DNA of 64,000 nt, taken from a virus. The translations under genes and the position numbers were made by a program. The DNA lies in IMG/VR virus record IMGVR_UViG_3300042549_007551, positions 1 to 64,000 of that record. The stretch is one strand, 5' to 3'. The notes beneath the pieces were generated by a model, which did no database searches, was not told the DNA's origin, and saw nothing but the letters and a program-made list of their open reading frames with translations. This document shows positions 1 through 64,000 of this stretch, in pieces; the stretch's first letter is position 1; the number at the start of each line of letters is the position of its first letter.

Positions 1-326
1 ATGACCCGACGAAAATTGGCGTCAAGCAAGAAGCCATTGGCACGATTCCTTTGGATCGCGCTAATCTTCCTGTTGGAAGTGTCTTCGTTTACGAAGCCGC
101 ACCTACTTCTGAAAAGAAGTAGGTCGCCTTTTTTTAAGGTCATAGACCTTAGAAACCCATTATAAACACTGTTAAGTGTATGTGTTAAATGCACAAAAAA
201 CAGGATGTTCCTGTTCGGTTTTCGTACTTTCCATATAAAAAAGTACATTATGAACTAACAGGGTAACTCCCTTAACAGTTCACCAATAGGGTAATGACCT
301 ACCATTATGCTTACCTAGGAGGGTAT

Positions 327-590
327 ATGCAACAATTATCAATACTATCTGTCTATCACGTTCCATCACTAGAAAAACTTTATATTAAAGTTGTTAATGT
401 AGATGGTCCAAGATATGTTTTAACGTTTACAATGCATAAAGAAAACGCATCCATATTCAATCAAGATCAAGTCAAAGATTTACTCGAAGACTTTAGATCC
501 CACAATCAAGACCAAGCATATTTCGCAGATGAATCTATTCATACCGAAATGAAACAAGGTCTGATTGAAGTACATAACGAATCATTATGA
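327..590 (+). CDS. Hypothetical early protein (87 aa)
   Basis: ORF track 294..590. The ATG at 327 follows AGGAGG, so it is the preferred start. Confidence 0.75.
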   Translation: MQQLSILSVYHVPSLEKLYIKVVNVDGPRYVLTFTMHKENASIFNQDQVKDLLEDFRSHNQDQAYFADESIHTEMKQGLIEVHNESL

Positions 591-766
591 CCTTCGAAGA
601 ATTCTGTAAACAAGCTGAAGCATCTCCCTTTACTTGGGAGATCTTCGGCGAAATGAATGAACTTCTACACGAAGGATATTCAGAACAACAAGCTTATACC
701 CAAGCGTTAGCTTACGGGTATGACTTGGAACAAGAAGCATTACGCTTTGAAAAAAGTCTACGATAA
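587..766 (+). CDS. Small acidic hypothetical protein (59 aa, MTFEEFCKQAEASPFTWEIF...)
   Basis: Read manually. ATGA overlap with the previous stop; below the ORF-track size cut-off. Confidence 0.65.
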   Translation: MTFEEFCKQAEASPFTWEIFGEMNELLHEGYSEQQAYTQALAYGYDLEQEALRFEKSLR

Positions 767-826
767 CATAGCAACTACACAGAATTTACACACCTGTGTA
801 GTTTGCGTTTAATGAAAGGAATAATT

Positions 827-997
827 ATGGAACACACAGTGTTACTTTCTCACAATGCTATGATTCGTATAGCTCAAATTCAACATGAACTTTCTGCTAT
901 CGAAGAAGGTTATATTGATATGCTTAATGGTAATGAAACTATTACAGATAGACTTCTTATTTTAAGTTATGAATTATTAGAAATACTTAGTAAATGA
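827..997 (+). CDS. Small hypothetical protein (56 aa)
   Basis: ORF track 803..997. ATG at 827 follows GAAAGGA. Confidence 0.65.
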   Translation: MEHTVLLSHNAMIRIAQIQHELSAIEEGYIDMLNGNETITDRLLILSYELLEILSK

Positions 998-1010
998 AAG
1001 GAACTTTTAA

Positions 1011-1187
1011 ATGAAAAAGTTACAGACTAAATACGCACAGCGTAGAGAACCAGACTATGTCTTGTTTGAAGTACTACAAACATTGTTAACTGCAAGATCT
1101 AAAATTAGATCTAAAGATGTCAAACGATACGAAGATAAGCTTCAACTTATCATCGATCAGCTATATGCTGAACTGAAAGGAATGTAA
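1011..1187 (+). CDS. Small hypothetical protein (58 aa, MKKLQTKYAQRREPDY...)
   Basis: Read manually. GAAAGGA RBS upstream; fills the gap before dprA. Confidence 0.65.
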   Translation: MKKLQTKYAQRREPDYVLFEVLQTLLTARSKIRSKDVKRYEDKLQLIIDQLYAELKGM

Positions 1188-1190
1188 GTT

Positions 1191-1967
1191 ATGTTAAAAG
1201 GAAGAGACATCATTGTATACCTTGCAATAAAGTATCAAGGTGACTGGAACGCTATCTACCAAGCAATTAAAAACAAAGAGCTTGTAGATGAACCAACAGT
1301 CCATGAAACATTAGCTAAAGAAGAATCAAAGATTGTTACAATCATTGATGAAGATTACCCTGAACGCCTAAAAAGAATATACAAACCACCGTTTGTTTTA
1401 TTCTATTATGGTAAACTTGACACATTAAACTACCGTAAATCATTAGGAATTTATGCAGAAAAACTTACAGAATATAGCTTATCAACAAGCCAAAATATTA
1501 TTGGTCAAGTCAATGCAGATTCCACCTTAATCATGATTAATAACGATGGTAGTCCATTGTTTAATCGTTCTTTTGATAACAATGTAACCATACTACATTC
1601 AAGTATTAGAGCATTACAATCAGGAGAAAAACTTGTTATGGGTGAATACCCATCCAATACTGGAGGTGCAGCTGACCTAAAAAACTGGGCAGCTCGTTTA
1701 ATCGTTGGTCTATCTGATGTAGTATTTCTACCAGAAACCAAAACTAAAGTTGCTAAAATTACTGCTGGGTACTCAGCCTACTTAAATAAACAAGTAGCAA
1801 TCGTACCTCAACAAGCTAATTCTAAAAACATTAGCAACCAATTAATACAAGACAATATAGCTAAAGTCGTATTACATGGCAAAGATATCTTAGCTATGTA
1901 TAACGATGTCAAAGATTCATCAGCACCACCTAACCCTGAACATCTTAAAGAGTCAGGTATAAACTAA
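1191..1967 (+). CDS. dprA: DprA/Smf-like DNA-processing protein, divergent
   Basis: N-terminus YLAIKYQGDWNAIYQAIK..TIIDEDYPERLKRIYKPPFVLFYYG is typical of DprA. Degenerate GEYP, ARLIVGLS and SNQLIQ correspond to the SEYP, RNRIIAGLS and GxNxLI motifs. Confidence 0.8.
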   Translation: MLKGRDIIVYLAIKYQGDWNAIYQAIKNKELVDEPTVHETLAKEESKIVTIIDEDYPERLKRIYKPPFVLFYYGKLDTLNYRKSLGIYAEKLTEYSLSTSQNIIGQVNADSTLIMINNDGSPLFNRSFDNNVTILHSSIRALQSGEKLVMGEYPSNTGGAADLKNWAARLIVGLSDVVFLPETKTKVAKITAGYSAYLNKQVAIVPQQANSKNISNQLIQDNIAKVVLHGKDILAMYNDVKDSSAPPNPEHLKESGIN

Positions 1968-2071
1968 ACATATTGTGGTTGTGCATAAGCACCACGTAAA
2001 AGACTTAACGTACCCTTTCCCCCTAGAAATAACGGTAAGTCTTTCCACACTTAAAAACAAAGGAGCCCAAC

Positions 2072-2308
2072 ATGGGTAGAAAACAAATAGATAAATGGTT
2101 TACAGTCGAAGGACGATTCGATATTACTTTGCGAGTTATGGCTAAAGATAAAGCTGAAGCTATCGCATGGGCCACTGAAAAATTCAATGGTAGTTTATTT
2201 CAAATCAGCACTGCTGAAATGTTACCACCTGCAGGTCCTCAACTTGTAACTATGTCTACTAAGAAAATTAAAAAGCCACGCCGTGACAAGCATACATCTT
2301 GGGTATAA
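2072..2308 (+). CDS. Hypothetical protein
   Basis: ORF with AAGGAG RBS. Confidence 0.7.
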   Translation: MGRKQIDKWFTVEGRFDITLRVMAKDKAEAIAWATEKFNGSLFQISTAEMLPPAGPQLVTMSTKKIKKPRRDKHTSWV

Positions 2309-2311
2309 TCT

Positions 2312-2764
2312 ATGGGCTTAGATCAAATACTTATCTCCAGTAAACGTGGTACCGTTATTGATTGGCGTAAAGCTAATCAAATCCATGGTTGGTTTGACCA
2401 CCAATTAGGTGGAGTTAAAAACATAACTAAGTATCCAGTTAAAGCAACGCAATTAGAATTTCTATTAGACGATTGTATAAGAGTCAAAGAACAACTAATT
2501 GCAGGCGGTACTAAACTAATCGAACAAGTCGTTGAACGTGGCATTAAAGATGGACAACCATTCGAGAAAAAAGAAATGATCCCATCATTTGTTAACGTTG
2601 CATTAGCACAAGAGTTGTTACCACCTACTCCAGGATTTTTCTTCGGAGGTTATGACTTCGATGAATGGTATCTTAAACAAATAGATGAAACAATTGAAAA
2701 GCTAATGCAAGTCTTATCAACAAAACAAAAAGGTGAACGCTTTTATTACGAAGCCTGGTGGTAA
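2312..2764 (+). CDS. Conserved phage hypothetical protein (MGLD...WRKxNxIHxWF...GFFFG...WW type)
   Basis: Motif pattern recurrent in uncharacterised phage proteins. Confidence 0.8.
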   Translation: MGLDQILISSKRGTVIDWRKANQIHGWFDHQLGGVKNITKYPVKATQLEFLLDDCIRVKEQLIAGGTKLIEQVVERGIKDGQPFEKKEMIPSFVNVALAQELLPPTPGFFFGGYDFDEWYLKQIDETIEKLMQVLSTKQKGERFYYEAWW

Positions 2765-2907
2765 TTAATCCTTACCCCATTTAGATATAACTAGATGGGG
2801 TATCTTCACACAGTACATTGGACTGTAGCATAGGATGAGACCTAGTCTCAATACCCTTCTAAGTCTAATCCCCCAATGATCCGGTGCAAGTCCGGTAGGA
2901 GAAACAT

Positions 2908-3069
2908 ATGGAAAAAATATTTCAATACAATTATTTAAAAAAGTTTTTACAAAAATATCGTTCAGCAAAACGTGCCGATCCAATGATGATTAAAGTCTTT
3001 GATAGTATTCTATCTGATATTGAAACAGACATTATAAGTGAAGACTTAAAAAGGAGAAACCTTAAATGA
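2908..3069 (+). CDS. Small hypothetical protein (53 aa, MEKIFQYNYLKK...)
   Basis: Read manually. AGGAG RBS; ATGA overlap with the next gene. Confidence 0.65.
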   Translation: MEKIFQYNYLKKFLQKYRSAKRADPMMIKVFDSILSDIETDIISEDLKRRNLK

Positions 3070-3281
3070 AACAAGATTACACTTACCTTATAGGTAAGCT
3101 TATTGTCATCGTCTACATGGACGGTGAACCACATTACAATGGACGACAAGGTGTTGTCAATCACGTTGATGACATGGGTCAACTTCATGGTACATGGGGT
3201 GGACTTGCTGTCAATCCACAAGTAGATAAGTATGTTATCTTACAACAACAAGAACAAGAAAGAGGACCAGCACATGACTAA
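3066..3281 (+). CDS. DUF4314-like protein
   Basis: GxVxHVDDMGQLHGTWGGLAVNPxVD pattern; AAGGAG RBS. Confidence 0.7.
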   Translation: MKQDYTYLIGKLIVIVYMDGEPHYNGRQGVVNHVDDMGQLHGTWGGLAVNPQVDKYVILQQQEQERGPAHD

Positions 3282-3426
3282 ATTAAACTTACAAAAACTA
3301 GTAGCATACTTAGTAGATGAACTAAGAAATCTTGGTATGGACCCCAAGGACTTAGCTTACATTCTTAGATTACATGGTATGTCTGATGAAGACATCTTGG
3401 AATATTATGGCATCACAAGTAATTAG
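3274..3426 (+). CDS. Small hypothetical protein (50 aa)
   Basis: ORF track 3232..3426. ATG at 3274 follows AGAGGA. Confidence 0.6.
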   Translation: MTKLNLQKLVAYLVDELRNLGMDPKDLAYILRLHGMSDEDILEYYGITSN

Positions 3427-3655
3427 TAAACGTATAGGTGAAGTCTATAACAAACTACACAAACTAATAGTTAATGATTTATTATCAATAGACTTTCACG
3501 ATGATGTTTTATACACACAGCAACTTAATAAGTTAGCTGAACTTATGAATGTATTAATATTATTATCCGAACGTTTTAGAAAAAAAGAAATGTTAAATAA
3601 CACTGCCGGTATGACAGTAGTTCAATTCCGATTAAAGAAAGGGAAAGTAAAATGA
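3407..3655 (+). CDS. Hypothetical protein
   Basis: ORF track 3374..3655, start uncertain. ATGA-coupled to the ATPase. Confidence 0.55.
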   Translation: MASQVISKRIGEVYNKLHKLIVNDLLSIDFHDDVLYTQQLNKLAELMNVLILLSERFRKKEMLNNTAGMTVVQFRLKKGKVK

Positions 3656-4551
3656 CAACATCAGAAATCGTACTACGTATGCGTGATGACCTTTCAAAAG
3701 GTCTAACCAAAGTTGTATCTAGCGATGGCTATCGATACTATACGGATACATTAACTCAACAAATTATTGTACCGATTACTACCCCAGATGAAACAGCCTT
3801 GCTCTATGAAAAGCTAATGATTAATACAATCAGTGCTAAACAAGATGCAAGCAAAGACTTATTCTCAACACTACCAAGAGCATCGATGTTCGTAGGTCAA
3901 CCAGATACTGGTAAGACATACCGAGCAGAAGAGATCGCTAAACAATGTGGTATTGAACCACTGTTTAAAATGTGTAGAGATAATCTTAACCTCGAAACTT
4001 TATTCGAAGACTTTAAATTAATCGACGGTAAACCTATGTTCGAAGAATCACTCGCCATTAAAATGATGAGCGATCCACAAAAGCGCAGATACATTATCAT
4101 CTTAGATGAATTCAATACCCTGTTAACAGGTGTAATGAAAACATTCCAACCAATCCTTGATGATACTTCAACCACGTTTGAGTATCGAGGTAAGGTCTAT
4201 CATAAAAATTTTAACTGCAAATTTATTGTTACCTTAAACGATAAAGATAAAGGTATCAGTATTGTTCCCGATGCAATCTTATCACGCGTTGAACTAACGT
4301 TCTTTGAACCAGTTCCAACAAGTACAATTGCTAAGTGGACAACTGTAAATGTTGAATGGATTAATAATCTATTTAATATCTATAAAGTGTTAGGTCTTAC
4401 TAACATCTTTGGTACACGCCAAGTAAAAATATTACATGGCAAACATATCGATCGTATTCGTAATCATCTATACGGCATTTGCAAAATGACAAAGACAGAT
4501 GATAAGCTACTCGACACATTGCAAGTACAACAACTTGTCAATAAATTATAG
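3652..4551 (+). CDS. MoxR/CbbQ-like AAA+ ATPase
   Basis: Walker A GQPDTGKT, Walker B IIILDEFN, sensor-1 IVTLN, arginine finger DAILSR; adjacent to a vWA gene. Confidence 0.85.
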   Translation: MTTSEIVLRMRDDLSKGLTKVVSSDGYRYYTDTLTQQIIVPITTPDETALLYEKLMINTISAKQDASKDLFSTLPRASMFVGQPDTGKTYRAEEIAKQCGIEPLFKMCRDNLNLETLFEDFKLIDGKPMFEESLAIKMMSDPQKRRYIIILDEFNTLLTGVMKTFQPILDDTSTTFEYRGKVYHKNFNCKFIVTLNDKDKGISIVPDAILSRVELTFFEPVPTSTIAKWTTVNVEWINNLFNIYKVLGLTNIFGTRQVKILHGKHIDRIRNHLYGICKMTKTDDKLLDTLQVQQLVNKL

Positions 4552-4563
4552 AAAGGAATAGTC

Positions 4564-4818
4564 ATGGACTTTGAATTATTTTATCCCATCACTCAAGAAG
4601 AATACGAAAGTATTCAACGCGACCAATGTAACGGTGTTATTAAATACACAATTACAAAGCCATTAGAACGATCAGATCTTAAAGATCTAAATAAAATCAT
4701 GGCTGTCTGTGGTGTCAACGATACCTCAAGACACATTGGATACATAGACTTGTGGGATGTATGGCAATCACAAAACAAGTTATACTTAAGACACAGAGTC
4801 CTTGACTCAACCGATTAA
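4564..4818 (+). CDS. Hypothetical protein
   Basis: ORF with GAAAGGA RBS between the ATPase and vWA genes. Confidence 0.7.
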   Translation: MDFELFYPITQEEYESIQRDQCNGVIKYTITKPLERSDLKDLNKIMAVCGVNDTSRHIGYIDLWDVWQSQNKLYLRHRVLDSTD

Positions 4819-4819
4819 C

Positions 4820-6424
4820 ATGGAAGAAAATAAAAAACCAGTTGATCCTATCAAGCAAGCATATGCAAATGTGCTTCAATTTATTACAAACAATTTTTAT
4901 ACAAGTGATGGTAAAGAAATCAAAGTCGTCATTAACAATGAAGACACAGATAATAAGTACGATGGTAATAAGATTGTCTTAAGTGAATCACTTATGGATG
5001 CTTACGGTACATTAAACTTACCAAGATTCCTAATTTATTACCATGAATTAGGACATCACTTATACTCCAAAGGTTTGTTTGTGATGTTAGAAACTTGGTC
5101 TAAAATAACAAGTGGTCCATTAAAATGGATCCAACACTATCATCATCTTATTAATTGGATTGAAGATTTTTATATCGAAAAGAAATTAAAGAAAGACCAT
5201 AGTTATCTTACCGATGTCATCGACTGTATTCGTAAACTAAAACCAGAGTATGACATTACACAGCTACCGTATGCATTTAATTATTATTATGTATACGAAG
5301 CCCCGACTCCTACCTTAACTTATGCTGATCAATTAATATTTAAAGGATACATTGATAAGCTCATGTCCTTTAGAGACACAAACAAAACCAGATTTGGTAT
5401 GGGTATACTAACAACACTTAGTATCAAACCAAGTAATGAAACACAATTTGCTACAACAATCATTGAGTTTTATAACTGGTGCATAAGTAAAAAGATATTT
5501 GATAACACAAATAATCCACCACCTCCACCACTTAAAAATCCTAATCAACATATCAATCCTTTAGATAACAAAGGTCAGATACAACAATTCTTAGATAAAC
5601 TTGATAAGCAAATAGGACCTGACAACCATTTAAATAATGGAGGAACAAGTACTGACCACACTAAAATTGTAGGTGAGTTTGATTTTTACAAAGAAGAATC
5701 TCATGTTAAACAACCTACTGATTTAATTAAAGGGGAACTTGTTCAAGAAAAAACTTTAGTTAATAAAGAACTATTAGATATGTCACAACGTATTCAAACA
5801 GACCATCATACATTAGATGGATTGTTTACAGCACAGTATAAAGATTCTATTACCATACAACCAAAGGTTAATGTACTTAACTTCTTTAATCCACATCGAT
5901 TAGCCGATCAGAATTTGTTCTTAGAAAAAGGACATACCTATATGAACGTTGCAATCTATCGCGACATATCTGGTAGTACCGAAGGTTTTATCCACGAAAT
6001 TATGAGTGATGTATGTGAACAACTGTACAAAGATATACCTGTCGACATCACTTATTATTTATATTCAAGTGGTGACGTCAGCATTATCCAAGTCCCTTAT
6101 ATTAAATGGTCTGATAGTAATAACACACCAAAACAATATGAAGAAGACCCACTCTATAAACAATTAGGTGGCGGTACAAACAGTGACGCGATTGCCGATG
6201 TCATTACCCAACAACTATCTGATAAATGGTTAAACATTATCGTAACCGATGGTGATCTAAACTCATTGATGGCTAGACAAAACATTCACGCTTTGCTAAA
6301 GAATGTATTCGTCGTCTCTGTATCCAGTGAACTAGATAACAATTTAAAAGGTATTTCTATCCGAAATAAAAACGATGTAACAAGTATTAATAGTATGTTG
6401 CAGTCAGTTAATTTGTCTGGTTAA
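4820..6424 (+). CDS. Metallopeptidase-like (HExxH) plus vWA domain protein, MoxR partner
   Basis: HELGH followed by WIEDFYIE; MIDAS DISGS, GGGTN and IVTDG. ORF track starts at TTG 4802; ATG 4820 preferred. Confidence 0.85.
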   Translation: MEENKKPVDPIKQAYANVLQFITNNFYTSDGKEIKVVINNEDTDNKYDGNKIVLSESLMDAYGTLNLPRFLIYYHELGHHLYSKGLFVMLETWSKITSGPLKWIQHYHHLINWIEDFYIEKKLKKDHSYLTDVIDCIRKLKPEYDITQLPYAFNYYYVYEAPTPTLTYADQLIFKGYIDKLMSFRDTNKTRFGMGILTTLSIKPSNETQFATTIIEFYNWCISKKIFDNTNNPPPPPLKNPNQHINPLDNKGQIQQFLDKLDKQIGPDNHLNNGGTSTDHTKIVGEFDFYKEESHVKQPTDLIKGELVQEKTLVNKELLDMSQRIQTDHHTLDGLFTAQYKDSITIQPKVNVLNFFNPHRLADQNLFLEKGHTYMNVAIYRDISGSTEGFIHEIMSDVCEQLYKDIPVDITYYLYSSGDVSIIQVPYIKWSDSNNTPKQYEEDPLYKQLGGGTNSDAIADVITQQLSDKWLNIIVTDGDLNSLMARQNIHALLKNVFVVSVSSELDNNLKGISIRNKNDVTSINSMLQSVNLSG

Positions 6425-6453
6425 CACCAGAGAAAAGGAGTATAATTATATAG

Positions 6454-7392
6454 ATGAATATCTATCAACTAGTCTTCGGTGTTGACTCTGGACAAGTCAA
6501 CTGTGCCTTTCATGATGACTCTACACCCAGTGCTGGTGTTGGTCATGAAGGGCAATACAACTGTTTAACTTGTGGAGCAAAAGCCCACAATGAAATTGGA
6601 TTTATATCTAAGTACTTTGGCGTAAGTCAAAGATATGCAGCGACAATCCAATCGTCTCTGATTAAAGCAGAAGAGTATAAGTATAACAAGAATCCCATTA
6701 GTGAAGAACAAAACAACTACCTTAAAGGCATAGGCCTAAGCGATGCAATCATAAAAGATAATTTCTTTATGGCATCCACAGGTAAGTTAATGTACGAACA
6801 CAAATGGAATGGTGTTAGGATAGGTACAACTTGGTTTAACAATCCAGGTTTATCTAATCACAATGCTACTGCTGCCAAGTACAAGTATGGTCCAGGTGTA
6901 TTCTCAGGAATGCTAACACCTTATGATGTTGTTCAAGCTAACAACACAATCATTATTTGTGAAGGCGAAAAAGATATGCTGACTGCGCGATCCCAAGGCA
7001 TCACCAATGCAGTCGCTAAACTAGGTGGTGCTAAGTCTTATATCATAGGAGGTAAAAATCTAGAGAACAAAAATGTTGTCTTGGTTTATGACTGTGATGA
7101 AGCAGGTAGAGCTGGTGCAAAACAAGATGCGCAAATACTTACGGAACGTTTTAAGTGCAAAGTTAAAGTCATTGACTTAGGTTTAGGCGACGCCGAAGAC
7201 CTCAATGATTTCTTTGTCAAACATAAAAAGACACCGCAAGATTTGTATAATCTATTTAAGACCACGCCTATTTACATAGCCGAGTTAGAAACGGCACAAT
7301 CTAAACTACATAAGCTTGTATCCAAACTCACACCCGATGAGATCGATCAGCTCGTAGTTATACTGAAAGAAAAACAAGGAGAAAAACAATGA
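6454..7392 (+). CDS. DNA primase (Zn finger plus TOPRIM)
   Basis: CAFHDDSTPS..CLTC zinc-binding domain; ICEGEKD and YDCDEAG TOPRIM motifs. Confidence 0.9.
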   Translation: MNIYQLVFGVDSGQVNCAFHDDSTPSAGVGHEGQYNCLTCGAKAHNEIGFISKYFGVSQRYAATIQSSLIKAEEYKYNKNPISEEQNNYLKGIGLSDAIIKDNFFMASTGKLMYEHKWNGVRIGTTWFNNPGLSNHNATAAKYKYGPGVFSGMLTPYDVVQANNTIIICEGEKDMLTARSQGITNAVAKLGGAKSYIIGGKNLENKNVVLVYDCDEAGRAGAKQDAQILTERFKCKVKVIDLGLGDAEDLNDFFVKHKKTPQDLYNLFKTTPIYIAELETAQSKLHKLVSKLTPDEIDQLVVILKEKQGEKQ

Positions 7393-7841
7393 ACAAACCT
7401 TCATTAAAAGACATTCTAATTAAGGACGCAAATACTGCCAAGACCCAAGGTGGTATTGTCAACGAAGTGTTAGCACCTGGAAGTTATGTTGCTAAAGTGT
7501 TAGGCTTCACCGAAGAAGAAGCTTATCAATTTGTCACTGTTGAAATCAACAAGAAGAAATTTAATTTCTTTTACAACTACTACTTACGTGGTACTCAAGA
7601 CTTAGATGGTACGTTAATCAACTGGATTAAAGCGTTAGCTACAATCCCAGTCAAAGATACTACGTCACTATTAGAAATTGCTAATAGCGCAATTGGTTCT
7701 AGCTTCAAAGTCACCATCTATAACTACGTGTCAAAGACTGGCAAGAACGCTGGCAAAACTCAACACGGTATTTCTTTCAAAGATAAACCAGTGTTAGAAA
7801 CCACAACGATTCAAACAGAACAAGTTGAATTACCATTCTAA
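7389..7841 (+). CDS. Putative single-stranded DNA-binding protein (DUF669-like)
   Basis: LAPGSYVAKV motif, C-terminal ELPF tail, located in the replication block with an AAA_24 ATPase. Confidence 0.6.
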   Translation: MNKPSLKDILIKDANTAKTQGGIVNEVLAPGSYVAKVLGFTEEEAYQFVTVEINKKKFNFFYNYYLRGTQDLDGTLINWIKALATIPVKDTTSLLEIANSAIGSSFKVTIYNYVSKTGKNAGKTQHGISFKDKPVLETTTIQTEQVELPF

Positions 7842-7850
7842 CTAATACAA

Positions 7851-7876
7851 AACCTTGCGGTGTATAGGTCAACCGC
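7851..7876 (+). promoter_or_regulatory. Repeated pseudoknot-forming leader motif, copy 1
   Basis: AACCTTGCGGTGTATAGGTCAACCGC; near-identical copy at 38478-38505 (-). Confidence 0.6.
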
Positions 7877-7900
7877 TTTCTTAAAGAAAGGAAAGACATT

Positions 7901-9223
7901 ATGAAACACGCCTATCTGTTATATACAGGGTATGGTAAAACTAAAATGTGTTTAGATAAAATAATGGCTGCTCCTACTAAACCAAGAACGTTACTTATAA
8001 GTACAAAGAACGTGATTGAATCTTCATGGATAGGCGAGATAGATAAATGGTACAAAGATAAAATATCTTACGGATATATTACAGGTAAACTTAAAGAAGA
8101 AGATCGTATACAAGTTGTTAATCAACAGTTCGATATCTTCGGAATGAATACCGAAATGATTGACTGGTACATCAGTCATACCACCGATGTTAAACGTAAG
8201 TCTTATGGCAAACAAGGTGTTAAATTACACTACGACGAACAACAATTGATTGATCGTTTCGATCTATTAATCATTGACGAAGTAAGTTTGTTTAAGAATT
8301 ATCGTTCACAACGGTTTAAACTTATTAAGAAGTGGGCACATCAAATCAAAAACGTTATGATTCTGTCTGCCACACCGACACCTAAAAACATAGAAGACAT
8401 ATGGGCACCCATCTATTTACTAGACGGTGGTCAACGCTTAGGGCATACCATCACAGAGTTTAGAACTAACTATGCTATACCTGTACCATTAATGAATGGG
8501 CAGAATCGTTATCAATATTCTATTGAAGCGACCAATCATATTCTAAACCTTATCAAAGATGTATCAACCAGTATACCTGAGCCAGACCAACCATTGTTTC
8601 CAGAACCTATTGTCAAGAAACTTATTATTAAACCAGACCCAGTCACTGAACAATTGCTAAAACAATTTAAACAAGACTTCATTATCAAACTTGATAACGG
8701 AAATAATCTTATTGCTTTTAGTAAGACGCAGTTGATTAATAAGATTAACCAGATAGCTAGTGGTAATGTGTATAACCAAGATCAAGTTGTTCATCTTAAT
8801 GAACTAAAGATCCGAGTATTAATGCAACGCATTAGTACAATTACTACACCCATATTAATTACATATACATATGTATTTGATAAAGAACAATTACTTAAGA
8901 TACCTGGCACACGATTGTTATCTAACAAAGAAGACTTCGAAGATTGGAATGCCAACAAAATAAAGATTGGTATCCTTAGTCCATTCAGTGCAGCACACGG
9001 ACTTAACTTACAGTACAGTGATTGCAAAGATATCTTCTGGTTCAGTCCAATATGGGACACAGAAAAATGGATACAAACAAATGCACGTATATGTAGACGT
9101 GGTCAAACAAGAGAAGTAACTGTCAATGTTTTATTACTTAAAGATAGTTATGACGAATACGCATTCGAATTGTGCCAAGAAAAATTCAAAGCACAGTATA
9201 GTAACTTAGTAAAACTAAGATGA
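7901..9223 (+). CDS. SNF2-family (SF2) helicase
   Basis: TGYGKT, IIDEVS, SATP, HGLNLQ and QTNARICRRGQ motifs. Confidence 0.9.
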   Translation: MKHAYLLYTGYGKTKMCLDKIMAAPTKPRTLLISTKNVIESSWIGEIDKWYKDKISYGYITGKLKEEDRIQVVNQQFDIFGMNTEMIDWYISHTTDVKRKSYGKQGVKLHYDEQQLIDRFDLLIIDEVSLFKNYRSQRFKLIKKWAHQIKNVMILSATPTPKNIEDIWAPIYLLDGGQRLGHTITEFRTNYAIPVPLMNGQNRYQYSIEATNHILNLIKDVSTSIPEPDQPLFPEPIVKKLIIKPDPVTEQLLKQFKQDFIIKLDNGNNLIAFSKTQLINKINQIASGNVYNQDQVVHLNELKIRVLMQRISTITTPILITYTYVFDKEQLLKIPGTRLLSNKEDFEDWNANKIKIGILSPFSAAHGLNLQYSDCKDIFWFSPIWDTEKWIQTNARICRRGQTREVTVNVLLLKDSYDEYAFELCQEKFKAQYSNLVKLR

Positions 9224-9235
9224 AAGGAGACCTGT

Positions 9236-11224
9236 ATGGTCAAATATCTTATCTATGATACTGAAACCTCAGGTCTCAATATCATTTCCGACAAGCCGTT
9301 TATGTTTCAATATGGATTGGTTGACCACAACTTAGAACTATTAGAAACCAAATGGTTTCACGTGAAAGACACCGCAAGTCGTGATGTGTTTGTACAACAT
9401 TTGAATAATATTCAAACGATTGTAGGACATAACATTAAGTTTGACGTGCACATGGCCATCAATCATGGTATCGATTCAAAGTTATTTAATAATAAAAACT
9501 TTATTGATACCGCTGTATTAGCCAGACTAGTACTAGACCATGACATTCAAACAGACAAAACATTTTCTGTTGGTTTAAAAACACTTGGCGTTCGATACTT
9601 AGGTATTGATTCTAACCAAGAAGAACGTGCATTGAAGATGGAACTTAGCCGACTTGTGTCTGAACATAAACAAAAGATGAAAGATTATTTTACAGCCAAT
9701 AACTTATGGGATACAAAACAATCTGCTACCAATCAAACCAAAACACTTAACCATATCTATAGCGATTGGAATAAAGTATTTCATTTGTATCCACAATACA
9801 CAGCAATAAGAAAACAATTCTTACAAGCTAATCCAGAACCAACCTATGAACAATGTTCTAACGTTGTAACTTATGGTCTTACTGATATTAGATTGACCCA
9901 TGGTTTATTTAAACTATGGTTCCCTAAAGTGGTACAACTTCAACAAGTTGAAACACTTAAACGTATTAGTAATGCAACCTATCCACTTGTTGTGATGGAA
10001 CGTCAAGGTCTTACTGTCGACGTTAAACAAGTACTTAAAGATAGAGCTAAAATCGTAGATGAATTATCTAAAACAAAGATTGTTGATACAAGAACTAACA
10101 CTGAGTTATCCATTGGTCAACACGCTAAGCTTAAAGACTTATACGAATACGAATCCGGTGAACAACTAGAAAGCTCTGATAAAGAAACACGTAGTGAGAT
10201 CGAAGATGTATCTCCAGCTGCTAAGGCAGCAAATTACATAGCTAAATTAGATAAGTATCTTAATACCTATGTGCGTTCTATATTAGATAAGCTTACCATA
10301 GTCAACGGTGAGTACCGTGTCTTTACCCAATACAACTTAGCCGGTACCATTACAGGTCGTTTATCTTCTGACTTCCAACAGTTCCCCAAAGAACCAATTA
10401 CATTAGCCGATGGAACAGAAGTTAATATACGTAGTTGGTTTGTAGTCCCAAGCAAAGACAAGTACATGTTCTACTTTGACTATAGTCAAATGGAACTACG
10501 CTTGCAATGTGAATGGACTAACATTGTAAATGGTGAGCCAGACATTAACATGGTCCGCGCTTTCACACCATACAAATGTATACAACGAGATGGTAAATAC
10601 TATCTTGAAGAAGACCAAACTAAAGAGTGGAAGCCCACTGACTTACACGGCTTGACTACAAAGAACGCATTCCCAGGCATCGATGAAACACATGTCGACT
10701 GGAAAAAATACCGACAACTCGGTAAGCGTACAAACTTCGCAGTTAACTATGGCGCTGCTGCACCTAAGATTCAACAAGCATTAAAGGTAGATTTCCCTAC
10801 TGCGCAAGCATTAGTACAAGGTTATCGTAAAGCTTTTGCTGGTGTTGTCGCCTTTGGTAAGTGGATTAGTAACCGTGTTTATATCACGGACAATATCCCT
10901 AACCTATTACTGCGTCGATACTTTAGCCGCAACAAACATCAACTACAAAACTGGTTGGTGCAAGGTAGTGGCGCAGACATTCTATTACTAAAGCTCAGAG
11001 AAATCTATGAGTATATTAAATCTAAACCACACTGGAAGTTTATGATTACAGTGCATGATGAATTAGGATTTGTATGTTCTGATATACCTGAAGCTCAACT
11101 TAAAGAAGAAGTAAAACATATACAAAACTTAATGACACATAGCATGACTGCTGTTGATATCATTAGTGATGTAGAATACACCAAGACCAAATGGTCAGAA
11201 AAGGATGAGTGGCATGGAGTTTAA
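9236..11224 (+). CDS. polA: Family A DNA polymerase with 3'-5' exonuclease
   Basis: Exo motifs YDTETSG and GHNIKFD; TGRLSS; motif A DYSQMELR; motif B KRTNFAVNYG (Phe at the E. coli 762-equivalent site); motif C VHDEL. Confidence 0.95.
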   Translation: MVKYLIYDTETSGLNIISDKPFMFQYGLVDHNLELLETKWFHVKDTASRDVFVQHLNNIQTIVGHNIKFDVHMAINHGIDSKLFNNKNFIDTAVLARLVLDHDIQTDKTFSVGLKTLGVRYLGIDSNQEERALKMELSRLVSEHKQKMKDYFTANNLWDTKQSATNQTKTLNHIYSDWNKVFHLYPQYTAIRKQFLQANPEPTYEQCSNVVTYGLTDIRLTHGLFKLWFPKVVQLQQVETLKRISNATYPLVVMERQGLTVDVKQVLKDRAKIVDELSKTKIVDTRTNTELSIGQHAKLKDLYEYESGEQLESSDKETRSEIEDVSPAAKAANYIAKLDKYLNTYVRSILDKLTIVNGEYRVFTQYNLAGTITGRLSSDFQQFPKEPITLADGTEVNIRSWFVVPSKDKYMFYFDYSQMELRLQCEWTNIVNGEPDINMVRAFTPYKCIQRDGKYYLEEDQTKEWKPTDLHGLTTKNAFPGIDETHVDWKKYRQLGKRTNFAVNYGAAAPKIQQALKVDFPTAQALVQGYRKAFAGVVAFGKWISNRVYITDNIPNLLLRRYFSRNKHQLQNWLVQGSGADILLLKLREIYEYIKSKPHWKFMITVHDELGFVCSDIPEAQLKEEVKHIQNLMTHSMTAVDIISDVEYTKTKWSEKDEWHGV

Positions 11225-12125
11225 TGACAAGACACATAAGTATTCACACGAAGGTAATGAGTACATCAGCGTAACCCAACTCATTAAAAAGTATGGGCTA
11301 TCTGTAAACTATGAAGGAATACCTGCCGACATATTAGAGAAAGCTGCAGCTAAAGGTAAAGCTATCCACAAACATTTAGAGTTATATATTAACGGAGACA
11401 AGAGTATGTTAGGAACAATCAATGAAGTTGATATGTTTGACAACTACATCAAAACCCGTGGTATAGAACCTATGACAGTCAAGTCAGAACAAATTGTTTA
11501 TGACACAACTTATAAGATTGCCGGTACTGTTGACTTACAATATGTCGATGGACCTGACAATATTATTGCCGACTTTAAAACTACATCTAGTCTACACATA
11601 GATGCAGTAGCATGGCAACTTAGTATCTATAACTATATGTTATGTAAAGGTGACGTGATGACCTATTACTTTAATAAACTTAAAGTGTTTCATTACACCG
11701 GCACCAAACTATACGTTAAAGATGTATACCTTGTAGACTTTGATCAAGTCAAAGCTTTATTAGAAACTAATCAACGTGGTGACACTGAGTTTAATTATGT
11801 TAAACCTAACACCGTTGTTGCTGGTTCTGATGAACAATTAATTGGTCAAATACTAAACGAACTTGATACACACAAAGGTGTGATATCTAAATTAGAAGGT
11901 GAGCTTGATGTGTTGTTAGATAAAGTTAGAGAAAAAATGGCAGCACAAAAAGACTATAGCTTTTATAACGATCAATACACAATTAACTATGTACACCCAC
12001 AGAACCGAAAGACACTCGATGCTACTAAAGTTAAACAACATCTTCTTAATAATGGTCAGAACATAGATGACTTTATGAAAGAAACCGTAACTAAGGATAG
12101 TGTCAAAGCCGTTTTAAGAAAGTAA
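11205..12125 (+). CDS. PD-(D/E)XK exonuclease (Cas4/RecB-like)
   Basis: SVTQ, GKAIH, IAGTVDL..DFKT..QLSIY. Alternative start at 11214. Confidence 0.85.
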   Translation: MSGMEFNDKTHKYSHEGNEYISVTQLIKKYGLSVNYEGIPADILEKAAAKGKAIHKHLELYINGDKSMLGTINEVDMFDNYIKTRGIEPMTVKSEQIVYDTTYKIAGTVDLQYVDGPDNIIADFKTTSSLHIDAVAWQLSIYNYMLCKGDVMTYYFNKLKVFHYTGTKLYVKDVYLVDFDQVKALLETNQRGDTEFNYVKPNTVVAGSDEQLIGQILNELDTHKGVISKLEGELDVLLDKVREKMAAQKDYSFYNDQYTINYVHPQNRKTLDATKVKQHLLNNGQNIDDFMKETVTKDSVKAVLRK

Positions 12126-12131
12126 TAAAAC

Positions 12132-12156
12132 AGGGGGACTAACCCTCCCCCTTTTA
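12132..12156 (+). terminator. Putative intrinsic terminator
   Basis: AGGGGGA-ctaaccc-TCCCCCT followed by a T-run. Confidence 0.5.
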
Positions 12157-12179
12157 TTAAGGCATAAGGAGGAAAAACA

Positions 12180-13091
12180 ATGCCAATAGTTTTGCAGTCA
12201 GCCGTCAAAATTCTTAAGCCCATTAAGGTCATGTCTTACGGACCGACCTATAGTGGCAAGACTCTCAGCTCTTTGTATCTAGCTGTGGGTGCAGTCATGA
12301 ACATACGTAAATGTACTGAAGCCGAAGCATACAAACACATAGTCTTGATCGACACTGAGTTCGGTCGAGGCGCACTCTACAATAAGATTGGTTTATATAA
12401 CTATCTTAAGATTGATCCGCCATACTTTACTGAAAAGTTGGTGACCATGCTAGCTGAACTCAATACGATGGAACAAGTTGATGTTATTATCATCGACTCC
12501 ATTACCCACTTCTGGGTTAAAGAAGGTGGCATTTTAGATCAAAAAGCAATGAAGGATAAGCTAGGTGGTAACTCATATACTAACTGGCAAGACTTCACAA
12601 CTAAGTTCAATAAGATGATTGACTCTATCTTATCTTCACCTAAGCATATCTTTGTTACAGCTCGTGCAAAGACAGACACTGCATTAATCACAGGTGAAAA
12701 TGGTAAGGCAACACCAAAGTCTTATGGCTTAAAGCCTGAGCTTCGTGACAATGTTGAATACGATTTTGATATTGTATTTAACATCGACAAGATTAGCCAC
12801 AACTTAATCGTTGATAAAGGTATACCTGGTTTAAAACCCGTATACGAAATGGCTACACCAAAGACAGGTCAAGAAATCTTTGACTTGTTTACAGCCGATG
12901 CTACTCTACCCACACGTAGTAAAGTTGAAATTGCAAATAGTCTTAGACAAATTGCAAAGACCAACGATATGATCCCGTTCGTTCAACTAGAACTACGTGG
13001 TCGTAAGCTCGAAGACTTAAACGAAGATGAGTTGAAATCAATCGAAGCTATACTTCTTAACAACATCAAGAAGATGCAAGTTAAAAACTAG
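12180..13091 (+). CDS. AAA_24 / Sak4-like ATPase (recombination/annealing)
   Basis: GPTYSGKT, IDTE, IIIDSITHFW and YDFDIVF; lies next to the exonuclease. Confidence 0.85.
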   Translation: MPIVLQSAVKILKPIKVMSYGPTYSGKTLSSLYLAVGAVMNIRKCTEAEAYKHIVLIDTEFGRGALYNKIGLYNYLKIDPPYFTEKLVTMLAELNTMEQVDVIIIDSITHFWVKEGGILDQKAMKDKLGGNSYTNWQDFTTKFNKMIDSILSSPKHIFVTARAKTDTALITGENGKATPKSYGLKPELRDNVEYDFDIVFNIDKISHNLIVDKGIPGLKPVYEMATPKTGQEIFDLFTADATLPTRSKVEIANSLRQIAKTNDMIPFVQLELRGRKLEDLNEDELKSIEAILLNNIKKMQVKN

Positions 13092-13149
13092 GTAAAATTG
13101 CGCTGACATACCGCTTAGTAGTATGTCTTTTAACTTTGAAAGGAGTACA

Positions 13150-13446
13150 GTGAATGTAAAAGAATTTTTAAATGTTATAGACTTGACTAACATAGACATT
13201 ATTAAAATAAATGGTGAACGATTTATATATGCTTTTATTGAAGACCAATACGGTCAACACTTAGTTGATAATGTCACAATTCAAACTAGTTATAAAACTT
13301 TAACGACAGATAATATTCGTTCAAGTGTAATGACAGACGATATTGATAGCGTTGTAGATTACCTTAATGTAGAACATACACTACCTAACAATCCACAATA
13401 CATTAGTATTGAATTACATATTAAAGTAAAAGAAAGAAGGATGTAA
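13150..13446 (+). CDS. Hypothetical protein
   Basis: ORF track 13123..13446. GTG at 13150 follows AAGGAG. Confidence 0.65.
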   Translation: MNVKEFLNVIDLTNIDIIKINGERFIYAFIEDQYGQHLVDNVTIQTSYKTLTTDNIRSSVMTDDIDSVVDYLNVEHTLPNNPQYISIELHIKVKERRM

Positions 13447-13448
13447 TA

Positions 13449-13685
13449 ATGCCTAAGTCTAAAATCAAAAAGGTTCTTGTACCAAAATTAGATGCAGATA
13501 CTGTTAATAAATTACAAGAACAGTTAGATGCAGAAGAATCAGAAGTACAAAACTATGAAGATCAAATGGAAGCAGAACTTAATCAAGTAGGTTTAGATGA
13601 TAATTTTGTTGAAGAAATTTCTAAACAAGTTGAAGAAAAAACAACTGATTCCAAAGATTTAAAGCCAACACGTAGAGACGCTTAA
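13449..13685 (+). CDS. Acidic coiled-coil hypothetical protein
   Basis: ORF; last CDS of the + arm. Confidence 0.7.
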   Translation: MPKSKIKKVLVPKLDADTVNKLQEQLDAEESEVQNYEDQMEAELNQVGLDDNFVEEISKQVEEKTTDSKDLKPTRRDA

Positions 13686-13716
13686 CATAAAAAGATTAGC
13701 CCACTTCACGGGCTTT

Positions 13717-13827
13717 CTAACTAAACTCTTTATTGGGGTAGTCGGGTAAGACAATCTATAAACCTTATGGGCTAAAGATTGTAACGTGGGTTCAACTCCC
13801 ACCTACTCCACCAAAGAGTTTAGTTAG
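13717..13827. repeat. 15-bp perfect inverted repeat flanking the tRNA-like RNA
   Basis: CTAACTAAACTCTTT (13717-13731) / AAAGAGTTTAGTTAG (13813-13827). Confidence 0.85.
13735..13813 (+). ncRNA. tRNA-like RNA resembling the tRNA-like domain of tmRNA (Ala identity), with no mRNA domain
   Basis: Acceptor stem GGGGTAG/CTACTCC with G3.U70, discriminator A and encoded CCA; T-arm GTGGG-TTCAACT-CCCAC; stemless D region TCGGGTAAGAC; 7-bp ACAATCT/AGATTGT helix. Confidence 0.75.
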
Positions 13828-13897
13828 GTTAACTTATAAGCACCACATAAGTTGATACATCTACCCCCTCTTTCTTTCTACGGTGCTAAAGTTATAT

Positions 13898-13921
13898 GGG
13901 TATAAGAATAAACTTATACCC
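13898..13921. terminator. Hairpin at the convergence of the two arms
   Basis: GGGTATAAG-aataaa-CTTATACCC immediately after the giant gene's stop codon. Confidence 0.55.
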
Positions 13922-13923
13922 TA

Positions 13924-16900
13924 TTAACGGAGTGCAACACGACTACGTCTATACCGTACATACTGACGCCACTTTGTATTCTTAACTAAACTATAAGGAT
14001 TAACTCTAGGCTTACGCATAGTTCCGTACTTAGTAAACCAGTCTCTATAAATATTTTCATACTTAGCCCAACGTCCATTGCTACCATAAAGATAACGATA
14101 ACGTTTCGGTGTGTACTTTTCATAATCAGGTACAGTATACAAAGGTAATATGCCTGAACTTAATGGAATGATTGGGTTTTTATTCTTAGAAACAAACGGA
14201 GCTAAAGGACCTTGTGTTAACTGTTCTCTTACAGGTAACTTATTAAGTACGTTACTAATAGGACCTGCAATAGCTAACTGTCTTATGCTTTGTAAAACAT
14301 CTTTTGTTTCTAAAAACTTAGACAAACCTCTTAATAAAGGACGTTGTCTATCTAATAACGAACGACCTGGATCACTTAGTAATTTTTGTACATCAAACAA
14401 ACCAAACCCAAGACGTATACCAACACCATTATATATACGTAACCAACCGTTTTGCATTTCAAATAATTCAAATGGACTGTATTCTCCATCATCATCTGTG
14501 TATTGTCCATACACACCGTCAATAATATCACTCAATAATACAGACATTCTTGGATCTAATATACGATCAATCCAGTTTGTTAAGGAACGAACAGGGAAAG
14601 ATAAATAAGGTATGTCTGCAAGTAACTGCATTTCTAAAGGACTTCTTAATCCGTAATTAAAAAATCGTTTAAGAGAAGAGTTAACAGCTTCTTGGAAAGT
14701 GTAACCTCTTAACTGTCTGTCTAATAAGTAACCTGCAATACGACCTACGTTTTCTATGTTAGCGTTTAAATCAGAGTAAGTATATTTATAACCTTTATGA
14801 ACTAAACCTAATAAACCTTTATTAAATAAACCATTCTTTTCTTTTTCTATTTCATCATAAACTTCTTTAAAGGTTCTTGTTTCAGTATCATTGAAATCAT
14901 TTAACTTTCTTTCTTCTACAATATTTCTTAAGTACTCAAAAGTTTCTTGTCTATATACGTCTACTTGTGCGTTTGTTTGCATGAAAGCACTGACTTCAAA
15001 CAATATCTTTTTAAGATCTTCATAGTCAGCAGAGTACACAGGTTGACCGTTGCTATCTAAAGTAGTTTTATATTTTTCTAAACGTTTATTAATACGTTGA
15101 CGATAAAGATTTGTTTCTCCTGGATTAAACTTTAATGAATCGTACAATGTAAAATATTCTGCGAACCTTGTGTCCCCTAAAAAAGCTACTGATTCTTGAA
15201 GAGCAATATTATATGTAATATTTTTTAAAGCTTTTACATTTTTAAATTTAGAAGTAACTTTGATATTATCTAAATCTTTTATATCTTTAACACCAATAAC
15301 AACGTTTAAAATATAATTACCAATACCTTCTAAACGTTGACTAATTTCTTTTGCTTTAATTAAACGAGTTTCTATTCTTTTTTTAACATCTTCTTTTTTA
15401 ATAGCTTCTGCACCGTCAATATAATTTTTTAATCTATCTTTTATAATATAAAAGTTTTCTGTGATCGTTAAAACTTCTTCATTTGTTACGTTATCTTTCT
15501 TTAAAAGTAACGATAACATCTTATCATATGCAGTTTTAACTTCTAATAAACTTAATAAACGTTCTTCAGATACATCTTTATAAATGTTATAAACATCGTG
15601 AGTCAACCCCATGATTCTAACGATTTGTTTTCTATTTTTAAATGCACCGAAAACACCAAAGTCTTTATAGAGTTCACTATATAATTGAGTCCATGTATCT
15701 AAATAGTTTCTCATAATAAACCCATAGTTAAATCTCATTAATAACTTTTCAAGGTACTGTAACTGTGCTAATATGTTTGACCAACCACCTTTAAATCTAA
15801 ATGGTTTATAAGCTTGGTTATACAAACTCATTAATGAATCGATTGTTACAAATCCAAATTGTAAATTAACACCTTCATCAGCTTGATATTTTTTAATAAG
15901 ATTAAATATTTTTTCTAAATCTTTCCAACTTCTAACATCAATTTGTTTAGTAGTTAAAGATAAATCTTCTTTAAAATTAATATTATCTAAATCTACACTA
16001 GTATATTCTTTACCATTAAAAATAATTGAATTAACTTTTTTATCTTTAGGGTCATTTAATTGTTTGACATATGATTCTATTTCATCAAAGCTATTAAATC
16101 TTACTTTATCTCTATGCTTCGCCGCCCCTATGAACTGTTGCCAACGTGTTTTCTTTTCCCATTCTGGGTCGTTTTTTCTAAACAAATCACCAACACGTTT
16201 TATTAAACCTTCAGAAGCGTAACCATCTTTTACCACAACTAGTCTAATAAAATTAGAATTACGTTTAACATGTTCATACATTGTTTTAAAATCGTATACT
16301 TCTTTTTTAGTTTTGTTACCATTTTGGTCTACAACAATAATGTCTTTTTTATACATACTTGCTAACGTAATAAAAGGAACAACTGATTTATCAATGTTCA
16401 TTAAATTAGTATGTTTAATTCTTTCAACATCTTGTTTACTTAAAGTTTCTTCATCACCCATGATTCTAGGTATACCTTGCTTTAATAAATCCATGCTTTC
16501 GCCTTCAGGAGTATGTAATAAAAACATACCTTGAGCAAACTTACGTGAGAATATTTTAGATATAACTGCTAGTTTAATATCACGTCTTCTCTTTTCTAAC
16601 TCTAATAATTTCTTGTTAAAATAATCTAAGGTATCTTGTTTGCTAAGATCTTTGACTTCATCAATAGCTAACTTTACTTTATTTTCTTCGTTTGATTTTT
16701 GTAATATAAGATTACCTAATGTTTTTATTCTAATTTCTTTACGTTTTATTTCATCGTTTTTACTACGAAGATTATTGTCAGCCACATTTATTTCTTTTAT
16801 GTATCTTTCAATACGATTAAATGATAATTCTTTATTCAATAAACGAATTGCAATATCATTAACAGTCGTTTTATCAACAGTTTTATTTCTGCTGTTATAT

Positions 16901-19900
16901 ATTTTTTGTTTGTCTTCTGTTACTATTTTAAATTCTTTAAATGCGCTAATAAGAACATCTATTAAACTATCAATAGTTACTACGTCTCGTAAAGATTCTA
17001 AGTCTTGGTCTTTTATAAACTCTAAAGCAGTTAATCTTTCTAAGTCGCTGGCATTAGTTTGTTCTGAACCAAGCGCTTTGCTATAACTATTACCATACGG
17101 TTCTAATAATTCACTTGCAATAATACTTGCTTGTTCTTTTAAGGTAGATACAGTTGCACTGTTTTGACTTTTATTTAAACGTTGTGTAACGTTGCCACTT
17201 TCAATATCAATGTTAACGTAGTTAGCATCTACTTCTCTTGAGCTTAAAAAGAAATCTTTACTTGCTTGATACTTCTTATCTAGGTTTAAACGTAACTCTT
17301 CTTTGGCATTATAACCATTAAACTCAAGTAATAACTTATATAAGTAAAATGTTTTATTTAACCACGATATTTCTTTACGATCAATTCTATCATTTGATTC
17401 AGTACCACTGCTATAGCGTGCGTTAATTTCGTTATACGTATTATTTGCCACATTAAACAACCTTAAGATTCTATAAGCAGGCATTTTTATAGCAACTAAT
17501 TCACCTAAGAAAGCATTAACAGTACCTGTTACACCGTTAATAGTTACTTCCGTATCTAATGATTCTTCTAAAGCACCTTTGTTTTTGTAGAAAACAATTG
17601 CAACTTCTTTAATAATATTAAAATAATAAGTTGAAATTTCATCAGGTATTTTTGAATCAGGGAATAATTCTTTCTTAGCATATTGATTTATAACTGTAGT
17701 AATATCATCAATTGCTTTACTTTTTCTAGTGTAGCTTTGTGCTATTTGTACGTTTTTACTTTCTTCATTGTTGTCAATTTCTTTTTCTAATTCTAAATTT
17801 CTTATTGATAAATTATTTGTTTCAATAGGATCACTATCTAATCCAATTGCCAAAGCGTTTTCATGTGCTTCATCTAAACCAATCGTTACTTTTCTTACAC
17901 TTAATTTATCTACATTTTCTTTAACACGTTTTTTAAAGTCTCTTAAGAATTTAGTAACATCCATTCTTAAAGCACCGTGCTTTGCAATACCAATAATAAT
18001 TGTAGCATCGTTAGATTGTTTTCCTAAAATACCACGATCTATAATAACTTGATCTAAGTAATCACTACTATAGATATCAGCCATTGTACTAATGGTTGGT
18101 TTCTTTTTATCGTTAGTAACTTTATCGTTATCTTTGATTGCTTTTTTAAACTTTTTAACGTCTGCGTTATTTCTTCCAAAGTAAAATAAATGTAAATACA
18201 TTTCTTCTACTTCATTTAATTTAGTTTGTTCCATATTTCTTTTAACTAAGTCTCTGTATTTTTCTATTAAAGAACGATAAAAAGGATTTAGTATATCATC
18301 TTCTTTATTAGCAGGCTTTTGATAGTACTTATCAAAGTGTTTTACAATAGCACCCAATTTATATTCTGATTTTAAAGCAAACCCAAATGAAGACATCTCT
18401 TGTCTAACTAATAAAGATAAATAATTCTTATCAAAAATTAAACCTAAGATTTCATCAACACTTTCTTTAAAGTATTCTTTGTATTTAGCAGCATCTTCTT
18501 TATCGATATATACTTTTTTATCTTTATCATAAGCAACTTCTTTAAACCAACTATCATAAATAGTTTCGTTTAACTTTCCTTTAACTTTACTAATAAAAAC
18601 TTTCTTGTCTTTTTCTAGTTTATTTTTTCGGTCAGTAACATTTAAACTTAAATCAGATTCAATATTAATATCGTTAAGTATTCCTTTTAAATTTGTTGCG
18701 CTTAATATTTTATCTGAGAGTGATCTTATTGTTACAACACCTAAGTTAGATTTAAAAGCGTGCCAAGCATTTCCTGTTTGATCTTTATTCATACCTAAGA
18801 AAGGACTTATAATACTTGTTACGTTTTGTATTTTTCTTAAACCACCAAATACACCGATACCGTTTTTAGATGCTTGGAAACGTGTAATAGTTTCAATCAA
18901 ACTTTGAGTATGTAATATTCTTAAAAACAATTTATAAATAATTTCTTTATCTTTTTCGTTTTTTCTTTTGAAAATAGTTTCAACTTTATTTTCTTTTATA
19001 TATTGTTTATCTTCTAAACTAAAATGTTTTTCAATAACTTCATCATTAACTAATACTAAATCTTCTTTAGTCATGTACTTTGTAACATTGTATTTGTTGT
19101 TCTTGATGCTTTGATCAAACAAATAGTTTCTAGCTGCAATTTTATAAAGCGTTTCGTTTGTTTCTAATATTTTATTGACCGCATCTTTTGAATCATATTC
19201 TTTTAATTCAAAACCTTCGTATGCGTTTTCATTATATACTTCACGAATTGCTACGTTTAAAAAATACTTTTTAGCTGCGTCATCATTTTCCCAACCAACA
19301 ACTTTTGGTATTTCTATTTCGCTAATATCCTTTTTAATACCGGCAAAAATAGTTCCATATAATTCTCCAAAAGAATATGAGGTTCTAATAGGTGTGCCAC
19401 TTGCTCCTTTAAACACAGCTTTACCAACACTTGTTGCCTCAGTACTAATGACATCGGTTCTTCCGTTGCTTTTTACATTAGTAAGTAATTCTTTTCTTAC
19501 ACTTTCTAAGTATCCTTTTTCTTTCTTCTTAACGTTATTAATAGAATCCCAGCTCCAGAATCCTTCATCATAATAACTTTCTTTAGTAGCATCATTCTTA
19601 AAGAATAAACCTTTATTAAATTGTTCATTGTTTAAAGCTATCATACCGATGGTATCACCGTCGTTATCAGCACCCATCATTTTATACATGTAAGGATTTG
19701 CTTCAATAGTTTCATTAGTATGATACCCAACAATCTTTACTGTAGGTGTAGACTTAGCGTCTTGGATAGGCCAACGTGCAGCTAATACCCAACCAAACTT
19801 AATACCTTTATTATTTGTTACAAATTTTACTGTATATGTTTTACTATCAACAACATACATTTTGTTTTCTTTGCCACTTATATTGTCGTTTGTTATCCCA

Positions 19901-22900
19901 GATTTATTTAAGTGAATAATAAAATCTTCTAGTTCTTGTTTAGAAGATAATTTAACTTCGTCTTTGTTATTAACAATAGATACGCTGTTGTTTTTATAAT
20001 TTAAAGCAGTATTTATATTAAAACCATTTATTATTTTTGACCAAGAAGCGTCATCAATTCTGTCTATTTGCAGCCAATCCTTATTCTTGCTTAGTTCTTC
20101 CCATCCTTGTCTTGAAGTTCTTAGTTGGCCTAACATTAAATCAGTGTTAGCTAATAATTGTTGTCTAATACCAGGGTGTTTTCTATAAGTATAAGAAACA
20201 ATAGCACCTGTATTTCCAGTTAAAAATTCGCTAGCTCTATTCATAGCTTTTAAGTTTATTTTAGGTAAGATAATTGTTTCTAATTTTAATCTTGTTTCTT
20301 GATTGCTTGTTCTTATAGAGAAGTTTTTATATGTTAAGTAATTAATAACTTCATCTACCATTGGTGTGTTGGTTTCTAAACTAATTTTTTTAGCCATAGC
20401 TTCAATGTCATAAGTACCGTTTGATTTTTTAATAGAATACTTTTCAATGAAAGGAAGTAACCCGTTGTTTTGTATTTCACTAAACACTTCAATTTCGTTT
20501 CTATCTTTTTGATCTAACAATACTTTCCAATTCACACCTTGTGCTTCTAATATTGCTGAAAAGGATGGAGTTATTGGTACACCACCGATGATGCTACCTT
20601 TAATATCCCGTTCAGCAATGGATATATTTTCTTCTTCAATCAATCTAGTTCTAACATTCATTTTTTCTGCAGTATGTTCTGCATCTAAAATGACATATAT
20701 TTCACCGCGTTGAATATCAATTCCTTTAAAGTTTAAAGTATTAATATCTCCGTTACTTAAAATATTGTTAACAATTAAATCATCTTTAATAACATCATAT
20801 ATAATGTCATTCCATACTGAATGGCCATCTGATGCTTTACCAAAAATACCGTCTAATATTTTTGCGTAATCTTTAGCAGCATCTAATATGATCTTACCTT
20901 CTCTAATTTTAAACGTATCTTTTAATTCTTTTTCTTTACTTCTTAATACACTTAAGTTGTTTTTTGTTAAACCATACTTCTTTAGTAACGCGTTATCTGC
21001 AATATTTTTATAACCATCACCTTGTAATTCATCATTAACTAAATACATTCTAACTGCGTTTAAAGTTTGTTCTAATACTGCTCCACCTGCACCACGCTTA
21101 ACTAAAGATTCTTTGTTAGCGACAATATCAACGCCAAACTTTTCTTTTAAACCAACTACATAACGTATGCCACCCTTAAAACCCCACATCCCTAACCAAG
21201 TTTTATTACCTTCATCCATTCCTACAGCTTTAGCATACTCAGCATCAATTAACAAAGCGTCTTCAAAAGCACCTGGATGATTAATAAACCCAACAATAGT
21301 ATTAACACCTATCTTATGTAAGATATCTCGCTTATAAAATTGATATTGTTTTTCTGTTAAATAGTTAGGTGTAAAGATATTAATAACTTTATCTTTACCA
21401 TTCTTATCTTTATAGGTTCTTAATAATCTACTAGTAATGATTTCTTTTTCTTTTGGATCAGCGATACTATCAATAAACTTACCTAAGTTGTCTTCAATAG
21501 TTGTAGCGTTTAACTTATTTAAATCTTCGTATTCGTAATAATCATTAATAATCTTATAAGGAGTATACTCTAAATAAAGTTTATTAAACGATAATACAAT
21601 ACGCCCTGGGTTTGTATTTAATGTATGAGGCATATCAACATTAAGTGCTGTTAAAGGTGGGTTAGATTTACCAGCTGAACCTTCTGCAGATTTTTCTAAA
21701 TCTAAACTTAAACGCACTACATTTTTTCTAGTCCATATAATTAAAGGACTTGTTGAGTACTGTGGATCAACTAAAAATAATAATTTTGCAGGGTCATTAG
21801 CTTTAAACTTTGATAATATTCTGTCAGCAATACCTCGGTATACCTTAACAATGTCTGAATCTTTTTCGTTACGTTTCGCGCTTTGATAAGTATCATAATA
21901 TCTAAAGAATCTTTGCTTTAATACCGTTGTCATATTAATACGTTCTAATGCGCTGTCTGGTATAGCATCATCAAATACTACAGATTCTCTAAACGCTGCT
22001 ATTTCCTTTGCTTTAATTGCTTTATCTGTTTCGTCTTGGGTGTATTCAAACAAACCATCTTTTTGATGTTTAGCTGCTAGTTTAATAGTTTTTTCAATAC
22101 TGTTATAGCTAGCGTCTATTCCATCTTCTAAGTAAATAGCTTCTTTATTTAAACCTGAAAAACCTAACTTACGTTTTCCACTCTTATCCGTATAGTTAAA
22201 GAACTTAGTTTTTAACCAGCCTTCCATGTCTTCATTAGGCTTGGGTCTATAAACAATGTCTTTAGTTTTAACTTCTAAAATTTTACCTACTTCAACATAA
22301 GTATATCTAAATTTAAATGTTGGCATACCACCGCCAGTAGTAAACTGATAATAGTTATATATGTTATTTTGATTATCCATATAACCAACTAAATAAAAAT
22401 TATCAGATGGAGATTTAGCAAGAGCTATATCGTCCTTTACAATTAAAGCTTCTTTATCTAAACCACGATGAGCATCTTTATATACACGTTTAACATTTTT
22501 AACGCCTAGTTTGTTTATAAACGATTGCTCTTCTCTTTCAGTTGCTACTCGTTGTAAACCATCAAGACGTTCATCTGGTGTAAAGTTATTAATATTTTCT
22601 TCGTTTCCGTTTAAAACTGTAAAAATATTGCTTCTTTCAAATTCTGTTTTAATACGTTCTGTATTTCTTAAGACAGAAATAACTTCTAAAAATTTATTAG
22701 TAATAACTTCGTTATTAATTTCTGTATTGTTTTTTGGTACGCCAATCTTTAAATCATTTAAAAAACTAATGTTACTGTTTACATAGTCTAGTTCTTTTTT
22801 TAAAGCCAATGTAATAAGTGTTCTTAAATTAAACTTGTCTATGTTTTTAAGTATCTTTTTTTCTTCTTCAATAACACTTATTAATCCTCTAGCACCTTTT

Positions 22901-25900
22901 TCTTTACTAAGTAAAGATACTAATGAAGCGTATGTTGTATTATCTTTTAGTTCATTTTGTTTACTTACAAGAATACTTAAGGCTTCATTAAACTTAATAT
23001 TTAAATCAGTATCACTTGCTTTTAAATTACTTAACACAGGTTTAAAACTAGTTCCTAGTAAAGATTTACCTACAGTATTCCAAGCATCTTCTACTGTTTT
23101 TAATTTAATGTCTGCATCTTTTTTAAGTCCGGCTACAATTTCTTTAATCTTTTCTTCTATTTTAGCATCAATAATATTTCTGCCGTTTTCAATACCGGTA
23201 GTAAGTTTAACTAATTTACTTTGTCTTTCGTTAAATTCTTTTAATAACTTATTCTTTTCTTCATTTGTTTTTATTTTTATAATACTAGGATCAACCATTC
23301 TACTTAAAACATCTTTAACTTTTTGAGAGTTTAAATCTATTTTTTGGTCAGCATCTGCAGGAATCAGTGTTAATAAAATTTCCATTTCTTCTAAAGTTTT
23401 ATTTAATAACTTTAAGTTTTCATCTATTTCAAATTTTAACAAACCAAAATCAACACTGTTTGTTCTTATGTATTTAAATCTTTTCTTAGCATTTTCTAAC
23501 TGATTGTTTAAAACATTTTGTATACGATAAGATGTGTTGCTACGAATGTTTTTAATTTTGTCAGCAGCTTTTTTTATAATATTTTTTAAGTCATCGGTTC
23601 CTACTTTAGCAGTAACTATTTCTTTTTTTAAATTTTCAACTTCACTAATTATTTGATTTCTTTCTTTGATCAAAGCGTCTTGTGTAGCTTTAAGTTCAAG
23701 TACTTTTTCTTTATGTGATTTAACAGAAGATAAATTAACGTAAGCAATAAATTTTTTAATTTGTTCTATTTGTTTTTCTACACTGTACAAAGCTTCGTTA
23801 TATTCAAAATCATTTAATTGGGTATCTTTAATACCTAGTTCTTTTTTAACAGCTTTTCTTATTGCCATACCTGTACTGGCAATAGATACACCTTGATCTT
23901 CTTTTAAAACGCCATCTTCTAAATAGTTATTGTATTCAAGTTCTGTGTCTTTTAGTAAAGCATCTGCGTACTTTTCAATATTTTTACTTTCATCTGTGGT
24001 ATGTCTTAACTTCCAACCTTCAATAAAGTAAGCAACTAACATATCTTTTAGTCTAGCTTTTTCAGCAGGATCTTTAGTACTGATGTACTCTAATACAATA
24101 TTTGTAACTGATTTAATTTGTGAATTGTTTCCCGTAAATAAAGCTTCTTTAAGTTTTACATTAACTGTAATACCTAGTTTCTCTTCAATTTCTTTCATTA
24201 ATTTTGTTACAATAATCGAACCTATTTCTTGGTTAAACCTAGTCATCGCTGTTATATCAGCATCGGTTAAAGCAATACCTTTATTAACTTTGTTTAATAT
24301 GTTATTAATTTCTTTTTTATTTGCTTCAATAAGTTTTACTTCTTCGCCTTTATCTACAGCATCTTCTACACTTAAAAGATTTAAACGTTCTCTAACAGCT
24401 TTAGGATCGTTTTGTCTTATTAATTGATAGTATAAATTTGTCTTTAATGTTTTAGATAGTTTAAAAATAAACTCATTATAGTTTACAAAGTCAAAACGTT
24501 TACCGTTGTGTGCAACAATAGGTACTGTGTTAGGTAAAGCATTGATTTCAGAAACAAACAAGCGTATAAATTCAATGTCATTAGGTAAACCGGCAATATT
24601 TTTTATGGTTAAATCAATACGTTTAGTATAGTCATCTAATTCATTTTTAGTTAAGTTGTTATTAATATATTCTTCTAACGCTTTAGCATCCCAATATTTT
24701 TTCTTATTAATATCTGCCCATGCTTTAAAGCCTGCGCTTTCTTTAACATACATTTTAACTTGTTGATCATAGAATCCTTCAAGTTCATCTGACTTAGTAA
24801 TAGTTTTAACACCATTTGAATCTATTGTTTCTTCAATACCGTCTATAAAAATACGGTTTGTCATAAATTGGTTTAAAACATTAAACATTAACTTACCTTT
24901 TACACGTGTAACATTTAAGATTGTTAATTGATAAGGGGTTCTTCTTCCACTTTTTTCTGTAATAGTTTCCATGTCTAACACAACAAAACGATCAGGTATA
25001 TTTTTACCACTTAATTCAATTTGTTTCATGTAGTTAAAGAAGGTAACGATGTTATCAACAACAGCGTTGTGTAAGTTTATACCTTTTTCACCATCAATAT
25101 TAGTGCTTTCAATTAAATCAAGTAATGCTTGTTTACCACCTTGATAGTAGTTTCCTGCTTCAGTAATAATACTATCTAACAGTGCTTCTCTGCTAACATC
25201 TTCTTTTATCTTATAGTTATTTCTATAAGTATCTAAGTTACTATTACCGTAAGGTTTGTTTTTCTTAGCTTCAAGTAAAAGATTATCATGTCTTAACTTT
25301 ATAGGTGCACTTTCTTCTTCTAATAAATCAATTCTTTTATTTAGTTTAGAAATCTTATCAGGATTTACAACTGTGTACGTATTGATTGAGTCACGTCTAT
25401 TTTTAAGAGTAGATAGTTCTGCATTTAATTGTTCTTTACTTTTAATTAAAATATCTTCTTCATCATTAAAAGCTTTTACTTCATTACTTAATAAATAAGA
25501 AACAACTTCATCTTCTTTAACTAAACTAATTCCATCTTTTGCAACACGCTTAACAATGTTCTTAATAACATCTTCTGGTTTTTGATTCCCATATTTATTT
25601 ATGTTTTCTAAAGCAGTTTCAGCACTCTTAATGTTTTCTAAAGTAGTTTTAATATTACTTTTTAATTTCTTTAAATTGTAAATTAACTTTGAGAGGTCTG
25701 TATTTTTACTATTAATAATAATGTTATTTACACTAGTAGAAAATTCTTCTCTTAAAGTTTCTAATTGATCTAATGTGTATTCTTCTTTTTCATCTTTTAA
25801 AATCTGTAAAGACTTTGTTTTTAATTTTAAATTAAATCCACTTGATTTAAAATAAGTTGTGTCTTCTTCATTTATCTTATAGATAAGATTTTTTAAACGC

Positions 25901-28900
25901 TTATATAGTTCTTCACTCTTAAGCGTATACAAAACTTTATATTTATTTGTTTCTTTTTTAACTGTTTCTTTTGTAAGATCTTTCTTTTTTATGTTTAATT
26001 TTTTAAATTTGTAGTCTAAAGCTATTTGTATGTAAGTTGCAACCATAAACTTTTTAAAAACATTAGTATATTTTCTATCATGTGGTTTGTAATCAACACC
26101 AGTTAACTTGCTATCTTGTAATTCTTTGACCTTGTTATCAATTTCTTCTTCATAATTTTTAAAGTCTTCAAATTCATACGTAAAAATAAATTCATTTTCT
26201 AATTCCTGTAAGATGTACTTAGCTTTGTCTAAGTATTTATTTTTTCCTTTAACTAAAGAAGCGGTAGCTTCTTCATTTAATACAAGTTTATTTAAATCTT
26301 GTTGTTCTTTTTTAACAAGTTCTTTTGTAGCTTCTTTTATACCACTAAAATAAACTGTTCTAATATTATTTAGATAGTATTTTACAGAAGCAATCTTACG
26401 TTCTTTAGCGCTTTGTGTATCTTCATCTAAGTAACCTTCATTAACGATGTATTGGTTAATGTTATCTATTCTTTTTTTATTTTTTTCTTCAATGTTTAAA
26501 ACAATCTTAGTAAACTTTTTCCATGAATTAGTTTTAATCTTACTGTCTTTAGGACCGGTAGATAAAGTTTGTTCTAAAGCATCAATATCATCTAATTTTT
26601 TATTAGCATTTAATATGAAATCTTTATATCCAGCTGCATTTGTAATATTGATTTTATATTTCTTTAATATTAAAATAGATTTACTGTTATATAAATTTTG
26701 TAATTTCTTTTTACGTATGTTCTTAAAAGCTATATACTCGTTTGTTTTAAAATAAGTTTTTTCTGCCTCAAGTTCAATTAATATTTTTTCTCTTTCTTGA
26801 AAAAATTCTTTAGGTATAAACGCTTTAACTTTTTCTAAAGCTTGTTTGTTTTCTTTTTCAGCCTTATCTAAAACAGTTAACCAATAGTCATTAAATTCTT
26901 TCATTAAACCAGGATTGTTATTATAAATATCAATTAATAATTTTTCTTTATATGCTGCGTTTTTATCTTTTAATACTTCTATGCTGTTGTTAATACCACT
27001 AACAGCTTCTTCTAGTTTACTAATAGCTTTATTTAAACTAGACATGTTCTTATTAATTATTGTGTTTTCATTGATATCAAAATTATAGTTTAACTTAAAC
27101 CCTCTTTGGCTAGCGTTAACAACTTTTAACTCTTTCTTTAATTCATCAATTGTATCTTTAATACTTAACCAAGTAGTAATAGTAGGCAATTGTTTTAGTG
27201 CCATCTCACTGTTTGCAGCCATACCAAGCTCAACAGTATCATAAACATTACGTGTACTTGCATCTAGTTTTAAACTACTTTCTAAAACATTAACAAGGTT
27301 TTCTATTTTTTCAATACGATCTTCTGCTTCTTTACGTTCTGATTTTGACATGTTGTTTAAAACAGATTCAGGATAAATTAACTTTAATAATTTTTTAACA
27401 CCGTGAACACTCTCAATATTGGTAGCAATTTCTGATAGTTTTAATAATTGATTACTAATATTAGCTTCTTGTATATCCATTAACCCTTGTAAAACAAGTT
27501 TTTCACGGTCTTTAATACCTTCTTGTGTCTTTAATTCAAACTTTTGTACAAGGATATAACCCATAATTGCTTTTACTTGCTCAATGTTAACGCCTATTAA
27601 ATAACCGCGGCTGTTAAAATACTTAACAATATCTTTTAATGCTTCTTCTATTTCAATAACTTTCTTAGGATCGTTAATTGTTTTAACATATCTTTCAAAA
27701 TCTTTTTTATAAAGAGTAATATATTTTTTATCTTGTTCTAAAACTAATAAAGCACTACCTATTTCTTTCATCTTAACAAAGTCGTACTTATCTACACCGC
27801 CTTTTAATAAACTTAATACATTTGTATATCGTGTCATTAAGTTTAAATAAACACTGTCTGGGTTTCTAGTGGATACTTTATCAATTGTTTCTGCATAGTC
27901 TTCATTAATAGAGTGAAAGCTAAAATCAGCCAGTGTTTGTTCTATAACTTGTGCCATAGTACTTTGATAAGAAGGATCTGTATTAGGTTTAAACACAGCA
28001 CTAAAAGCATTTCTTGTTGCTTCTCTAGTAATCTTATTAATATTATTTGGCGTAGTCATTAACAACTGTGGCTTAACAGTTACATTAGTATCAGGTGTAT
28101 CTTTTTCTTTTAAAACAATAATGTCTAGTCTATCGTTAATGCCTTTAACATAAGAACCTGCATTACTTAAATGACTTACACTATTAAATATAGATCGTAA
28201 AATACTGTTTTCAAATGGGTCATCTTGTTGTTTAGTTTCAAAAATATTTAAAGCTTCAAGTTTTTTAATACGTCTAATGTTCTTTTTAGCTGCACCAATT
28301 CTAAATTTATTAACTGCATCTTGCCAAGACCATTGTTGTTTAAACTCATTGTTAATAAACTGTGTTTTAGCAAAGTTAATAATGTTTACAAAAGCAAACA
28401 TGTTATCGTTTTTGCTTATGGTGTTATACAACACATCCATGATTTCATCTAATGTATTGTATTTTGTAAATAAATTTTCAACAGTTTCAAAATCAATACC
28501 TAAAGAATTAAATAATTTCTTAGATAAACTAATTCTTTTTTCTTTTTCATTGTGAGTATGACGTATAACGTTACCTTTATAGTCTTTAAACCCAAATAAA
28601 TATTCGTATAAGTATACTTTAAATTTTTTATTATCATCTAATAAAGGTAAATTTATTAAATTGTAAACTTCAAAAGGACTTTCAAATTTGTTTTCTTTTT
28701 TATTTCTTAATAAGTAAGACATAACTTTAAAGACATTATCGTCAATAGGACCTAATCTAGTCTTACCGCTTTCTTGTTTATACTTGTTTAAATCTATTTT
28801 AAATTGTTTAGCGACAGTTTCTATCGTTGCGTTTTCTTTCTTTAATCCACCATAAAACATAATGTTAATAAAAAGCTCAGTCATATTTCTTGCTTCTTTA

Positions 28901-31900
28901 TCTTTAATGCTGTCTAAGTATTCTGAAGCACTGCCAAAGTTTTTAATAAAAGTTGGTTTAATAATTGCTTTACCGGAGGTGTCTCCAAAGAATACGTCTT
29001 CTGCTTTGTTAACAATACTTTCTATGGTTTCTTTAACTACGTTATTAAAAGCAGAAGGAGTTGTTTGCGTTATATTATCAAGAATAACGTCAGTAATATT
29101 AACACCATTTTCTTCTCTAAAATCTTCTTTTGGTTTTTTATACCAGTTCTTTACATTATCTTTATCTTGAATTCTTAAATCTTTAATCATACTTTCTAAC
29201 GTAACAGTACTCTTTGGATCTTTTTCAAGCATCTTTTTATAGCTTAAAGAAGCATTAATTTGTAAATAAATTTCGTTTGTTTTATTAGCATGTAAAGAAA
29301 TATTGTTTATGTATTTGTTTAATGTTGTTTTTAAAACATCTTTTTTAATGCTATTAATTTCTGCGTCACTAACTGTTTTAATGTTGTCATCAAACATAGT
29401 ACTATATTTCTTTATATAATTTAAAATTGCATTAACTTGAGGGTTATTTGTTTTAACATCGGTTATTAATTCTGCTAAAGTCATGTCATCTGGTAACTCA
29501 AGTACGCTTTTTAATTGATTAAAGTAAGTATTAATTGTATTTTTAATAGCAATTTTAATACTTAAGTAGTCTTCATTTTTAAATTTATTAAAAATAGAAT
29601 CATCTATATTTAAATAAGAAGCCAGACCAATTAAAGTTTTATCATCCATACGATCAATATCAAAAGTACTAGGTAAGTTTTTTATTACGTAAAATAAGTT
29701 AGTCCAGTTTAAATTTGTAGCAGTGCCTCTAACCCTAGCGTTATTTGCTTTAGTAGATTCTTTATACAAAGCTCTACTACGTCTTAGCTGTGCTGCTAAA
29801 ACGCTTTCTAATGATACACCTTCAGTTTGTTTGCTGTTAAATTCTTCTTTTAATTCATTGATAAGATTTAACATTCCAACTTTTTGTGCATTAAACAAAC
29901 CTTTGTTGTATTCTTTTTTACCGTTAACTAAAACAAATGTTTTGTTTTCTGAGTGCTTTAAAATATTATTTCTGGTGGACATTTCTTTAGCAGTAATAAA
30001 ACCTTCAAGCCCTGAACCAAAATAATCTTGTAACTTTTTAATAAGTTTTTTGTAATAAATATTATGGGTGTACTTTAAAGAAGATACAAAACTATATGCA
30101 ACGTCTTTTAATTGTTCTATTGTTTTTAAAAACTCTTTATTATAGATATCGTTATAGTTATTAAAAGTAATATCTTCGTTCTTATATTCTTTTTGCATAA
30201 CAATAAGCGCATTTTTAATAGCATCTAATAGTGTTATTTTAATATCAGGTCCTATGTTAGTTGCATTTATTTTTATCTCTGTTAACTGTTCATATAAACG
30301 ATAATTTTCTCTTCTTAAATCAGATTCAAAATTATTAAAGTTATAATTTTCTTTAATGTAACGATCAGTAAAAAAGTTTCGTCCAATAACATCTATATCA
30401 AAAGAACCAAAATCATTGTATAAAAGTTCTAAAAATCTAGCAAAGGCTTTTTCTTTTCTAGCTAGTCTTACAACCCTTTTAAACAAATTGGTTTGGTTAA
30501 AATTAATATTAACAACATCACCAGGTTCTACAATAGTGTATTCTTTTTTTATTCTGGCAAACTCAGTCAACTTTTTAACAAGGTCTTCTCTGCTTAACTT
30601 TAATCTATCAGCTAACTTTTGTAGGTTTTCAACATCTTTTAAGAACCCACCTAAGATACCACCTTGTCCACTTCTTGAAGTTGAGCTCTTAATATTTATA
30701 TAGTTAGATTTTAACTCTCCATTTATATTTCCGTTTTTATCTTTAGTAATAACGTAATCAAAAGTATTAATATATTTCTTAGTCCTTCTCATTTCTAATA
30801 TATCTTTGTGTTGTTCCTCAGTCATGAAGTAAATATTTTTATCTTTAGAGGTTTTATCTTTTAGAGCAAATTTTACAAGGTTATTAAATTCTGAAAAAGC
30901 CGTTTCAAGATTGTCTTTGCTAACAATAATAACTGCACCAGTTTCACTGATGTCTCTTAAAGTTAAAACATAAGGATCGTATCCTTTTTCTTTTAAAACT
31001 TTAGCTATTTTTTTACTTCCTTCTGTATGTAATTCAGTATTGTGTTTGCTTATAATTTTCTCACCAATCTCAGAGTTATAGTTAGGTAATCCTTTTACAC
31101 CTGATTCATCAATATTTGAGTTGCCATTACCATCATAGTGTTCTACCACCATGTATTCTTTTGTCGCAGGATCATAAGCAATAGCAATATTACTATCATC
31201 AGAAGTACTTCTGTTGTTATAAAACATTGTTTCAACTTTTTCAGGGTTATCAACTATGTATTTATAAAAAGCATTAAAGTCTTCTTCTAATGCTTTATCT
31301 TTGATATTGTTTCTAAAGTTTTCATACGCATTAATACGTCTTTGAATATCGATAACTTCATTTTCTAAATCACTAATTTGGTCTTTAATGTTTTTACTCT
31401 TACTATCTTTTCTATTTTTTAATAAAGCTATACGGTTGTTTTGTCTTAACACAACGCCATTAAGTTCTTCTATTTTGTTTAATGTAGCTACACCTTTTCC
31501 TACAGTACCTTGATAAAAGAAAACCTTTTTAACTAATAGTTCTTTGGTTTCTTGTGGTATATCTTTTGCATCTAACACATACAAAATAAATAGTATGTCA
31601 CTACTTACAGGTTTATTAATTGTTTTACCGTTTATAACAACAGTTGTTTCTGGTTTTTTAAATTCTGTATTAGCTTTTTCTAAATAGTAAAATATCTCTG
31701 GTTTTAAAACTAATTGTATATTACTATAACGATTTTTTCTTTTTAAAAATTTAGGGTCTGCAGATTCATATTGAGTTTCTAAGAACAGTAAAGTGTTTAA
31801 ACTTCCGTATGCATTAATGAAATTAATATCATTAACTAAAGCATATTCTTCATCTGTTCCTTTAAACAACTCTCTGCTAATTGTTAACGGTGCGGTTACA

Positions 31901-34900
31901 ATACTACTTCCAAATTTTTTAACGGCGTCTTGGTATTCATTTAATAGTTTATTACCAAGTTCACTAGCTGTTTCAGGTGTTAACGTACCTTTAGCAACTG
32001 TATTTGTTTTTAAACGATCAATAATACTAGACACAATTCTTATGTTTACATGGTGTGTTAGTAAGTATTCTAATAAGTAAACTTTTCTAGATACTTTATT
32101 TTTGTCATTTTTAATATAAATAACTATTTGTTTATCTTCAAAAGCAAAGTAATCTAACTCTTTAAAATCAACTTCTTTTTTAAATGCTTTATCAGTTTCG
32201 ATAAAGCTGTTTAAAAAGTAAACAACTTGCATTAATCCGCTCTTTAAATTAAATGCTGGTTTAATACTATTTTCATCTTCATAGTTTCCAAACGTTTGAA
32301 AGTTAGAGAAAGTAATAATATCATCTAATAAATCTTTATGTTTATCGTCACTAATAGAAAGTGCTTTGTACACACTTGTACTTAAAGTATAGTGCCGATC
32401 ACTAGATGCTCTGATATCTTTTATTTCTGTAGCACGTATACCTTTATCAATAATATTTTTTAGATAACGATGTTTATTATTAAAGGCATACAAATCTTGC
32501 AGTTTAATAGTCATTATCTTTAGAGCATTGCCAGCTATTAATTTATATACATCAGCAGTAATTGATTTATCCCCGCTAATTAACTTTTCAATAAAGTCTT
32601 TTAAATAATCTTTATCATACTCAATATTATTTTCATCAAAATAATTACGTATAGATTCATTAACAGATTGATAGTAAATACGGTTTAATCGTTTTTGTTC
32701 CTTACCATCTAAAGGTAGTTTAATATCAATATCTTCTTCTTTGTTATAAAGATCACCTAAAAGTCTTATCTTATAGCTGTCACTCTTAAACGTTTCACCA
32801 CGTTTACTAAATACTTTGACCTTCTTACCTTCTTTAGAGTTGGATAAAGTATCCCAATCTATTGTAATTACTTTTTCTTTATCTAAACGAACAAGTTCTT
32901 TTAAAACTTTTTCTAAAAAATAATAGTGCCCAGAGGATGTTCTTTTTAATCCCTTTAAAGTTTCTTTATAACTTTTTGCATCGTCTATTGTTTCACTGTC
33001 ACTATTTATAAACATCGCCATTCTAAAATTAAACCTTAATTCTTTAATATTTAAAACACTAAAACCACCGGCTAGTATTTTCTTTAAAGCATTGTAAGGA
33101 TTGTTTTTATCTTTTTCAATATCACTTGTACTTAATTTAAATAATAAATTAGTTAATAAAGATTGAGGTATATTTTCTAGTTGTTTTACAATCGTGCTTT
33201 GAACACTTAATGTACTACTAACTGCTTTTTTAATTGTATTCTTTTTAGCTTCTTCTTGTTTTCTAATTTCCTTAGTTTCAATCAACTCTTCAATCATCGT
33301 GTCGTACTCAGTTAAAAATTCTTTATCACTAAGCACTTCATCTTTTTGTAAGATGTATTCACTTTCAACAACATTGCTTTCTCTTTCTTCTAAAAATTTA
33401 ATGAAAGCTGTATCAATGCTATTAAGTTTACTAACAGCATCTGGTATAGATAGCTTGTTCCAATTTTTTAATTCGTCTTCTGTTATGAAATCAGGGAGTA
33501 ATTCTTTCTTTGCTTCGTCACTTAAAAATAAATTAATATCTTTGTTAACATTAATACTGTTATAGTAATACGATTTAACATATGAATACATTTCATTGTA
33601 TTGTAAAAAGTTATTAATACGTCTTAATTCTTGATCTAAAATATCTTTAATAGCTTTCTTATCTGCTTTATTTTTTTCTGAATCAGAATCAAGAACCTTA
33701 GTTATTTTTTCAATTTGTTTATCTGCACGTTCAAATAATTTATTTACTGTATCTAACTTTTGTTTAAACAAACCATTCTTTTGATTTAATAACTTATAAA
33801 AAACTATTTCTTTTAACTCTGTTAAGCTTACATCTTCAACACTTCTAAAGGTAGGTTTATTTTTGTTTTCAATAACTTTATTGATTGCTTCAACAACACC
33901 TAAAAGACCTCCGAAACTTTTAACTTTATCTGCTGATATATAACTATCTAACTCTAACTTTTTTATAATTCTAATTAATGTGTTTATTTTAGCAGCAGTC
34001 GTTTGTTTGTCCCAGTTTTTTTCGATGTCATCAGCATCAAAGTTTATTAATCCTTTTAATAATAAAGTAGTTTCAAATCCATCTGGAAGTAAGTTATAAA
34101 TTAAACTAACGATATCTTGTTCAATTGTTTTAACAAAAGAAATTTGTACATCAACTACTTTCTTTTTTCTATTACTAGGAGTAATTGTTTTTAAAGTAGC
34201 TCTTTCTATTTCGTTGCCGTCTTTATCAACTAAAGCTACCTTAATTCCATATTGATTAGCTAGATCAACTAATGCATCACCTTCGTCACCTTCAATAAAC
34301 TCATCAATAGCACGTTGTTTATTATACGTATTACGTTGTACATCTTCATCTTTTTTAGGATTGTTCTTAATAATTTCTAACTTATCTTTTAATGTTTTAA
34401 TTGTTGTAGCTTTTTTATCTTGTGCATTTTGTATTTTAGTAATGCTGGTTTCTAAAGCAATAATTTCCTCAGACGCTTTTAGTTTTTCTTCTCCAGTAGC
34501 TTTAACATTTTTAGTAATCTTTAAAAGTTTATTAACTTGTTTTTTTAAATCAACTTTTTCTTTTTCTAATTCTTTATTTTCTTCTTGTAAAGTAGCAAGT
34601 TCTTCATTAATAACTAAACTACTTTTAATAAAAACAGTTTCATTAGAAAATATTTTAAAACCATTAATTACTTTTAAAACGTTAAACAAACTTTGTTGTG
34701 CAACGGTAGTTAATTCATTTACATGTACAAGACCAGCGTCCATAAGAACAAATACTTGACTCAAAACTTTACGGTGTTTAGTAATATACGTATAGTTTAA
34801 TAAAGCATTTCTTTTTGCTACATATTCAAGCGTAACTTTATCATTACCTTTTTGTCCGGCTTTTACAACGGCGTCTAAATCAGGTCCTGCTTTTTTTTCG

Positions 34901-37900
34901 TAGTCACTAACTTCAGTTTGTATTCTTTTAAAATTCTTTTTATTAATAACAATTTTAATACCACTACTAGTTTCATAATTTAAAACAGGGTAATCAATGT
35001 ACTCTTCATTTTCTTCATAAGCTTTTTTTCTACTTTCAAGCGCTTGTTTTGCTTGATCTAAAATATCACTTTGACTATCAATAGTATCTTTTTCTGCACT
35101 TTGTTCAACCTGTTCTTTTGTTGTTTGTTGAATAATTTTAGATAATGTTTTATTAGTTTTCTTTTGCTTGTTTAAAACTTCATCAAAAGTTTCATTAGAT
35201 TTTTTAACAGAGGTACCTGTTTTATTTATATCAATAAGTTCTTTATTAATTGTATTAACGTCTTTTTCAATTGCTTCAAATTTTTCAATTGTAATAGCAG
35301 CTTGTTTAGGATTAATGTTTCTTCTTAAATATTCAAAAAGTTTTTCAACAGAAAAAGATAAACCTTTAAAAGCAACTGACATAGGGTTTGCTACGTGTGT
35401 TACTATTCCAGCAAAACTATCTACATTATCAATATGATTTTTTAAACTTTCAAAGTTGTTATATAAATTAGAACTAACTTTAGAATTGATTTTTAAATCA
35501 AAGTCTTTATAAGCTTTTGCTAATAGTTGTCCTTCACTTAACGAACCACCGTACAATGTTTTAAGTTCTCTAAATGTATTATCAAAACGACCTATTAAAG
35601 CTATTTGATTTTCTGTAGGTGTTGTACTCTTACGAGCTTGTTTGTATCTTCTATAAGAATTTTCTAATTCATTTTTAAGTTTAGCTGAACCTACTTTATA
35701 AATATAGTTTTTATTTTCTAAAACATTTGTAAATAAATTGTCTAAAATATTAAGCTGTGAAGAAATATCTAAAGTATACACTCTAGCCTTTTGTCCAAAC
35801 TGAATACCACCAGAAGCAAATTGTTTGTATAAAATTTCTTGTACACCTTTTCTACCGTTGCTTATCCAAGCTCCTACTAATTGTTTTAAGAAAGCTTGTT
35901 TAGCTGTAGGATCGTTTATCTTAAAACTAAAAACGCCATCTTCATCCACAAGTTTTCCTAAGCTGTTAGCTGCAGCTTTTGTTTTACCTGTCATTTTTAA
36001 CTTACTAGTTTCATGTTCAACTATTCTTGATAGCACATTAGTACCAACGTCTATCGTATAAGTTTGGTAATACTTATTAACAACTTCGTTAAAGTTTTGT
36101 GGGTCAATTAAAAGCTCACCTAATGTAGATATTAAAGAGTTTCCTATTTCACCTAAGTTTAAATTAGCAGCTTCACGGATATCATCAAACATAACTGATC
36201 GATATAACTCGTTACTATAACCCCAAGATTTTGCTAAAGCATCAGTCATTGCTTTAGAATCACCTGAAACTAAACCAAGTAACACTGCTTTGTTTCTTGT
36301 AGCACCATATAAGTTATCGTTAATATCCCCGTATAAAGATATTGCAGAAACAAAACTAACATCATCAGGATCGGTTGCTTTCCAAGGACTAAATTGATCA
36401 TCTAAAGGAGCGGTAATACTAGTAACTGCTTGTAATGTCATCATTGATAATCCTGCTCGAACCTGATTACCAAATGCGTTTGTACTTAACCAACTACCTA
36501 TACCAGTTAACGGGTTGTTTTTACTCAGTAAACTAAGATTTTTATTGATACGTAAACCACTACTCAACCATCCTGTTAAAGCTGGTACTGCAATCGTTGT
36601 TAATAATGTAGCAATCGAACTAATCGGACGTTGCATCATACCTGCATATAAGTTTTGTGCAAACATTTCTTGTGCTTTAGCACCTTCTGGACTAAATGAA
36701 CGACCAACAGTTCTTCCTACTAAAAATCCTTGTAGTGCTGAAACAGCTATAGAAGCTACTGTACCGATGCCGCTTATTGCTGAACCAATTAAACCACCAC
36801 CAGCAACTTCTATTGCGCTACCTGTTAAAGCAACTGTATCTGATATAAGTGCTAATGCATTAAATGCTGTATTAAATATATCGCCTTGTTGAACGCTTTG
36901 AGCTAATCCAACTGCTGAAGTACCTAAACTATAGATGTCTGCGGCGATACCTAAACCAGGCACAAATCTGGCGCCTGCTTCACTAATACTTTTAAAGAAT
37001 GTTTTACCAGCTTGCGCGCCTTTTTTTATAGTAAGTTTTGCTGCATCAACAATAACACCATTTGTTTCTAATATTTTAGCAGCTGCAGTTATAGTTTTAG
37101 AAGCGTCATTTACAGTGTTTGTAATACGCGCCGAATCATTTAACATGTTAGTAACGTCTACAACATCCTCAGCTTTTGCCGCTATTTTAATAGCTTCATC
37201 ACTATTTTTTACAATTGAATTACCAGCATCTACTATTTGTTGTTGTGCTAGTTTAACGCTTTGATCTAAGTTTACTAAATCTTTTTGTGCAAGGTCAAAA
37301 GCTTGTTGAGCTTGTATCTTTAAAGGATTATTTTTACCTAATCGTTTTACTTTTTTTAAATTAGCTTCTGCTTTAATAAAACTTTTATCAGCAATTTTCT
37401 TTAGCTCTACATTGTTTGTTAGTGTAGCTTCTAAAGTAGCTTTATTTACTTTAGATAATTCTAAGTTTTTAACACTTTCAATAAACTTAGGATCATAAGT
37501 TTGTAATGTTTTTTTAATTTTATAATCTTGTTTTAGTAAATCATTTGCACTTTTTACTTGTTTATTATAATCAAGAACAAGCGATTCATTAGCTTTAATA
37601 TTTCTTAATTGTTTAAATCTTGCGTCTTGATAACGTGCTCTTTTAGGATCAAAGGTAGTAGAAAAAGGATTTTGCCATGATTCTTTTTTCCAGAACTTTT
37701 TATCAATTAATGCTGAACGAAGGTACCCACTGTTTAAAGCAGCGCCTACACCTGCACCCACAAGACCGCCTAAGTTACCAAATAAATCATATGTTCCAGT
37801 ATCTTCTATCCCATATCGGTTTCGAATGCGCTCCATAAAATCTTCGTTGTTAACAGCAAAAGGTGAGATTGCCCATTGTTGTAATGATCTTACAAGTACT

Positions 37901-38040
37901 TGATTTGAAGTAGCGCGCGCTTGTCCAAACCCTCTAAGCCCTTCATAATAAGGTGCTAATGCAGGTCTAGAATAAATATTTCCAGGATATATTCTAGTCG
38001 TTCCTGCTAATAAAGGTTTTCGTGGATATAATAATGCCAT
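13924..38040 (-). CDS. Giant (8,038 aa) virion/ejection polyvalent protein containing a single-chain two-barrel RNA polymerase and a DEDD exonuclease-like domain
   Basis: Beta-like motifs FED (aa ~5592), GNK..GFKG (K5613/K5622), VDIVAN, EHTAEKMNVR (H5789); beta-prime-like RWP (R6089) and catalytic GADNDGD (D6125/6127/6129); VLDMET..VAHNGKRFD (aa ~4356-4517); hydrophobic Gly-rich N-terminal segment; located downstream of the capsid gene. Confidence 0.85.
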   Translation of the reverse strand: MALLYPRKPLLAGTTRIYPGNIYSRPALAPYYEGLRGFGQARATSNQVLVRSLQQWAISPFAVNNEDFMERIRNRYGIEDTGTYDLFGNLGGLVGAGVGAALNSGYLRSALIDKKFWKKESWQNPFSTTFDPKRARYQDARFKQLRNIKANESLVLDYNKQVKSANDLLKQDYKIKKTLQTYDPKFIESVKNLELSKVNKATLEATLTNNVELKKIADKSFIKAEANLKKVKRLGKNNPLKIQAQQAFDLAQKDLVNLDQSVKLAQQQIVDAGNSIVKNSDEAIKIAAKAEDVVDVTNMLNDSARITNTVNDASKTITAAAKILETNGVIVDAAKLTIKKGAQAGKTFFKSISEAGARFVPGLGIAADIYSLGTSAVGLAQSVQQGDIFNTAFNALALISDTVALTGSAIEVAGGGLIGSAISGIGTVASIAVSALQGFLVGRTVGRSFSPEGAKAQEMFAQNLYAGMMQRPISSIATLLTTIAVPALTGWLSSGLRINKNLSLLSKNNPLTGIGSWLSTNAFGNQVRAGLSMMTLQAVTSITAPLDDQFSPWKATDPDDVSFVSAISLYGDINDNLYGATRNKAVLLGLVSGDSKAMTDALAKSWGYSNELYRSVMFDDIREAANLNLGEIGNSLISTLGELLIDPQNFNEVVNKYYQTYTIDVGTNVLSRIVEHETSKLKMTGKTKAAANSLGKLVDEDGVFSFKINDPTAKQAFLKQLVGAWISNGRKGVQEILYKQFASGGIQFGQKARVYTLDISSQLNILDNLFTNVLENKNYIYKVGSAKLKNELENSYRRYKQARKSTTPTENQIALIGRFDNTFRELKTLYGGSLSEGQLLAKAYKDFDLKINSKVSSNLYNNFESLKNHIDNVDSFAGIVTHVANPMSVAFKGLSFSVEKLFEYLRRNINPKQAAITIEKFEAIEKDVNTINKELIDINKTGTSVKKSNETFDEVLNKQKKTNKTLSKIIQQTTKEQVEQSAEKDTIDSQSDILDQAKQALESRKKAYEENEEYIDYPVLNYETSSGIKIVINKKNFKRIQTEVSDYEKKAGPDLDAVVKAGQKGNDKVTLEYVAKRNALLNYTYITKHRKVLSQVFVLMDAGLVHVNELTTVAQQSLFNVLKVINGFKIFSNETVFIKSSLVINEELATLQEENKELEKEKVDLKKQVNKLLKITKNVKATGEEKLKASEEIIALETSITKIQNAQDKKATTIKTLKDKLEIIKNNPKKDEDVQRNTYNKQRAIDEFIEGDEGDALVDLANQYGIKVALVDKDGNEIERATLKTITPSNRKKKVVDVQISFVKTIEQDIVSLIYNLLPDGFETTLLLKGLINFDADDIEKNWDKQTTAAKINTLIRIIKKLELDSYISADKVKSFGGLLGVVEAINKVIENKNKPTFRSVEDVSLTELKEIVFYKLLNQKNGLFKQKLDTVNKLFERADKQIEKITKVLDSDSEKNKADKKAIKDILDQELRRINNFLQYNEMYSYVKSYYYNSINVNKDINLFLSDEAKKELLPDFITEDELKNWNKLSIPDAVSKLNSIDTAFIKFLEERESNVVESEYILQKDEVLSDKEFLTEYDTMIEELIETKEIRKQEEAKKNTIKKAVSSTLSVQSTIVKQLENIPQSLLTNLLFKLSTSDIEKDKNNPYNALKKILAGGFSVLNIKELRFNFRMAMFINSDSETIDDAKSYKETLKGLKRTSSGHYYFLEKVLKELVRLDKEKVITIDWDTLSNSKEGKKVKVFSKRGETFKSDSYKIRLLGDLYNKEEDIDIKLPLDGKEQKRLNRIYYQSVNESIRNYFDENNIEYDKDYLKDFIEKLISGDKSITADVYKLIAGNALKIMTIKLQDLYAFNNKHRYLKNIIDKGIRATEIKDIRASSDRHYTLSTSVYKALSISDDKHKDLLDDIITFSNFQTFGNYEDENSIKPAFNLKSGLMQVVYFLNSFIETDKAFKKEVDFKELDYFAFEDKQIVIYIKNDKNKVSRKVYLLEYLLTHHVNIRIVSSIIDRLKTNTVAKGTLTPETASELGNKLLNEYQDAVKKFGSSIVTAPLTISRELFKGTDEEYALVNDINFINAYGSLNTLLFLETQYESADPKFLKRKNRYSNIQLVLKPEIFYYLEKANTEFKKPETTVVINGKTINKPVSSDILFILYVLDAKDIPQETKELLVKKVFFYQGTVGKGVATLNKIEELNGVVLRQNNRIALLKNRKDSKSKNIKDQISDLENEVIDIQRRINAYENFRNNIKDKALEEDFNAFYKYIVDNPEKVETMFYNNRSTSDDSNIAIAYDPATKEYMVVEHYDGNGNSNIDESGVKGLPNYNSEIGEKIISKHNTELHTEGSKKIAKVLKEKGYDPYVLTLRDISETGAVIIVSKDNLETAFSEFNNLVKFALKDKTSKDKNIYFMTEEQHKDILEMRRTKKYINTFDYVITKDKNGNINGELKSNYINIKSSTSRSGQGGILGGFLKDVENLQKLADRLKLSREDLVKKLTEFARIKKEYTIVEPGDVVNINFNQTNLFKRVVRLARKEKAFARFLELLYNDFGSFDIDVIGRNFFTDRYIKENYNFNNFESDLRRENYRLYEQLTEIKINATNIGPDIKITLLDAIKNALIVMQKEYKNEDITFNNYNDIYNKEFLKTIEQLKDVAYSFVSSLKYTHNIYYKKLIKKLQDYFGSGLEGFITAKEMSTRNNILKHSENKTFVLVNGKKEYNKGLFNAQKVGMLNLINELKEEFNSKQTEGVSLESVLAAQLRRSRALYKESTKANNARVRGTATNLNWTNLFYVIKNLPSTFDIDRMDDKTLIGLASYLNIDDSIFNKFKNEDYLSIKIAIKNTINTYFNQLKSVLELPDDMTLAELITDVKTNNPQVNAILNYIKKYSTMFDDNIKTVSDAEINSIKKDVLKTTLNKYINNISLHANKTNEIYLQINASLSYKKMLEKDPKSTVTLESMIKDLRIQDKDNVKNWYKKPKEDFREENGVNITDVILDNITQTTPSAFNNVVKETIESIVNKAEDVFFGDTSGKAIIKPTFIKNFGSASEYLDSIKDKEARNMTELFINIMFYGGLKKENATIETVAKQFKIDLNKYKQESGKTRLGPIDDNVFKVMSYLLRNKKENKFESPFEVYNLINLPLLDDNKKFKVYLYEYLFGFKDYKGNVIRHTHNEKEKRISLSKKLFNSLGIDFETVENLFTKYNTLDEIMDVLYNTISKNDNMFAFVNIINFAKTQFINNEFKQQWSWQDAVNKFRIGAAKKNIRRIKKLEALNIFETKQQDDPFENSILRSIFNSVSHLSNAGSYVKGINDRLDIIVLKEKDTPDTNVTVKPQLLMTTPNNINKITREATRNAFSAVFKPNTDPSYQSTMAQVIEQTLADFSFHSINEDYAETIDKVSTRNPDSVYLNLMTRYTNVLSLLKGGVDKYDFVKMKEIGSALLVLEQDKKYITLYKKDFERYVKTINDPKKVIEIEEALKDIVKYFNSRGYLIGVNIEQVKAIMGYILVQKFELKTQEGIKDREKLVLQGLMDIQEANISNQLLKLSEIATNIESVHGVKKLLKLIYPESVLNNMSKSERKEAEDRIEKIENLVNVLESSLKLDASTRNVYDTVELGMAANSEMALKQLPTITTWLSIKDTIDELKKELKVVNASQRGFKLNYNFDINENTIINKNMSSLNKAISKLEEAVSGINNSIEVLKDKNAAYKEKLLIDIYNNNPGLMKEFNDYWLTVLDKAEKENKQALEKVKAFIPKEFFQEREKILIELEAEKTYFKTNEYIAFKNIRKKKLQNLYNSKSILILKKYKINITNAAGYKDFILNANKKLDDIDALEQTLSTGPKDSKIKTNSWKKFTKIVLNIEEKNKKRIDNINQYIVNEGYLDEDTQSAKERKIASVKYYLNNIRTVYFSGIKEATKELVKKEQQDLNKLVLNEEATASLVKGKNKYLDKAKYILQELENEFIFTYEFEDFKNYEEEIDNKVKELQDSKLTGVDYKPHDRKYTNVFKKFMVATYIQIALDYKFKKLNIKKKDLTKETVKKETNKYKVLYTLKSEELYKRLKNLIYKINEEDTTYFKSSGFNLKLKTKSLQILKDEKEEYTLDQLETLREEFSTSVNNIIINSKNTDLSKLIYNLKKLKSNIKTTLENIKSAETALENINKYGNQKPEDVIKNIVKRVAKDGISLVKEDEVVSYLLSNEVKAFNDEEDILIKSKEQLNAELSTLKNRRDSINTYTVVNPDKISKLNKRIDLLEEESAPIKLRHDNLLLEAKKNKPYGNSNLDTYRNNYKIKEDVSREALLDSIITEAGNYYQGGKQALLDLIESTNIDGEKGINLHNAVVDNIVTFFNYMKQIELSGKNIPDRFVVLDMETITEKSGRRTPYQLTILNVTRVKGKLMFNVLNQFMTNRIFIDGIEETIDSNGVKTITKSDELEGFYDQQVKMYVKESAGFKAWADINKKKYWDAKALEEYINNNLTKNELDDYTKRIDLTIKNIAGLPNDIEFIRLFVSEINALPNTVPIVAHNGKRFDFVNYNEFIFKLSKTLKTNLYYQLIRQNDPKAVRERLNLLSVEDAVDKGEEVKLIEANKKEINNILNKVNKGIALTDADITAMTRFNQEIGSIIVTKLMKEIEEKLGITVNVKLKEALFTGNNSQIKSVTNIVLEYISTKDPAEKARLKDMLVAYFIEGWKLRHTTDESKNIEKYADALLKDTELEYNNYLEDGVLKEDQGVSIASTGMAIRKAVKKELGIKDTQLNDFEYNEALYSVEKQIEQIKKFIAYVNLSSVKSHKEKVLELKATQDALIKERNQIISEVENLKKEIVTAKVGTDDLKNIIKKAADKIKNIRSNTSYRIQNVLNNQLENAKKRFKYIRTNSVDFGLLKFEIDENLKLLNKTLEEMEILLTLIPADADQKIDLNSQKVKDVLSRMVDPSIIKIKTNEEKNKLLKEFNERQSKLVKLTTGIENGRNIIDAKIEEKIKEIVAGLKKDADIKLKTVEDAWNTVGKSLLGTSFKPVLSNLKASDTDLNIKFNEALSILVSKQNELKDNTTYASLVSLLSKEKGARGLISVIEEEKKILKNIDKFNLRTLITLALKKELDYVNSNISFLNDLKIGVPKNNTEINNEVITNKFLEVISVLRNTERIKTEFERSNIFTVLNGNEENINNFTPDERLDGLQRVATEREEQSFINKLGVKNVKRVYKDAHRGLDKEALIVKDDIALAKSPSDNFYLVGYMDNQNNIYNYYQFTTGGGMPTFKFRYTYVEVGKILEVKTKDIVYRPKPNEDMEGWLKTKFFNYTDKSGKRKLGFSGLNKEAIYLEDGIDASYNSIEKTIKLAAKHQKDGLFEYTQDETDKAIKAKEIAAFRESVVFDDAIPDSALERINMTTVLKQRFFRYYDTYQSAKRNEKDSDIVKVYRGIADRILSKFKANDPAKLLFLVDPQYSTSPLIIWTRKNVVRLSLDLEKSAEGSAGKSNPPLTALNVDMPHTLNTNPGRIVLSFNKLYLEYTPYKIINDYYEYEDLNKLNATTIEDNLGKFIDSIADPKEKEIITSRLLRTYKDKNGKDKVINIFTPNYLTEKQYQFYKRDILHKIGVNTIVGFINHPGAFEDALLIDAEYAKAVGMDEGNKTWLGMWGFKGGIRYVVGLKEKFGVDIVANKESLVKRGAGGAVLEQTLNAVRMYLVNDELQGDGYKNIADNALLKKYGLTKNNLSVLRSKEKELKDTFKIREGKIILDAAKDYAKILDGIFGKASDGHSVWNDIIYDVIKDDLIVNNILSNGDINTLNFKGIDIQRGEIYVILDAEHTAEKMNVRTRLIEEENISIAERDIKGSIIGGVPITPSFSAILEAQGVNWKVLLDQKDRNEIEVFSEIQNNGLLPFIEKYSIKKSNGTYDIEAMAKKISLETNTPMVDEVINYLTYKNFSIRTSNQETRLKLETIILPKINLKAMNRASEFLTGNTGAIVSYTYRKHPGIRQQLLANTDLMLGQLRTSRQGWEELSKNKDWLQIDRIDDASWSKIINGFNINTALNYKNNSVSIVNNKDEVKLSSKQELEDFIIHLNKSGITNDNISGKENKMYVVDSKTYTVKFVTNNKGIKFGWVLAARWPIQDAKSTPTVKIVGYHTNETIEANPYMYKMMGADNDGDTIGMIALNNEQFNKGLFFKNDATKESYYDEGFWSWDSINNVKKKEKGYLESVRKELLTNVKSNGRTDVISTEATSVGKAVFKGASGTPIRTSYSFGELYGTIFAGIKKDISEIEIPKVVGWENDDAAKKYFLNVAIREVYNENAYEGFELKEYDSKDAVNKILETNETLYKIAARNYLFDQSIKNNKYNVTKYMTKEDLVLVNDEVIEKHFSLEDKQYIKENKVETIFKRKNEKDKEIIYKLFLRILHTQSLIETITRFQASKNGIGVFGGLRKIQNVTSIISPFLGMNKDQTGNAWHAFKSNLGVVTIRSLSDKILSATNLKGILNDINIESDLSLNVTDRKNKLEKDKKVFISKVKGKLNETIYDSWFKEVAYDKDKKVYIDKEDAAKYKEYFKESVDEILGLIFDKNYLSLLVRQEMSSFGFALKSEYKLGAIVKHFDKYYQKPANKEDDILNPFYRSLIEKYRDLVKRNMEQTKLNEVEEMYLHLFYFGRNNADVKKFKKAIKDNDKVTNDKKKPTISTMADIYSSDYLDQVIIDRGILGKQSNDATIIIGIAKHGALRMDVTKFLRDFKKRVKENVDKLSVRKVTIGLDEAHENALAIGLDSDPIETNNLSIRNLELEKEIDNNEESKNVQIAQSYTRKSKAIDDITTVINQYAKKELFPDSKIPDEISTYYFNIIKEVAIVFYKNKGALEESLDTEVTINGVTGTVNAFLGELVAIKMPAYRILRLFNVANNTYNEINARYSSGTESNDRIDRKEISWLNKTFYLYKLLLEFNGYNAKEELRLNLDKKYQASKDFFLSSREVDANYVNIDIESGNVTQRLNKSQNSATVSTLKEQASIIASELLEPYGNSYSKALGSEQTNASDLERLTALEFIKDQDLESLRDVVTIDSLIDVLISAFKEFKIVTEDKQKIYNSRNKTVDKTTVNDIAIRLLNKELSFNRIERYIKEINVADNNLRSKNDEIKRKEIRIKTLGNLILQKSNEENKVKLAIDEVKDLSKQDTLDYFNKKLLELEKRRRDIKLAVISKIFSRKFAQGMFLLHTPEGESMDLLKQGIPRIMGDEETLSKQDVERIKHTNLMNIDKSVVPFITLASMYKKDIIVVDQNGNKTKKEVYDFKTMYEHVKRNSNFIRLVVVKDGYASEGLIKRVGDLFRKNDPEWEKKTRWQQFIGAAKHRDKVRFNSFDEIESYVKQLNDPKDKKVNSIIFNGKEYTSVDLDNINFKEDLSLTTKQIDVRSWKDLEKIFNLIKKYQADEGVNLQFGFVTIDSLMSLYNQAYKPFRFKGGWSNILAQLQYLEKLLMRFNYGFIMRNYLDTWTQLYSELYKDFGVFGAFKNRKQIVRIMGLTHDVYNIYKDVSEERLLSLLEVKTAYDKMLSLLLKKDNVTNEEVLTITENFYIIKDRLKNYIDGAEAIKKEDVKKRIETRLIKAKEISQRLEGIGNYILNVVIGVKDIKDLDNIKVTSKFKNVKALKNITYNIALQESVAFLGDTRFAEYFTLYDSLKFNPGETNLYRQRINKRLEKYKTTLDSNGQPVYSADYEDLKKILFEVSAFMQTNAQVDVYRQETFEYLRNIVEERKLNDFNDTETRTFKEVYDEIEKEKNGLFNKGLLGLVHKGYKYTYSDLNANIENVGRIAGYLLDRQLRGYTFQEAVNSSLKRFFNYGLRSPLEMQLLADIPYLSFPVRSLTNWIDRILDPRMSVLLSDIIDGVYGQYTDDDGEYSPFELFEMQNGWLRIYNGVGIRLGFGLFDVQKLLSDPGRSLLDRQRPLLRGLSKFLETKDVLQSIRQLAIAGPISNVLNKLPVREQLTQGPLAPFVSKNKNPIIPLSSGILPLYTVPDYEKYTPKRYRYLYGSNGRWAKYENIYRDWFTKYGTMRKPRVNPYSLVKNTKWRQYVRYRRSRVALR

Positions 38041-38050
38041 GCTGTAAAGT

Positions 38051-38059
38051 ATTATAGCA
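38051..38059 (-). promoter_or_regulatory. Extended -10 promoter (TGCTATAAT) for the giant gene
   Basis: TGCTATAAT 10 nt upstream of the ATG; TTTACA lies 16 bp further upstream, inside the terminator stem. Confidence 0.6.
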
Positions 38060-38060
38060 T

Positions 38061-38089
38061 AAAAAAAACCACTGTAAACTATACAGTGG
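38061..38089 (-). terminator. Intrinsic terminator after the capsid operon
   Basis: CCACTGTA-tagtt-TACAGTGG followed by T8 on the - strand. Confidence 0.8.
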
Positions 38090-38110
38090 CTCTTTTACTA
38101 ATTGTCTAAA

Positions 38111-38449
38111 CTACATCTTCTTAAAGTCGCCGGACGCTTGCGTGTCCATAAACTTAGCTGTGGTTTTAGCGATACGAATCTGACGGTCAATGTGATGAAG
38201 ATACTTCAACAACGCATTGTAATGTCCGCGTGATAACGAGAATTCGGTACCATCCGTTGGATACTTTTTAAAGTTTCCATTAAACGCCACAGTAATGCTC
38301 TCACCTACGTAACGAGCATATAATGGTGAGATTGAGTATTTAACATTAGATTCACGGAATAACCTTAAATCGTTATTACGTGCTTGTGTTTCAACGCTTT
38401 CCACACCTTTAATAAGACTGGATGTTAGTTCAAATGTGTCTTTTGCCAT
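38111..38449 (-). CDS. Capsid-linked hypothetical protein
   Basis: ORF directly after the MCP with AAGGAGG RBS. Confidence 0.75.
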   Translation of the reverse strand: MAKDTFELTSSLIKGVESVETQARNNDLRLFRESNVKYSISPLYARYVGESITVAFNGNFKKYPTDGTEFSLSRGHYNALLKYLHHIDRQIRIAKTTAKFMDTQASGDFKKM

Positions 38450-38477
38450 TTGAGTGCTGCCTCCTTTCTTGGAAGAA

Positions 38478-38505
38478 TTACGGTTAACCTATACACCGTA
38501 AGGTT
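38478..38505 (-). promoter_or_regulatory. Repeated pseudoknot-forming leader motif, copy 2
   Basis: AACCTTACGGTGTATAGGTTAACCGTAA on the - strand. Confidence 0.6.
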
Positions 38506-38518
38506 ATTATAGCACGAA

Positions 38519-40513
38519 CTACTCTACGTTAGAGCCTTCGTCGTTGCCAGTACCCTTTGCGCCTAAAACATCTTCTTCAAGAGTATCTACAAATTTCTTT
38601 AAGTATTCAGCACGGATTGCTTTGAATTTTCCATCAACTGTATCAATTGGTGCGGCACCAAGAGCGTTGTTAGCAGCAGTGAGTAATTTTTTAAATACAA
38701 ACGCTTTAACTTCAGTTGAGTATTGTGCGGTTGCAAACACAGTACCATTAGGTTGTTTTAATTCAACCGTAATTGGGTGCAACACAACATCACCTTTTTT
38801 ATATTCGACACCAGATGTGTAAAACTTATAAGGATTTTGACCAGCGATGTTTGACGATCCAACTAAACCACCGCGGTTAACGCCATCAACACGTAACTTA
38901 CCTGCACCATCAACACCAATAGAGTTAAAGTTATTTTGTTCATACGCTTCAGCTTCAGTTAAGAAACTTGGGTCGTAGTTCTTATTGATAACTTTTTCAG
39001 TTAATGCAGCAAGTTCTGCGTAACGTGGGATTCCAAACGTAACAACAACAGCTTCAGGACGCTTAATTGCTAATCCAAAACCATCGACTTTAAATCCAAT
39101 AGATTGACGTTGATCGATAGGATCAGCAACACCTGAAGAACCTAAAGCTTTAATAATAATCTTAGGAGCATCTGAGACACCTTCCATGGTTAACTTCACT
39201 AACGCTTCCGCGCCAAATAAAATACCACGATGGACCGGTAATTGCATGAATTCACCGCTATCGATGTATCCATTAATTTTCGCTAAGTCACCAGATTCAC
39301 CAGCTGCCACAGGAGCATACGTCACAACGCCAGTAACCGCGTTAATCGTACGGGTTTGCTTTTTAAGAACCGCAGTGGCTGCTACTGCTTCAGCTGTTGC
39401 GGATAACATAACAGTTGCAACAACAGGAGGAGTCGCACCTGCGTCTGCTAACACTAAATTAGTAGCAAGCGTACCAGTAGGAATTTCCCACTTGATTAAT
39501 TCGTCAATAGCCGATCCATCTTTAAGATACGAAGTACCTGCAAGATTAGATTTAGCTTTAACGCCAGAGCTAACAACAAAGTCTTGATGAATGTCTAAGT
39601 ACCAAATTGTGCTAGTAGGGTTACCACTAACTGGAGCAATTGGTTCAACTGCGTATAAACGGATAACTTCAGTACCGTCTGCTTTTTCATAGACGCCTGG
39701 GAATTCAATGTCAGGATATGCAAATTCATCTAACATCGTTGGGATGAAGGATAATTCAAACATATCGAATTGTTGGCCCGTAGTCCAAAGTTTACCAGTA
39801 GTTAATTCAATTTCCATATATTGTTTCACACGTGGGTCATCAATTAAACCATTGATGAATTCTGGTGAACACACATAGTTGAACTTACCGCCGACAGGTT
39901 TAACCATCATGCGTTTCATACGTGATACTAAGAATCGAAGATCATCTAAACGGATTTCATCACCAAAATGTAATTGAGCAAAGCCTGTTTTAAAGCCAGC
40001 ATAAAATTCATTTGGGGTAGCTAACCAGGTCTTACGTGCATACAGTTCTTTGGTTTGGTTGGCAACTTCACCATATTGAACTGAACGTTCAGCAAGAACT
40101 TCGTTAACAATGCTTAAGTCTAGCTTGTCAGTATATTCTGACCAGCGACCAAACGAGAACACGTTACCAACTTCAATAGTTTCGTAAGCATGTTTGTCTG
40201 GTGAAGGTGGGATACCTTCTTTTAATGGAGTCAAGGTTGGAGTTAATCCAGCCCAACGACGGAAACGAGCAGTCGTGTCGCCTCTGCGAATCGTTAACGT
40301 TTCTGCAGCAGCTAAGTGTACGTAGTTTTCTTCCCCGTACTTGAGAGAGTCTAAAAGAATAGTGTTGTAAAAAATGTTGGGATCAAACCCAGCACGGTAC
40401 ACACCATCTTTGTCGTAAAGCATTCCAATGACGGTATTTACGTTTTGCAAATTATGCAAAGGTAGCAACGCGTCTTTTGAAAGCTTTATATTAGCGTCTG
40501 ATAAAATGGCCAT
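38519..40513 (-). CDS. Major capsid protein, N4-gp56-like family (664 aa, with insertions)
   Basis: FRRW..LTPLKEGIPP, FGRWSEYTD and GSSGVADPIDQRQSIGFK motifs. ATG 40513 follows AAGGAGG (ORF track starts at 40600). Confidence 0.85.
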   Translation of the reverse strand: MAILSDANIKLSKDALLPLHNLQNVNTVIGMLYDKDGVYRAGFDPNIFYNTILLDSLKYGEENYVHLAAAETLTIRRGDTTARFRRWAGLTPTLTPLKEGIPPSPDKHAYETIEVGNVFSFGRWSEYTDKLDLSIVNEVLAERSVQYGEVANQTKELYARKTWLATPNEFYAGFKTGFAQLHFGDEIRLDDLRFLVSRMKRMMVKPVGGKFNYVCSPEFINGLIDDPRVKQYMEIELTTGKLWTTGQQFDMFELSFIPTMLDEFAYPDIEFPGVYEKADGTEVIRLYAVEPIAPVSGNPTSTIWYLDIHQDFVVSSGVKAKSNLAGTSYLKDGSAIDELIKWEIPTGTLATNLVLADAGATPPVVATVMLSATAEAVAATAVLKKQTRTINAVTGVVTYAPVAAGESGDLAKINGYIDSGEFMQLPVHRGILFGAEALVKLTMEGVSDAPKIIIKALGSSGVADPIDQRQSIGFKVDGFGLAIKRPEAVVVTFGIPRYAELAALTEKVINKNYDPSFLTEAEAYEQNNFNSIGVDGAGKLRVDGVNRGGLVGSSNIAGQNPYKFYTSGVEYKKGDVVLHPITVELKQPNGTVFATAQYSTEVKAFVFKKLLTAANNALGAAPIDTVDGKFKAIRAEYLKKFVDTLEEDVLGAKGTGNDEGSNVE

Positions 40514-40729
40514 ATAAGCCTCCTTGTTTTTGTTAGAGCTCGCGTAACAACTTATCGTATGCAGATCCGCTTTTAATAAAAAACGCCAGAAGGATAGCAT
40601 TAAATAACATAACTTAAAATGGTTATATTACTTCACTACTCATTCTGGCGTAAGCATCCATGTATAAATTGCCGAGTTTTACACACTTCGATCTGGACAC
40701 TAAAGTAGTCCGCTACTATCTACGCATAT

Positions 40730-40738
40730 AATATAACA
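40730..40738 (-). promoter_or_regulatory. Extended -10 promoter (TGTTATATT) upstream of the MCP leader
   Basis: Similar TGnTAnnnT elements precede several late genes. Confidence 0.45.
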
Positions 40739-40841
40739 CGTAAATTTCTGTGTATAAAACAAAAACACCGTTTCTTTACAATTCACTCATAATGAAGTGC
40801 GATAGAATCGGTGTTTAAGATACAGATAATTTTACAATTAT

Positions 40842-40910
40842 CTATTTCTTTTTAGTTTTAGCTTTAGCACTCATTGCTTTTTTTGCCATAATCTTTTTAT
40901 TCATTGCCAT
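40842..40910 (-). CDS. Tiny Lys/Met-rich peptide (MAMNKKIMAKKAMSAKAKTKKK)
   Basis: Read manually; AGAAAGGA upstream. Confidence 0.5.
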   Translation of the reverse strand: MAMNKKIMAKKAMSAKAKTKKK

Positions 40911-40952
40911 ATTTAATCTCCGTCCTTTCTTTTTTAATATCGATATCACAGG

Positions 40953-41201
40953 TTATTTACTATTGGTTCTAAACTTTCTAACTTTACTTACTATCGACTT
41001 AGGTTGTGCAACAAATTGTTTGCCTGCACGATTACCTTGTGCCTTCGCACGATTAGTCGCTGCACGTTCTGATGCACTTAAAGCAGACCACGCTTTTTCA
41101 GGCAGGTATCTTAACCTACCTTCAGAAGGTTTACCGCTTGCAGTTTTCCAACGTTGTTCTGTCCAATGATCAAGTGAACGTTGTGATGCTTTCTTTGGCA
41201 T
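40953..41201 (-). CDS. Small basic phage protein (DUF5872-like C-terminal part)
   Basis: SLDHWTEQRWKT..RYLPEKAW..ATNRAK..GKQFV. Confidence 0.7.
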   Translation of the reverse strand: MPKKASQRSLDHWTEQRWKTASGKPSEGRLRYLPEKAWSALSASERAATNRAKAQGNRAGKQFVAQPKSIVSKVRKFRTNSK

Positions 41202-41202
41202 A

Positions 41203-41313
41203 TTAATACATGCCTTTAGACTTCATCATTTTACCCTTGCCCATTTTCTTAGGGGTCCAAGTACCTGATAAAGCTGTTCCTTTATTCTTAAACATCTTAG
41301 GTGCTTTCATCAT
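41203..41313 (-). CDS. Tiny Lys/Met-rich peptide (36 aa, MMKAPKMFKNKG...)
   Basis: Read manually; ATGA overlap with the upstream gene and GGAGG RBS. Confidence 0.55.
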   Translation of the reverse strand: MMKAPKMFKNKGTALSGTWTPKKMGKGKMMKSKGMY

Positions 41314-41483
41314 TTGTATCCTCCACCTTTCTTTTTATATTCACGAGCTAACAATTGTGCTTTACGTGCTGACCATTCACCAGGGTCACCACCTTTAGTA
41401 CCGCGTTTAATTTTATTAAATAAATTCTTACGCATCGTTGGCTTGGTGTAATTGCCAGCGGCGTTTACTTTTGATTTTACCAT
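41310..41483 (-). CDS. Small basic phage protein (57 aa, DUF5872-like N-terminal part)
   Basis: Read manually: NYTKPTMRKNLFNKIKRGTKGGDPGEWSARKAQLLAREYKKKGGGYK. Confidence 0.7.
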   Translation of the reverse strand: MVKSKVNAAGNYTKPTMRKNLFNKIKRGTKGGDPGEWSARKAQLLAREYKKKGGGYK

Positions 41484-41755
41484 TTGACTTTATCCGCCCA
41501 ATACGCTGCAGACATCTTACCTTTAGCAATATTACTTGCGTGTCTTGCTTTAAAGGCTTCTCGTCTTGCACGGTAGCTTGCAGACTCACCATCTTTTTTA
41601 GGTGATCCACTCACACCTTGTTGACCGAATCGAATGGTCTTAACATCATCTCCAGACTTTGCCACAACCACGTGTGACTTGCTAGGATGGTTTGGTGTAC
41701 GTTTAGGTTTGTTATAACCTGATACGCCAATACGATTAAGAATTGCTTTTGACAT
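41477..41755 (-). CDS. Small basic conserved phage protein
   Basis: KPKRTPNHPSKSHVV..IRFGQQG..FKARH..SAAYWADKVKW; AAGGAG RBS. Confidence 0.75.
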   Translation of the reverse strand: MSKAILNRIGVSGYNKPKRTPNHPSKSHVVVAKSGDDVKTIRFGQQGVSGSPKKDGESASYRARREAFKARHASNIAKGKMSAAYWADKVKW

Positions 41756-42056
41756 GTTCTTCTCCTTTTAATAATATATCACGTTTATATTTTAATAACA
41801 AATTTCTAAACCAAACTGCTATGATAATGTTAAGAATCCAGAACGGTGTAAAAGGCGCTAAAATAAAAGCGTATACTGCAGCAGCTGCAATATAACCGCG
41901 TTCATCTTGAAAAACAAATCCATATGCTAGTGGTAAAAACCACGGTAGTGACGTAATAATGTTAGCAAAAATCCAACTGATCCAACCTTCTTTAGTAAGT
42001 AGGATTTCTTTGACTGCTTTTTTTGCTTTGGTTAAAAAATTATTTTGGATTGCCAT
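41736..42056 (-). CDS. Small membrane protein
   Basis: Two to three hydrophobic segments. ATG 42056 preferred over the ORF-track start at 42131. Confidence 0.65.
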   Translation of the reverse strand: MAIQNNFLTKAKKAVKEILLTKEGWISWIFANIITSLPWFLPLAYGFVFQDERGYIAAAAVYAFILAPFTPFWILNIIIAVWFRNLLLKYKRDILLKGEEHVKSNS

Positions 42057-42183
42057 TGTTAAAATATTCTTCTGCTTCTGCAAACGTTTCAAATTCATAC
42101 TCTTCATTTTCATACATTGATGAAGGTTCAATACTCATTCCAATATATACACCGTTGTGTTTGTAAAAATAAAATTTTTGCAT
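42040..42183 (-). CDS. Small acidic protein (47 aa), possible tail-fibre chaperone
   Basis: Read manually (MQKFYFYKHNGVYIG...); begins 1 nt after the tail-fibre stop. Confidence 0.5.
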   Translation of the reverse strand: MQKFYFYKHNGVYIGMSIEPSSMYENEEYEFETFAEAEEYFNNGNPK

Positions 42184-42184
42184 A

Positions 42185-45100
42185 TTAATATCCAAACCAT
42201 CTAAATGCTAGACTGGCTCCTGTAAAGTTGTGTCTAAAAGACATTGTAGTTCCACTAAAGAAAATATCAATGTTCATTACTTGTGTGTTAGTTCCATTCG
42301 ACCAAGCAACACGATGTTGTTTGCCAGGCGTTGCAGTTCCAATACTTTGAGCTGATGTAATGGTTAATGGTATACGAGCAATGACTGAACCTGTTGTTGA
42401 GTCTTGATGAATGTATAACCAAAAGTCGCGCATACCACTTGTAAATGTAATCGTTGTAAAACTTGTCGAGTTAGCGATAGCAGAACTTACTCCTATTTCT
42501 CTTTGATGAGTTCCATAATAAACTGCTCGTTCTAATGTAGGCACAACACTTGAAGATGATAATTGACCTAAATCTGTAAGGTCTTTAGGAGCAACGGTTG
42601 TAACTGCTCCAGTTCCAGCACCTACTAAAAGACTTCCTGAAGTTAACGAAGTAGTGCCAGTTCCACCTCTATTAACGGCAATCGTTGAAGCAGTCCATGT
42701 ACCTGTAGTAACAGTACCTAATGTTGTAATACTTGTAGAACCTGCTGTTGGAGCAGCTCCGACCATTGCTGCAGTGATACCACTAACAGTACCAGTAAAT
42801 GTAGGAGATGCAAACATTGTAGCTTTAGATTCATTTGTAACATTACCGAGCCCTACCATTGCTGCAGTAACACCTGAAACAGTTCCTGTAAATGTAGGAC
42901 TACTAAACATCGTTGCTTTAGATTCGTTTGTTACGTTAGCTAATCCAACATCAGTAGCAGTAGGTTTATTACCTTCATGGTAAATAGGATAATATGTATC
43001 ACTAATGTAATCTCTGACTGCACTTAATTTATCATTATAATCTGAAATACCCCAAGAACCGGCAGTATCACTACCACCACTTGACGGGTTTGCAATAAAC
43101 CTTGGTGCGTAAATATCTCCTGTAACTGTGCCACCTGTTAATGGAAGTTTAGTAGCATCAGCTGGTGTAGCCCAACTTCCGTTACCACTTAAAAAGGTGG
43201 TTGCACTTGGAGTACCTGACGCAGCGATGTCTGCAATTTCCACACCGAAAATATGCATTCTTGTTAAGATAATACCTTCAGTTGCATTAACTTTGGTCAC
43301 TGCGCCTACTTGTATTTTTGCATTGGTTCCGGTTGGTTCGGTCGCCGTTAAAGCGCCTGCTGTTGATCCTGCACTTGCAAACCAAAGAATATTACCTGCT
43401 GTATATGTAGATGTATTAACGTTAATTAATTCACCTTGTGTTAGAACATAACCGAAGTCATTCGTCGCAAGTGTTGCTTCTGCTAAACCAATAAAGTAAT
43501 CTGGGTTCGTATTGATTTCACTTGGCACCGCTGCTTTTATTAAGATATGGTCGCCTTGAACACCGGCAAATTGTACGGCTTGTCCTTTGGTAATTGCTGA
43601 TTGTGCTTTACCATAAATGTATAAATACTTTAATTGTTCTTTGACTGCACTTGTTAATAAGAATGCCGAAGCATGATTGCCATCAAGTAAATCAGCGTTT
43701 AAATTTGTAACGGCTGTCGTCGATGCGACCGTTAATGGAGCGGTACCTGTGGCTTGTGTGGAAATAAATGTGGTGGCTTTGGTATTGCCAACAACTTCTA
43801 ATTTTTCAGATGGTGTTCTTGTTGCAATACCAACGTTACTTCCGTCAGGTTGTAAAGCAAGATTTTTATACGATACGCCATCTTGAACAACTTGAATTGT
43901 TCCCATATCGTTGCCGTCTTCAAAATCAACCCAAAGACGTTTAGTTTCAGCATCTCCCATTACGTTTAATTGACCTGTAATTCTTGTGCCACCTGCAACG
44001 TGTAGTTTAACGGCAGGAGCAGTCGTTCCAATACCGACGTTTCCGTTACCAAGAATATGCATTCTTTCAAGATTATTTGTTCCAAAACTAATTGGTTCAT
44101 TATTATATGTGTATATAAAGTTTTTTCCAACAGCATCATTCCATCGTCCAATAATTAAACCCGCCGCAGCACCAGATCCAGTTGTGTTATTAGTAAAATG
44201 AATTGCCGAAGCATTTGTATCAGGTGAATGAATATGAATAAATTTACCTGTTGAATTTAAAACTGGACTTGTAGTTCCTACACCAATTGTATTACTTACA
44301 TTTAAAGTACCAGTAATGTTTCCACCTGTTAAAGGTACATAGTTAGCAAACCGTGGATCACTACTATTGATTACAGAAAAAGTAAATTGTTGATCGTTAC
44401 CATCTCCTGCAACATCACTGTATTTTGTAAACACAATCATATCGCCTGCTTCTAAAGTAACTGGTGATGTTGAGTCGCCTTCATCTCCTGGAGTTAATAC
44501 GTGATATTGAAAAGTTGGTCCTAGTGTGGTTTGATCAGTCCAAGTTAAAGTTACTTCTGCTGCAGCTGTCCACATGTAACCGTACATGTTTTCATAATCG
44601 CCACCCGATAAAGCTACTAACTGTGCAACTAAACCAGTAGAAGCTGCGCTTAATGAAACAGCACCGCTAATAGTACCTACTAAATAAAAACCACGGCCTG
44701 CACCTGTAATAAAATCAGGTAAGTTTGCAACAGGAACTTTGCTAGTTGCATCAAGCGGAGCAACTCCGTTTGCTGCGTTACGTGCTGAAGTATTTATTTT
44801 TGCATCTAAACTTGTTTGTAAATTAGTTACATCTGCAATAGCATGTGTATGTGCATTAGGTGCAGCTGTAACTGTAATGTTAGCAGAACCATTAAAACTA
44901 ACACCATTAATTGTTCTTGCTGTTTGTAATGTTGTAGCAGTAGCAGCATTTCCTGTAGTACTATCTGAAACTCTAGCACTATCTACTCTAACACCATAAG
45001 TGTTTAGACCATTCCAACCCATTAATGTAGGATATGTAGCTGACCAAAATACGTCTGGGTTTGTGTTATTTTTAGCTGTACCACCAGGAGCTGTGCCATT

Positions 45101-46432
45101 AGAAGCATCAAATATAGTATGACCGTTACCGTAGTTTTTCCAAGCAAGTTCACCTATTACATTACCAATTACTGAAGTACTATTGTTCCAGTCACTTCTT
45201 GTTCTTGCTGAAACAAATGCTGTAGAGTGAAGTCCATCTAGTAAGTCAGCATTTAAATTTGCAACTGCAGTAGTAGACGTAACAGCTAACGGTGATGTGC
45301 CTGTAGCAATAGTAGATATTAAACGAGTCCCTTGCACAGTTCCTGGGAAAAATGCATTTTGTGACATATCAAAAGAATATAAATCATTAGTACCTGCTAG
45401 TGTTGAAGGAACTTGCCAAGCATTTTCACCAAAAATTCTAATACCCTCTACTTGAGCAGTACTAGGATAATTAGTATCTTTTGTAGTCATGATAAAAGTT
45501 AAACGTAATTGCCAGTTATTTCCTGTTTGTGTTGTACCACCACCAAGAGTTCCTAATACTAAAGGTATGTCATTCCAGCCTGACCATCCACTTAATGAAT
45601 ATGTTCCAACTGTAGACCATGCTCCACTTGATTGAAAGTTAACACCTGTTCTAGTTTCAACTAAAACATTCATACCACCACTGGATGCAATGTTAATTAA
45701 CATCTTTCTTGGGTTTGTGTAAACATATCCAGTGGTTCCATTTTGAGCAGTTAATGTGACTCTAGTTCTACTTGTAGTAAAGTATTCACCACTTATTCTA
45801 CCGACTGTAACTGACATCGCAGTAGTACACCATTGTGATTTTTGTGTAGCATTATAGTTATAATTAGTCCAAGTTGTACCACTGTCAGCAGAATATTCAA
45901 AATCTAATCCAGCACCATTAATAAAAGCAATTCTATTAGCACTAAGTTCATTTGAAAGTGACATACCAATAGGTGTAACTTGTCCACTAAGATGTTTACC
46001 ACCCCATGTTAAATAAGATTCACTTACTCCAGTGATAGGAATAGTTATATTTGCTGATCCATTAAATGATGTAGCCGTTCCAACTGCACCTGTTCCAATA
46101 CCAATAGTTCTTCCAGTAGTTAATATATCAGCAGTTCCAGCAGTAGTTACATTTAAATTACTTACTCTAGTTGTAGAAGCAACAACAAAAGGAGCAGTTC
46201 CTGTTGCTACTGTTGATGTTAGTTGTCCACTCATCGTATCGCCGGTAATGTTTACATAATTATCTACACCAGCAGGCACCGCCCACTGTCCATCTCCACG
46301 AAGAAAAGTAGTACCACTTGGAGTACCACTTGCTGCGATCTGACCTACACTTGTTTTAGGGTATAGCTCTTCAAACGCACCCAGCCCTCCGTTAAGAGTT
46401 GGGTTCCAACGTTTAAGAATTGTGTTTGGCAT
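42185..46432 (-). CDS. Long tail fibre protein (1,415 aa)
   Basis: Thr/Gly/Ala-rich; NLNADLLDG, GNVGIGTTAP, VGLGNVTNESKATMF and ARTINGVSFNGSANI fibre motifs. Confidence 0.85.
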   Translation of the reverse strand: MPNTILKRWNPTLNGGLGAFEELYPKTSVGQIAASGTPSGTTFLRGDGQWAVPAGVDNYVNITGDTMSGQLTSTVATGTAPFVVASTTRVSNLNVTTAGTADILTTGRTIGIGTGAVGTATSFNGSANITIPITGVSESYLTWGGKHLSGQVTPIGMSLSNELSANRIAFINGAGLDFEYSADSGTTWTNYNYNATQKSQWCTTAMSVTVGRISGEYFTTSRTRVTLTAQNGTTGYVYTNPRKMLINIASSGGMNVLVETRTGVNFQSSGAWSTVGTYSLSGWSGWNDIPLVLGTLGGGTTQTGNNWQLRLTFIMTTKDTNYPSTAQVEGIRIFGENAWQVPSTLAGTNDLYSFDMSQNAFFPGTVQGTRLISTIATGTSPLAVTSTTAVANLNADLLDGLHSTAFVSARTRSDWNNSTSVIGNVIGELAWKNYGNGHTIFDASNGTAPGGTAKNNTNPDVFWSATYPTLMGWNGLNTYGVRVDSARVSDSTTGNAATATTLQTARTINGVSFNGSANITVTAAPNAHTHAIADVTNLQTSLDAKINTSARNAANGVAPLDATSKVPVANLPDFITGAGRGFYLVGTISGAVSLSAASTGLVAQLVALSGGDYENMYGYMWTAAAEVTLTWTDQTTLGPTFQYHVLTPGDEGDSTSPVTLEAGDMIVFTKYSDVAGDGNDQQFTFSVINSSDPRFANYVPLTGGNITGTLNVSNTIGVGTTSPVLNSTGKFIHIHSPDTNASAIHFTNNTTGSGAAAGLIIGRWNDAVGKNFIYTYNNEPISFGTNNLERMHILGNGNVGIGTTAPAVKLHVAGGTRITGQLNVMGDAETKRLWVDFEDGNDMGTIQVVQDGVSYKNLALQPDGSNVGIATRTPSEKLEVVGNTKATTFISTQATGTAPLTVASTTAVTNLNADLLDGNHASAFLLTSAVKEQLKYLYIYGKAQSAITKGQAVQFAGVQGDHILIKAAVPSEINTNPDYFIGLAEATLATNDFGYVLTQGELINVNTSTYTAGNILWFASAGSTAGALTATEPTGTNAKIQVGAVTKVNATEGIILTRMHIFGVEIADIAASGTPSATTFLSGNGSWATPADATKLPLTGGTVTGDIYAPRFIANPSSGGSDTAGSWGISDYNDKLSAVRDYISDTYYPIYHEGNKPTATDVGLANVTNESKATMFSSPTFTGTVSGVTAAMVGLGNVTNESKATMFASPTFTGTVSGITAAMVGAAPTAGSTSITTLGTVTTGTWTASTIAVNRGGTGTTSLTSGSLLVGAGTGAVTTVAPKDLTDLGQLSSSSVVPTLERAVYYGTHQREIGVSSAIANSTSFTTITFTSGMRDFWLYIHQDSTTGSVIARIPLTITSAQSIGTATPGKQHRVAWSNGTNTQVMNIDIFFSGTTMSFRHNFTGASLAFRWFGY

Positions 46433-46449
46433 GGTTTTATACCAGCCTA

Positions 46450-48258
46450 TTAGTTAATGTCGAACCAGACCGTACCTGCTAAAGGAGTAGTTGGAGTTGC
46501 TGTTTGAATAAATAATGGGTGGTTCATTCTAAATGCATCTGAAGCCATTGTTAAACCACCTAAAGCAGTTGCTGTATAAGTTGTGTTATTGTCAGTACCC
46601 CATTCAACAGCAGTTGCACCAGAGTTTATTTTTAAAACTTGACCAGCTGTGCCTTTAGCTAAACGAATATTATTTGTACCATTATGAGTTAATAAGTCTC
46701 CTCCAGCTGATAATGGTGAAAGCGCATCAAAACTTAAAAGTTTAGTAGTTTGTCCCGTACCACCATTAGCAAGAGCAACAGTTCCTGTTACGTTAGCGGC
46801 AGTTCCTGTAGTGTTTTGATTTAAAGTGGGAATGTCACCTGCAGCAAGAGCGCCCCATGCAGGAGCAGCAGATGCACTACCTGTACCTGTTTGACTTAAG
46901 AATTGTTTAGTAGCGCTTGTATTACCTGCAAGTTTTACGTTACTACCTAAAGCTCCACCATAAATAATATCACCTAAACTATCTATTGGTGATAAAGCAT
47001 TAAAAGCATTAGTTTTAGTAGCAAATCCAGTACCACCATTCGCGAGTGCGACTACGCCTGTTACGTTTGCAGCAGTACCAGTTGTGTTTTGGTTAAGCGT
47101 TGGAACATCAGCAGCTTGAATTCCCGACATTAAAATATTAGATCCATTACCTCTTAAATAACTTCCTGCAGTAACCGACCCTGCAAGAGCATTAATAGCA
47201 GTTTGAGCAGTTGTAGCACCTGTACCACCGTTTGCGATTGCAACTACACCTGTTACGTTAGCTGCAGTACCAGTTGTGTTTTGGTTAAGTGTTGGGATGT
47301 CTCCGGCAGCTAAAGTTTTAGATGAAACAGATGTTACGTGTCCTAAACTATTAACAGTAATTGCAGAAAGAACAAGACCTGTTGCAGCTGTAATAGTACT
47401 ATTAGCCCCATCTGTTGGGTGAGCATAAGTTCCGGTAGGAGTTCCCCAAGTTCCAGCACCTGTTAAATATTTAACGTTATCAGTAGCAGCTGGTGTTGGA
47501 ACAAGACCAGCCGTACCGGGATTAGTACCGTTAGCACCAGTCATTAATTCATAAGTATTATTAACAGTTGCAAAAACAAAACTATAAGGTGATCCAACTG
47601 TACCAGCTCCCGTAATATTAGTAAGAATAAACCAATCGCCAGTTTCAATATTTACAGTTAATTGTGATCCTGGGGAACGTTCTTCACCTGGGTTAATACC
47701 ACTTGTAGTAGCATATACTCCACCTACGTCTATTGCTCCAGTTCCACTGGTAATAGTAACTGCAGTTGTTGTTACCCAATAATAACCAATAGCACTACGA
47801 CCAGCACTTGCAGCGTTAGCAACAGCAGCAAGACCAAGGTTTCTAATGTCACTATTTGCACCTACTGTAGCAAAAAAACGCAAACTATCAAAAACAGAGT
47901 TAGGTAAATACGCAGGTTTAATTTTAAGTGTATTTCCTGAACCTTCAAAAACACTAACAGGAGTATGTGCAGTTACATCTACTACTAAATCAGTAGCATT
48001 AGTTTTAGCACTTTCTTTTACAAACCCATCTGTAAATGTTAAAGACACACCTGTTCCATTAGCAGTAGCATTATTATTCATTGTTAAATCTGTGCTATTA
48101 GTAATACTAACTACAACAGTTCCAGTAGGAATACCTGTACCTGAAATAACTGCACCTTGTTTAATGCTTGCTGTAGCCCCAACAGTTAAGTTAGGTGTTC
48201 CTGAAGTAGTGTTAAATGCTTGTACAACACTACCTGTCGTCCAACGTTTAATAATCAT
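46450..48258 (-). CDS. Tail fibre protein (602 aa) with three DIPTLNQNTTGTAANVTGxVAxANGGTG repeats
   Basis: Repeats and composition. Confidence 0.8.
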   Translation of the reverse strand: MIIKRWTTGSVVQAFNTTSGTPNLTVGATASIKQGAVISGTGIPTGTVVVSITNSTDLTMNNNATANGTGVSLTFTDGFVKESAKTNATDLVVDVTAHTPVSVFEGSGNTLKIKPAYLPNSVFDSLRFFATVGANSDIRNLGLAAVANAASAGRSAIGYYWVTTTAVTITSGTGAIDVGGVYATTSGINPGEERSPGSQLTVNIETGDWFILTNITGAGTVGSPYSFVFATVNNTYELMTGANGTNPGTAGLVPTPAATDNVKYLTGAGTWGTPTGTYAHPTDGANSTITAATGLVLSAITVNSLGHVTSVSSKTLAAGDIPTLNQNTTGTAANVTGVVAIANGGTGATTAQTAINALAGSVTAGSYLRGNGSNILMSGIQAADVPTLNQNTTGTAANVTGVVALANGGTGFATKTNAFNALSPIDSLGDIIYGGALGSNVKLAGNTSATKQFLSQTGTGSASAAPAWGALAAGDIPTLNQNTTGTAANVTGTVALANGGTGQTTKLLSFDALSPLSAGGDLLTHNGTNNIRLAKGTAGQVLKINSGATAVEWGTDNNTTYTATALGGLTMASDAFRMNHPLFIQTATPTTPLAGTVWFDIN

Positions 48259-48746
48259 TTTTTGTTTCCTCCGTTATACTCTTCAATTTTTATTGAAAGG
48301 TATTTTTCAACCGTTTGAGTATTTTTAAAAAAGACGCCTAACATTTTATTTTGATCTTGAAAAGAAGTAATGTACTCATCAAATAAATTAGCAAGTTTAG
48401 TTAAGTCAGATTTTAGCATTTCAATTTGTTTATCTTTAGATGTTTTTAAAGTTAAAATTTCTTGCTCTTTACTTTGTACAACGTTTTGTAACACAGCTGT
48501 TTCATTTTTTGACTTATCTAAATGTTGACGTACACTGTGTTCATTAGCAACAATTTCTTCGTTACTTTTTTTAATAGATAACAATTCTTTTTTAAGCAAT
48601 GTAATTTCTTCTTTTAATTGTGGTAACAAAGCATTTTCTGCTTCTAACAAAATAATCTTTTTAAAAAGTTCTTTTTCATTACTAACAAACACCGGACTTT
48701 TTTCCATTGTTTCTTCTTTTAATTCAAGTTCTTTTTTAGTTGCCAT
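48255..48746 (-). CDS. Coiled-coil protein in the tail module
   Basis: ORF with GGTGAGG RBS and TGATACAAT extended -10 at 48764-48772. Confidence 0.7.
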   Translation of the reverse strand: MATKKELELKEETMEKSPVFVSNEKELFKKIILLEAENALLPQLKEEITLLKKELLSIKKSNEEIVANEHSVRQHLDKSKNETAVLQNVVQSKEQEILTLKTSKDKQIEMLKSDLTKLANLFDEYITSFQDQNKMLGVFFKNTQTVEKYLSIKIEEYNGGNKK

Positions 48747-48777
48747 AAATTCCTCACCTTTTTATTGTATCACAAAT

Positions 48778-49182
48778 TTAAAACTCAAACCAAATATCAT
48801 TTGTTTTATTATTGGTTGGTGGCGTATCTGATACAACAACTTTATTAGCAGTCGTTGCTTTAAACGCTTCAGTAGTTCCGTCATAACGAATAAACTGTCC
48901 GTCTTGCAAGTTAGCAATATTAAATTGTGCAAGTATACTTAAAAGTGTATTAATAACCCCTTCATCTTCAAATTCATTAAGCCCAGTGGTAACACTAGTA
49001 TAAGTACCGAACAAAGCTTTATGTAATTTTTCAAGATACTCGACGGTTACGTTAGCTTGAAGTTTAAGTGTATTAACAACTTGATTCCATTCTTGGATCG
49101 TTAAACTATTCGCGGCTTGTTTAACTTGTTCTACGATGCCGTTTCTAACTAATGTGGGTTTCTTTTCAAGAAAAACTGCCAT
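48778..49182 (-). CDS. Putative tail-fibre anchor/adaptor protein
   Basis: C-terminal VSDTPPT..DIWFEF fibre-type motif. Confidence 0.55.
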   Translation of the reverse strand: MAVFLEKKPTLVRNGIVEQVKQAANSLTIQEWNQVVNTLKLQANVTVEYLEKLHKALFGTYTSVTTGLNEFEDEGVINTLLSILAQFNIANLQDGQFIRYDGTTEAFKATTANKVVVSDTPPTNNKTNDIWFEF

Positions 49183-49183
49183 G

Positions 49184-49651
49184 TTATTTGTTTACTACGC
49201 CTAACACGTAGCCTTTTGAAAGAAGGTACAGTTCTTTATACTTGAGATGAAATGCATCAAACACACTAGCAACTGCCATGCTTCCAAACAATACAATGAC
49301 TGTTTCAAAGTATGATGTAAACGCTACATCAATTGCATTTTCTATCACATACTTAAGTGTAAGACCTAATGTAATTAAAACAATAAACAATAATATCTTT
49401 GGGCTCGCTTTAACTAAACCTTTAAATAGACTAGGTTCCCATGCGCTAACCCATTGTGGTATGTCTGACGCTAGTTTAATAATTCCTATGGTGCCTACAA
49501 TAATCGTTGGCATAACCAGTCTACTGGAAACAGGCGTCTCAGTAAAACCTAACTTAATTGCAAAGTATGCAAAAGGTAAAACATATCCTATTAGAAATCC
49601 AATCCAATAGTAAGTATTTTTTAACTTTGCATAGTTAAGTGTGGTGCTCAT
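49184..49651 (-). CDS. Four-TM membrane protein (holin-like candidate)
   Basis: Four hydrophobic helices; late operon. Confidence 0.55.
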   Translation of the reverse strand: MSTTLNYAKLKNTYYWIGFLIGYVLPFAYFAIKLGFTETPVSSRLVMPTIIVGTIGIIKLASDIPQWVSAWEPSLFKGLVKASPKILLFIVLITLGLTLKYVIENAIDVAFTSYFETVIVLFGSMAVASVFDAFHLKYKELYLLSKGYVLGVVNK

Positions 49652-50151
49652 TACTTAGCTCCTACGTATTTACTTAATAAATCTCCTGCGGCTTTAACAA
49701 CAGTTTCAACTGTTTGTGCAACCACTTCTTGGCTTACAACTGGTTTAGGTAATGCTGGTGTAACACCTGCACTTCCTTCAGAAACAACAGGCTTAACTGT
49801 CATTAACTTAGTAAACTCTTCTTGTAAAGATAGTTTATCTTCAATTGGAAGTTTAGATGCAATGACAATATACGACAATGCCTTGAATGTAGCTAGGTTA
49901 ACTTGTTCTAGGTAACGATCCTTAGCTTCTAATTCTTGATGTCTTGCTTCTAAAGCATTGTACTTTTGCGCAATGTCTTTGACTAACTGATTAGAGTTAG
50001 ATAATTGACCAGTGCTTTGCATACGTAATGCATTGAATTGCAAGATAGACTTAACTTGCACAACAATAAACGTTAGCAGTGTACCTACGGTCACACCACC
50101 TGCAATCGACACTCCCCAATACTCTTCTAAAAATTGAATAACTTGTTCCAT
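49651..50151 (-). CDS. N-terminally anchored membrane/coiled-coil protein
   Basis: One TM segment near the N-terminus followed by coiled coil; GAGGA RBS. Confidence 0.7.
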   Translation of the reverse strand: MEQVIQFLEEYWGVSIAGGVTVGTLLTFIVVQVKSILQFNALRMQSTGQLSNSNQLVKDIAQKYNALEARHQELEAKDRYLEQVNLATFKALSYIVIASKLPIEDKLSLQEEFTKLMTVKPVVSEGSAGVTPALPKPVVSQEVVAQTVETVVKAAGDLLSKYVGAK

Positions 50152-50168
50152 AAATTATTCCTCCTTTC

Positions 50169-51119
50169 TTATTTTGTTACGTTACCTGCAGGATTACCTG
50201 TAGATACACGATTACTTGTCTCAGTCCACTGTGAAGCGGTCCACTTACTTGGGTCAGATCCGTATAAACTGGTCATCTGACGTATTGTTTGTTGATATGG
50301 ATCACCTGCATCTGAAGCAGCCATTGCTGAACCAATCTGACCACGTGCATTAGCTTGATTAAGAAAGTCTGCGTAAGCTTGATCTTGCGACGTGTTCATA
50401 CCAATCTGTGCTTCAAGTCTACCTTGGTTTAACATCTGTGCGTTTTGATTTAATGTATTTACATTTGTCATTAACATCTGCATATCTTGATTTGCAATTT
50501 GTGATTCACTCATACCTGCTCGTAAACGTGCTAATCGTTCGCTGCGTACTTGATCTGTAATTTGTTTTACTGTACTTGCTTGCTGCATAGCCGCTTGTTG
50601 GAATCCAACATCTGCCATGGTTGCAGCTTGTTGTGCTTGGTTTGCATAAGATTCTTCTAATCGACCTAGCATTTCTGCTCCACCAGTACCGGGTTTTAAT
50701 GAATACACATCTTGATAATACTGATTAAAGGCATCTACTTGACCTTCAGCGTTTGTTGGGGCTTCAATACCCCGTGTTATAAGTTCGCCTGTTTCTTTGT
50801 TATACGTATTACCTGCAACGTCGAATCCTAATTTAGTTGCATTCAAATTAATAATTTGATTCATCGCAGCTTTTACGTTTTTAAAACGTTCAGATCCTTC
50901 ACGGTTACCACCAGCATCTATAAGCTGTTCAGCCAGCAACTCCGCGTCAGTAAGCGGTCTGCCTAAAGAAACTATTTTTGCTAATAATCTATCTCTTTCT
51001 TCTGCATCTAAATTCCAGTTAGCATCAGTTCCTGCAACAGTTGTATTATATTCAACACCATTTACAGTTCCTGTAGTACCACCAAACTGTTGTAAATTTA
51101 GTTTAAATTTTAACTTCAT
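50169..51119 (-). CDS. Putative ejection/DNA pilot protein
   Basis: Gln/Ala/Met-rich helical composition, no Cys, follows the tail nozzle gene as in podoviruses. Confidence 0.55.
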   Translation of the reverse strand: MKLKFKLNLQQFGGTTGTVNGVEYNTTVAGTDANWNLDAEERDRLLAKIVSLGRPLTDAELLAEQLIDAGGNREGSERFKNVKAAMNQIINLNATKLGFDVAGNTYNKETGELITRGIEAPTNAEGQVDAFNQYYQDVYSLKPGTGGAEMLGRLEESYANQAQQAATMADVGFQQAAMQQASTVKQITDQVRSERLARLRAGMSESQIANQDMQMLMTNVNTLNQNAQMLNQGRLEAQIGMNTSQDQAYADFLNQANARGQIGSAMAASDAGDPYQQTIRQMTSLYGSDPSKWTASQWTETSNRVSTGNPAGNVTK

Positions 51120-51562
51120 ACGATTTCTCCTTTCTCTTCTATCTCTTTAATAACAGCAGCTAAACGTAATTGTTCATCAATTAACTTTTGTTTTTCATCT
51201 AAAAGAGCTTGTTTTAAAACACGTATTTCTTCTTCAAGCTTGTATAAGTAGTCTTCAATATTAGGACGAATAGGCTTCTGTCCTAATATCTGATAAACAT
51301 TATACGGCAAATTAGAAACATATGTACGCACAATATGATTGTTGTCATCTAATAACTCTACTTTAACATTTATAATTTGTTGTTCTAGAGAAATATAAAT
51401 GTACTCTTTATTACCTCTAAATAATTTTTCATTAAGATACAACACAGGATGCAAGTGCTGTGTGTTTGGTTCAAAAACATACTCAACATATGTACGTTCA
51501 ACCAATTCAGGCACATACATTGTTTCAATAAGTACCTTTCCGTCTATTAATTTTAATATCAT
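51116..51562 (-). CDS. Hypothetical virion-module protein
   Basis: Translationally coupled ORF. Confidence 0.7.
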   Translation of the reverse strand: MILKLIDGKVLIETMYVPELVERTYVEYVFEPNTQHLHPVLYLNEKLFRGNKEYIYISLEQQIINVKVELLDDNNHIVRTYVSNLPYNVYQILGQKPIRPNIEDYLYKLEEEIRVLKQALLDEKQKLIDEQLRLAAVIKEIEEKGEIV

Positions 51563-54500
51563 ACTCTTCTCTCCTTATAGATAATACCAAAATGTTGAAG
51601 CTTATATAAACCTTTTGATACAAATTGAAGTTTTAATCTAAATACTTTACCCATACCAAGAATCGAAGTACGATGCGTAAGTAACTTACTGGATGTGTAC
51701 TCAGAAAAATCTAATAACAAGTTATTATTTTCAAATGTATTATTAATTAAAGAGTACTTTAAAGCATCCGATGCTGTTTCTGATATTTGGTTTACTTGAA
51801 CAAGTTGCGTTAAATCATTATAATTTGATTTAATAATAGGTATAAAATAACTAGCACCACCAATTTCTTGTACTTCTAGTACTGTATTATAAAAAGGTTT
51901 TGCAATAATTTCATCAATATTAGTTTCTAAATTAAATAACAAGTCACTTGCATTAAGATTTTTAAATACAACATGTAGATCACGAAACCGTTTAGTTAAA
52001 TGATTATTAAGATTTAAGTTACCTGTATCAATTAAACAGTTAATAGCTTCTTTTTTAAAGTTATCTGTTATAGTTTGATCAACATAATTATCACGTGTGT
52101 TGTTTTCTACAAAAGGAAACGTAAAGTATATATTATTATTTAGTTCTGTTACATAAACTTCGCCACTTTCAATAAACCATTTATCATAGATACTTGAAAT
52201 AGTAAGTGTATCTTCAGCGTAGTACCTATTATTTAAAACATCATAAACTAAAGTATACGTAATTAAACCTGGCACATAATAGAATATTTTAATATAGTTA
52301 ATAGAAATTAACGCTTTAATTTTTATATCTGATTTTTGCACTCTTTCTTTTTTTCCATAGCTCACTAATCTTTCGTTCATGTAGACTTCATAATTTTTTA
52401 ATATATCATTAGCTGCCTTATTCATGTATTGAATACTAAATCTAGTTTGATCATCAATTGTTGTGCTAGGTCTAATCATGAATAACTGTCCATCTTCGGA
52501 ATAAAATAAAACCATTTGATTAAAAATTTGTATAACATCTGCGTAGTTTTTATTAACTAATAAATTATATAAGACAGCTTGTTTTACCCATGCAATACCT
52601 GTAACAACTTGTTCAAGTTGGTTTGTAGCAGGATTAATTGTAGTAGTAGTTGTTTCTAAACGATATACAGCATAAAGATTTTGAGTTGTAAAAACTAAAA
52701 TAATTGTTTTATATTGAATAGCTTTAACTATTTCTTCATTAAACTCTAATTTATTTTTATCTTTAAACCAATAGAAACGTCCTACTTCTGATATATAAAG
52801 AACATTTTTATACCACGTTAATAAAATACTGCTTTCAAAAACAGCAATATTATTTGTAACTTGTATATCTTCAGGTTCTTTTGTAATTACTTTTTCAATA
52901 TAAGTAACTGTTAAATTATCATAACCATATTGTTTAACAGGCATTGTTTGTATTAAAGCTGTAGCACCCCAAGCAACTTGTAATGTTTGTAACTCAGTAT
53001 ATGTTTTATTTGAAAGCTCAGATTCTTCGTAAGGCTTCATATAAAATATAACGCTTAGACCTTTATCAAAAAAACCAGCAGTATTTAAATCAGCGTTGTT
53101 ATGAAGCTCTGTTAACAACCCGTTACTACCAGTAGGATTTTCCCAAATATAAAATTTTGCATCAGCATTGTTATAATAAATTTGATTTTTAATAAATAAA
53201 ACTAAAGGAGGTGAACCACCACCGTTATTAATCCATTGATTGTTTGTACCTGCACCATCCTGTATAAATTTACTTCCATTACTCGTACCGTCTACGCCTA
53301 TAACTTGTATAACTGTCCCTTGAATAGCGTATACAGTACTATCAGGAGTAGTCGATCGATAATAAGGAGGCTGACCTGTTGAACCAAAACTTTCTGAAGA
53401 AAACGTTATCGGAGTTTTACCTACATTTTTTAGTATATTTAAATTAGTTTCTAAACTATAAGTACCATTTAAAACATTATATTTATAAAAACCGTAATTA
53501 TTATTAACAAAAAAACTATTATGTACGGTGTTATATAAATCAAATTGATTGATCAACGTTGTTACATATGGTAAAAATTGATTGTTTGCAACACCTTGAT
53601 ACAGACTCCATGTTCTTTTATCAAAGTATCGGAAGGTTGTAGTTGTTGTTGCCGGCAAAGAAATTGCATTGGTTTTAATTAAAAACCATTCTGTTTTATT
53701 TTTAAAAGTTTTAACAGTTTCATTTTCATTTAATGTTAAGGTAATTTGAATAGGTTCGTTTTTAAAATTAGTTGGACCAGAACTTCCATTACCTAGTTGA
53801 CCTTCATCACCGTTTCCCCAAGTATAAATTTTACCCAAGTTTGTAATAAACATATTTGTAAAATTATAAACTGAACCTGATGCTGCATCACCAAATGCAG
53901 TATTAAACTCTGTAATAAATTCATCATTACTTAAACCATTAAAATTTAAAACAGCTGGTGTTTGATTTATGTCAGCACCAAATCTACTTCCAAAAATAAT
54001 TACTTTGTTTGTGTTTGTTAACAAATAAGTTGAACGATAACCAGCAATAATTTTAACAATAGTTTCATCTATTTCTAGTAAATCTATTTCAATTAATGTT
54101 GGAGTTACTACATTAGACAAAGCAGAAGCTTCGCTTAACTGACCGTAAATATTACTACCTGTCCCAAACACTCTTCCAAAATTAGTTAAAAAAATACTAT
54201 GAGTATAACCAGCACTAACACTAGTAATAATTTCTCCATCTTTTAATGAAGACCCAAAAGAAACTAAAGTTGGACTTGTTTTTAAAACATTATCACCGAC
54301 ACCAAGTCGTCCGTCTAGATTATATCCCCAAGAAAAAACACGCCCTTGATTTGTTAAAATAACATTATGTAAATTTGCCGAAGTTATTTGAACAATTTTT
54401 TCATTTGTATTTAAAGTAGACAGAACACCAAAATTTGTAATGCTTAAAGGTGCGGTGTTTCCAGTAGTTGTATTACCTCTACCAAGTTCACCATTACTGT

Positions 54501-57297
54501 TGGAACCCCAAGTATATAAAGTTCCTGCTGTAGTTAAAAGCATACCGTGATTTGATCCTGATGAAATTGCTTTTGGTGCAAATGCAACGCCACCTATGGT
54601 GCTTATTTCAACAGGTATGTTACTTTGAGTTGTTGTACCGTTACCTAATTGACCACTAGTATTTTTACCAAAACTAAATAGTCTATTAGATGTTATTAAA
54701 TAACTATGACCGTCTCCTACAGCTGCTCCTAAAAAATTTGTAAAATTTGCACTACCACTTGTTAATAACGTAGGTTCATCTCGCGTTGTTGTATCATTTA
54801 AACCTAACTGACCTGTAGAGTTATAACCCCAAACAAACACGCGGTTGTTTGTAGTAATTACTATTTTATGATCAGCTTCAGTCCCGCTAGAAATATTTAA
54901 ATCAATATAAGAATTTTCATATATGTTTGTTCCAACCTGTATACGTTGTTTATTTTTAACATCGGTATTAGATAGTGAACTTGCAACATAAAGTTGTTGA
55001 TCTTTAAACAACGCATTACTTTCTAAAAATCTGACGTTAGGTGTTGCCGGGTCTGTAGTTTCGTTTACAATACTTCCAAAAAACCAACGGTAGCTAACGA
55101 CCGATGTATTATCTCTATCAATAGTTGTATGTGTTTCATTTACAACAAAAGGTAACAATCTAAAAGTAATGCTAGATTTTTTAAACTCTAATTTTTTATC
55201 TTCTATTATTTTTAAAAGTTCTGCACCTGTTAAAAAATTTGCAGCGTAATCTTCGTTACTACTAGAATCTTTTTCAATTGTATATTTTGTTTGATACAAG
55301 TCTTTTAAAGTTTTAAATTCAGCATTAAAAGGATTTAATGGCGTAGTTGCTTGTAAGTCAACTACATAAAATAGTGTATTAGTAAATAAAGGTATAGAAT
55401 TTTTTAAACTTATAATATCTTTAACACCATTTGTTATATTTGTCCAAGTAGTTTTAAGACTAGTGTATGTATTTGAAGTAGGATAATTTGGATAATCCTT
55501 TTTAAATTCACCTGACGCGTGCGAAGAAGTTGTACTAATGGTTGTGTTAGGTTCATTAGGTACAACAAAAATAATATATCGTGCATTACGATAATGATTC
55601 AAAGTAATATTATCATTGCCTAAAACAAACTGACCAGTACGAATTTGTTCTGTATCTGTAAATACTCTTGCAGGTTTTGTCGTGTTATTAATATACTTTA
55701 ACCATGGACTAGAATAAATAGCGTCAACATTAGGACTATTAAAGTCTGTAATTGAAGTATTAACAACTTCAAATTTATACGCCCATTTATCAGTTGCACT
55801 GTTTTCATTATTTAAATCATAAAAAGCTGGGTTTAATTGAAAGTATGGTTTGATATTATAGTTAGTATTTCGATATATAAAGTTATTAACATAATTTAAA
55901 ACATCATCATATACATAAATAAAGTTTCCTAAATTACTTATTTGCCCACTAGGTCTATTACCTTCTGTAAATAATGTTTGAAAACTATTAGGTATAATTG
56001 ATTTACTAACAGAGACACTTCGTTCTGTAGGAATTAAAGTAGGGTGTGTGAAAGTATCAACAATATCTATATTTAAAGTATTAGCTGGGTACGTAATATC
56101 CCCAACAGAAAAACTATCTTTACGATAATACAATTGTAAAATAAATTTAAAGTTAGATGTGTTTGGAATTACTAACTCTGCTTTTAATAATGTTTTATGT
56201 ACACCATTCTCATCATAAATATGCTCGACTTTACTGTCGCTAAGTATTTTAATATTTGCTTGAACATACGTTTGTACATCATCTAACTTTTCTTGATTTG
56301 TACCAGCTGCATTACTGTATAAAGTCTGTAAATAAGTTATTTCATTAATTAAAATTTCTAAAGTACTAAAAGGACGATCTTCTGTACTACGCCAATTAAA
56401 GTTTACTATTTTTGTAGTTACAGGTAGTAGTTTGTCTTTAATATGATAAGCACTAATATCTGCAATATAACCTTTATTATTTTCAAAGTCATAAATAACA
56501 TATTCATTGATATTGTTGTCTTTAAAAATAATTGTTTGATTACTAAAAGATAAATAATTTATATTTAACTTGGTATATACATTAGGGTTACCGCCGTAGT
56601 TTTGTTGTGCAGTAGTGTTAATTATAACACCTTCCCATTCATTAACATCCCAAGTTGTTGTTGGATTTAAAACAGTAATTTTCCTACGTATAGAATAATT
56701 AGCAGTAGATCCTGATGGTACTAAAGACCACCCTGTTCCAGGATCAACTCCAATAACACCGAACGCATCTAAAAGATTATTGTTTTTAAACAAACCAATC
56801 GCATCATCACCATTAAAAGTCATAACATCGTTTCCTACAGTTTTATGAACTGCGGCAGCTATACCCGGAAAGTTGTTAAGACTTAAAGTACTTTTGTACA
56901 CAATATACATTGTGTTGTGCGGTAGTACAATATTAGGTAAAATAAAAGTATGACTAGGACTTCCTAAAACTGCACCGTTTAAAAAAACTTTTAAACTGTA
57001 AGAGTTTAAAAATACTATGTCACCTGTTCCATTAAAAATTTCAATGTATGTGTTGTCCGAATTTCCTTCGTAAACTTCTGATATAAATAAATCTGAAGCA
57101 AATTCAGTGTTTGTTAATGTTGTTGTTAATAAACCTTTTCTTGGTGTAACAGATTGACCAGTATCTGAAACATTAAAGTTAACCATGTGTTTAAACAATC
57201 CTTCGTTTAAAGGATCAGTAGTTGCGACAATCCCTAGGTATCTAGTATTGTCGTAGTATGATTTTTCAGGGTATCCCTGTACAGCTTTTCTAGCCAT
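51559..57297 (-). CDS. Tail nozzle / tubular-protein-B-like protein (1,912 aa) with inserted lamin-tail domain and RCC1 repeats
   Basis: Directly after the adaptor. N-terminal NFNVSDTGQSVTPRKG and C-terminal KRFRDL..FRLKL podoviral-nozzle-like ends; LFISEVYEG..FNGDDAIGL (LTD); repeated WGxNxxGQLG (RCC1). Confidence 0.7.
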   Translation of the reverse strand: MARKAVQGYPEKSYYDNTRYLGIVATTDPLNEGLFKHMVNFNVSDTGQSVTPRKGLLTTTLTNTEFASDLFISEVYEGNSDNTYIEIFNGTGDIVFLNSYSLKVFLNGAVLGSPSHTFILPNIVLPHNTMYIVYKSTLSLNNFPGIAAAVHKTVGNDVMTFNGDDAIGLFKNNNLLDAFGVIGVDPGTGWSLVPSGSTANYSIRRKITVLNPTTTWDVNEWEGVIINTTAQQNYGGNPNVYTKLNINYLSFSNQTIIFKDNNINEYVIYDFENNKGYIADISAYHIKDKLLPVTTKIVNFNWRSTEDRPFSTLEILINEITYLQTLYSNAAGTNQEKLDDVQTYVQANIKILSDSKVEHIYDENGVHKTLLKAELVIPNTSNFKFILQLYYRKDSFSVGDITYPANTLNIDIVDTFTHPTLIPTERSVSVSKSIIPNSFQTLFTEGNRPSGQISNLGNFIYVYDDVLNYVNNFIYRNTNYNIKPYFQLNPAFYDLNNENSATDKWAYKFEVVNTSITDFNSPNVDAIYSSPWLKYINNTTKPARVFTDTEQIRTGQFVLGNDNITLNHYRNARYIIFVVPNEPNTTISTTSSHASGEFKKDYPNYPTSNTYTSLKTTWTNITNGVKDIISLKNSIPLFTNTLFYVVDLQATTPLNPFNAEFKTLKDLYQTKYTIEKDSSSNEDYAANFLTGAELLKIIEDKKLEFKKSSITFRLLPFVVNETHTTIDRDNTSVVSYRWFFGSIVNETTDPATPNVRFLESNALFKDQQLYVASSLSNTDVKNKQRIQVGTNIYENSYIDLNISSGTEADHKIVITTNNRVFVWGYNSTGQLGLNDTTTRDEPTLLTSGSANFTNFLGAAVGDGHSYLITSNRLFSFGKNTSGQLGNGTTTQSNIPVEISTIGGVAFAPKAISSGSNHGMLLTTAGTLYTWGSNSNGELGRGNTTTGNTAPLSITNFGVLSTLNTNEKIVQITSANLHNVILTNQGRVFSWGYNLDGRLGVGDNVLKTSPTLVSFGSSLKDGEIITSVSAGYTHSIFLTNFGRVFGTGSNIYGQLSEASALSNVVTPTLIEIDLLEIDETIVKIIAGYRSTYLLTNTNKVIIFGSRFGADINQTPAVLNFNGLSNDEFITEFNTAFGDAASGSVYNFTNMFITNLGKIYTWGNGDEGQLGNGSSGPTNFKNEPIQITLTLNENETVKTFKNKTEWFLIKTNAISLPATTTTTFRYFDKRTWSLYQGVANNQFLPYVTTLINQFDLYNTVHNSFFVNNNYGFYKYNVLNGTYSLETNLNILKNVGKTPITFSSESFGSTGQPPYYRSTTPDSTVYAIQGTVIQVIGVDGTSNGSKFIQDGAGTNNQWINNGGGSPPLVLFIKNQIYYNNADAKFYIWENPTGSNGLLTELHNNADLNTAGFFDKGLSVIFYMKPYEESELSNKTYTELQTLQVAWGATALIQTMPVKQYGYDNLTVTYIEKVITKEPEDIQVTNNIAVFESSILLTWYKNVLYISEVGRFYWFKDKNKLEFNEEIVKAIQYKTIILVFTTQNLYAVYRLETTTTTINPATNQLEQVVTGIAWVKQAVLYNLLVNKNYADVIQIFNQMVLFYSEDGQLFMIRPSTTIDDQTRFSIQYMNKAANDILKNYEVYMNERLVSYGKKERVQKSDIKIKALISINYIKIFYYVPGLITYTLVYDVLNNRYYAEDTLTISSIYDKWFIESGEVYVTELNNNIYFTFPFVENNTRDNYVDQTITDNFKKEAINCLIDTGNLNLNNHLTKRFRDLHVVFKNLNASDLLFNLETNIDEIIAKPFYNTVLEVQEIGGASYFIPIIKSNYNDLTQLVQVNQISETASDALKYSLINNTFENNNLLLDFSEYTSSKLLTHRTSILGMGKVFRLKLQFVSKGLYKLQHFGIIYKERRV

Positions 57298-58621
57298 TAT
57301 AGCCCCATATAAATTCTACTGTATAACTGTTACTACCGTCTAAAGTAGTTGGTGCAAAACAATTAGGGTGCCAACCAGTTGTACCGTTCCATACTGGTTT
57401 ATTAATTTCTAAACGTCTTAATTTAATAACAATGCGTTTACCTGCTACAAGTGGAAAAGCGTTTTCTTGTATAGTTGTCACACTAGCAGGGATAATAATC
57501 TCTACTAACTTAGGTGTGTTCGCAAAAGCATTGGTTTGTATTGTTACAAGACCTTCATTTAAGTTAATATTATTTCCTCTGAAACGATTAAAAGCGTTTG
57601 TTTCTAACGTTCGTATTGTACTAGGAAGTGTAATGCCCTGTGTTAATTTATCTAGTGCTTCTGTAGGTAATGTACCATCACTATTATTAACAAACTGTGA
57701 AGGAATTGTTACAGGCACAAGTCCATTAACTTCGTTAGGAATTGTTAAACTAACCATACTATTTCTATATGTAGCAGAAATAGAAACTCTAAACAGCGAC
57801 GATGCAGATTCAACTGTAAGAATCGGTGTAGAACTCCACGTGGCAAACAGATTTAAATCACTTCTCATAATAACTGTAGCCGCCGTTCCAGCAGGATAGT
57901 TAGCAGTAGCATTAGTAGTACTTTTAGTCCAACCTAAAAATGTGTAGATTTTATCATATTTTGTTGAAAAGTAAGTACTATCTGGAAATAAAATTGTAGC
58001 AACTTTATCATAAATATAAGCATTTGTATCTTTTGTAAATGCTGTAGGCAATATAATATCATTGTTATTTGGGAAGTAATTAACTCTAAATTTAAATGTT
58101 GGTACGTTTAAGTTACGTTGATTGTGTTGACTAATACCTTCTTGACTGTCTAATGAAAAAAATACACCTTGATCTGGGTTTTGTCGAAACTCAAAAGGCA
58201 CTCTATTAAATTCTTTTTGAAACATATCGTATAAACCTTCTTGCATTTCAAGCAAGTACTTATTATAGATAGTTGTAAACTCTTCATCACGTGCTAGTAT
58301 TTCTGCCGCAATGTAAGGAATAATAATACTGTGAAAGTATTCTTCTGGAATAATTTCATACTCTGTAGCTTCTTCAATAAGCTCTCCTGCTCCATCATAT
58401 TGTTCTTCACCGTCTTCGTCTAGTATAGGTTTTGATGTAGTCGTAGTATAAGATTTAGTGGGATCAGTCATTACGGTTGAAATTTTAGGATACTTTGTAC
58501 CTAAAAAGTTATTGATTTTATTAATAGCTTTATCTGCATCATACTTAATATCAAACCAAGTAAGGTTATACCTCAAGGTTAATTGGTTAAGACGTACCAA
58601 CAATTCTTCTTGTGTTATCAT
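57290..58621 (-). CDS. Head-tail adaptor-like protein fused to InlB-B-repeat-like and BspA-type LRR domains
   Basis: N-terminal helical adaptor-like region (IPEEYFHSIIIPYIAA); YTFLGW..LFATW; LPSTIRTLETNAF / LNEGLVTIQTNAF / IPASVTTIQENAF repeats. Confidence 0.7.
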   Translation of the reverse strand: MITQEELLVRLNQLTLRYNLTWFDIKYDADKAINKINNFLGTKYPKISTVMTDPTKSYTTTTSKPILDEDGEEQYDGAGELIEEATEYEIIPEEYFHSIIIPYIAAEILARDEEFTTIYNKYLLEMQEGLYDMFQKEFNRVPFEFRQNPDQGVFFSLDSQEGISQHNQRNLNVPTFKFRVNYFPNNNDIILPTAFTKDTNAYIYDKVATILFPDSTYFSTKYDKIYTFLGWTKSTTNATANYPAGTAATVIMRSDLNLFATWSSTPILTVESASSLFRVSISATYRNSMVSLTIPNEVNGLVPVTIPSQFVNNSDGTLPTEALDKLTQGITLPSTIRTLETNAFNRFRGNNINLNEGLVTIQTNAFANTPKLVEIIIPASVTTIQENAFPLVAGKRIVIKLRRLEINKPVWNGTTGWHPNCFAPTTLDGSNSYTVEFIWGYNG

Positions 58622-58643
58622 TTCAAAAAGTCCTCACATGTTG

Positions 58644-58652
58644 ATTATAGCA
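58644..58652 (-). promoter_or_regulatory. Extended -10 promoter (TGCTATAAT) for the tail operon
   Basis: Perfect TGnTATAAT upstream of a GAGGA RBS. Confidence 0.6.
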
Positions 58653-58682
58653 CAAAAGTTTTTAAACAATAGTTCAATTAAT

Positions 58683-58705
58683 AAAAACACACCCGAAGGT
58701 GTGTC
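58683..58705 (-). terminator. Intrinsic terminator after the scaffold gene
   Basis: GACACACC-TTCG-GGTGTGTT followed by T-run. Confidence 0.8.
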
Positions 58706-58712
58706 TTTAGTT

Positions 58713-59630
58713 TTACTTCTTACGATTAGCAGCTTGTGTTAGCAAATCGTTTAATGAAACTCCGTTAGCATTAACAGGTTTTGGTTGAGCTGATTGTGCT
58801 GGGTTTGCAACAGGAACTTTAGTTTGACGCAGTCTTTCTTCTTCCCACTTACCTTTAGCTTGGTTAACCGCTGTATCAATTTGTTGTTTTAACAACTTAT
58901 CACGATAAACTAAGATATAAAGATCTTGTAAGTCTCCGCCTTGTGCTAACCATTGATACGGGTTTTTCTTTACAGACATTGCGTCTTTAAAGAAATTGTT
59001 TACTTCTGCTGTCTTAACACCCATGTTTTGTTGTAAGTTAGTTAGCGCCCGGTCCATACTAATTTGAAGTCTTTGCTTTTGAATTTCAACCTTATCTCGT
59101 TCAATACGATCAATTTCTGATTGTACTTCAGGAGTAATACCTTTAGCTTCAGCTTTTACTTTAGTATCAGAAGTATTCATTGCTGTAGCTAAAGCATCAT
59201 AATCCATCCTACCTTCTTTCATAAACTCTTTCAGTTTAAATTCGTAGGACCCATTAGTATAACGTTGTACTAATCCTTCAATTTTTTCTTTAGCAGTTTT
59301 TTCAGCACTATACTTATCACGGATTTCTTTAATTGGATTACTTTCTTTAATCGGATTACCTTTAGCGTCTTTCTTTTCTTCAGGCTTTCCTTCTGTAGGT
59401 TTAACTTCACCAGGTTTAGCTTCTACTTTTGGTTGTTCTGTTGGAGTAGTTACAGCAGTTTCTGCTTGTTTAACTTGAGCTAACTTAGCTTCTACTAGTT
59501 GTTCTTCAGCAGGTTTAACTGCAGATTGAGTTTCAACTGGTTTAACATCTGTAGGCGCTTCCGTTTTCGGTTCATTACCTGCTGCTTGACTTAACGCTTC
59601 TTGTAAACTAATTTTGTTTTGGTCTGCCAT
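58713..59630 (-). CDS. Putative capsid scaffolding protein
   Basis: Low-complexity E/K/P/T N-terminus, helical core, downstream of the portal. Confidence 0.65.
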   Translation of the reverse strand: MADQNKISLQEALSQAAGNEPKTEAPTDVKPVETQSAVKPAEEQLVEAKLAQVKQAETAVTTPTEQPKVEAKPGEVKPTEGKPEEKKDAKGNPIKESNPIKEIRDKYSAEKTAKEKIEGLVQRYTNGSYEFKLKEFMKEGRMDYDALATAMNTSDTKVKAEAKGITPEVQSEIDRIERDKVEIQKQRLQISMDRALTNLQQNMGVKTAEVNNFFKDAMSVKKNPYQWLAQGGDLQDLYILVYRDKLLKQQIDTAVNQAKGKWEEERLRQTKVPVANPAQSAQPKPVNANGVSLNDLLTQAANRKK

Positions 59631-59632
59631 AA

Positions 59633-59791
59633 TTACTTCTTACCTTCTTTCTTAACAAGTTCTTGTTCTTGTTTATTAATTTCGCCAACAATGCTTTCGA
59701 TAAACTTAACGACTTGATCGTATGGTAATCTAGACAAAGCACTTAAGATAATTTTAACTTCTTCGATCGTAAACTCTAATTTGTATTTCAT
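59633..59791 (-). CDS. Small phage protein (52 aa, MKYKLEFTIEEVKIILSALSRLPYDQV...)
   Basis: Read manually; AGGAGG RBS. Confidence 0.7.
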   Translation of the reverse strand: MKYKLEFTIEEVKIILSALSRLPYDQVVKFIESIVGEINKQEQELVKKEGKK

Positions 59792-59792
59792 T

Positions 59793-60146
59793 TTATTTAC
59801 CTCCTTTATATGTTTTTAGTAATTCAATGAATACTTTTGTTTTAATAATCGACTTGTCAATTTCGTCTTGAACATACTTTTCAATTTGACTGCTACCTGC
59901 AATAACTTGATTTTGACTTATAATCTTTTCAATCTCTTTAATCGTAGATAAATTGACATCAATGTTAGACATATCAAGTTTATCTGGTTTAGGTATATGA
60001 ATGTCTGGTACTTTTTTACCTAAAGATACTTTAGATATATAAGACGCTGACACTCCATACTTTACTGCAACATCTTTGTTTAGCATTCCTAATCCCACGT
60101 CAGCTAAGATTTGCATATCAATCTCAGCGCTAATTCGCTTTGGCAT
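59793..60146 (-). CDS. Helix-turn-helix DNA-binding protein
   Basis: LNKDVAVKYGVSASYISKV HTH. Confidence 0.7.
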   Translation of the reverse strand: MPKRISAEIDMQILADVGLGMLNKDVAVKYGVSASYISKVSLGKKVPDIHIPKPDKLDMSNIDVNLSTIKEIEKIISQNQVIAGSSQIEKYVQDEIDKSIIKTKVFIELLKTYKGGK

Positions 60147-61365
60147 TGGCCACCTCCTTTAACTCTTTAGGGATTTCTTTCTTGTTATCCGCTAAATATA
60201 ACAACCCAATTGAGCGTCGACTAATTAGGTTATTAACAAGTTGGTTGTCCATAAATACGTTACTGTAATCAATTGCTAGTGGTATTTGTAATAGTAGCGG
60301 TGCAATCTTTGACATAGCATTAATTACAATCCAGAAAGGATCTTGTTGATAAGAAGACACAGCAGTAACTGTAATTAAGATAGCAAACAAGAATGTATTA
60401 ATTAAAGCCCACAAAACTTTTGCACCAGCATCTTTAACGATTCTACGTTCGTTACTATTAATTAATGAATAACTATCAACACTAAGGCCTTCATTATCAC
60501 TGCCGTTATAAACAAACATCGGACTAATGTATTTAAAATGTTTGACACGCCCATCAACAACGTACTCTTGTATGTAACTTTCATCTAACAATTGTAGTAA
60601 ACGTTCTTTCTTTTTAAGATACTTTTTTTCTCTACGATTAAGTTTACCCAAGCTTTTTAAAATATCTTTACCATCTTCTTTTCTACGTAAAGATTCAAAG
60701 TATAGTTTAGTTTTTTTACGGTCTTCATAATTTGTTTTTTGTTCTAACAAGTCGATATCGTATTTAACATTTGTTTTATGTTGTTGGATTTTACGGTGGT
60801 AATTAAACACGTCATGCAACCAAGGTTGAAACGTAACAGGGTCTAAATGTTTTTCTGTCATGTCTTCGACTTGATTAGATAAGTCTACATACCGTTTGTA
60901 TCTTTCTTTAGCAACCGTAACTAAATAATTAAACAAACTATAAAACAATATAATAGCTGAGCCTAACGAAATAATCGTTGAGACGTACCAAAATGGATAT
61001 TCAAAAAAGAACTTTGTGTAAACTTGAACTTCAAAATTTTCTGGTACTTGAACTTCAAAAAAGTTTGTACCTGGATTTTCTATAACATACGTACTCTTAT
61101 AAAGAGCAATCGCTTGTTGCGAGTACCAAGTGATACGGTAGTTGCTGTTTTCAACTTTCATCGCAAGGTATTCAGTATACGTCGTGTCAACGGCACCGAC
61201 TGTGTACTGAGCTTGTCCTTCAATGATTGGCAACACACCGTTGATGCCTAAAACAACCATTAATGAAACCAGCAAGAAAATAACACTACGTGATTTTTTA
61301 TTTGTGATCAACGTAGTTGCTTTATCAAACGCTGCTTCAACTTTGGTTTGTCTAAGTTCAGCCAT
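60130..61365 (-). CDS. Multi-pass membrane protein (411 aa)
   Basis: About four TM segments flanking a charged cytoplasmic loop. Confidence 0.7.
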   Translation of the reverse strand: MAELRQTKVEAAFDKATTLITNKKSRSVIFLLVSLMVVLGINGVLPIIEGQAQYTVGAVDTTYTEYLAMKVENSNYRITWYSQQAIALYKSTYVIENPGTNFFEVQVPENFEVQVYTKFFFEYPFWYVSTIISLGSAIILFYSLFNYLVTVAKERYKRYVDLSNQVEDMTEKHLDPVTFQPWLHDVFNYHRKIQQHKTNVKYDIDLLEQKTNYEDRKKTKLYFESLRRKEDGKDILKSLGKLNRREKKYLKKKERLLQLLDESYIQEYVVDGRVKHFKYISPMFVYNGSDNEGLSVDSYSLINSNERRIVKDAGAKVLWALINTFLFAILITVTAVSSYQQDPFWIVINAMSKIAPLLLQIPLAIDYSNVFMDNQLVNNLISRRSIGLLYLADNKKEIPKELKEVANAKAN

Positions 61366-61366
61366 A

Positions 61367-61597
61367 TTAAATTCCTGTCAAACTATTAATAGTTGTTTTA
61401 ATTAATTGGAATTGTTCATCACGTTCTTTTTCTTCTGTATAAGTTGCACTAATTGGTTCTCTTACATCTGCTAACCAAATAGTTAATGCGTACATTTCTA
61501 GTGTTTGCATAGTTTGTGGGATTGTAACTTTACCATAAGCTACAATAGAACGAGCATCAATAGTTACATCTTTTAATTCAACAAATTTAGTTTCCAT
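61367..61597 (-). CDS. Hypothetical protein
   Basis: ORF with GGAGG RBS. Confidence 0.7.
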   Translation of the reverse strand: METKFVELKDVTIDARSIVAYGKVTIPQTMQTLEMYALTIWLADVREPISATYTEEKERDEQFQLIKTTINSLTGI

Positions 61598-61608
61598 ATT
61601 TTTTCCTC

Positions 61609-62046
61609 CTAAATGTGGATAACGTATTTAACTTTATCTTTTAAACGGTTTACTTCTTTTGCATTAACAATTTTTTCTAAACCTTTTGCGTATCTTTTGT
61701 TATCTACATGCAACACGGCGTGTATTGGACGCATATACATTTTTAAATAATTAAACATTTCTAATAGTAATGTTAATCCACCTGCTCGATACTCTGGCAT
61801 AATGTATGTTTCTGTTACAAATAAATAACTGTCATTACTTAAATCTAACGAAACAAACCCTATAGTAATGCCTTCTGGATTAACTAACATTAAACATTCG
61901 CCTTTAATTAATTTATAATGAAGCGTTGTTATCTTTATAAAAAAGTGTTCGTTATCAAAGAAAAGAAATTTTTTGTCTTGTTCAGACATCTTATTAAACA
62001 TTTCTATAACTTTATATAAGTCTGGATGTGAACTGTAGTGTATCAT
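61609..62046 (-). CDS. GNAT-family acetyltransferase-like protein
   Basis: IGFV..LFVTETYIMPEYRAGG acetyl-CoA-binding-like motif. ATG 62046 overlaps the upstream stop (ORF track starts at 62064). Confidence 0.55.
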   Translation of the reverse strand: MIHYSSHPDLYKVIEMFNKMSEQDKKFLFFDNEHFFIKITTLHYKLIKGECLMLVNPEGITIGFVSLDLSNDSYLFVTETYIMPEYRAGGLTLLLEMFNYLKMYMRPIHAVLHVDNKRYAKGLEKIVNAKEVNRLKDKVKYVIHI

Positions 62047-62348
62047 CCGATGCTTGGGTCCCATCCACCATCATTATCCTCATAAGGATTTTGTGGTTCA
62101 TTAGTTATATCTTCGTAATCAGGTTCATCAATGTCAGGGATTGGTACATCTATATACGTTTCAGTATCAATAACACTCATTGTATGTATATCACCATCAT
62201 TGTCTTGGTTTTTTAAAGTCGTTACAATTTTACTATGTTGACAATTTTTACAAAAATAAATATCAATTAAACGATTTAGCCCTTGAATCTTACTAGACAA
62301 TAATGTTAATCGTGTGCTTTCACACTTGTCACATTTTAGTTCCGTCAT
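62043..62348 (-). CDS. Zinc-ribbon protein with acidic tail
   Basis: CDKC...CKNC. Confidence 0.65.
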   Translation of the reverse strand: MTELKCDKCESTRLTLLSSKIQGLNRLIDIYFCKNCQHSKIVTTLKNQDNDGDIHTMSVIDTETYIDVPIPDIDEPDYEDITNEPQNPYEDNDGGWDPSIG

Positions 62349-62817
62349 TCTTTACTGGTTCCTCCTCTTTAACTTCTTTAGCTAAGTCTTGAATAAATCG
62401 TTTATGATCAGCTGCTTCTTCAGGAGTCATCTCCATAACAGTTGTTTGTTGATGAGTAATTGATTCTGAAATAAATTGAACATCAGGAAACAATTCTTTT
62501 AATGTATTATTAAAAACTTTAGCAACAGTATCATGAATTGCTTTACGCGTTTGGTATAAAGCATTATCTTTATCTGCGTCTTTAAAAATATAAGCTTTAG
62601 CTTCAAGTTCACTTTTACTAGCAGGACGCATTACAGGTAAGTCAGCCAACACTGCAACTAAACCTAAACGAATACTACTTAGAATCGCACTAAGGTATGG
62701 TTTAATATCAGTCGCTATACCACGTTTTAATTTAGGTACAATACGCGCTTCAATGGTTCCTGCAACAGGATCTGCTACAAAACTAAACTTGATAACTGCT
62801 TTGTCATTCTTTGGCAC
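62329..62817 (-). CDS. Hypothetical protein
   Basis: GTG start after AAGGAGG. Confidence 0.75.
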   Translation of the reverse strand: MPKNDKAVIKFSFVADPVAGTIEARIVPKLKRGIATDIKPYLSAILSSIRLGLVAVLADLPVMRPASKSELEAKAYIFKDADKDNALYQTRKAIHDTVAKVFNNTLKELFPDVQFISESITHQQTTVMEMTPEEAADHKRFIQDLAKEVKEEEPVKNDGTKM

Positions 62818-62858
62818 AAGTATGCCTCCTTGTTTTCTATGAGTATATCATAACATAT

Positions 62859-62888
62859 AAAAAACACAAGATGTGTATATCTTGTGTT
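62859..62888 (-). terminator. Intrinsic terminator after the portal gene, abutting a TGATATACT extended -10 (62842-62850)
   Basis: AACACAAGAT-atacac-ATCTTGTGTT followed by T-run. Confidence 0.75.
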
Positions 62889-62911
62889 CTTTGTGTAATA
62901 TTTACAATTGT

Positions 62912-64000
62912 CTACTTAAAGCCTTGACCTAAGCTTGGGTCTTGTTGCATTGCATTCTTTTCTTCGATTAAGATTGTAATTGCTTGTTGAGCAGCTTGTT
63001 CTTCAGATAATCCTTGCGATAGTAACCGACTAAAGATTGAAGCAAAGTTAGTAAGGTCAGCCACCAATGTTTCAGCTGTACCATCTTGCTCATTTTTTTC
63101 AAGTCTTTGTAAGAATAAATCTTTTTGTGGAAAGTCTGAGTACTTAATAAGATCTTGTGGTGTAATAATCTGTGGTTTAATTTGATACTGTGCTTGCATT
63201 TCATATAGTGCTTTAGCAGAATCAAACAAGTTTGCTTGGTTCATTGGCAATAATGTAGAAGCCGCAATATTATAATCAAACTTCATACCACGTTCTCTTA
63301 ATTGATCAAACTGAATCTTACGTTGCTCAACAATTTTATTAGTACCTGTGGCAGATAGCTTTGGAACAACATAAGTTTTATCACCGCCGTAAGCAAAATA
63401 GTATTCTAACACAAGTTTAGTTAAGTCTTCACAAAATTCTTCAAGTAAAGTAATACGTGAGTTATCAGTAAGCATCGTTACCCGTGCTTGGAATGCTTGC
63501 GTCGCTCCAGTGGTTTGAATACTATTTGTCATACGACCTTTATAATATGGATCAACACCCGTTACTTGAAAGATAGATTGTTCTAAACGTTGTTTAATAT
63601 TACCTAAGTCAGGAATAACTGGGACATCTGTGTAATAAACAATATTACGTGGGTCACCTTTGGTTTCAAACGAAGCTCCAGGAGTGTTGCCATAGTCAGC
63701 AAACGATCTCATGTTAATACGCCCATCAGTATTTACAAAGCGTACGCGATTAAGTACGCGGTATGGTTGGGTTGCTTCCATTGAATCTAACATATTTAAA
63801 GCAATAACTGTATTTAAAATTTTAGTTAACTTAGAGTTTCCATATGGATTACCATCTGGTCTTTGTGGCGTATAGCATACAACAGGAAACCGTTTAAGTG
63901 GTATGTTTAAGTTTTCATAAATAATAGTAGTTTCATCGATAATAAAGATTTGATCAATGTTACCTTTGTCATTTCTAATAAAACATTCAATTAAAGAAAC
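62912..64000 (-). CDS. Portal protein, P22/podovirus-like (5' end lies outside the window)
   Basis: Frame is open from position 64000 (..FPVVCYTPQRPDGNPYGNS..); TGVDPYYKG..QTTGAT motif; upstream of scaffold and adaptor genes. Confidence 0.75.
   Translation of the reverse strand, partial: VSLIECFIRNDKGNIDQIFIIDETTIIYENLNIPLKRFPVVCYTPQRPDGNPYGNSKLTKILNTVIALNMLDSMEATQPYRVLNRVRFVNTDGRINMRSFADYGNTPGASFETKGDPRNIVYYTDVPVIPDLGNIKQRLEQSIFQVTGVDPYYKGRMTNSIQTTGATQAFQARVTMLTDNSRITLLEEFCEDLTKLVLEYYFAYGGDKTYVVPKLSATGTNKIVEQRKIQFDQLRERGMKFDYNIAASTLLPMNQANLFDSAKALYEMQAQYQIKPQIITPQDLIKYSDFPQKDLFLQRLEKNEQDGTAETLVADLTNFASIFSRLLSQGLSEEQAAQQAITILIEEKNAMQQDPSLGQGFK

Follow-up and report, generated by a model that had tools for sequence, protein, structure and literature searches.

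A 79-nt tRNA-like RNA gene with neither anticodon nor tag-coding part, of the TLD-only tmRNA build, in uncultured freshwater phages

Phages bring tRNAs and, rarely, whole tmRNAs. [quoted passage not shown] RNAs reduced to this domain have been described. The listing of Hudson, Lau and Williams (2014; PMC4131195) contains a tmRNA entered as "Mycobacterium phage DS6A (TLD only)", and a passage of the same paper, citing Mao et al. (2009), states that a TLD-like molecule, chargeable or not, strongly inhibits tmRNA, perhaps via titration of SmpB. [quoted passage not shown] The first-pass annotation of the locus described here implied that a TLD-only phage RNA would be new; this does not stand, because the TLD-only tmRNA of DS6A had already been published.

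The phage DNA analysed here is that of IMG/VR record IMGVR_UViG_3300042549_007551 (75.8 kb, ~77% complete), the DNA of which is present in lake-water and freshwater metagenomes (24 DNA runs). The window, which is the 64-kb stretch of this record that was analysed, carries at 13735-13813 on the plus strand a gene for a 79-nt tRNA-like RNA without anticodon or tag (mini-tmRNA or TLD-only type), as defined by the reading of the sequence, the minimum-energy fold, Rfam, our own covariance model and nine variants. The 5' acceptor strand GGGGTAG (13735-13741) pairs with 13803-13809 in the sequence and in the fold, with G3 (13737) opposite U70 (13807). It is followed by a stemless 9-nt D-loop, TCGGGTAAG (13742-13750), the GG of which is able to dock on the T-loop. 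In place of the anticodon arm, a variable hairpin of 32 nt (13751-13782), identified from the sequence and its relatives, comprises a 7-bp basal stem (ACAATCT/AGATTGT) and an 18-nt, partly paired apical part. The 3-nt linker AAC (13783-13785), invariant in the nine variants and GAC in the tmRNA consensus, connects this hairpin to a T-arm (13786-13802; GTGGG-TTCAACT-CCCAC) that is canonical both in sequence and in the Rfam tRNA alignment. The RNA ends with the 3' acceptor strand CTACTCC (13803-13809), A73 (13810) and an encoded CCA (13811-13813); all of these parts lie on the plus strand. The alanine identity set of the RNA (G1-C72, G2-C71, G3.U70, G4-C69, A73 and CCA) is found in all nine variants. 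The parse given in the first-pass annotation (7-bp acceptor stem with G3.U70, A73, CCA and canonical T-arm) was exact on re-reading, and its statement that a D-stem and a canonical anticodon arm are missing also held, the 9-nt loop and the 32-nt hairpin being present instead. The mRNA domain is absent, as claimed: there is no tag frame and there are no pseudoknots, and the D-loop is separated from the linker by no more than 32 nt. The minimum-energy fold predicted by RNAfold is identical to the parsed structure; its z-score is -2.76 without the flanks, a stability matched by 5 of 200 shuffles, and -6.3 with them, which 0 of 200 shuffles attained. This fold and the recurrence of the element in other phage and metagenome contigs show that it is more than a product of chance.

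Homologues were sought in IMG/VR and metagenome contigs by scanning for sequence patterns and for neighbour proteins, and duplicates were removed. Nine distinct variants of the 79-nt RNA were identified in uncultured phages. The 5' 16 bases and the last 31 bases are almost invariant among them, and the middle 32-40 nt consist of at least five unrelated hairpin sequences, each with its stem between ...TAAG and AAC... (in the L148 variant, the basal stem has just 3 bp). The D-loop is identical in the nine close variants and NNNGGYAAG-like in wider relatives (L270, L193, L183 and L273). In the nine-variant alignment, 96.3% of the cells are paired under a model consisting of the acceptor stem, the basal hairpin and the T-stem, and eight pairs are changed on both sides, namely all six basal hairpin pairs and two T-stem pairs. 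None of 500 shuffles was as good as this three-helix model, and slid partners were 46-51% paired. The acceptor stem is 100% paired in the nine variants, its sole change being that of U5-A68 to U5.G68 in L129, and the first two T-stem pairs covary in L060 and L148 (G-C to A-U and U-A to G-C). The search for covarying homologues in related phages that the first-pass annotation had proposed was thus successful, with compensatory changes in both the hairpin and the T stem. We conclude that 13735-13813 is a real, conserved, structured RNA gene and that the structure of the RNA is under selection. The ending of the D region in GAC, to which attention had also been drawn, is seen in window-type and L011/L058-type variants but not elsewhere: in the other variants, G16 is followed by two bases that already belong to another stem, as its first pairs, and this feature is therefore not conserved.

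The tRNA-like halves are identical between phages whose neighbour proteins are ~80% identical, or whose DNA polymerases are only ~31% identical. Our own covariance model (R1) gives 97.7 bits for the window RNA and finds exactly one copy per phage record. A blastn search of the 1-kb region of the window against 50,697 phage records yielded no match. In the close relative G003/L013, the Sak4-like protein of which is 80% identical to that of the window, no copy of the RNA was found by the covariance model anywhere in the 79%-complete record, indicating that the RNA gene is dispensable and accessory.

ARAGORN called no tRNA or tmRNA in the window, nor in the carrier loci L003, L006, L011, L021, L060, L129 and L148. 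The only Rfam match above a gathering score was that to the tRNA model RF00005 (31.4 bits vs. a gathering score of 29); almost all of this score comes from the acceptor stem and the T-arm, and the alignment requires a weak D stem and a 13-nt "anticodon loop". When the element alone was aligned end to end to the tmRNA model RF00023, 326 model positions were deleted and the score was 30.1 bits, the gathering score being 47. The Rfam models recognise the acceptor stem and the T-arm and cannot separate tRNA from tmRNA in this case. An Rfam-type cloverleaf imposed on the nine variants leaves the D stem 83% paired, with no compensatory change, and the anticodon stem 69% paired. An alternative cloverleaf-like pairing is possible only in window-type and L003-type variants, and no 7-nt anticodon loop is formed even there; the hairpin model fits all variants. 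Because ARAGORN finds no match and no 7-nt loop is conserved in the variable hairpin, a decoding function is impossible. A decoding tRNA was rejected for the further reasons that a D stem is not conserved, that no 5-bp anticodon stem closes a loop of 7 nt and that no anticodon can be read, and the checks against Rfam and ARAGORN that had been suggested thus agree that this is not a normal tRNA. An attP or integration remnant of ssrA or tRNA-Ala, which the first-pass annotation had named as an alternative, was ruled out as well: the full pairing 5' half is present, so that both acceptor halves exist, the helices are kept by compensatory change, and no match to the integrase profile PF00589 was found in the 77%-complete phage record. 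The SmpB profile PF01668 also found no match in this record.

The window RNA has the build of a TLD-only or CDS-less tmRNA of the DS6A kind, with an acceptor stem, a stemless D-loop, a closing hairpin, a T-arm and alanine identity and with no coding part. Like the DS6A RNA (L165:28478-28560; JN698994 28478-28560; tmRNA Website tmID 11587), it is phage-encoded, ~80 nt long and composed of a G3.U70 acceptor stem, a T-arm, a stemless D-loop and a short hairpin that takes the place of the entire message/pseudoknot domain, without a tag frame. However, the DS6A RNA has a tmRNA-type D-loop (..UGG..UCGAC), an ACUA end and an RF00023 score of 43.2 bits, which is also below 47, whereas the window RNA has a shorter, 9-nt D-loop, an AAC linker, 30.1 bits on RF00023 and an encoded CCA (ACCA end). 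The carriers differ as well: DS6A is a temperate actinophage with an annotated integrase, whereas the window phage is uncultured, comes from lake water and yielded no integrase in its 77%-complete record. With full-length tmRNA (RF00023), the window RNA shares alanine identity, the T-arm, a stemless GG D-loop and a helix that leaves the elbow in place of the anticodon arm, but it lacks the resume codon, tag frame and pseudoknots, is 79 nt rather than ~350-440 nt long and scores below the gathering threshold. The claim that it has the architecture of the tmRNA TLD holds for these shared parts; the sequence of the D-loop is of the NNNGGYAAG type and departs from the tmRNA consensus (TCGGGTAAG with an AAC linker vs. 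GG.UUCGAC with a GAC linker).

The organellar CDS-less tmRNAs of jakobid mitochondria and Mallomonadaceae plastids likewise contain little beyond the tRNA-like domain (PMC11915505, PMC4131195). However, these are the organelle's own rescue RNA, working with imported SmpB, whereas the window RNA would be an extra, virus-borne copy beside the complete tmRNA of the host. With tRNA-Ala (RF00005), the window RNA shares the acceptor stem, the discriminator, CCA and the T-arm, and its 3' half occurs in identical form in tRNA-Ala genes, but its D stem is not conserved, a 5-bp anticodon stem closing a 7-nt loop is missing, and a 3-nt linker stands where tRNA has a variable loop of 4-5 nt.

The occurrence of this 3' half (T-arm, acceptor strand and CCA, with the T-loop degenerate at two positions) was examined by scanning one genome per species. 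Identical 3' halves are present in tRNA-Ala(UGC/CGC) genes, both in a tRNA array on a MAG contig (a probable phage array) and in Lentisphaeria/Victivallales (Lentisphaerota) MAGs. A near-identical one, differing by one T-loop base, is part of the tmRNA of 1.2-Mb Bacilli MAGs from rabbit (gut) samples; on RF00023, 104.9 bits are obtained for this tmRNA, whose acceptor strand is likewise GGGGTAG and whose D-loop is that of a normal tmRNA. Since the 3' half is common to tRNA-Ala and tmRNA, the acceptor/T-arm half is generic for alanine-type RNAs, and because the two Rfam models also score alike, descent from tmRNA and descent from tRNA-Ala are both compatible with these data. The same matches were considered as pointers to the host and discarded: rabbit-gut Bacilli, Lentisphaerota and a probable phage tRNA array do not fit a lake phage.

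A pattern scan of IMG/VR (AAC linker, T-arm and ...TCCACCA end, with U70 fixed by the pattern and a filter accepting G3 or A3) placed the RNA in a wider setting. Among the matches listed were full-length phage tmRNAs of 350-441 nt, ordinary tRNA-Ala genes and short forms. At least 36 distinct RNAs of 100 nt or less were not called, or oddly called, by ARAGORN; at least 15 different acceptor stems are represented among them, and all have a hairpin of variable length. Many of these short RNAs contain a short GG D-loop that ends in AG (e.g. AUAGGUAAG, AUUGGUAAG and ACGGGUAAG), the loop boundary in the rest being beyond the reach of our crude parse, and some have tmRNA-type D-loops, like DS6A. The base at position 3 opposite U70 is G in all of the short RNAs listed (at least 36), although A3-U70 was also accepted; as U70 was preset by the pattern, this uniformity is supportive, but not unbiased, evidence for selection on alanine identity. 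An AAC linker also exists in full-length phage tmRNAs that are called by ARAGORN.

Two other arrangements were observed in the course of this work. In 90-138-kb phage contigs, L022, L026 and L030 each encode a different tRNA-like RNA of ~95 nt with a full cloverleaf, a real D stem with the same TCGGGTAA motif in its loop, a long extra arm, G3.U70, A73 and CCA; its "anticodon" arm is a 10-bp rod with a 5-nt loop, and ARAGORN makes no call. In L273 (6015-6161), an ordinary-looking tRNA-like gene lies one base ahead of a 70-nt alanine-type anticodon-less RNA, which shows that such RNAs can also sit in tRNA clusters.

The rightward replication genes of the window phage (helicase, DNA polymerase, exonuclease, Sak4-like protein and two small ORFs) end at 13685, and a leftward 8038-aa ORF ends at 13924; the RNA gene is located in the 238-bp gap between these convergent blocks. 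The 8038-aa ORF (13924-38040, minus strand) has a G+C content of 26-30%, markedly below that of the rest of the window. Pfam and PHROGs searches of the neighbouring small ORFs and the early genes revealed nothing translation-related, and the small ORFs have no family match. No sigma-70-like promoter was predicted just upstream of the RNA gene. A second phage type that carries the RNA (L003, L004, L006, L021, L129, L060 and L148) is represented by records of ~30-53 kb, the most complete of which is G006 (44.7 kb at 92%), and its DNA polymerase is ~31-33% identical to that of the window. In L021/L129, as in the window, the RNA is at the end of the rightward replication block, convergent with the late genes. 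In L003/L004/L148, it is upstream of the next gene and follows opposite-strand genes, and in L006/L021/L129, it adjoins and overlaps the upstream ORF.

In the window, the RNA gene is flanked by an inverted repeat, seen in the sequence and in the fold with flanks, with arms at 13717-13731 and 13813-13827 (both given on the plus strand) that are complementary at 15 of 15 positions, the first base of the 3' arm being the terminal A of CCA. Window-type relatives retain this repeat, with one compensatory C-G to T-A change (L005-type). It is absent from the carriers L003, L004, L006, L021, L129, L060 and L148, and L013 has a homologous long hairpin with a 9-nt loop at the same convergent junction (L013:6160-6210) but no RNA gene. 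Therefore, the 15-bp clamp described in the first-pass annotation is present as a perfect repeat but is not a feature of the RNA family; the stem is an independent hairpin with the RNA gene in its loop. The comparison with L013 suggests that the RNA was either inserted into the loop of an existing hairpin or cleanly lost from it. The stem may be a transcript-end or RNase III-type structure and, in the window lineage, may help to release the RNA.

Further hairpins are located on both sides of the repeat. A G+C-rich hairpin followed by a T run (13698-13714, minus strand), found by pattern scan only and kept in relatives with changes only in the loop, is the sole terminator-like site near the junction; as it is on the minus strand and lies past the RNA gene, late transcription of the 8038-aa ORF would run through the complement of the RNA, so that sequence antisense to it would be included in the 3' tails. 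A second small hairpin (AACTTAT/ATAAGTT; 13831-13853, without assigned strand) lies between the repeat and the stop codon of the 8038-aa ORF and persists in L005- and L011-type relatives, where its stem sequences differ. An 8-nt pairing of the hairpin loop of the RNA (13768-13775) with the upstream hairpin (13696-13703) was considered and rejected: it is at about chance level in 351 nt, and no counterpart was seen in the L011-type variant. In other carriers, the variable arm of the RNA is tipped by a 16-nt palindromic hairpin with TATAAT in its sequence (L060:9058-9073 and L270:7011). The same hairpin occurs twice, 40 nt apart, just downstream of the RNA in L006 (1614 and 1654) and L021 (825 and 865), and also at 3093 in L290 and L302. 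These occurrences suggest that a local hairpin resembling a promoter or a terminator was taken up into the variable arm.

A gene for a two-transmembrane (2-TM) protein is present in the window (41736-42053, minus strand) and in L003, L004, L006, L021, L060, L129, L148 and L289-L303. The protein matches no Pfam or PHROG family, falls into 74 environmental clusters and reaches 76% identity in comparisons of phages with DNA polymerases of only ~31-33% identity, which suggests that its gene has been exchanged between phage types. The gene adjoins the RNA in L003/L004/L006/L021/L129/L148 and is near it in L060/L298. G003 has the gene without the RNA. Among 15 IMG/VR loci with the 2-TM gene, the RNA is found within 2.5 kb only in L296/L297 (the L003/L004 contigs) and L298, and six small-phage loci (L290, L291 and L299-L302) have the gene and no RNA within 2.5 kb. 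Given these loci, no functional link between the RNA and the 2-TM gene is claimed.

In L006 (gene at 1236-1487, RNA at 1481-1559), the stop codon TAG of the conserved 83-aa 2-TM protein coincides with bases 5-7 of the RNA (...AAG GGG TAG), and the same is true of L021 and L129; the overlap has been retained between L006 and L129, the 2-TM proteins of which are ~65% identical (by eye). In this type of arrangement, an RNase P cut at base 1 of the RNA would deprive the 2-TM mRNA of its stop codon. A parallel has been noted in Carsonella, in which tmRNA maturation should yield a non-stop smpB mRNA (Hudson et al. 2014; PMC4131195). A built-in non-stop switch, of which the RNA would be one half and thus no mere passive sponge for SmpB, can accordingly be imagined, although we regard it as very unlikely: each maturation event would yield one non-stop mRNA and one tag-less rescue competitor, and the RNA would decide whether the 2-TM protein is SsrA-tagged and destroyed or released untagged (perhaps with one added alanine), and would in this way set the timing of a protein that may be related to lysis. 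In the window phage, the RNA and the 2-TM gene have come apart.

With regard to function, our preferred but tentative reading is that the alanyl-tRNA synthetase (AlaRS) of the host charges the 79-nt RNA and that the RNA, by analogy with DS6A, competes for SmpB and EF-Tu, thereby interfering with host rescue and tagging. In the mechanism that we infer, the RNA would be transcribed as the tail of the rightward replication operon, host RNase P would cut at G13735, and 3' trimming would proceed to the encoded CCA. In the window lineage, the flanking 15-16-bp stem may assist as an RNase III-type site or a transcript-end hairpin. Minihelices with G3.U70 are known substrates of AlaRS, and the host enzyme would be expected to charge the RNA with alanine. 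Having neither an anticodon nor a resume codon, the RNA could not decode or tag; it would occupy host SmpB and EF-Tu, enter stalled ribosomes and compete with host tmRNA, which would blunt SsrA tagging during infection. In the TLD-SmpB geometry (PMC3968760), a helix-2 stub would point away from the decoding centre and could vary in length and sequence, as the hairpin does. The selected structure, the alanine set in all variants, the G3 of the short relatives, the lack of a decoding part, the DS6A precedent and the AAC linker shared with full-length phage tmRNAs support the competitor reading. The points counted against it are the off-consensus D-loop; the RF00023 score of 30.1, which is below 47, below the 43.2 of DS6A and no better than the RF00005 score of 31.4; the occurrence of the 3' half in ordinary tRNA-Ala; the absence of the gene from the 79%-complete record of G003/L013; and the alternative cloverleaf of the window- and L003-type variants.

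The chief alternative is that the RNA serves as a tRNA-like element for processing or stability ("t-element" or tRNA punctuation), in which RNase P and 3' trimming would give the operon mRNA a defined, protected 3' end and charging would be irrelevant. The terminal position of the RNA in the rightward replication block, in the window as in L021/L129, the lack of a predicted sigma-70-like promoter just upstream, its contact or overlap with the upstream ORF in L006/L021/L129 and, in the window lineage, its nesting in a hairpin that L013 has at the same transcript-end position without the RNA would all suit such an element. However, RNase P and RNase Z need only the acceptor/T-arm shape, so that the retention of G3.U70, A73 and CCA over at least 15 acceptor stems is left unexplained, as is the conserved single-stranded GG D-loop, and in L003/L004/L148 the RNA is upstream of the next gene after opposite-strand genes and thus ends no operon. 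We consider this rival unlikely, but not to be neglected. An alanine-type tRNA mimic with another target, either a decoy or sponge for a host factor or for an anti-phage toxin acting on acceptor ends or CCA, or a non-ribosomal alanine donor, appears rather improbable. It would be in keeping with the acceptor/T-arm half being the selected part, with the lack of any phage-encoded tRNA in the window (ARAGORN) and with the accessory nature of the gene, which is absent from a close relative, as counter-defence genes often are. Yet no defence or transferase gene is linked to the RNA, the neighbours of which are replication genes and small ORFs without family match; moreover, the defences that most often target tRNAs are anticodon nucleases, for which an RNA lacking an anticodon loop could not act as a decoy.

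A functionless decayed fragment of tRNA-Ala or tmRNA, an attP-type remnant, or an ordinary decoding tRNA missed by the detectors is extremely unlikely. Although RF00005 just passes its gathering score (31.4 vs. 29) and the 3' half is identical to that of tRNA-Ala genes and one T-loop base off Bacilli tmRNA, the maintenance of three helices by compensatory changes over diverged phages largely refutes this explanation. In addition, the acceptor stem has both its halves, a search of the 77%-complete record revealed no integrase, ARAGORN finds nothing, and a cloverleaf of the Rfam type would have 83% of its D stem and 69% of its anticodon stem paired, with a loop of 13 nt rather than 7 nt.

The tag-less tmRNA head is on record for one phage only, DS6A, with E. 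coli as the sole test organism. The same design is now found in freshwater phages that are uncultured and whose genomes belong to two or more very different types, and among the matches listed by a scan of IMG/VR are dozens of further short, anticodon-less relatives of alanine type. For genome annotation, ARAGORN misses such genes and Rfam files them as borderline tRNA. If the competitor reading is true, the RNA would act as a natural inhibitor of trans-translation, which is being explored as a target for antibiotics, and at 79 nt it is small and easily synthesised and tested (alanylation, SmpB binding and a tagging reporter). The distribution of these genes suggests that the manipulation of ribosome rescue, or of another alanine-tRNA-dependent step, may be a common and unannotated strategy of phages.

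Follow-up and report, generated by a model that had tools for sequence, protein, structure and literature searches.

A predicted single-chain two-barrel RNA polymerase within an 8,038-residue protein of a podovirus-like lake phage

RNA polymerases carried by giant phage proteins

Phage N4 provides one precedent for a virion-delivered RNA polymerase (RNAP). Its gp50, found in Schitoviridae, is a 3,500-aa protein of a podovirus of about 70 kb that is packed in the capsid, ejected and reads the early genes. Giant and cysteine-free, gp50 serves as a functional model for the protein reported here, but it adopts a T7-type single-subunit fold unrelated to the double-psi beta-barrel (DPBB) enzymes. 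No similarity to gp50 came out of any search that we ran, and an N4-like, T7-type RNAP was rejected, as Pfam and PHROGs gave no match and the predicted fold is of the two-barrel type.

Two virion-delivered RNAPs of the two-barrel type are of direct relevance, phi14:2 gp66 (PDB 6VR4; 10.1101/2020.03.07.982082) and P23-45 gp96 (PMC10770324). Like our protein, gp66 is a single polypeptide in which a beta-like DPBB is followed by a beta'-like one, and it is likewise very large and Cys-poor, with a gene that sits among those for structural proteins in a podovirus-like phage. The two nevertheless differ, as they have no detectable sequence relation, gp66 carries DFDxD where DNDGD is found here, and our protein is 3.7 times longer and belongs to a phage unrelated to Crassvirales. 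While packaging and activity of gp66 are proven, those of our protein are inferred, together with template preference, ejection and timing. P23-45 gp96, a 5,002-aa virion protein, is also a two-barrel RNAP in a giant protein of a non-crAss phage. There the RNAP occupies the N-terminus of a siphovirus tape measure, whereas ours would lie at ~70-83% of the chain, and no tape measure was detected in its podovirus-like phage. Neither gp96 nor the non-virion RNAPs P23-45 gp64 and P74 gp62 (PDB 8H2N, 8H2M and 8F5M for this group; PMC10770324) have sequence similarity to our protein, and our phage yielded no additional RNAP of the non-virion kind. The first-pass annotation had listed two-barrel virion RNAPs in crAss-like and jumbo phages and overlooked gp96 (PMC10770324); a virion two-barrel RNAP outside the crAss-like and jumbo phages is therefore not in itself new.

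Multisubunit beta/beta' enzymes (AR9, 7S00; phiKZ, 7OGP; ASFV, 8Q3B; vaccinia, 6RFL) give the best scores for each half of our module (Z 10.9-12.3), above that of gp66 (Z 6.6); identity is likewise highest with them, at 16-21% on the beta-like half. The motifs are cellular-looking (xEDA, K..x..KG, RxP, ADxDGD). These enzymes are made of two to five chains, in contrast to the single chain found here. Since our protein has no Cys, Zn sites are impossible, and with only ~20 aa between ED and the first Lys, the flap and wall insertions are missing. No counterpart of the N-terminal two-thirds of multisubunit beta was recognised.

Finally, the large polyvalent proteins of phages and conjugative elements are very large, multidomain and encoded with late genes (PMC5512222), three features that our protein shares. 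They are predicted or shown to travel with DNA, as for phi24B gp47 with its LPD38 domain (10.64898/2026.04.10.717836). In that study, only N4-type RNAP modules are discussed in polyvalent proteins, and its text does not contain "double-psi".

The giant gene and its phage

The stretch of DNA analysed (the window) spans 64,000 nt, positions 1 to 64,000 of IMG/VR record IMGVR_UViG_3300042549_007551. The giant ORF (13924-38040, minus strand) is the final gene of the late (structural) arm and runs through 8,038 uninterrupted codons, occupying 32% of the 75.8-kb phage genome. Its product (8,038 aa, 921.5 kDa, pI 8.95) is mostly helical. Lys, Glu and Asn abound over most of its length (aa ~700-5200), where the sequence is mostly unconserved. 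Four runs from lakes or freshwater, with records dated 2016 to 2024, gave contigs that cover positions 13900-33899; one or two of these runs may be the source of this very sequence. As these contigs show 0-1 substitutions and no frameshift, the DNA of the giant ORF is not an assembly artefact. The same architecture is found in ~11 metagenomic clusters, in proteins of 7,377-7,828 aa that share only 22-60% identity overall, and all relatives keep it in one chain.

The phage is podovirus-like and comes from lake water. On the minus strand, TerL, portal, tail genes, capsid, a small ORF and the giant gene follow one another. The best matches of TerL, MCP and PolA are to the Paenibacillus podophages API480 and SV21, the nearest cultured relatives, which do not possess such a giant gene. 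On these grounds a Crassvirales context was rejected, and the listed organisms of the TerL and MCP matches include no crAss-like record. Together with an hhalign probability of 0.2% against gp66, this bears out the earlier view that the phage is not crAss-like. The suggestion that it may mark an undescribed lineage also finds support, as none of 50,697 deposited phage genomes belongs to this lineage. The description of its structural proteins fared less well. With tblastn, the supposedly N4-gp56-like capsid protein found only the capsid genes of API480 and SV21 and one unannotated record. As for the portal, said to be P22-like, P22_portal is indeed detected, but below threshold, and it is Pfam SU10_portal that passes the cutoff.

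A predicted two-barrel polymerase module

The motifs from which a polymerase was first proposed are all in place on re-reading the sequence, and the frame is open over its whole length. They are, on the minus strand, NHPGAFEDALLIDAEYA (aa 5587-5603, nt 21232-21282), EGNKTWLGMWGFKGGI (aa 5610-5625, with K5613 and K5622), GVDIVANKESLVKRG (aa 5636-5650), GEIYVILDAEHTAEKMNVR (aa 5779-5797), WVLAARWPIQ (aa 6084-6093), NPYMYKMMGADNDGD (aa 6115-6129, with DNDGD exactly at nt 19654-19668), SKNGIG (aa 6391-6396) and IGIAKHG (aa 6683-6689). The polymerase module is overlooked by standard annotation. Pfam reported no Rpb1, Rpb2, RpoB or RpoC family at E<=1 in the giant protein or in 16 relatives, so that the cellular and jumbo-phage beta/beta' Pfam families were set aside. 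The PHROGs scan of the giant protein returned nothing, nor did phmmer and hmmsearch against the PDB with the polymerase region. The profile comparison proposed at the outset did not come through, as hhalign found nothing significant against E. coli rpoB and rpoC or against gp66. Membership of the crAss-like gp66 family was rejected on the hhalign result for alignment A3 and on the DNDGD motif.

Since no sequence-based method links the region to an RNAP family, the fold assignment comes from one AF2 model. This model of aa 5520-6700, computed without templates from a shallow alignment of 25 rows, has a mean pLDDT of 83.5 and a pTM of 0.79. The prediction has two DPBBs, of second-largest- and then largest-subunit type, which would face one cleft. 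In Foldseek, the 50 best PDB matches all come from multisubunit RNAPs, in each case the largest subunit (E 3e-5 to 1e-3), and BFVD matches are viral RNAPs, gp66 among them. An unbiased VIA-align search over 48,161 PDB representatives put two-barrel RNAPs at every one of ranks 1-20. The beta-type half (model 1-328) matches second-largest subunits with Z 10-12.3 and the beta'-type half (model 344-1181) largest subunits with Z 10-11.3. Model and searches thus agree with the first-pass reading and support aa ~5554-6700 as a single-chain two-barrel RNAP, with a beta-like half followed by a beta'-like half.

Could chance motifs and a model drawn to a common fold produce this picture? The uniformly negative sequence and profile searches and the shallow alignment would allow it, but AF2 used no templates and each half independently matched RNAPs among unrelated representatives (20 of the top 20). 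The matches that follow are other DPBB domains; Cdc48-N, UFD1 and VAT-N match the beta'-barrel residues with Z 6.5-7.9. Moreover, motif positions and the R-to-D spacing agree with the fold. Indeed, the motif resemblance goes beyond chance, because DNDGD is the sole DxDxD in 8,038 residues and the key residues are invariant in relatives. We therefore regard an artefact as extremely unlikely.

Single rigid alignments cover both halves, which indicates that the relative placement of the two barrels is that of genuine enzymes. They were obtained with QDE-1 (Z 9.9, 305 aligned, rmsd 4.3), P74 gp62 (Z 9.1), RDR2 (Z 8.8), P23-45 gp96 (Z 8.8) and gp66 (319 aligned). The presence of QDE-1 and RDR2 among them, a match to PolD DP2 (Z 5.3) and an exonuclease-like domain ~1,100 aa upstream could point to a two-barrel polymerase with another job, be it primer-making, RNA-templated synthesis as in QDE-1/RDRs or PolD-like DNA synthesis. 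We consider this quite improbable, as each half best matches DNA-dependent RNAP subunits (16-21% identity), the PolD score is far lower, and the phage already encodes its own PolA, primases and helicase.

The beta-like half, with the first DPBB, corresponds to aa ~5554-5847 (20500-21381). Model residues 35-328 align with ASFV RPB2 (Z 12.3, 217 aligned, rmsd 3.7), AR9 nvRNAP 7s00_C (Z 11.6, 20% identity), Pol IV NRPD2, Rpa135, phiKZ nvRNAP and plastid and Xanthomonas beta. This barrel bears an acidic pair and conserved lysines. E5593-D5594 (21259-21264), within AFEDAL and nearly invariant in alignment A1, is from motif and fold the proposed counterpart of the acidic pair of beta GYNxED(A/S). 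K5613...G5620, K5622 and G5623 (NKTWLGMWGFKG, 21175-21204) are invariant in A1 and conserved in A3. We take K5613/K5622 and E5593/D5594 to correspond to E. coli beta K1065/K1073 and E813/D814. A helical connector (aa ~5863-5951, 20188-20454; AF2 helices 360-422) joins the two halves, and the beta'-type alignments begin at model residue ~344-373.

The beta'-like DPBB spans aa ~5952-6187 (19480-20187), and the corresponding model residues 433-668 align with Rpb1, beta', Rpo147 and plastid beta' (Z 11-12). It contains the invariant R5959 (in RKHPGIRQQ) and the loop with D6125-N-D6127-G-D6129 (GADNDGDT; 19654-19668), a putative Mg2+-binding catalytic triad that is invariant in all relatives. The [RK]xP element R6089-W-P6091-I-Q6093 (19762-19776), with invariant R, P and Q, lies 33 residues ahead of this triad. 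At 36 aa, the R-to-D spacing compares with that of E. coli beta', which we take to be ~34. Against the same subunit, the top local hhalign match, though not significant, also puts DNDGD on NADFDGD. R6089...DNDGD fits the filter [RK]xPx{20,100}DxDxD defined in PMC10770324, Supplementary Data 4.

For the earlier suggestion that SKNGIG and IGIAKHG mark a bridge helix and a trigger loop, position lends some weak support, through AF2 helices and alignment end points. SKNGIG lies on a long helix (aa 6362-6408, 18817-18957; AF2 helix 843-889; RFQASKNGIGVFGGLRK) with invariant R6387, K6392, G6399 and K6403. Its predicted place is that expected of a bridge helix, making it a tentative bridge-helix/motif-F candidate; alignments with archaeal Rpo1N and ASFV RPB1 stop at model ~900 (chain ~860). 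The helix ending in IIIGIAKHG (aa 6669-6689, 17974-18036), with K6687 invariant and H6688 nearly so, is a plausible if weak candidate for a trigger-loop equivalent. Many structural alignments stop at model 1163-1181, facing Rpb1 1080-1099 or beta' 926-942.

Across the ~11 clusters, ED, K...K, RxPxQ and DNDGD are invariant or nearly so. In every relative found, DNDGD, R6089, P6091, Q6093, D5599, K5613, G5620, K5622 and G5623 are invariant (A1, A3), and DNDGD lies within a giant open frame at 21 of 21 fetched loci. These data bear on a protein that would have kept the fold but act mainly as a structural piece or ejection conduit, a tape-measure-like ruler with polymerase activity lost or minor. 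The unconserved, Lys/Glu/Asn-rich aa ~700-5200 would suit such a role, and P23-45 shows that an RNAP can be fused to a length-determining protein (PMC10770324). However, that fusion is itself active, and in sequences only 22-30% identical the DNDGD triad, RxPxQ, the two lysines and other basic residues are strictly invariant, which points to selection on catalysis. A ruler therefore appears improbable.

Expression, proposed virion delivery and other modules

Upstream of the giant gene (38041-38093, minus strand), an intrinsic-terminator-like hairpin with T8 (38061-38090) is followed by TGCTATAAT (38051-38059), which ends 10 nt ahead of the ATG; there is no Shine-Dalgarno. With its own terminator and promoter, the giant gene forms a unit separate from the capsid operon. 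Besides the giant gene, two further late units are preceded by TGCTATAAT elements (TGnTATAAT sites). Host RNAP would read this promoter and the giant-gene mRNA would be near-leaderless. No repeated early-promoter motif rose above shuffled controls.

Cys makes up ~0.12% of the structural arm and 0.51% of all other ORFs of at least 150 aa taken together. The giant protein has none (0/8,038; 0-4 in homologues), as compared with 0 in 3,500 aa for N4 vRNAP and 2 in 2,180 for gp66. Pfam and PHROGs scans found no other RNAP in the remaining large ORFs. The late-arm position after the capsid gene, the lack of Cys and the lack of another phage RNAP suggest packaging in the virion and injection. We hold it probable, though well short of certain, that aa ~5554-6700 form a two-barrel DNA-dependent RNAP that is packed, ejected and transcribes the first phage genes. 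Most likely, the capsid would hold one or a few copies, which would leave through the tail together with the DNA; envelope crossing would be aided by the hydrophobic N-terminal segment and by long helical regions. In the active module, the beta-like barrel would bring E5593/D5594 and K5613/K5622 and be followed by the helical connector; the beta'-like barrel would bring R6089-x-P and the Mg-binding D6125/D6127/D6129, followed by the bridge-helix-like and trigger-loop-like helices. If packaged, the module probably starts transcription on infection, the first genes being read without the host enzyme; host RNAP would read the late genes, the giant gene included, from extended -10 promoters. To our knowledge, 8,038 aa far exceeds any ejected protein, and this counts against the proposal, as does the lack of a repeated early-promoter motif.

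An active two-barrel RNAP could also be made late without being injected, working in the cell (for instance on replication intermediates or on genes of the middle or late class) or as part of a polyprotein cut into products. The separate terminator and promoter would fit, as would a chain that strings together separately conserved modules (exonuclease-like, RNAP, N- and C-terminal domains). On the other hand, Pfam and PHROGs found no protease domain in the giant protein, and the one-chain architecture is retained in all relatives. A late-made, unpackaged enzyme would do nothing for early transcription, host-type extended -10 elements are found at the late units seen, and zero Cys is what the injected N4 vRNAP shows. 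We thus find this alternative rather unlikely, and keep the injected enzyme as the preferred reading.

Beyond the polymerase, neither the N- nor the C-terminal domain matches known ejection or internal proteins. The C-terminal domain (aa 7300-8038, 13927-16143, minus strand) is the most conserved, with 33-60% identity to family members. Its AF2 model has a pLDDT of only 64 and matches generic helical bundles. An ESM-Atlas feature search returned LPD38-bearing clusters at a score of 0.94, but Pfam on 16 C-terminal domain sequences gave no LPD and LPD38 was not confirmed. A candidate DnaQ/DEDD-like exonuclease (24481-24984, minus strand; D4356, E4358, and HNGxxFD with D4517) has invariant D, E, H, G, F and D columns in alignment A5; its profile matches, to the ExoII region of archaeal PolB and to TREX1, are sub-threshold (E 0.03-0.9). 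Finally, a Gly/Ala-rich hydrophobic N-terminal segment (aa ~355-545, 36406-36978, minus strand) is conserved in relatives and may have a membrane role; it includes the only strongly hydrophobic 19-residue windows of the giant protein (aa 415-442).

A giant open reading frame and its family

The minus-strand ORF 13924-38040 is open over 8,038 codons and encodes a protein of 921.5 kDa with a pI of 8.95, occupying 31.8% of the phage genome. Positions 13900-33899 are covered by contigs of four lake or freshwater runs, whose records are dated 2016 to 2024 and one or two of which may be the source of the window DNA, with 0-1 substitutions and no frameshift. When residues 5520-6700 were searched against 1.84 billion cluster representatives, only 26 proteins were retrieved, eleven of them 7,377-7,828 aa long and carrying the region at an equivalent relative position. 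Moreover, the DNDGD motif lies within a giant open frame in all 21 loci (21/21) recovered by IMG/VR and metagenome scans, on contigs that measure 72-82 kb where complete. Full-length related contigs include IMG/VR 3300042398_001156, 3300039098_000035, 3300025646_000028 and 3300028591_000166. The giant ORF is thus real and recurrent. In the family alignments the sequences are only 22-60% identical, and the record names point to lake, estuarine, digester and rumen metagenomes, to which the lake runs can be added.

A 13.7-kb contig (run X2, record 26) reveals a second, diverged relative in the same lake sample, which matches the window only at 19654-19686, coding for DNDGD, and in a C-terminal stretch at 14013-14061. 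The C-terminal domain is also found as far shorter called proteins, P0020 (1,500 aa; contig of 77.7 kb) and P0035 (762 aa; contig of 76.6 kb). Both contigs are full-size relatives, whose version of the giant gene may be split or frameshifted, or else recoded. In the 14000-36000 region of the window, the GC content is 26-30% within the giant ORF versus 33-40% elsewhere, and the plus-strand GC skew is strongly negative across the ORF; both probably reflect its Lys/Asn/Ile-rich composition.

A predicted two-barrel RNA polymerase and its relatives

The first-pass annotation had proposed that this protein contains a single-chain two-barrel RNA polymerase (RNAP), and every motif it quoted was found at the residues and nucleotides it had assigned. 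DNDGD maps exactly to nt 19654-19668 and is the sole DxDxD of the whole giant protein. In the family alignments, the invariant or nearly invariant residues are E5593/D5594, D5599, K5613, G5620, K5622, G5623 and D5786 in the beta-like half, R5959, R6089, P6091, Q6093 and D-N-D-G-D-T 6125-6130 in the beta′-like half, and R6387, K6392, G6399, K6403 and K6687 after the second barrel.

Sequence searches retrieved no known polymerase. Nothing relevant was obtained with the whole giant protein against Pfam and PHROGs, nor with 16 homologues of the RNAP region against Pfam, and searches of the PDB by phmmer and with the family profile of the region returned chance matches only. Comparison of this profile by hhalign with gp66, the virion RNAP of phi14:2, and with E. 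coli rpoB and rpoC was not significant; the best local match to E. coli beta′, itself not significant, aligns DNDGD with NADFDGD. Furthermore, the RNAP core had no tblastn match (E<=1) in 50,697 phage records, and a scan of species genomes found no relative of it. Standard annotation by Pfam, PHROGs or BLAST would overlook such enzymes entirely.

The evidence for the fold comes from structure prediction. An AlphaFold2 model of residues 5520-6700, built from 25 family rows with no templates, is confident (pLDDT 83.5, pTM 0.79). With Foldseek, the top 50 PDB matches are exclusively the largest subunits of multisubunit RNAPs. A search of 48,161 PDB representatives with VIA-align, a method independent of Foldseek, placed two-barrel polymerases at all of ranks 1-20 (20/20), followed by other double-psi barrels (Cdc48-N, UFD1, VAT-N) aligned on residues of the second barrel. 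Model residues 1-328 (residue 1 being aa 5520) resemble second-largest subunits, with ASFV RPB2 (Z 12.3) and AR9 nvRNAP (Z 11.6, 20% identity) joined by Pol IV NRPD2, Rpa135, phiKZ nvRNAP and plastid and bacterial beta. Residues 344-1181 resemble largest subunits, including vaccinia Rpo147 (Z 11.3) and those of Pol I, Pol II and archaeal, plastid and bacterial (beta′) enzymes. Both halves are matched in one superposition by QDE-1 (Z 9.9, 305 residues, rmsd 4.3), P74 gp62 (Z 9.1), RDR2 (Z 8.8), gp96 of P23-45 (Z 8.8 and 7.7) and phi14:2 gp66 (Z 6.6, 319 residues). In BFVD the matches are viral RNAPs, gp66 and crAss-like proteins among them. Given the model and these Foldseek, VIA-align and BFVD matches, the region very probably is a two-barrel RNAP with a beta-like half followed by a beta′-like half on a single chain, as had been proposed.

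Convergence of the motifs on one site was judged by proxy, from whole-span alignments across both halves. The SKNGIG and IGIAKHG segments had been suggested to be bridge-helix and trigger-loop equivalents. In the model, the helix at aa 6362-6408, which contains SKNGIG, lies where the alignments reach the bridge-helix region of Rpb1 and beta′, and the one at aa 6669-6689, which has AKHG at its end, where they reach the trigger-loop region. The predicted placement fits the suggestion, to an approximation.

As for the affiliation of the enzyme, the per-half scores and identities peak with multisubunit-type subunits, those of jumbo phages included, and the motifs xEDA, K..KG, RxP and ADxDGD look cellular. 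Compared with cellular enzymes, however, the RNAP is strongly reduced: ED is separated from the first lysine by only about 20 residues, there are zero cysteines for zinc sites, and no N-terminal beta lobes were identified in it. A T7/N4-type identity was rejected. Membership of the gp66 family was also rejected, because profile similarity is absent, the motif is a different one and gp66 scores lower as a structural match. Placement in the "multisubunit clade" of PMC10770324 is advanced as a hypothesis, since Z scores for halves and for whole chains are not strictly comparable.

To our knowledge, few solutions exist for carrying an RNAP in the virion: the T7-type enzyme of N4, the multisubunit enzymes of jumbo phages, crAss gp66 and P23-45 gp96. 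The first-pass annotation had listed virion two-barrel RNAPs in crAss-like and jumbo phages only; the list has to be widened, as the siphovirus P23-45 has one fused to its tape measure (PMC10770324). PMC10770324 treats 23 RNAP families; in those of its files that were searched, the motif strings of the giant protein are absent, and a literature search turned up neither the motif nor any similar two-barrel virion RNAP of a podovirus. What appears to be new here is a separate, unannotated family; near-cellular motifs on one minimal chain that has no cysteine; and an RNAP buried far within a protein larger than any other of this type seen, the phage lineage being podovirus-like and lacking a cultured member.

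A candidate virion RNA polymerase

A virion-carried RNAP allows the phage programme to begin without the host enzyme. By analogy with N4 gp50, phi14:2 gp66 and P23-45 gp96, the giant protein would be packed in the capsid and then ejected, and its RNAP module would transcribe the first phage genes. Provided that the region is an RNAP, we somewhat favour this reading, for which several observations give indirect support. The giant gene is the last of the structural arm, after the capsid gene. The giant protein has no cysteine (0/8,038 residues) and its giant homologues have 0-4; similarly, the N4 virion RNAP has 0 in 3,500 and gp66 has 2 in 2,180. Cysteine makes up ~0.12% of the structural arm versus 0.51% of all other ORFs of at least 150 aa taken together, and the replication proteins of the plus arm clearly contain more of it than the structural-arm proteins. 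On the other hand, the size of the giant protein is unprecedented, which counts against its injection.

Also in favour of the reading, Pfam and PHROGs scans of the other large ORFs detected no second phage RNAP. Host-type TGCTATAAT elements precede the giant gene, the 112-aa ORF that follows the capsid gene and another late unit, which is consistent with transcription of the late genes by the host enzyme and likewise gives indirect support. The first lies on the minus strand within 38041-38093, directly downstream of a hairpin and T8 terminator in the same interval and strand, and ends 10 nt before the ATG. The second, at 38514, stands some 40 nt upstream of where the 112-aa ORF starts and overlaps the capsid gene end; the third is at 58652. 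As no Shine-Dalgarno sequence precedes the giant gene, the mRNA may be near-leaderless. In the early intergenic regions, k-mer and mismatch-tolerant motif searches for promoters did not exceed shuffled controls, a result that counts against the injected-RNAP reading.

Other parts of the giant protein were also considered. A conserved block at aa 4353-4520 (24481-24984, minus strand), with an invariant D-x-E (D4356, E4358) and HNGxxFD (D4517), resembles ExoI and ExoII of DEDD/DnaQ 3′-5′ exonucleases; against the PDB, its family profile gave sub-threshold matches only (E 0.03-0.9), which fall on the ExoII region in archaeal PolB and in TREX1. The sole strongly hydrophobic segment lies within the Gly/Ala-rich N-terminal region, a further indirect argument for ejection. 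For the C-terminal domain, the AlphaFold2 model is weak (pLDDT 64), VIA-align returned generic helical bundles only (Z about 8), and an ESM-Atlas lead to LPD38 was unconfirmed by Pfam. When shorter proteins with the N- or C-terminal domain were sought, all matches belonged to this metagenomic family; most lay on short contigs, and none was annotated beyond "hypothetical protein". These results for the terminal domains weigh against injection.

Tentatively, and as a possibility rather than a probability, we propose that, among single-chain two-barrel RNAPs delivered by virions, these enzymes are an independent lineage, the third of its kind. The lineage would derive from the multisubunit (cellular/jumbo-phage) branch by fusion and drastic trimming, in which flap, Zn sites and every cysteine were lost, and would have been built into a 0.92-MDa ejection protein with an exonuclease-like module and a membrane-active N-terminus. 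If so, an uncultured podovirus-like clade of ~72-82 kb genomes from lakes, digesters and rumen would begin its infections by passing a minimal RNAP of cell type through the tail. A further minimal, cysteine-free single-chain family with near-cellular catalytic motifs would add data on the degree of reduction that the universal two-barrel core tolerates, would inform the question of whether single-chain viral RNAPs arose from cellular enzymes or are older than these, and would offer a compact enzyme for biochemistry. It also illustrates that 32% of a phage genome can go to one gene.

Phage relatives and gene layout

By its TerL (31% identity), capsid protein (27%) and PolA (29%), the phage is closest to API480 and SV21, two podophages of Paenibacillus larvae. 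No RNAP is annotated in API480, and descent of the giant protein from the 1,631-aa API480 gp16, a podoviral large protein, is unsupported because BLASTP found no similarity between them. The phage had been described as not crAss-like, in agreement with the organism listings of the TerL and capsid matches, which contain no crAss-like record. The accompanying mention of an N4-like capsid finds no support, the capsid protein being closest to that of API480/SV21 (27%), and the supposed P22-like portal is of SU10 type, with a sub-threshold P22_portal match in its favour.

The window is the first 64 kb of one 75,790-bp contig, the ends of which share an imperfect direct repeat (1-286 versus 74536-74823 at 96%, 326-862 versus 75253-75790 at 89%). 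Over genome 1-862 versus 74536-75790, the end copy has ~430 additional bases. Neither a clean terminal repeat nor a circular overlap would look like this; mixed strains in the assembly, or a duplication that has since diverged, could explain it. The plus arm, from ~75.1 kb wrapping to 13.7 kb, carries replication functions on the plus strand: DprA-like, clamp-loader-like, primase, SSB-like, helicase, family A DNA polymerase, exonuclease and Sak4-like genes. ARAGORN detected no tRNA or tmRNA over the whole window; at 13717-13827, a sequence ends in a T-arm-like GGTTCAACTCC followed by CCA.

The minus arm runs on the minus strand from ~74.9 kb down to 13.9 kb, with a D5-like primase-helicase, small ORFs, the large terminase, the SU10/P22-type portal, tail and fibre proteins, the 693-aa capsid protein (38519-40600), the 112-aa ORF (38111-38449) and finally the giant ORF. 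The length of the capsid protein is unusual: known major head proteins (phrog_1357; API480 MCP) are matched by its residues ~74-290 only, and it has no match in Pfam. Finally, a 1,912-aa protein (51559-57297, minus) combines a lamin-tail domain, RCC1-repeat propellers and a tail-protein match, and the adjacent gene (57290-58621, minus) encodes BspA-type leucine-rich repeats; both are probably receptor-binding proteins.

Follow-up and report, generated by a model that had tools for sequence, protein, structure and literature searches.

In an uncultured lake-water phage, a protein of 8,038 residues carries, at about residues 4320–4545, a highly diverged exonuclease fold of the DnaQ/DEDD type, as structure prediction indicates, on the same chain as a metal motif of the two-barrel RNA-polymerase type. 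The ExoI and ExoII motifs of this domain are invariant among its homologues and fall in register with those of solved enzymes, and a third invariant pair of residues, which resembles ExoIII, lies upstream of ExoI. We somewhat favour the reading in which the domain is a functional 3'-5' exonuclease of the DEDDh type whose motifs follow one another in a rearranged order along the chain.

The window, that is, the whole stretch of DNA analysed, comprises 64,000 nucleotides (positions 1 to 64,000 of the IMG/VR virus record IMGVR_UViG_3300042549_007551) and belongs to a contig of 75,790 bases, estimated to be 77% complete. The giant open reading frame (13924..38040, minus strand) yields a stop-free translation that contains both the exonuclease-like domain and the DxDGD polymerase motif, and not a single cysteine. 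The gene adjoins those for the major head protein and tail proteins, with a portal gene also nearby on the same strand, and the opposite strand holds a replication module made up of a primase, a helicase, a family-A DNA polymerase, an exonuclease and a Sak4-like protein. The capsid protein is distantly similar to its counterparts in Paenibacillus and Bacillus podophages. The stretch was found again in lake-water and freshwater metagenome runs, and no RNA run is among the sequencing runs listed as carrying it.

Few proteins resemble this one. When 1.84 billion representatives were searched exhaustively with HMMER, 15 relatives came back in total, all of them giant proteins of 7,630–7,662 residues or short pieces of such proteins and none an ordinary DnaQ-family protein; the family is a small one. 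Its full-length relatives span 7,630–7,698 residues, and the six full-length giant proteins that we aligned are 27–29% identical. Searches of GenBank phages by tblastn, with the exonuclease domain as well as with the polymerase region, gave no match, and a locus search in viral contigs found no relative.

The polymerase motif itself, DNDGD (aa 6125–6129; 19654..19668, minus strand), is of the two-barrel RNA-polymerase type and is conserved in the proteins P0001–P0004, with D6125, D6127 and D6129 invariant in the six-protein alignment. The language-model neighbours of this region, a lead only, are phage fused Rpb2/Rpb1-type polymerases bearing RNA_pol_Rpb2_6 and Rpb1_2 (0.80–0.85). A first-pass annotation of this DNA had described the exonuclease as fused upstream of the polymerase, which is right as to the chain. 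The two are not adjacent: the motif lies about 1,770 residues downstream of the exonuclease domain, and about 850 poorly conserved residues separate that domain from the conserved polymerase block. Because of the capsid and tail gene neighbourhood, the lack of cysteine and the polymerase motifs on the chain, we infer that the protein is packaged in the virion and ejected into the host.

Within the poorly conserved middle region of the protein, the exonuclease domain (aa 4320–4545; 24406..25083, minus strand) stands out as an island of conservation, where invariant columns number 14, 7 and 11 in successive hundreds of residues compared with 0–3 in the rest of that region, a level on a par with the polymerase block. 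The first predicted strand, β1, carries the ExoI motif (RFVVLDMETIT, aa 4351–4361; 24958..24990, minus strand), in which D4356, E4358 and T4359 are invariant, and β4 leads into ExoII (PIVAHNGKRFDF, aa 4507–4518; 24487..24522, minus strand), a TREX-type HNGxxFD motif with invariant H4511, G4513, F4516 and D4517. Both motifs had been placed by the first-pass annotation at exactly these residues, and both are unchanged in every one of the 11 homologues spanning the domain, whose pairwise identity averages 34%. These 11 sequences share 15 invariant columns (H4324, N4325, D4329, N4336, D4356, E4358, T4359, P4369, F4398, L4420, F4423, H4511, G4513, F4516 and D4517), 11 of which fall inside the three motif stretches. 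The spacing between the motifs, already described as unusually long at about 150 residues, amounts to 153 residues compared with 84 in the E. coli proofreading subunit epsilon (E14 to H98). Between β3 and β4 lies an insert of about 115 residues (aa 4393–4506; 24523..24864, minus strand), modelled as a β-hairpin and four helices, of which a piece of about 25 residues is unique to this phage and faces alignment gaps in its relatives.

The resemblance of these motifs to ExoI and ExoII exceeds chance. Across the 8,038 positions of the chain, D4356-x-E4358 is the sole D-x-E that the six aligned full-length proteins all keep, and histidine, which makes up 0.65% of the chain, is invariant at nine positions of their alignment, two of them inside the exonuclease domain. 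From the protein's own composition, 0.0005 occurrences of HNG..FD would be expected, and one is seen. We also scored the six-protein alignment, window by window and as a family mean, with a position matrix for each of the three motifs, the sole source of which was a set of five E. coli DEDDh enzymes (DnaQ, Orn, ExoI, RNase T and ExoX); the same scans on single sequences were too noisy, and only the family-averaged ones were informative. Among 4,627 windows, the ExoI matrix scored highest at aa 4353 (z 6.4). The ExoII matrix placed the PIVAHNGKRFDF site second (z 5.6), behind a motif just upstream of ExoI that is discussed below.

Sequence profiles give no comparable signal. Pfam RNase_T (PF00929) matched neither the window protein nor any of 12 family members at E ≤ 10, and a six-frame search of the virus record with the same profile gave zero matches, with control genomes matched. 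Pfam and PHROGs searches of the whole open reading frame and of the region returned nothing significant, and nor did sequence and profile searches of the PDB, phmmer included. The sole recurring match, below threshold, paired the ExoII motif with CLVAHNGDRYDFP of TREX1 and with the exonuclease domains of family-B polymerases (E 0.1–0.3); the family profile aligned its ExoII to that same TREX1 segment at E 0.2–0.3, which alone is not significant. As a further lead only, language-model neighbours of the domain carry RNase_T and RNase_H_2 (0.87–0.89). Membership of the superfamily can be read from the fold and the motifs only.

That fold was predicted in two ways, from a 401-residue segment (pLDDT 74) and from a 250-residue domain (aa 4311–4560, 17 aligned relatives), for which AF2 gave a pLDDT of 80.8 and a pTM of 0.73, with about 87–96 for model residues 21–120. 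In the model, an RNase H-like core consists of a β1-β2-β3 meander, helices, a β4 parallel to β1 and a further helix, with no equivalent of β5 predicted; the RNase H-like fold that the first-pass annotation had proposed to look for is thus present in its DnaQ-type form, in the model. Neither of the two outcomes that this annotation had named as refuting its reading, a prediction lacking such a fold or motifs that vary among homologues, was obtained. In the fold search, the top nine rows and most others belong to one superfamily, the DEDD/DnaQ type, and the 401-residue model gave the same families as the domain alone. No match to the PDB or BFVD reached E ≤ 0.001 in Foldseek, the best standing at 6e-3 with a TM-score of about 0.2.

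The catalytic residues fall into place. Model residues 41–222 align to epsilon 7–118 and residues 39–222 to exonuclease I 8–123 (E. coli numbering verified in both cases), and from the ends of these ranges D4356 falls on D12 of epsilon and D15 of exonuclease I, and D4517 on D103 and D108, respectively, so that the ExoI site as a whole matches D12/E14 of epsilon and D15/E17 of exonuclease I in register. All alignments to solved DEDD enzymes end inside the modelled ExoII helix (aa 4517–4543; 24412..24492, minus strand), stopping at epsilon 118, exonuclease I 123 and TREX1 about 144. In epsilon (H162/D167) and exonuclease I (H181/D186), ExoIII lies at least 44 residues beyond the point where the alignment stops.

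Beyond that helix, the canonical third motif is missing. An H-x4-D on a helix C-terminal to ExoII, the hallmark of the DEDDh group, was not found, and across the wider family no acid or histidine is conserved downstream of ExoII, where the chain is all helix in the models, at lower pLDDT. The first-pass annotation had likewise seen no ExoIII there and had left the fourth acidic residue to be found; downstream none is conserved family-wide, and a strong candidate lies outside the stretch it had considered, ahead of ExoI.

This candidate is LHNAVVD (aa 4323–4329, within 25012..25074, minus strand), in which H4324 and D4329 form an ExoIII-like H-x4-D. H4324, N4325 and D4329 are unchanged in all 11 sequences, N4336 is also invariant, and only two invariant H-x4-D pairs exist in the 8,038 residues, of which this one sits 27 residues before the sole invariant D-x-E. 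In the family-averaged scan, no other of the 3,446 windows scores as high with the E. coli ExoIII matrix as LHNAVVD (z 4.9); this motif also ranks first for the E. coli-type ExoII matrix (z 5.8), which its H-N-A-x-x-D pattern matches. We assign it to ExoIII, and not to ExoII, because it caps the N terminus of a helix, has no strand before it and has no conserved domain upstream. A separate possibility, that it is the ExoII of a degenerate duplicate domain further upstream, was considered and set aside: there are no strands and no conserved D-x-E upstream, and aa 4200–4320 hold only four invariant columns. A hydroxyl or small residue nine positions after the histidine is common to LHNAVVD, RNase T, ExoX and exonuclease I.

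The modelled geometry is consistent with such a role. A helix of 18 residues (aa 4326–4343, pLDDT about 95), joined to β1 by a 7-residue loop, holds D4329 in its first turn, and H4324 stands ahead of it. A strand that follows a helix normally runs antiparallel to it, which would bring the start of this helix to the sheet edge where β1 ends and where D4356 and E4358 sit. From D4329 to the helix end there are 14 residues, compared with about 13 from D167 in epsilon, whose last helix we take to end near residue 180, and D4356 stands five residues into β1, just as epsilon D12 stands five residues past the aligned start at residue 7. A canonical C-terminal ExoIII helix joined to its own N terminus would produce the arrangement found here, and the helix at 4326–4343 would then occupy the ExoIII position in space; none of the listed DEDD structural-alignment rows reaches it. 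As far as its title goes, the structure entry 2gui, on 'cyclized versions' of epsilon, indicates that joining the two ends of that domain is tolerated. In hhalign, a permuted family alignment matched the histidine and aspartate, weakly, to those of ExoIII in a profile of the five E. coli paralogues; native and permuted alignments alike gave weak local matches (P 0.01–0.03), and shuffle controls of two designs were unstable or uninformative. Taken together, these observations suggest that the domain is a circular permutation, in the order ExoIII-ExoI-ExoII, that restores the full DEDDh set.

If the domain is catalytically active, as we infer, its chain would run from ExoIII, at the helix start just N-terminal to β1, through ExoI (D4356 and E4358) and the insert of about 115 residues to ExoII (D4517). 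The four carboxylates D4356, E4358, D4517 and D4329 would hold two divalent metal ions, with D4329 as the metal ligand contributed by ExoIII, and H4324 would act as the general base, activating a water molecule for two-metal-ion hydrolysis of the 3'-terminal phosphodiester and thus taking nucleotides off a free 3' end.

The most serious competitor, which we consider unlikely but deserving of weight, is a DEDD-like fold that is incomplete, having kept ExoI and ExoII and lost ExoIII along with β5. It would serve as a scaffold that binds nucleic acid or metal, or as a weak nuclease with three carboxylates, and the upstream HNxxxD helix would be there for packing. Solved inactive DEDD-like domains, such as that of pol alpha, generally lack the ExoI and ExoII acids, whereas the corresponding D, E and D are invariant here. 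Maelstrom, an inactive DEDD-like domain, has lost those acids too (PMC2628886). Also against this reading, a rare histidine and an aspartate are invariant at exactly the H-x4-D spacing, at a helix N-cap that in the model points towards the active-site edge of β1.

For a functional, permuted DEDDh exonuclease, the role that we tentatively prefer, as one possible use among several, is the processing of DNA 3' ends in the first moments of infection. This preference follows from the behaviour of the virion polymerase gp66 of a crAss-like phage, which in vitro transcribes DNA well when it is single-stranded or denatured and poorly when it is double-stranded. One possibility is that the entering genome is resected to provide a single-stranded template for the two-barrel virion polymerase. 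Taken to its full extent, which we regard as speculative and rather unlikely in this complete form, a single ejected polypeptide would combine a circularly permuted DEDDh exonuclease with a polymerase that prefers single-stranded DNA and would make its own template: the exonuclease would resect one strand at the incoming end of the genome, leaving the other exposed for transcription by the two-barrel RNA polymerase, a self-contained opening of infection ('resect-and-transcribe').

The same permuted enzyme could instead act on RNA, trimming or proofreading the 3' ends of transcripts or removing short RNAs in the manner of nsp14 ExoN. This, too, we think unlikely, given the poorly conserved residues, about 850 of them, that lie between the domain and the polymerase block and an ExoII motif closest to those of the DNA enzymes TREX1 and TREX2; moreover, the active site of two-barrel polymerases itself cleaves RNA that has backtracked. 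Equally doubtful is a turn against the host, in which the enzyme would break down the DNA or RNA of the host, or linear oligonucleotides of defence or signalling, right after ejection. Cyclic signals are not substrates, since DEDDh enzymes require a 3'-OH that is free, and at one copy for each ejected chain the enzyme is scarce for degradation in bulk.

An active exonuclease in canonical order, with the fourth ligand and the general base supplied by a poorly conserved downstream helix or from elsewhere in the chain, is improbable. The region after ExoII is indeed helical, and the six giants all keep two of its acids, E4572 and E4619. In the wider family, however, these positions vary (K, N, Q and L); neither glutamate has a histidine beside it, and no structural alignment continues past the ExoII helix, where pLDDT declines. 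Last, a chance resemblance of motifs in a region with no exonuclease-type domain would fit the absence of a significant sequence match to exonuclease families and is very hard to reconcile with the invariance of the motifs, the rank-1 scans and a fold search that brings the catalytic residues into register.

We know of no earlier natural circular permutation of the DnaQ fold. In the literature searched, neither a circularly permuted DEDD exonuclease nor a nuclease on the chain of a virion polymerase is described, and absence there is not proof of novelty. If true, a site with ExoIII before ExoI means that a very common nuclease fold tolerates natural circular permutation, and it would explain why profile searches miss the domain; pipelines that expect the order ExoI-ExoII-ExoIII will miss its relatives as well. 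Virion RNA polymerases are, furthermore, the first enzymes that a phage brings into the cell, and for the question of how those that prefer single-stranded DNA obtain their template in vivo, the conserved exonuclease that shares the polymerase chain gives a concrete answer, open to testing.

Among known systems, the closest ExoII motif is that of TREX1 and TREX2, mammalian DEDDh 3'-5' DNA exonucleases that share with the phage domain an ExoII of the HNGxxFD type. Their ExoIII, presumably His195/Asp200, lies C-terminal to ExoII, whereas the phage H-x4-D lies upstream and the structural alignment ends near TREX1 residue 144; the phage domain also differs in its 115-residue insert and its setting within 8,038 residues, and the sequence E-value is not significant. 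DnaQ-type proofreading domains, such as epsilon of Pol III and the PolC exonuclease domain (2p1j), partner a DNA polymerase, whereas the phage domain, which Pfam RNase_T misses, accompanies an RNA polymerase. The ExoII of epsilon reads H-N-A-A-F-D compared with H-N-G-x-x-F-D in the phage, and its ExoIII residues, H162 and D167, are C-terminal where the phage candidate is upstream. E. coli exonuclease I (SbcB) and the Cas2-DEDDh fusions keep the canonical motif order and belong to cellular or CRISPR-adaptation settings.

A DEDDh-type nuclease beside a viral RNA-synthesizing enzyme has precedents in coronavirus nsp14 ExoN and the arenavirus NP exonuclease. These belong to animal RNA viruses and follow the canonical order, whereas the order proposed for the phage domain is rearranged, and neither is among the fold matches listed for it. 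On the polymerase side, gp66 of the crAss-like phage phi14:2 and gp96 of the Thermus phage P23-45 are large virion proteins, as the protein studied here would be, and share with it a DxDGD-type motif and a neighbourhood of structural genes; the words 'exonuclease' and 'nuclease' do not occur in the papers on gp66 and P23-45 gp96, and the phage chain differs in its length of 8,038 residues and in having no detectable sequence similarity to GenBank phages. Since both Pfam RNase_T and the canonical ExoIII position fail, the domain is not an ordinary member of its family. By its predicted fold and its motifs, it is nonetheless a member of the superfamily, and it is the DEDDh exonucleases of the TREX and DnaQ types that it resembles.

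The best conserved parts of the giant protein (8,038 aa, window 13924-38040, - strand) lie at its two ends, at aa 1-100, 400-700 and 7400-8038, where conservation exceeds that of the exonuclease and polymerase parts. Invariant columns number 24-31 per 100 aa across aa 401-700 and reach as many as 38 per 100 aa in aa 7801-7900, and these conserved end regions are without any family match. The protein is also devoid of cysteine over its entire length, and each of the five full-length relatives contains at most one (0-1).

Besides H4324/D4329, the candidate permuted ExoIII pair, the family alignment of the giant protein holds only one other invariant H-x4-D, formed by H869 and D874 and accompanied by D871 (aa 869-874, window ~35419-35436, - strand). 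This site reads HIDNVD in the window protein and HMDLSD or HMDLTD in most relatives, and ranks third for the ExoIII position matrix, which was derived from five E. coli DEDDh enzymes and averaged over six giant proteins. It may mark another catalytic site. Within the exonuclease-like domain itself, a stretch of about 25 aa of the helical insert (aa ~4428-4452, window 24685-24759, - strand) occurs only in the protein of the window phage and is missing in all relatives.

One relative from outside the window, P0141, is a 1,252-aa protein encoded on a 1.42-Mb NCBI contig and is 97% identical to P0005, a fragmentary relative of the giant protein. Its alignment to the window protein covers aa 4130-4885 and keeps all three motifs (ExoI, ExoII and the candidate permuted ExoIII), with the final ~120 residues left unaligned. 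P0141 may represent part of a phage of this kind within a cellular genome, and hence offer a clue to the host.

Among the neighbouring genes, a 1,912-aa ORF in the tail region (51559-57297, - strand) matches PHROGs with RCC1-like repeats at E 8e-27 (annotation 'regulator of chromosome condensation') and, weakly, a tail protein. ARAGORN found no tRNA or tmRNA across the window. The phage lacks close relatives in culture, and its major head protein (693 aa, 38519-40600, - strand) bears only a distant likeness to podophage capsid proteins, namely those of Paenibacillus and Bacillus podophages, at ~31% over 40%.
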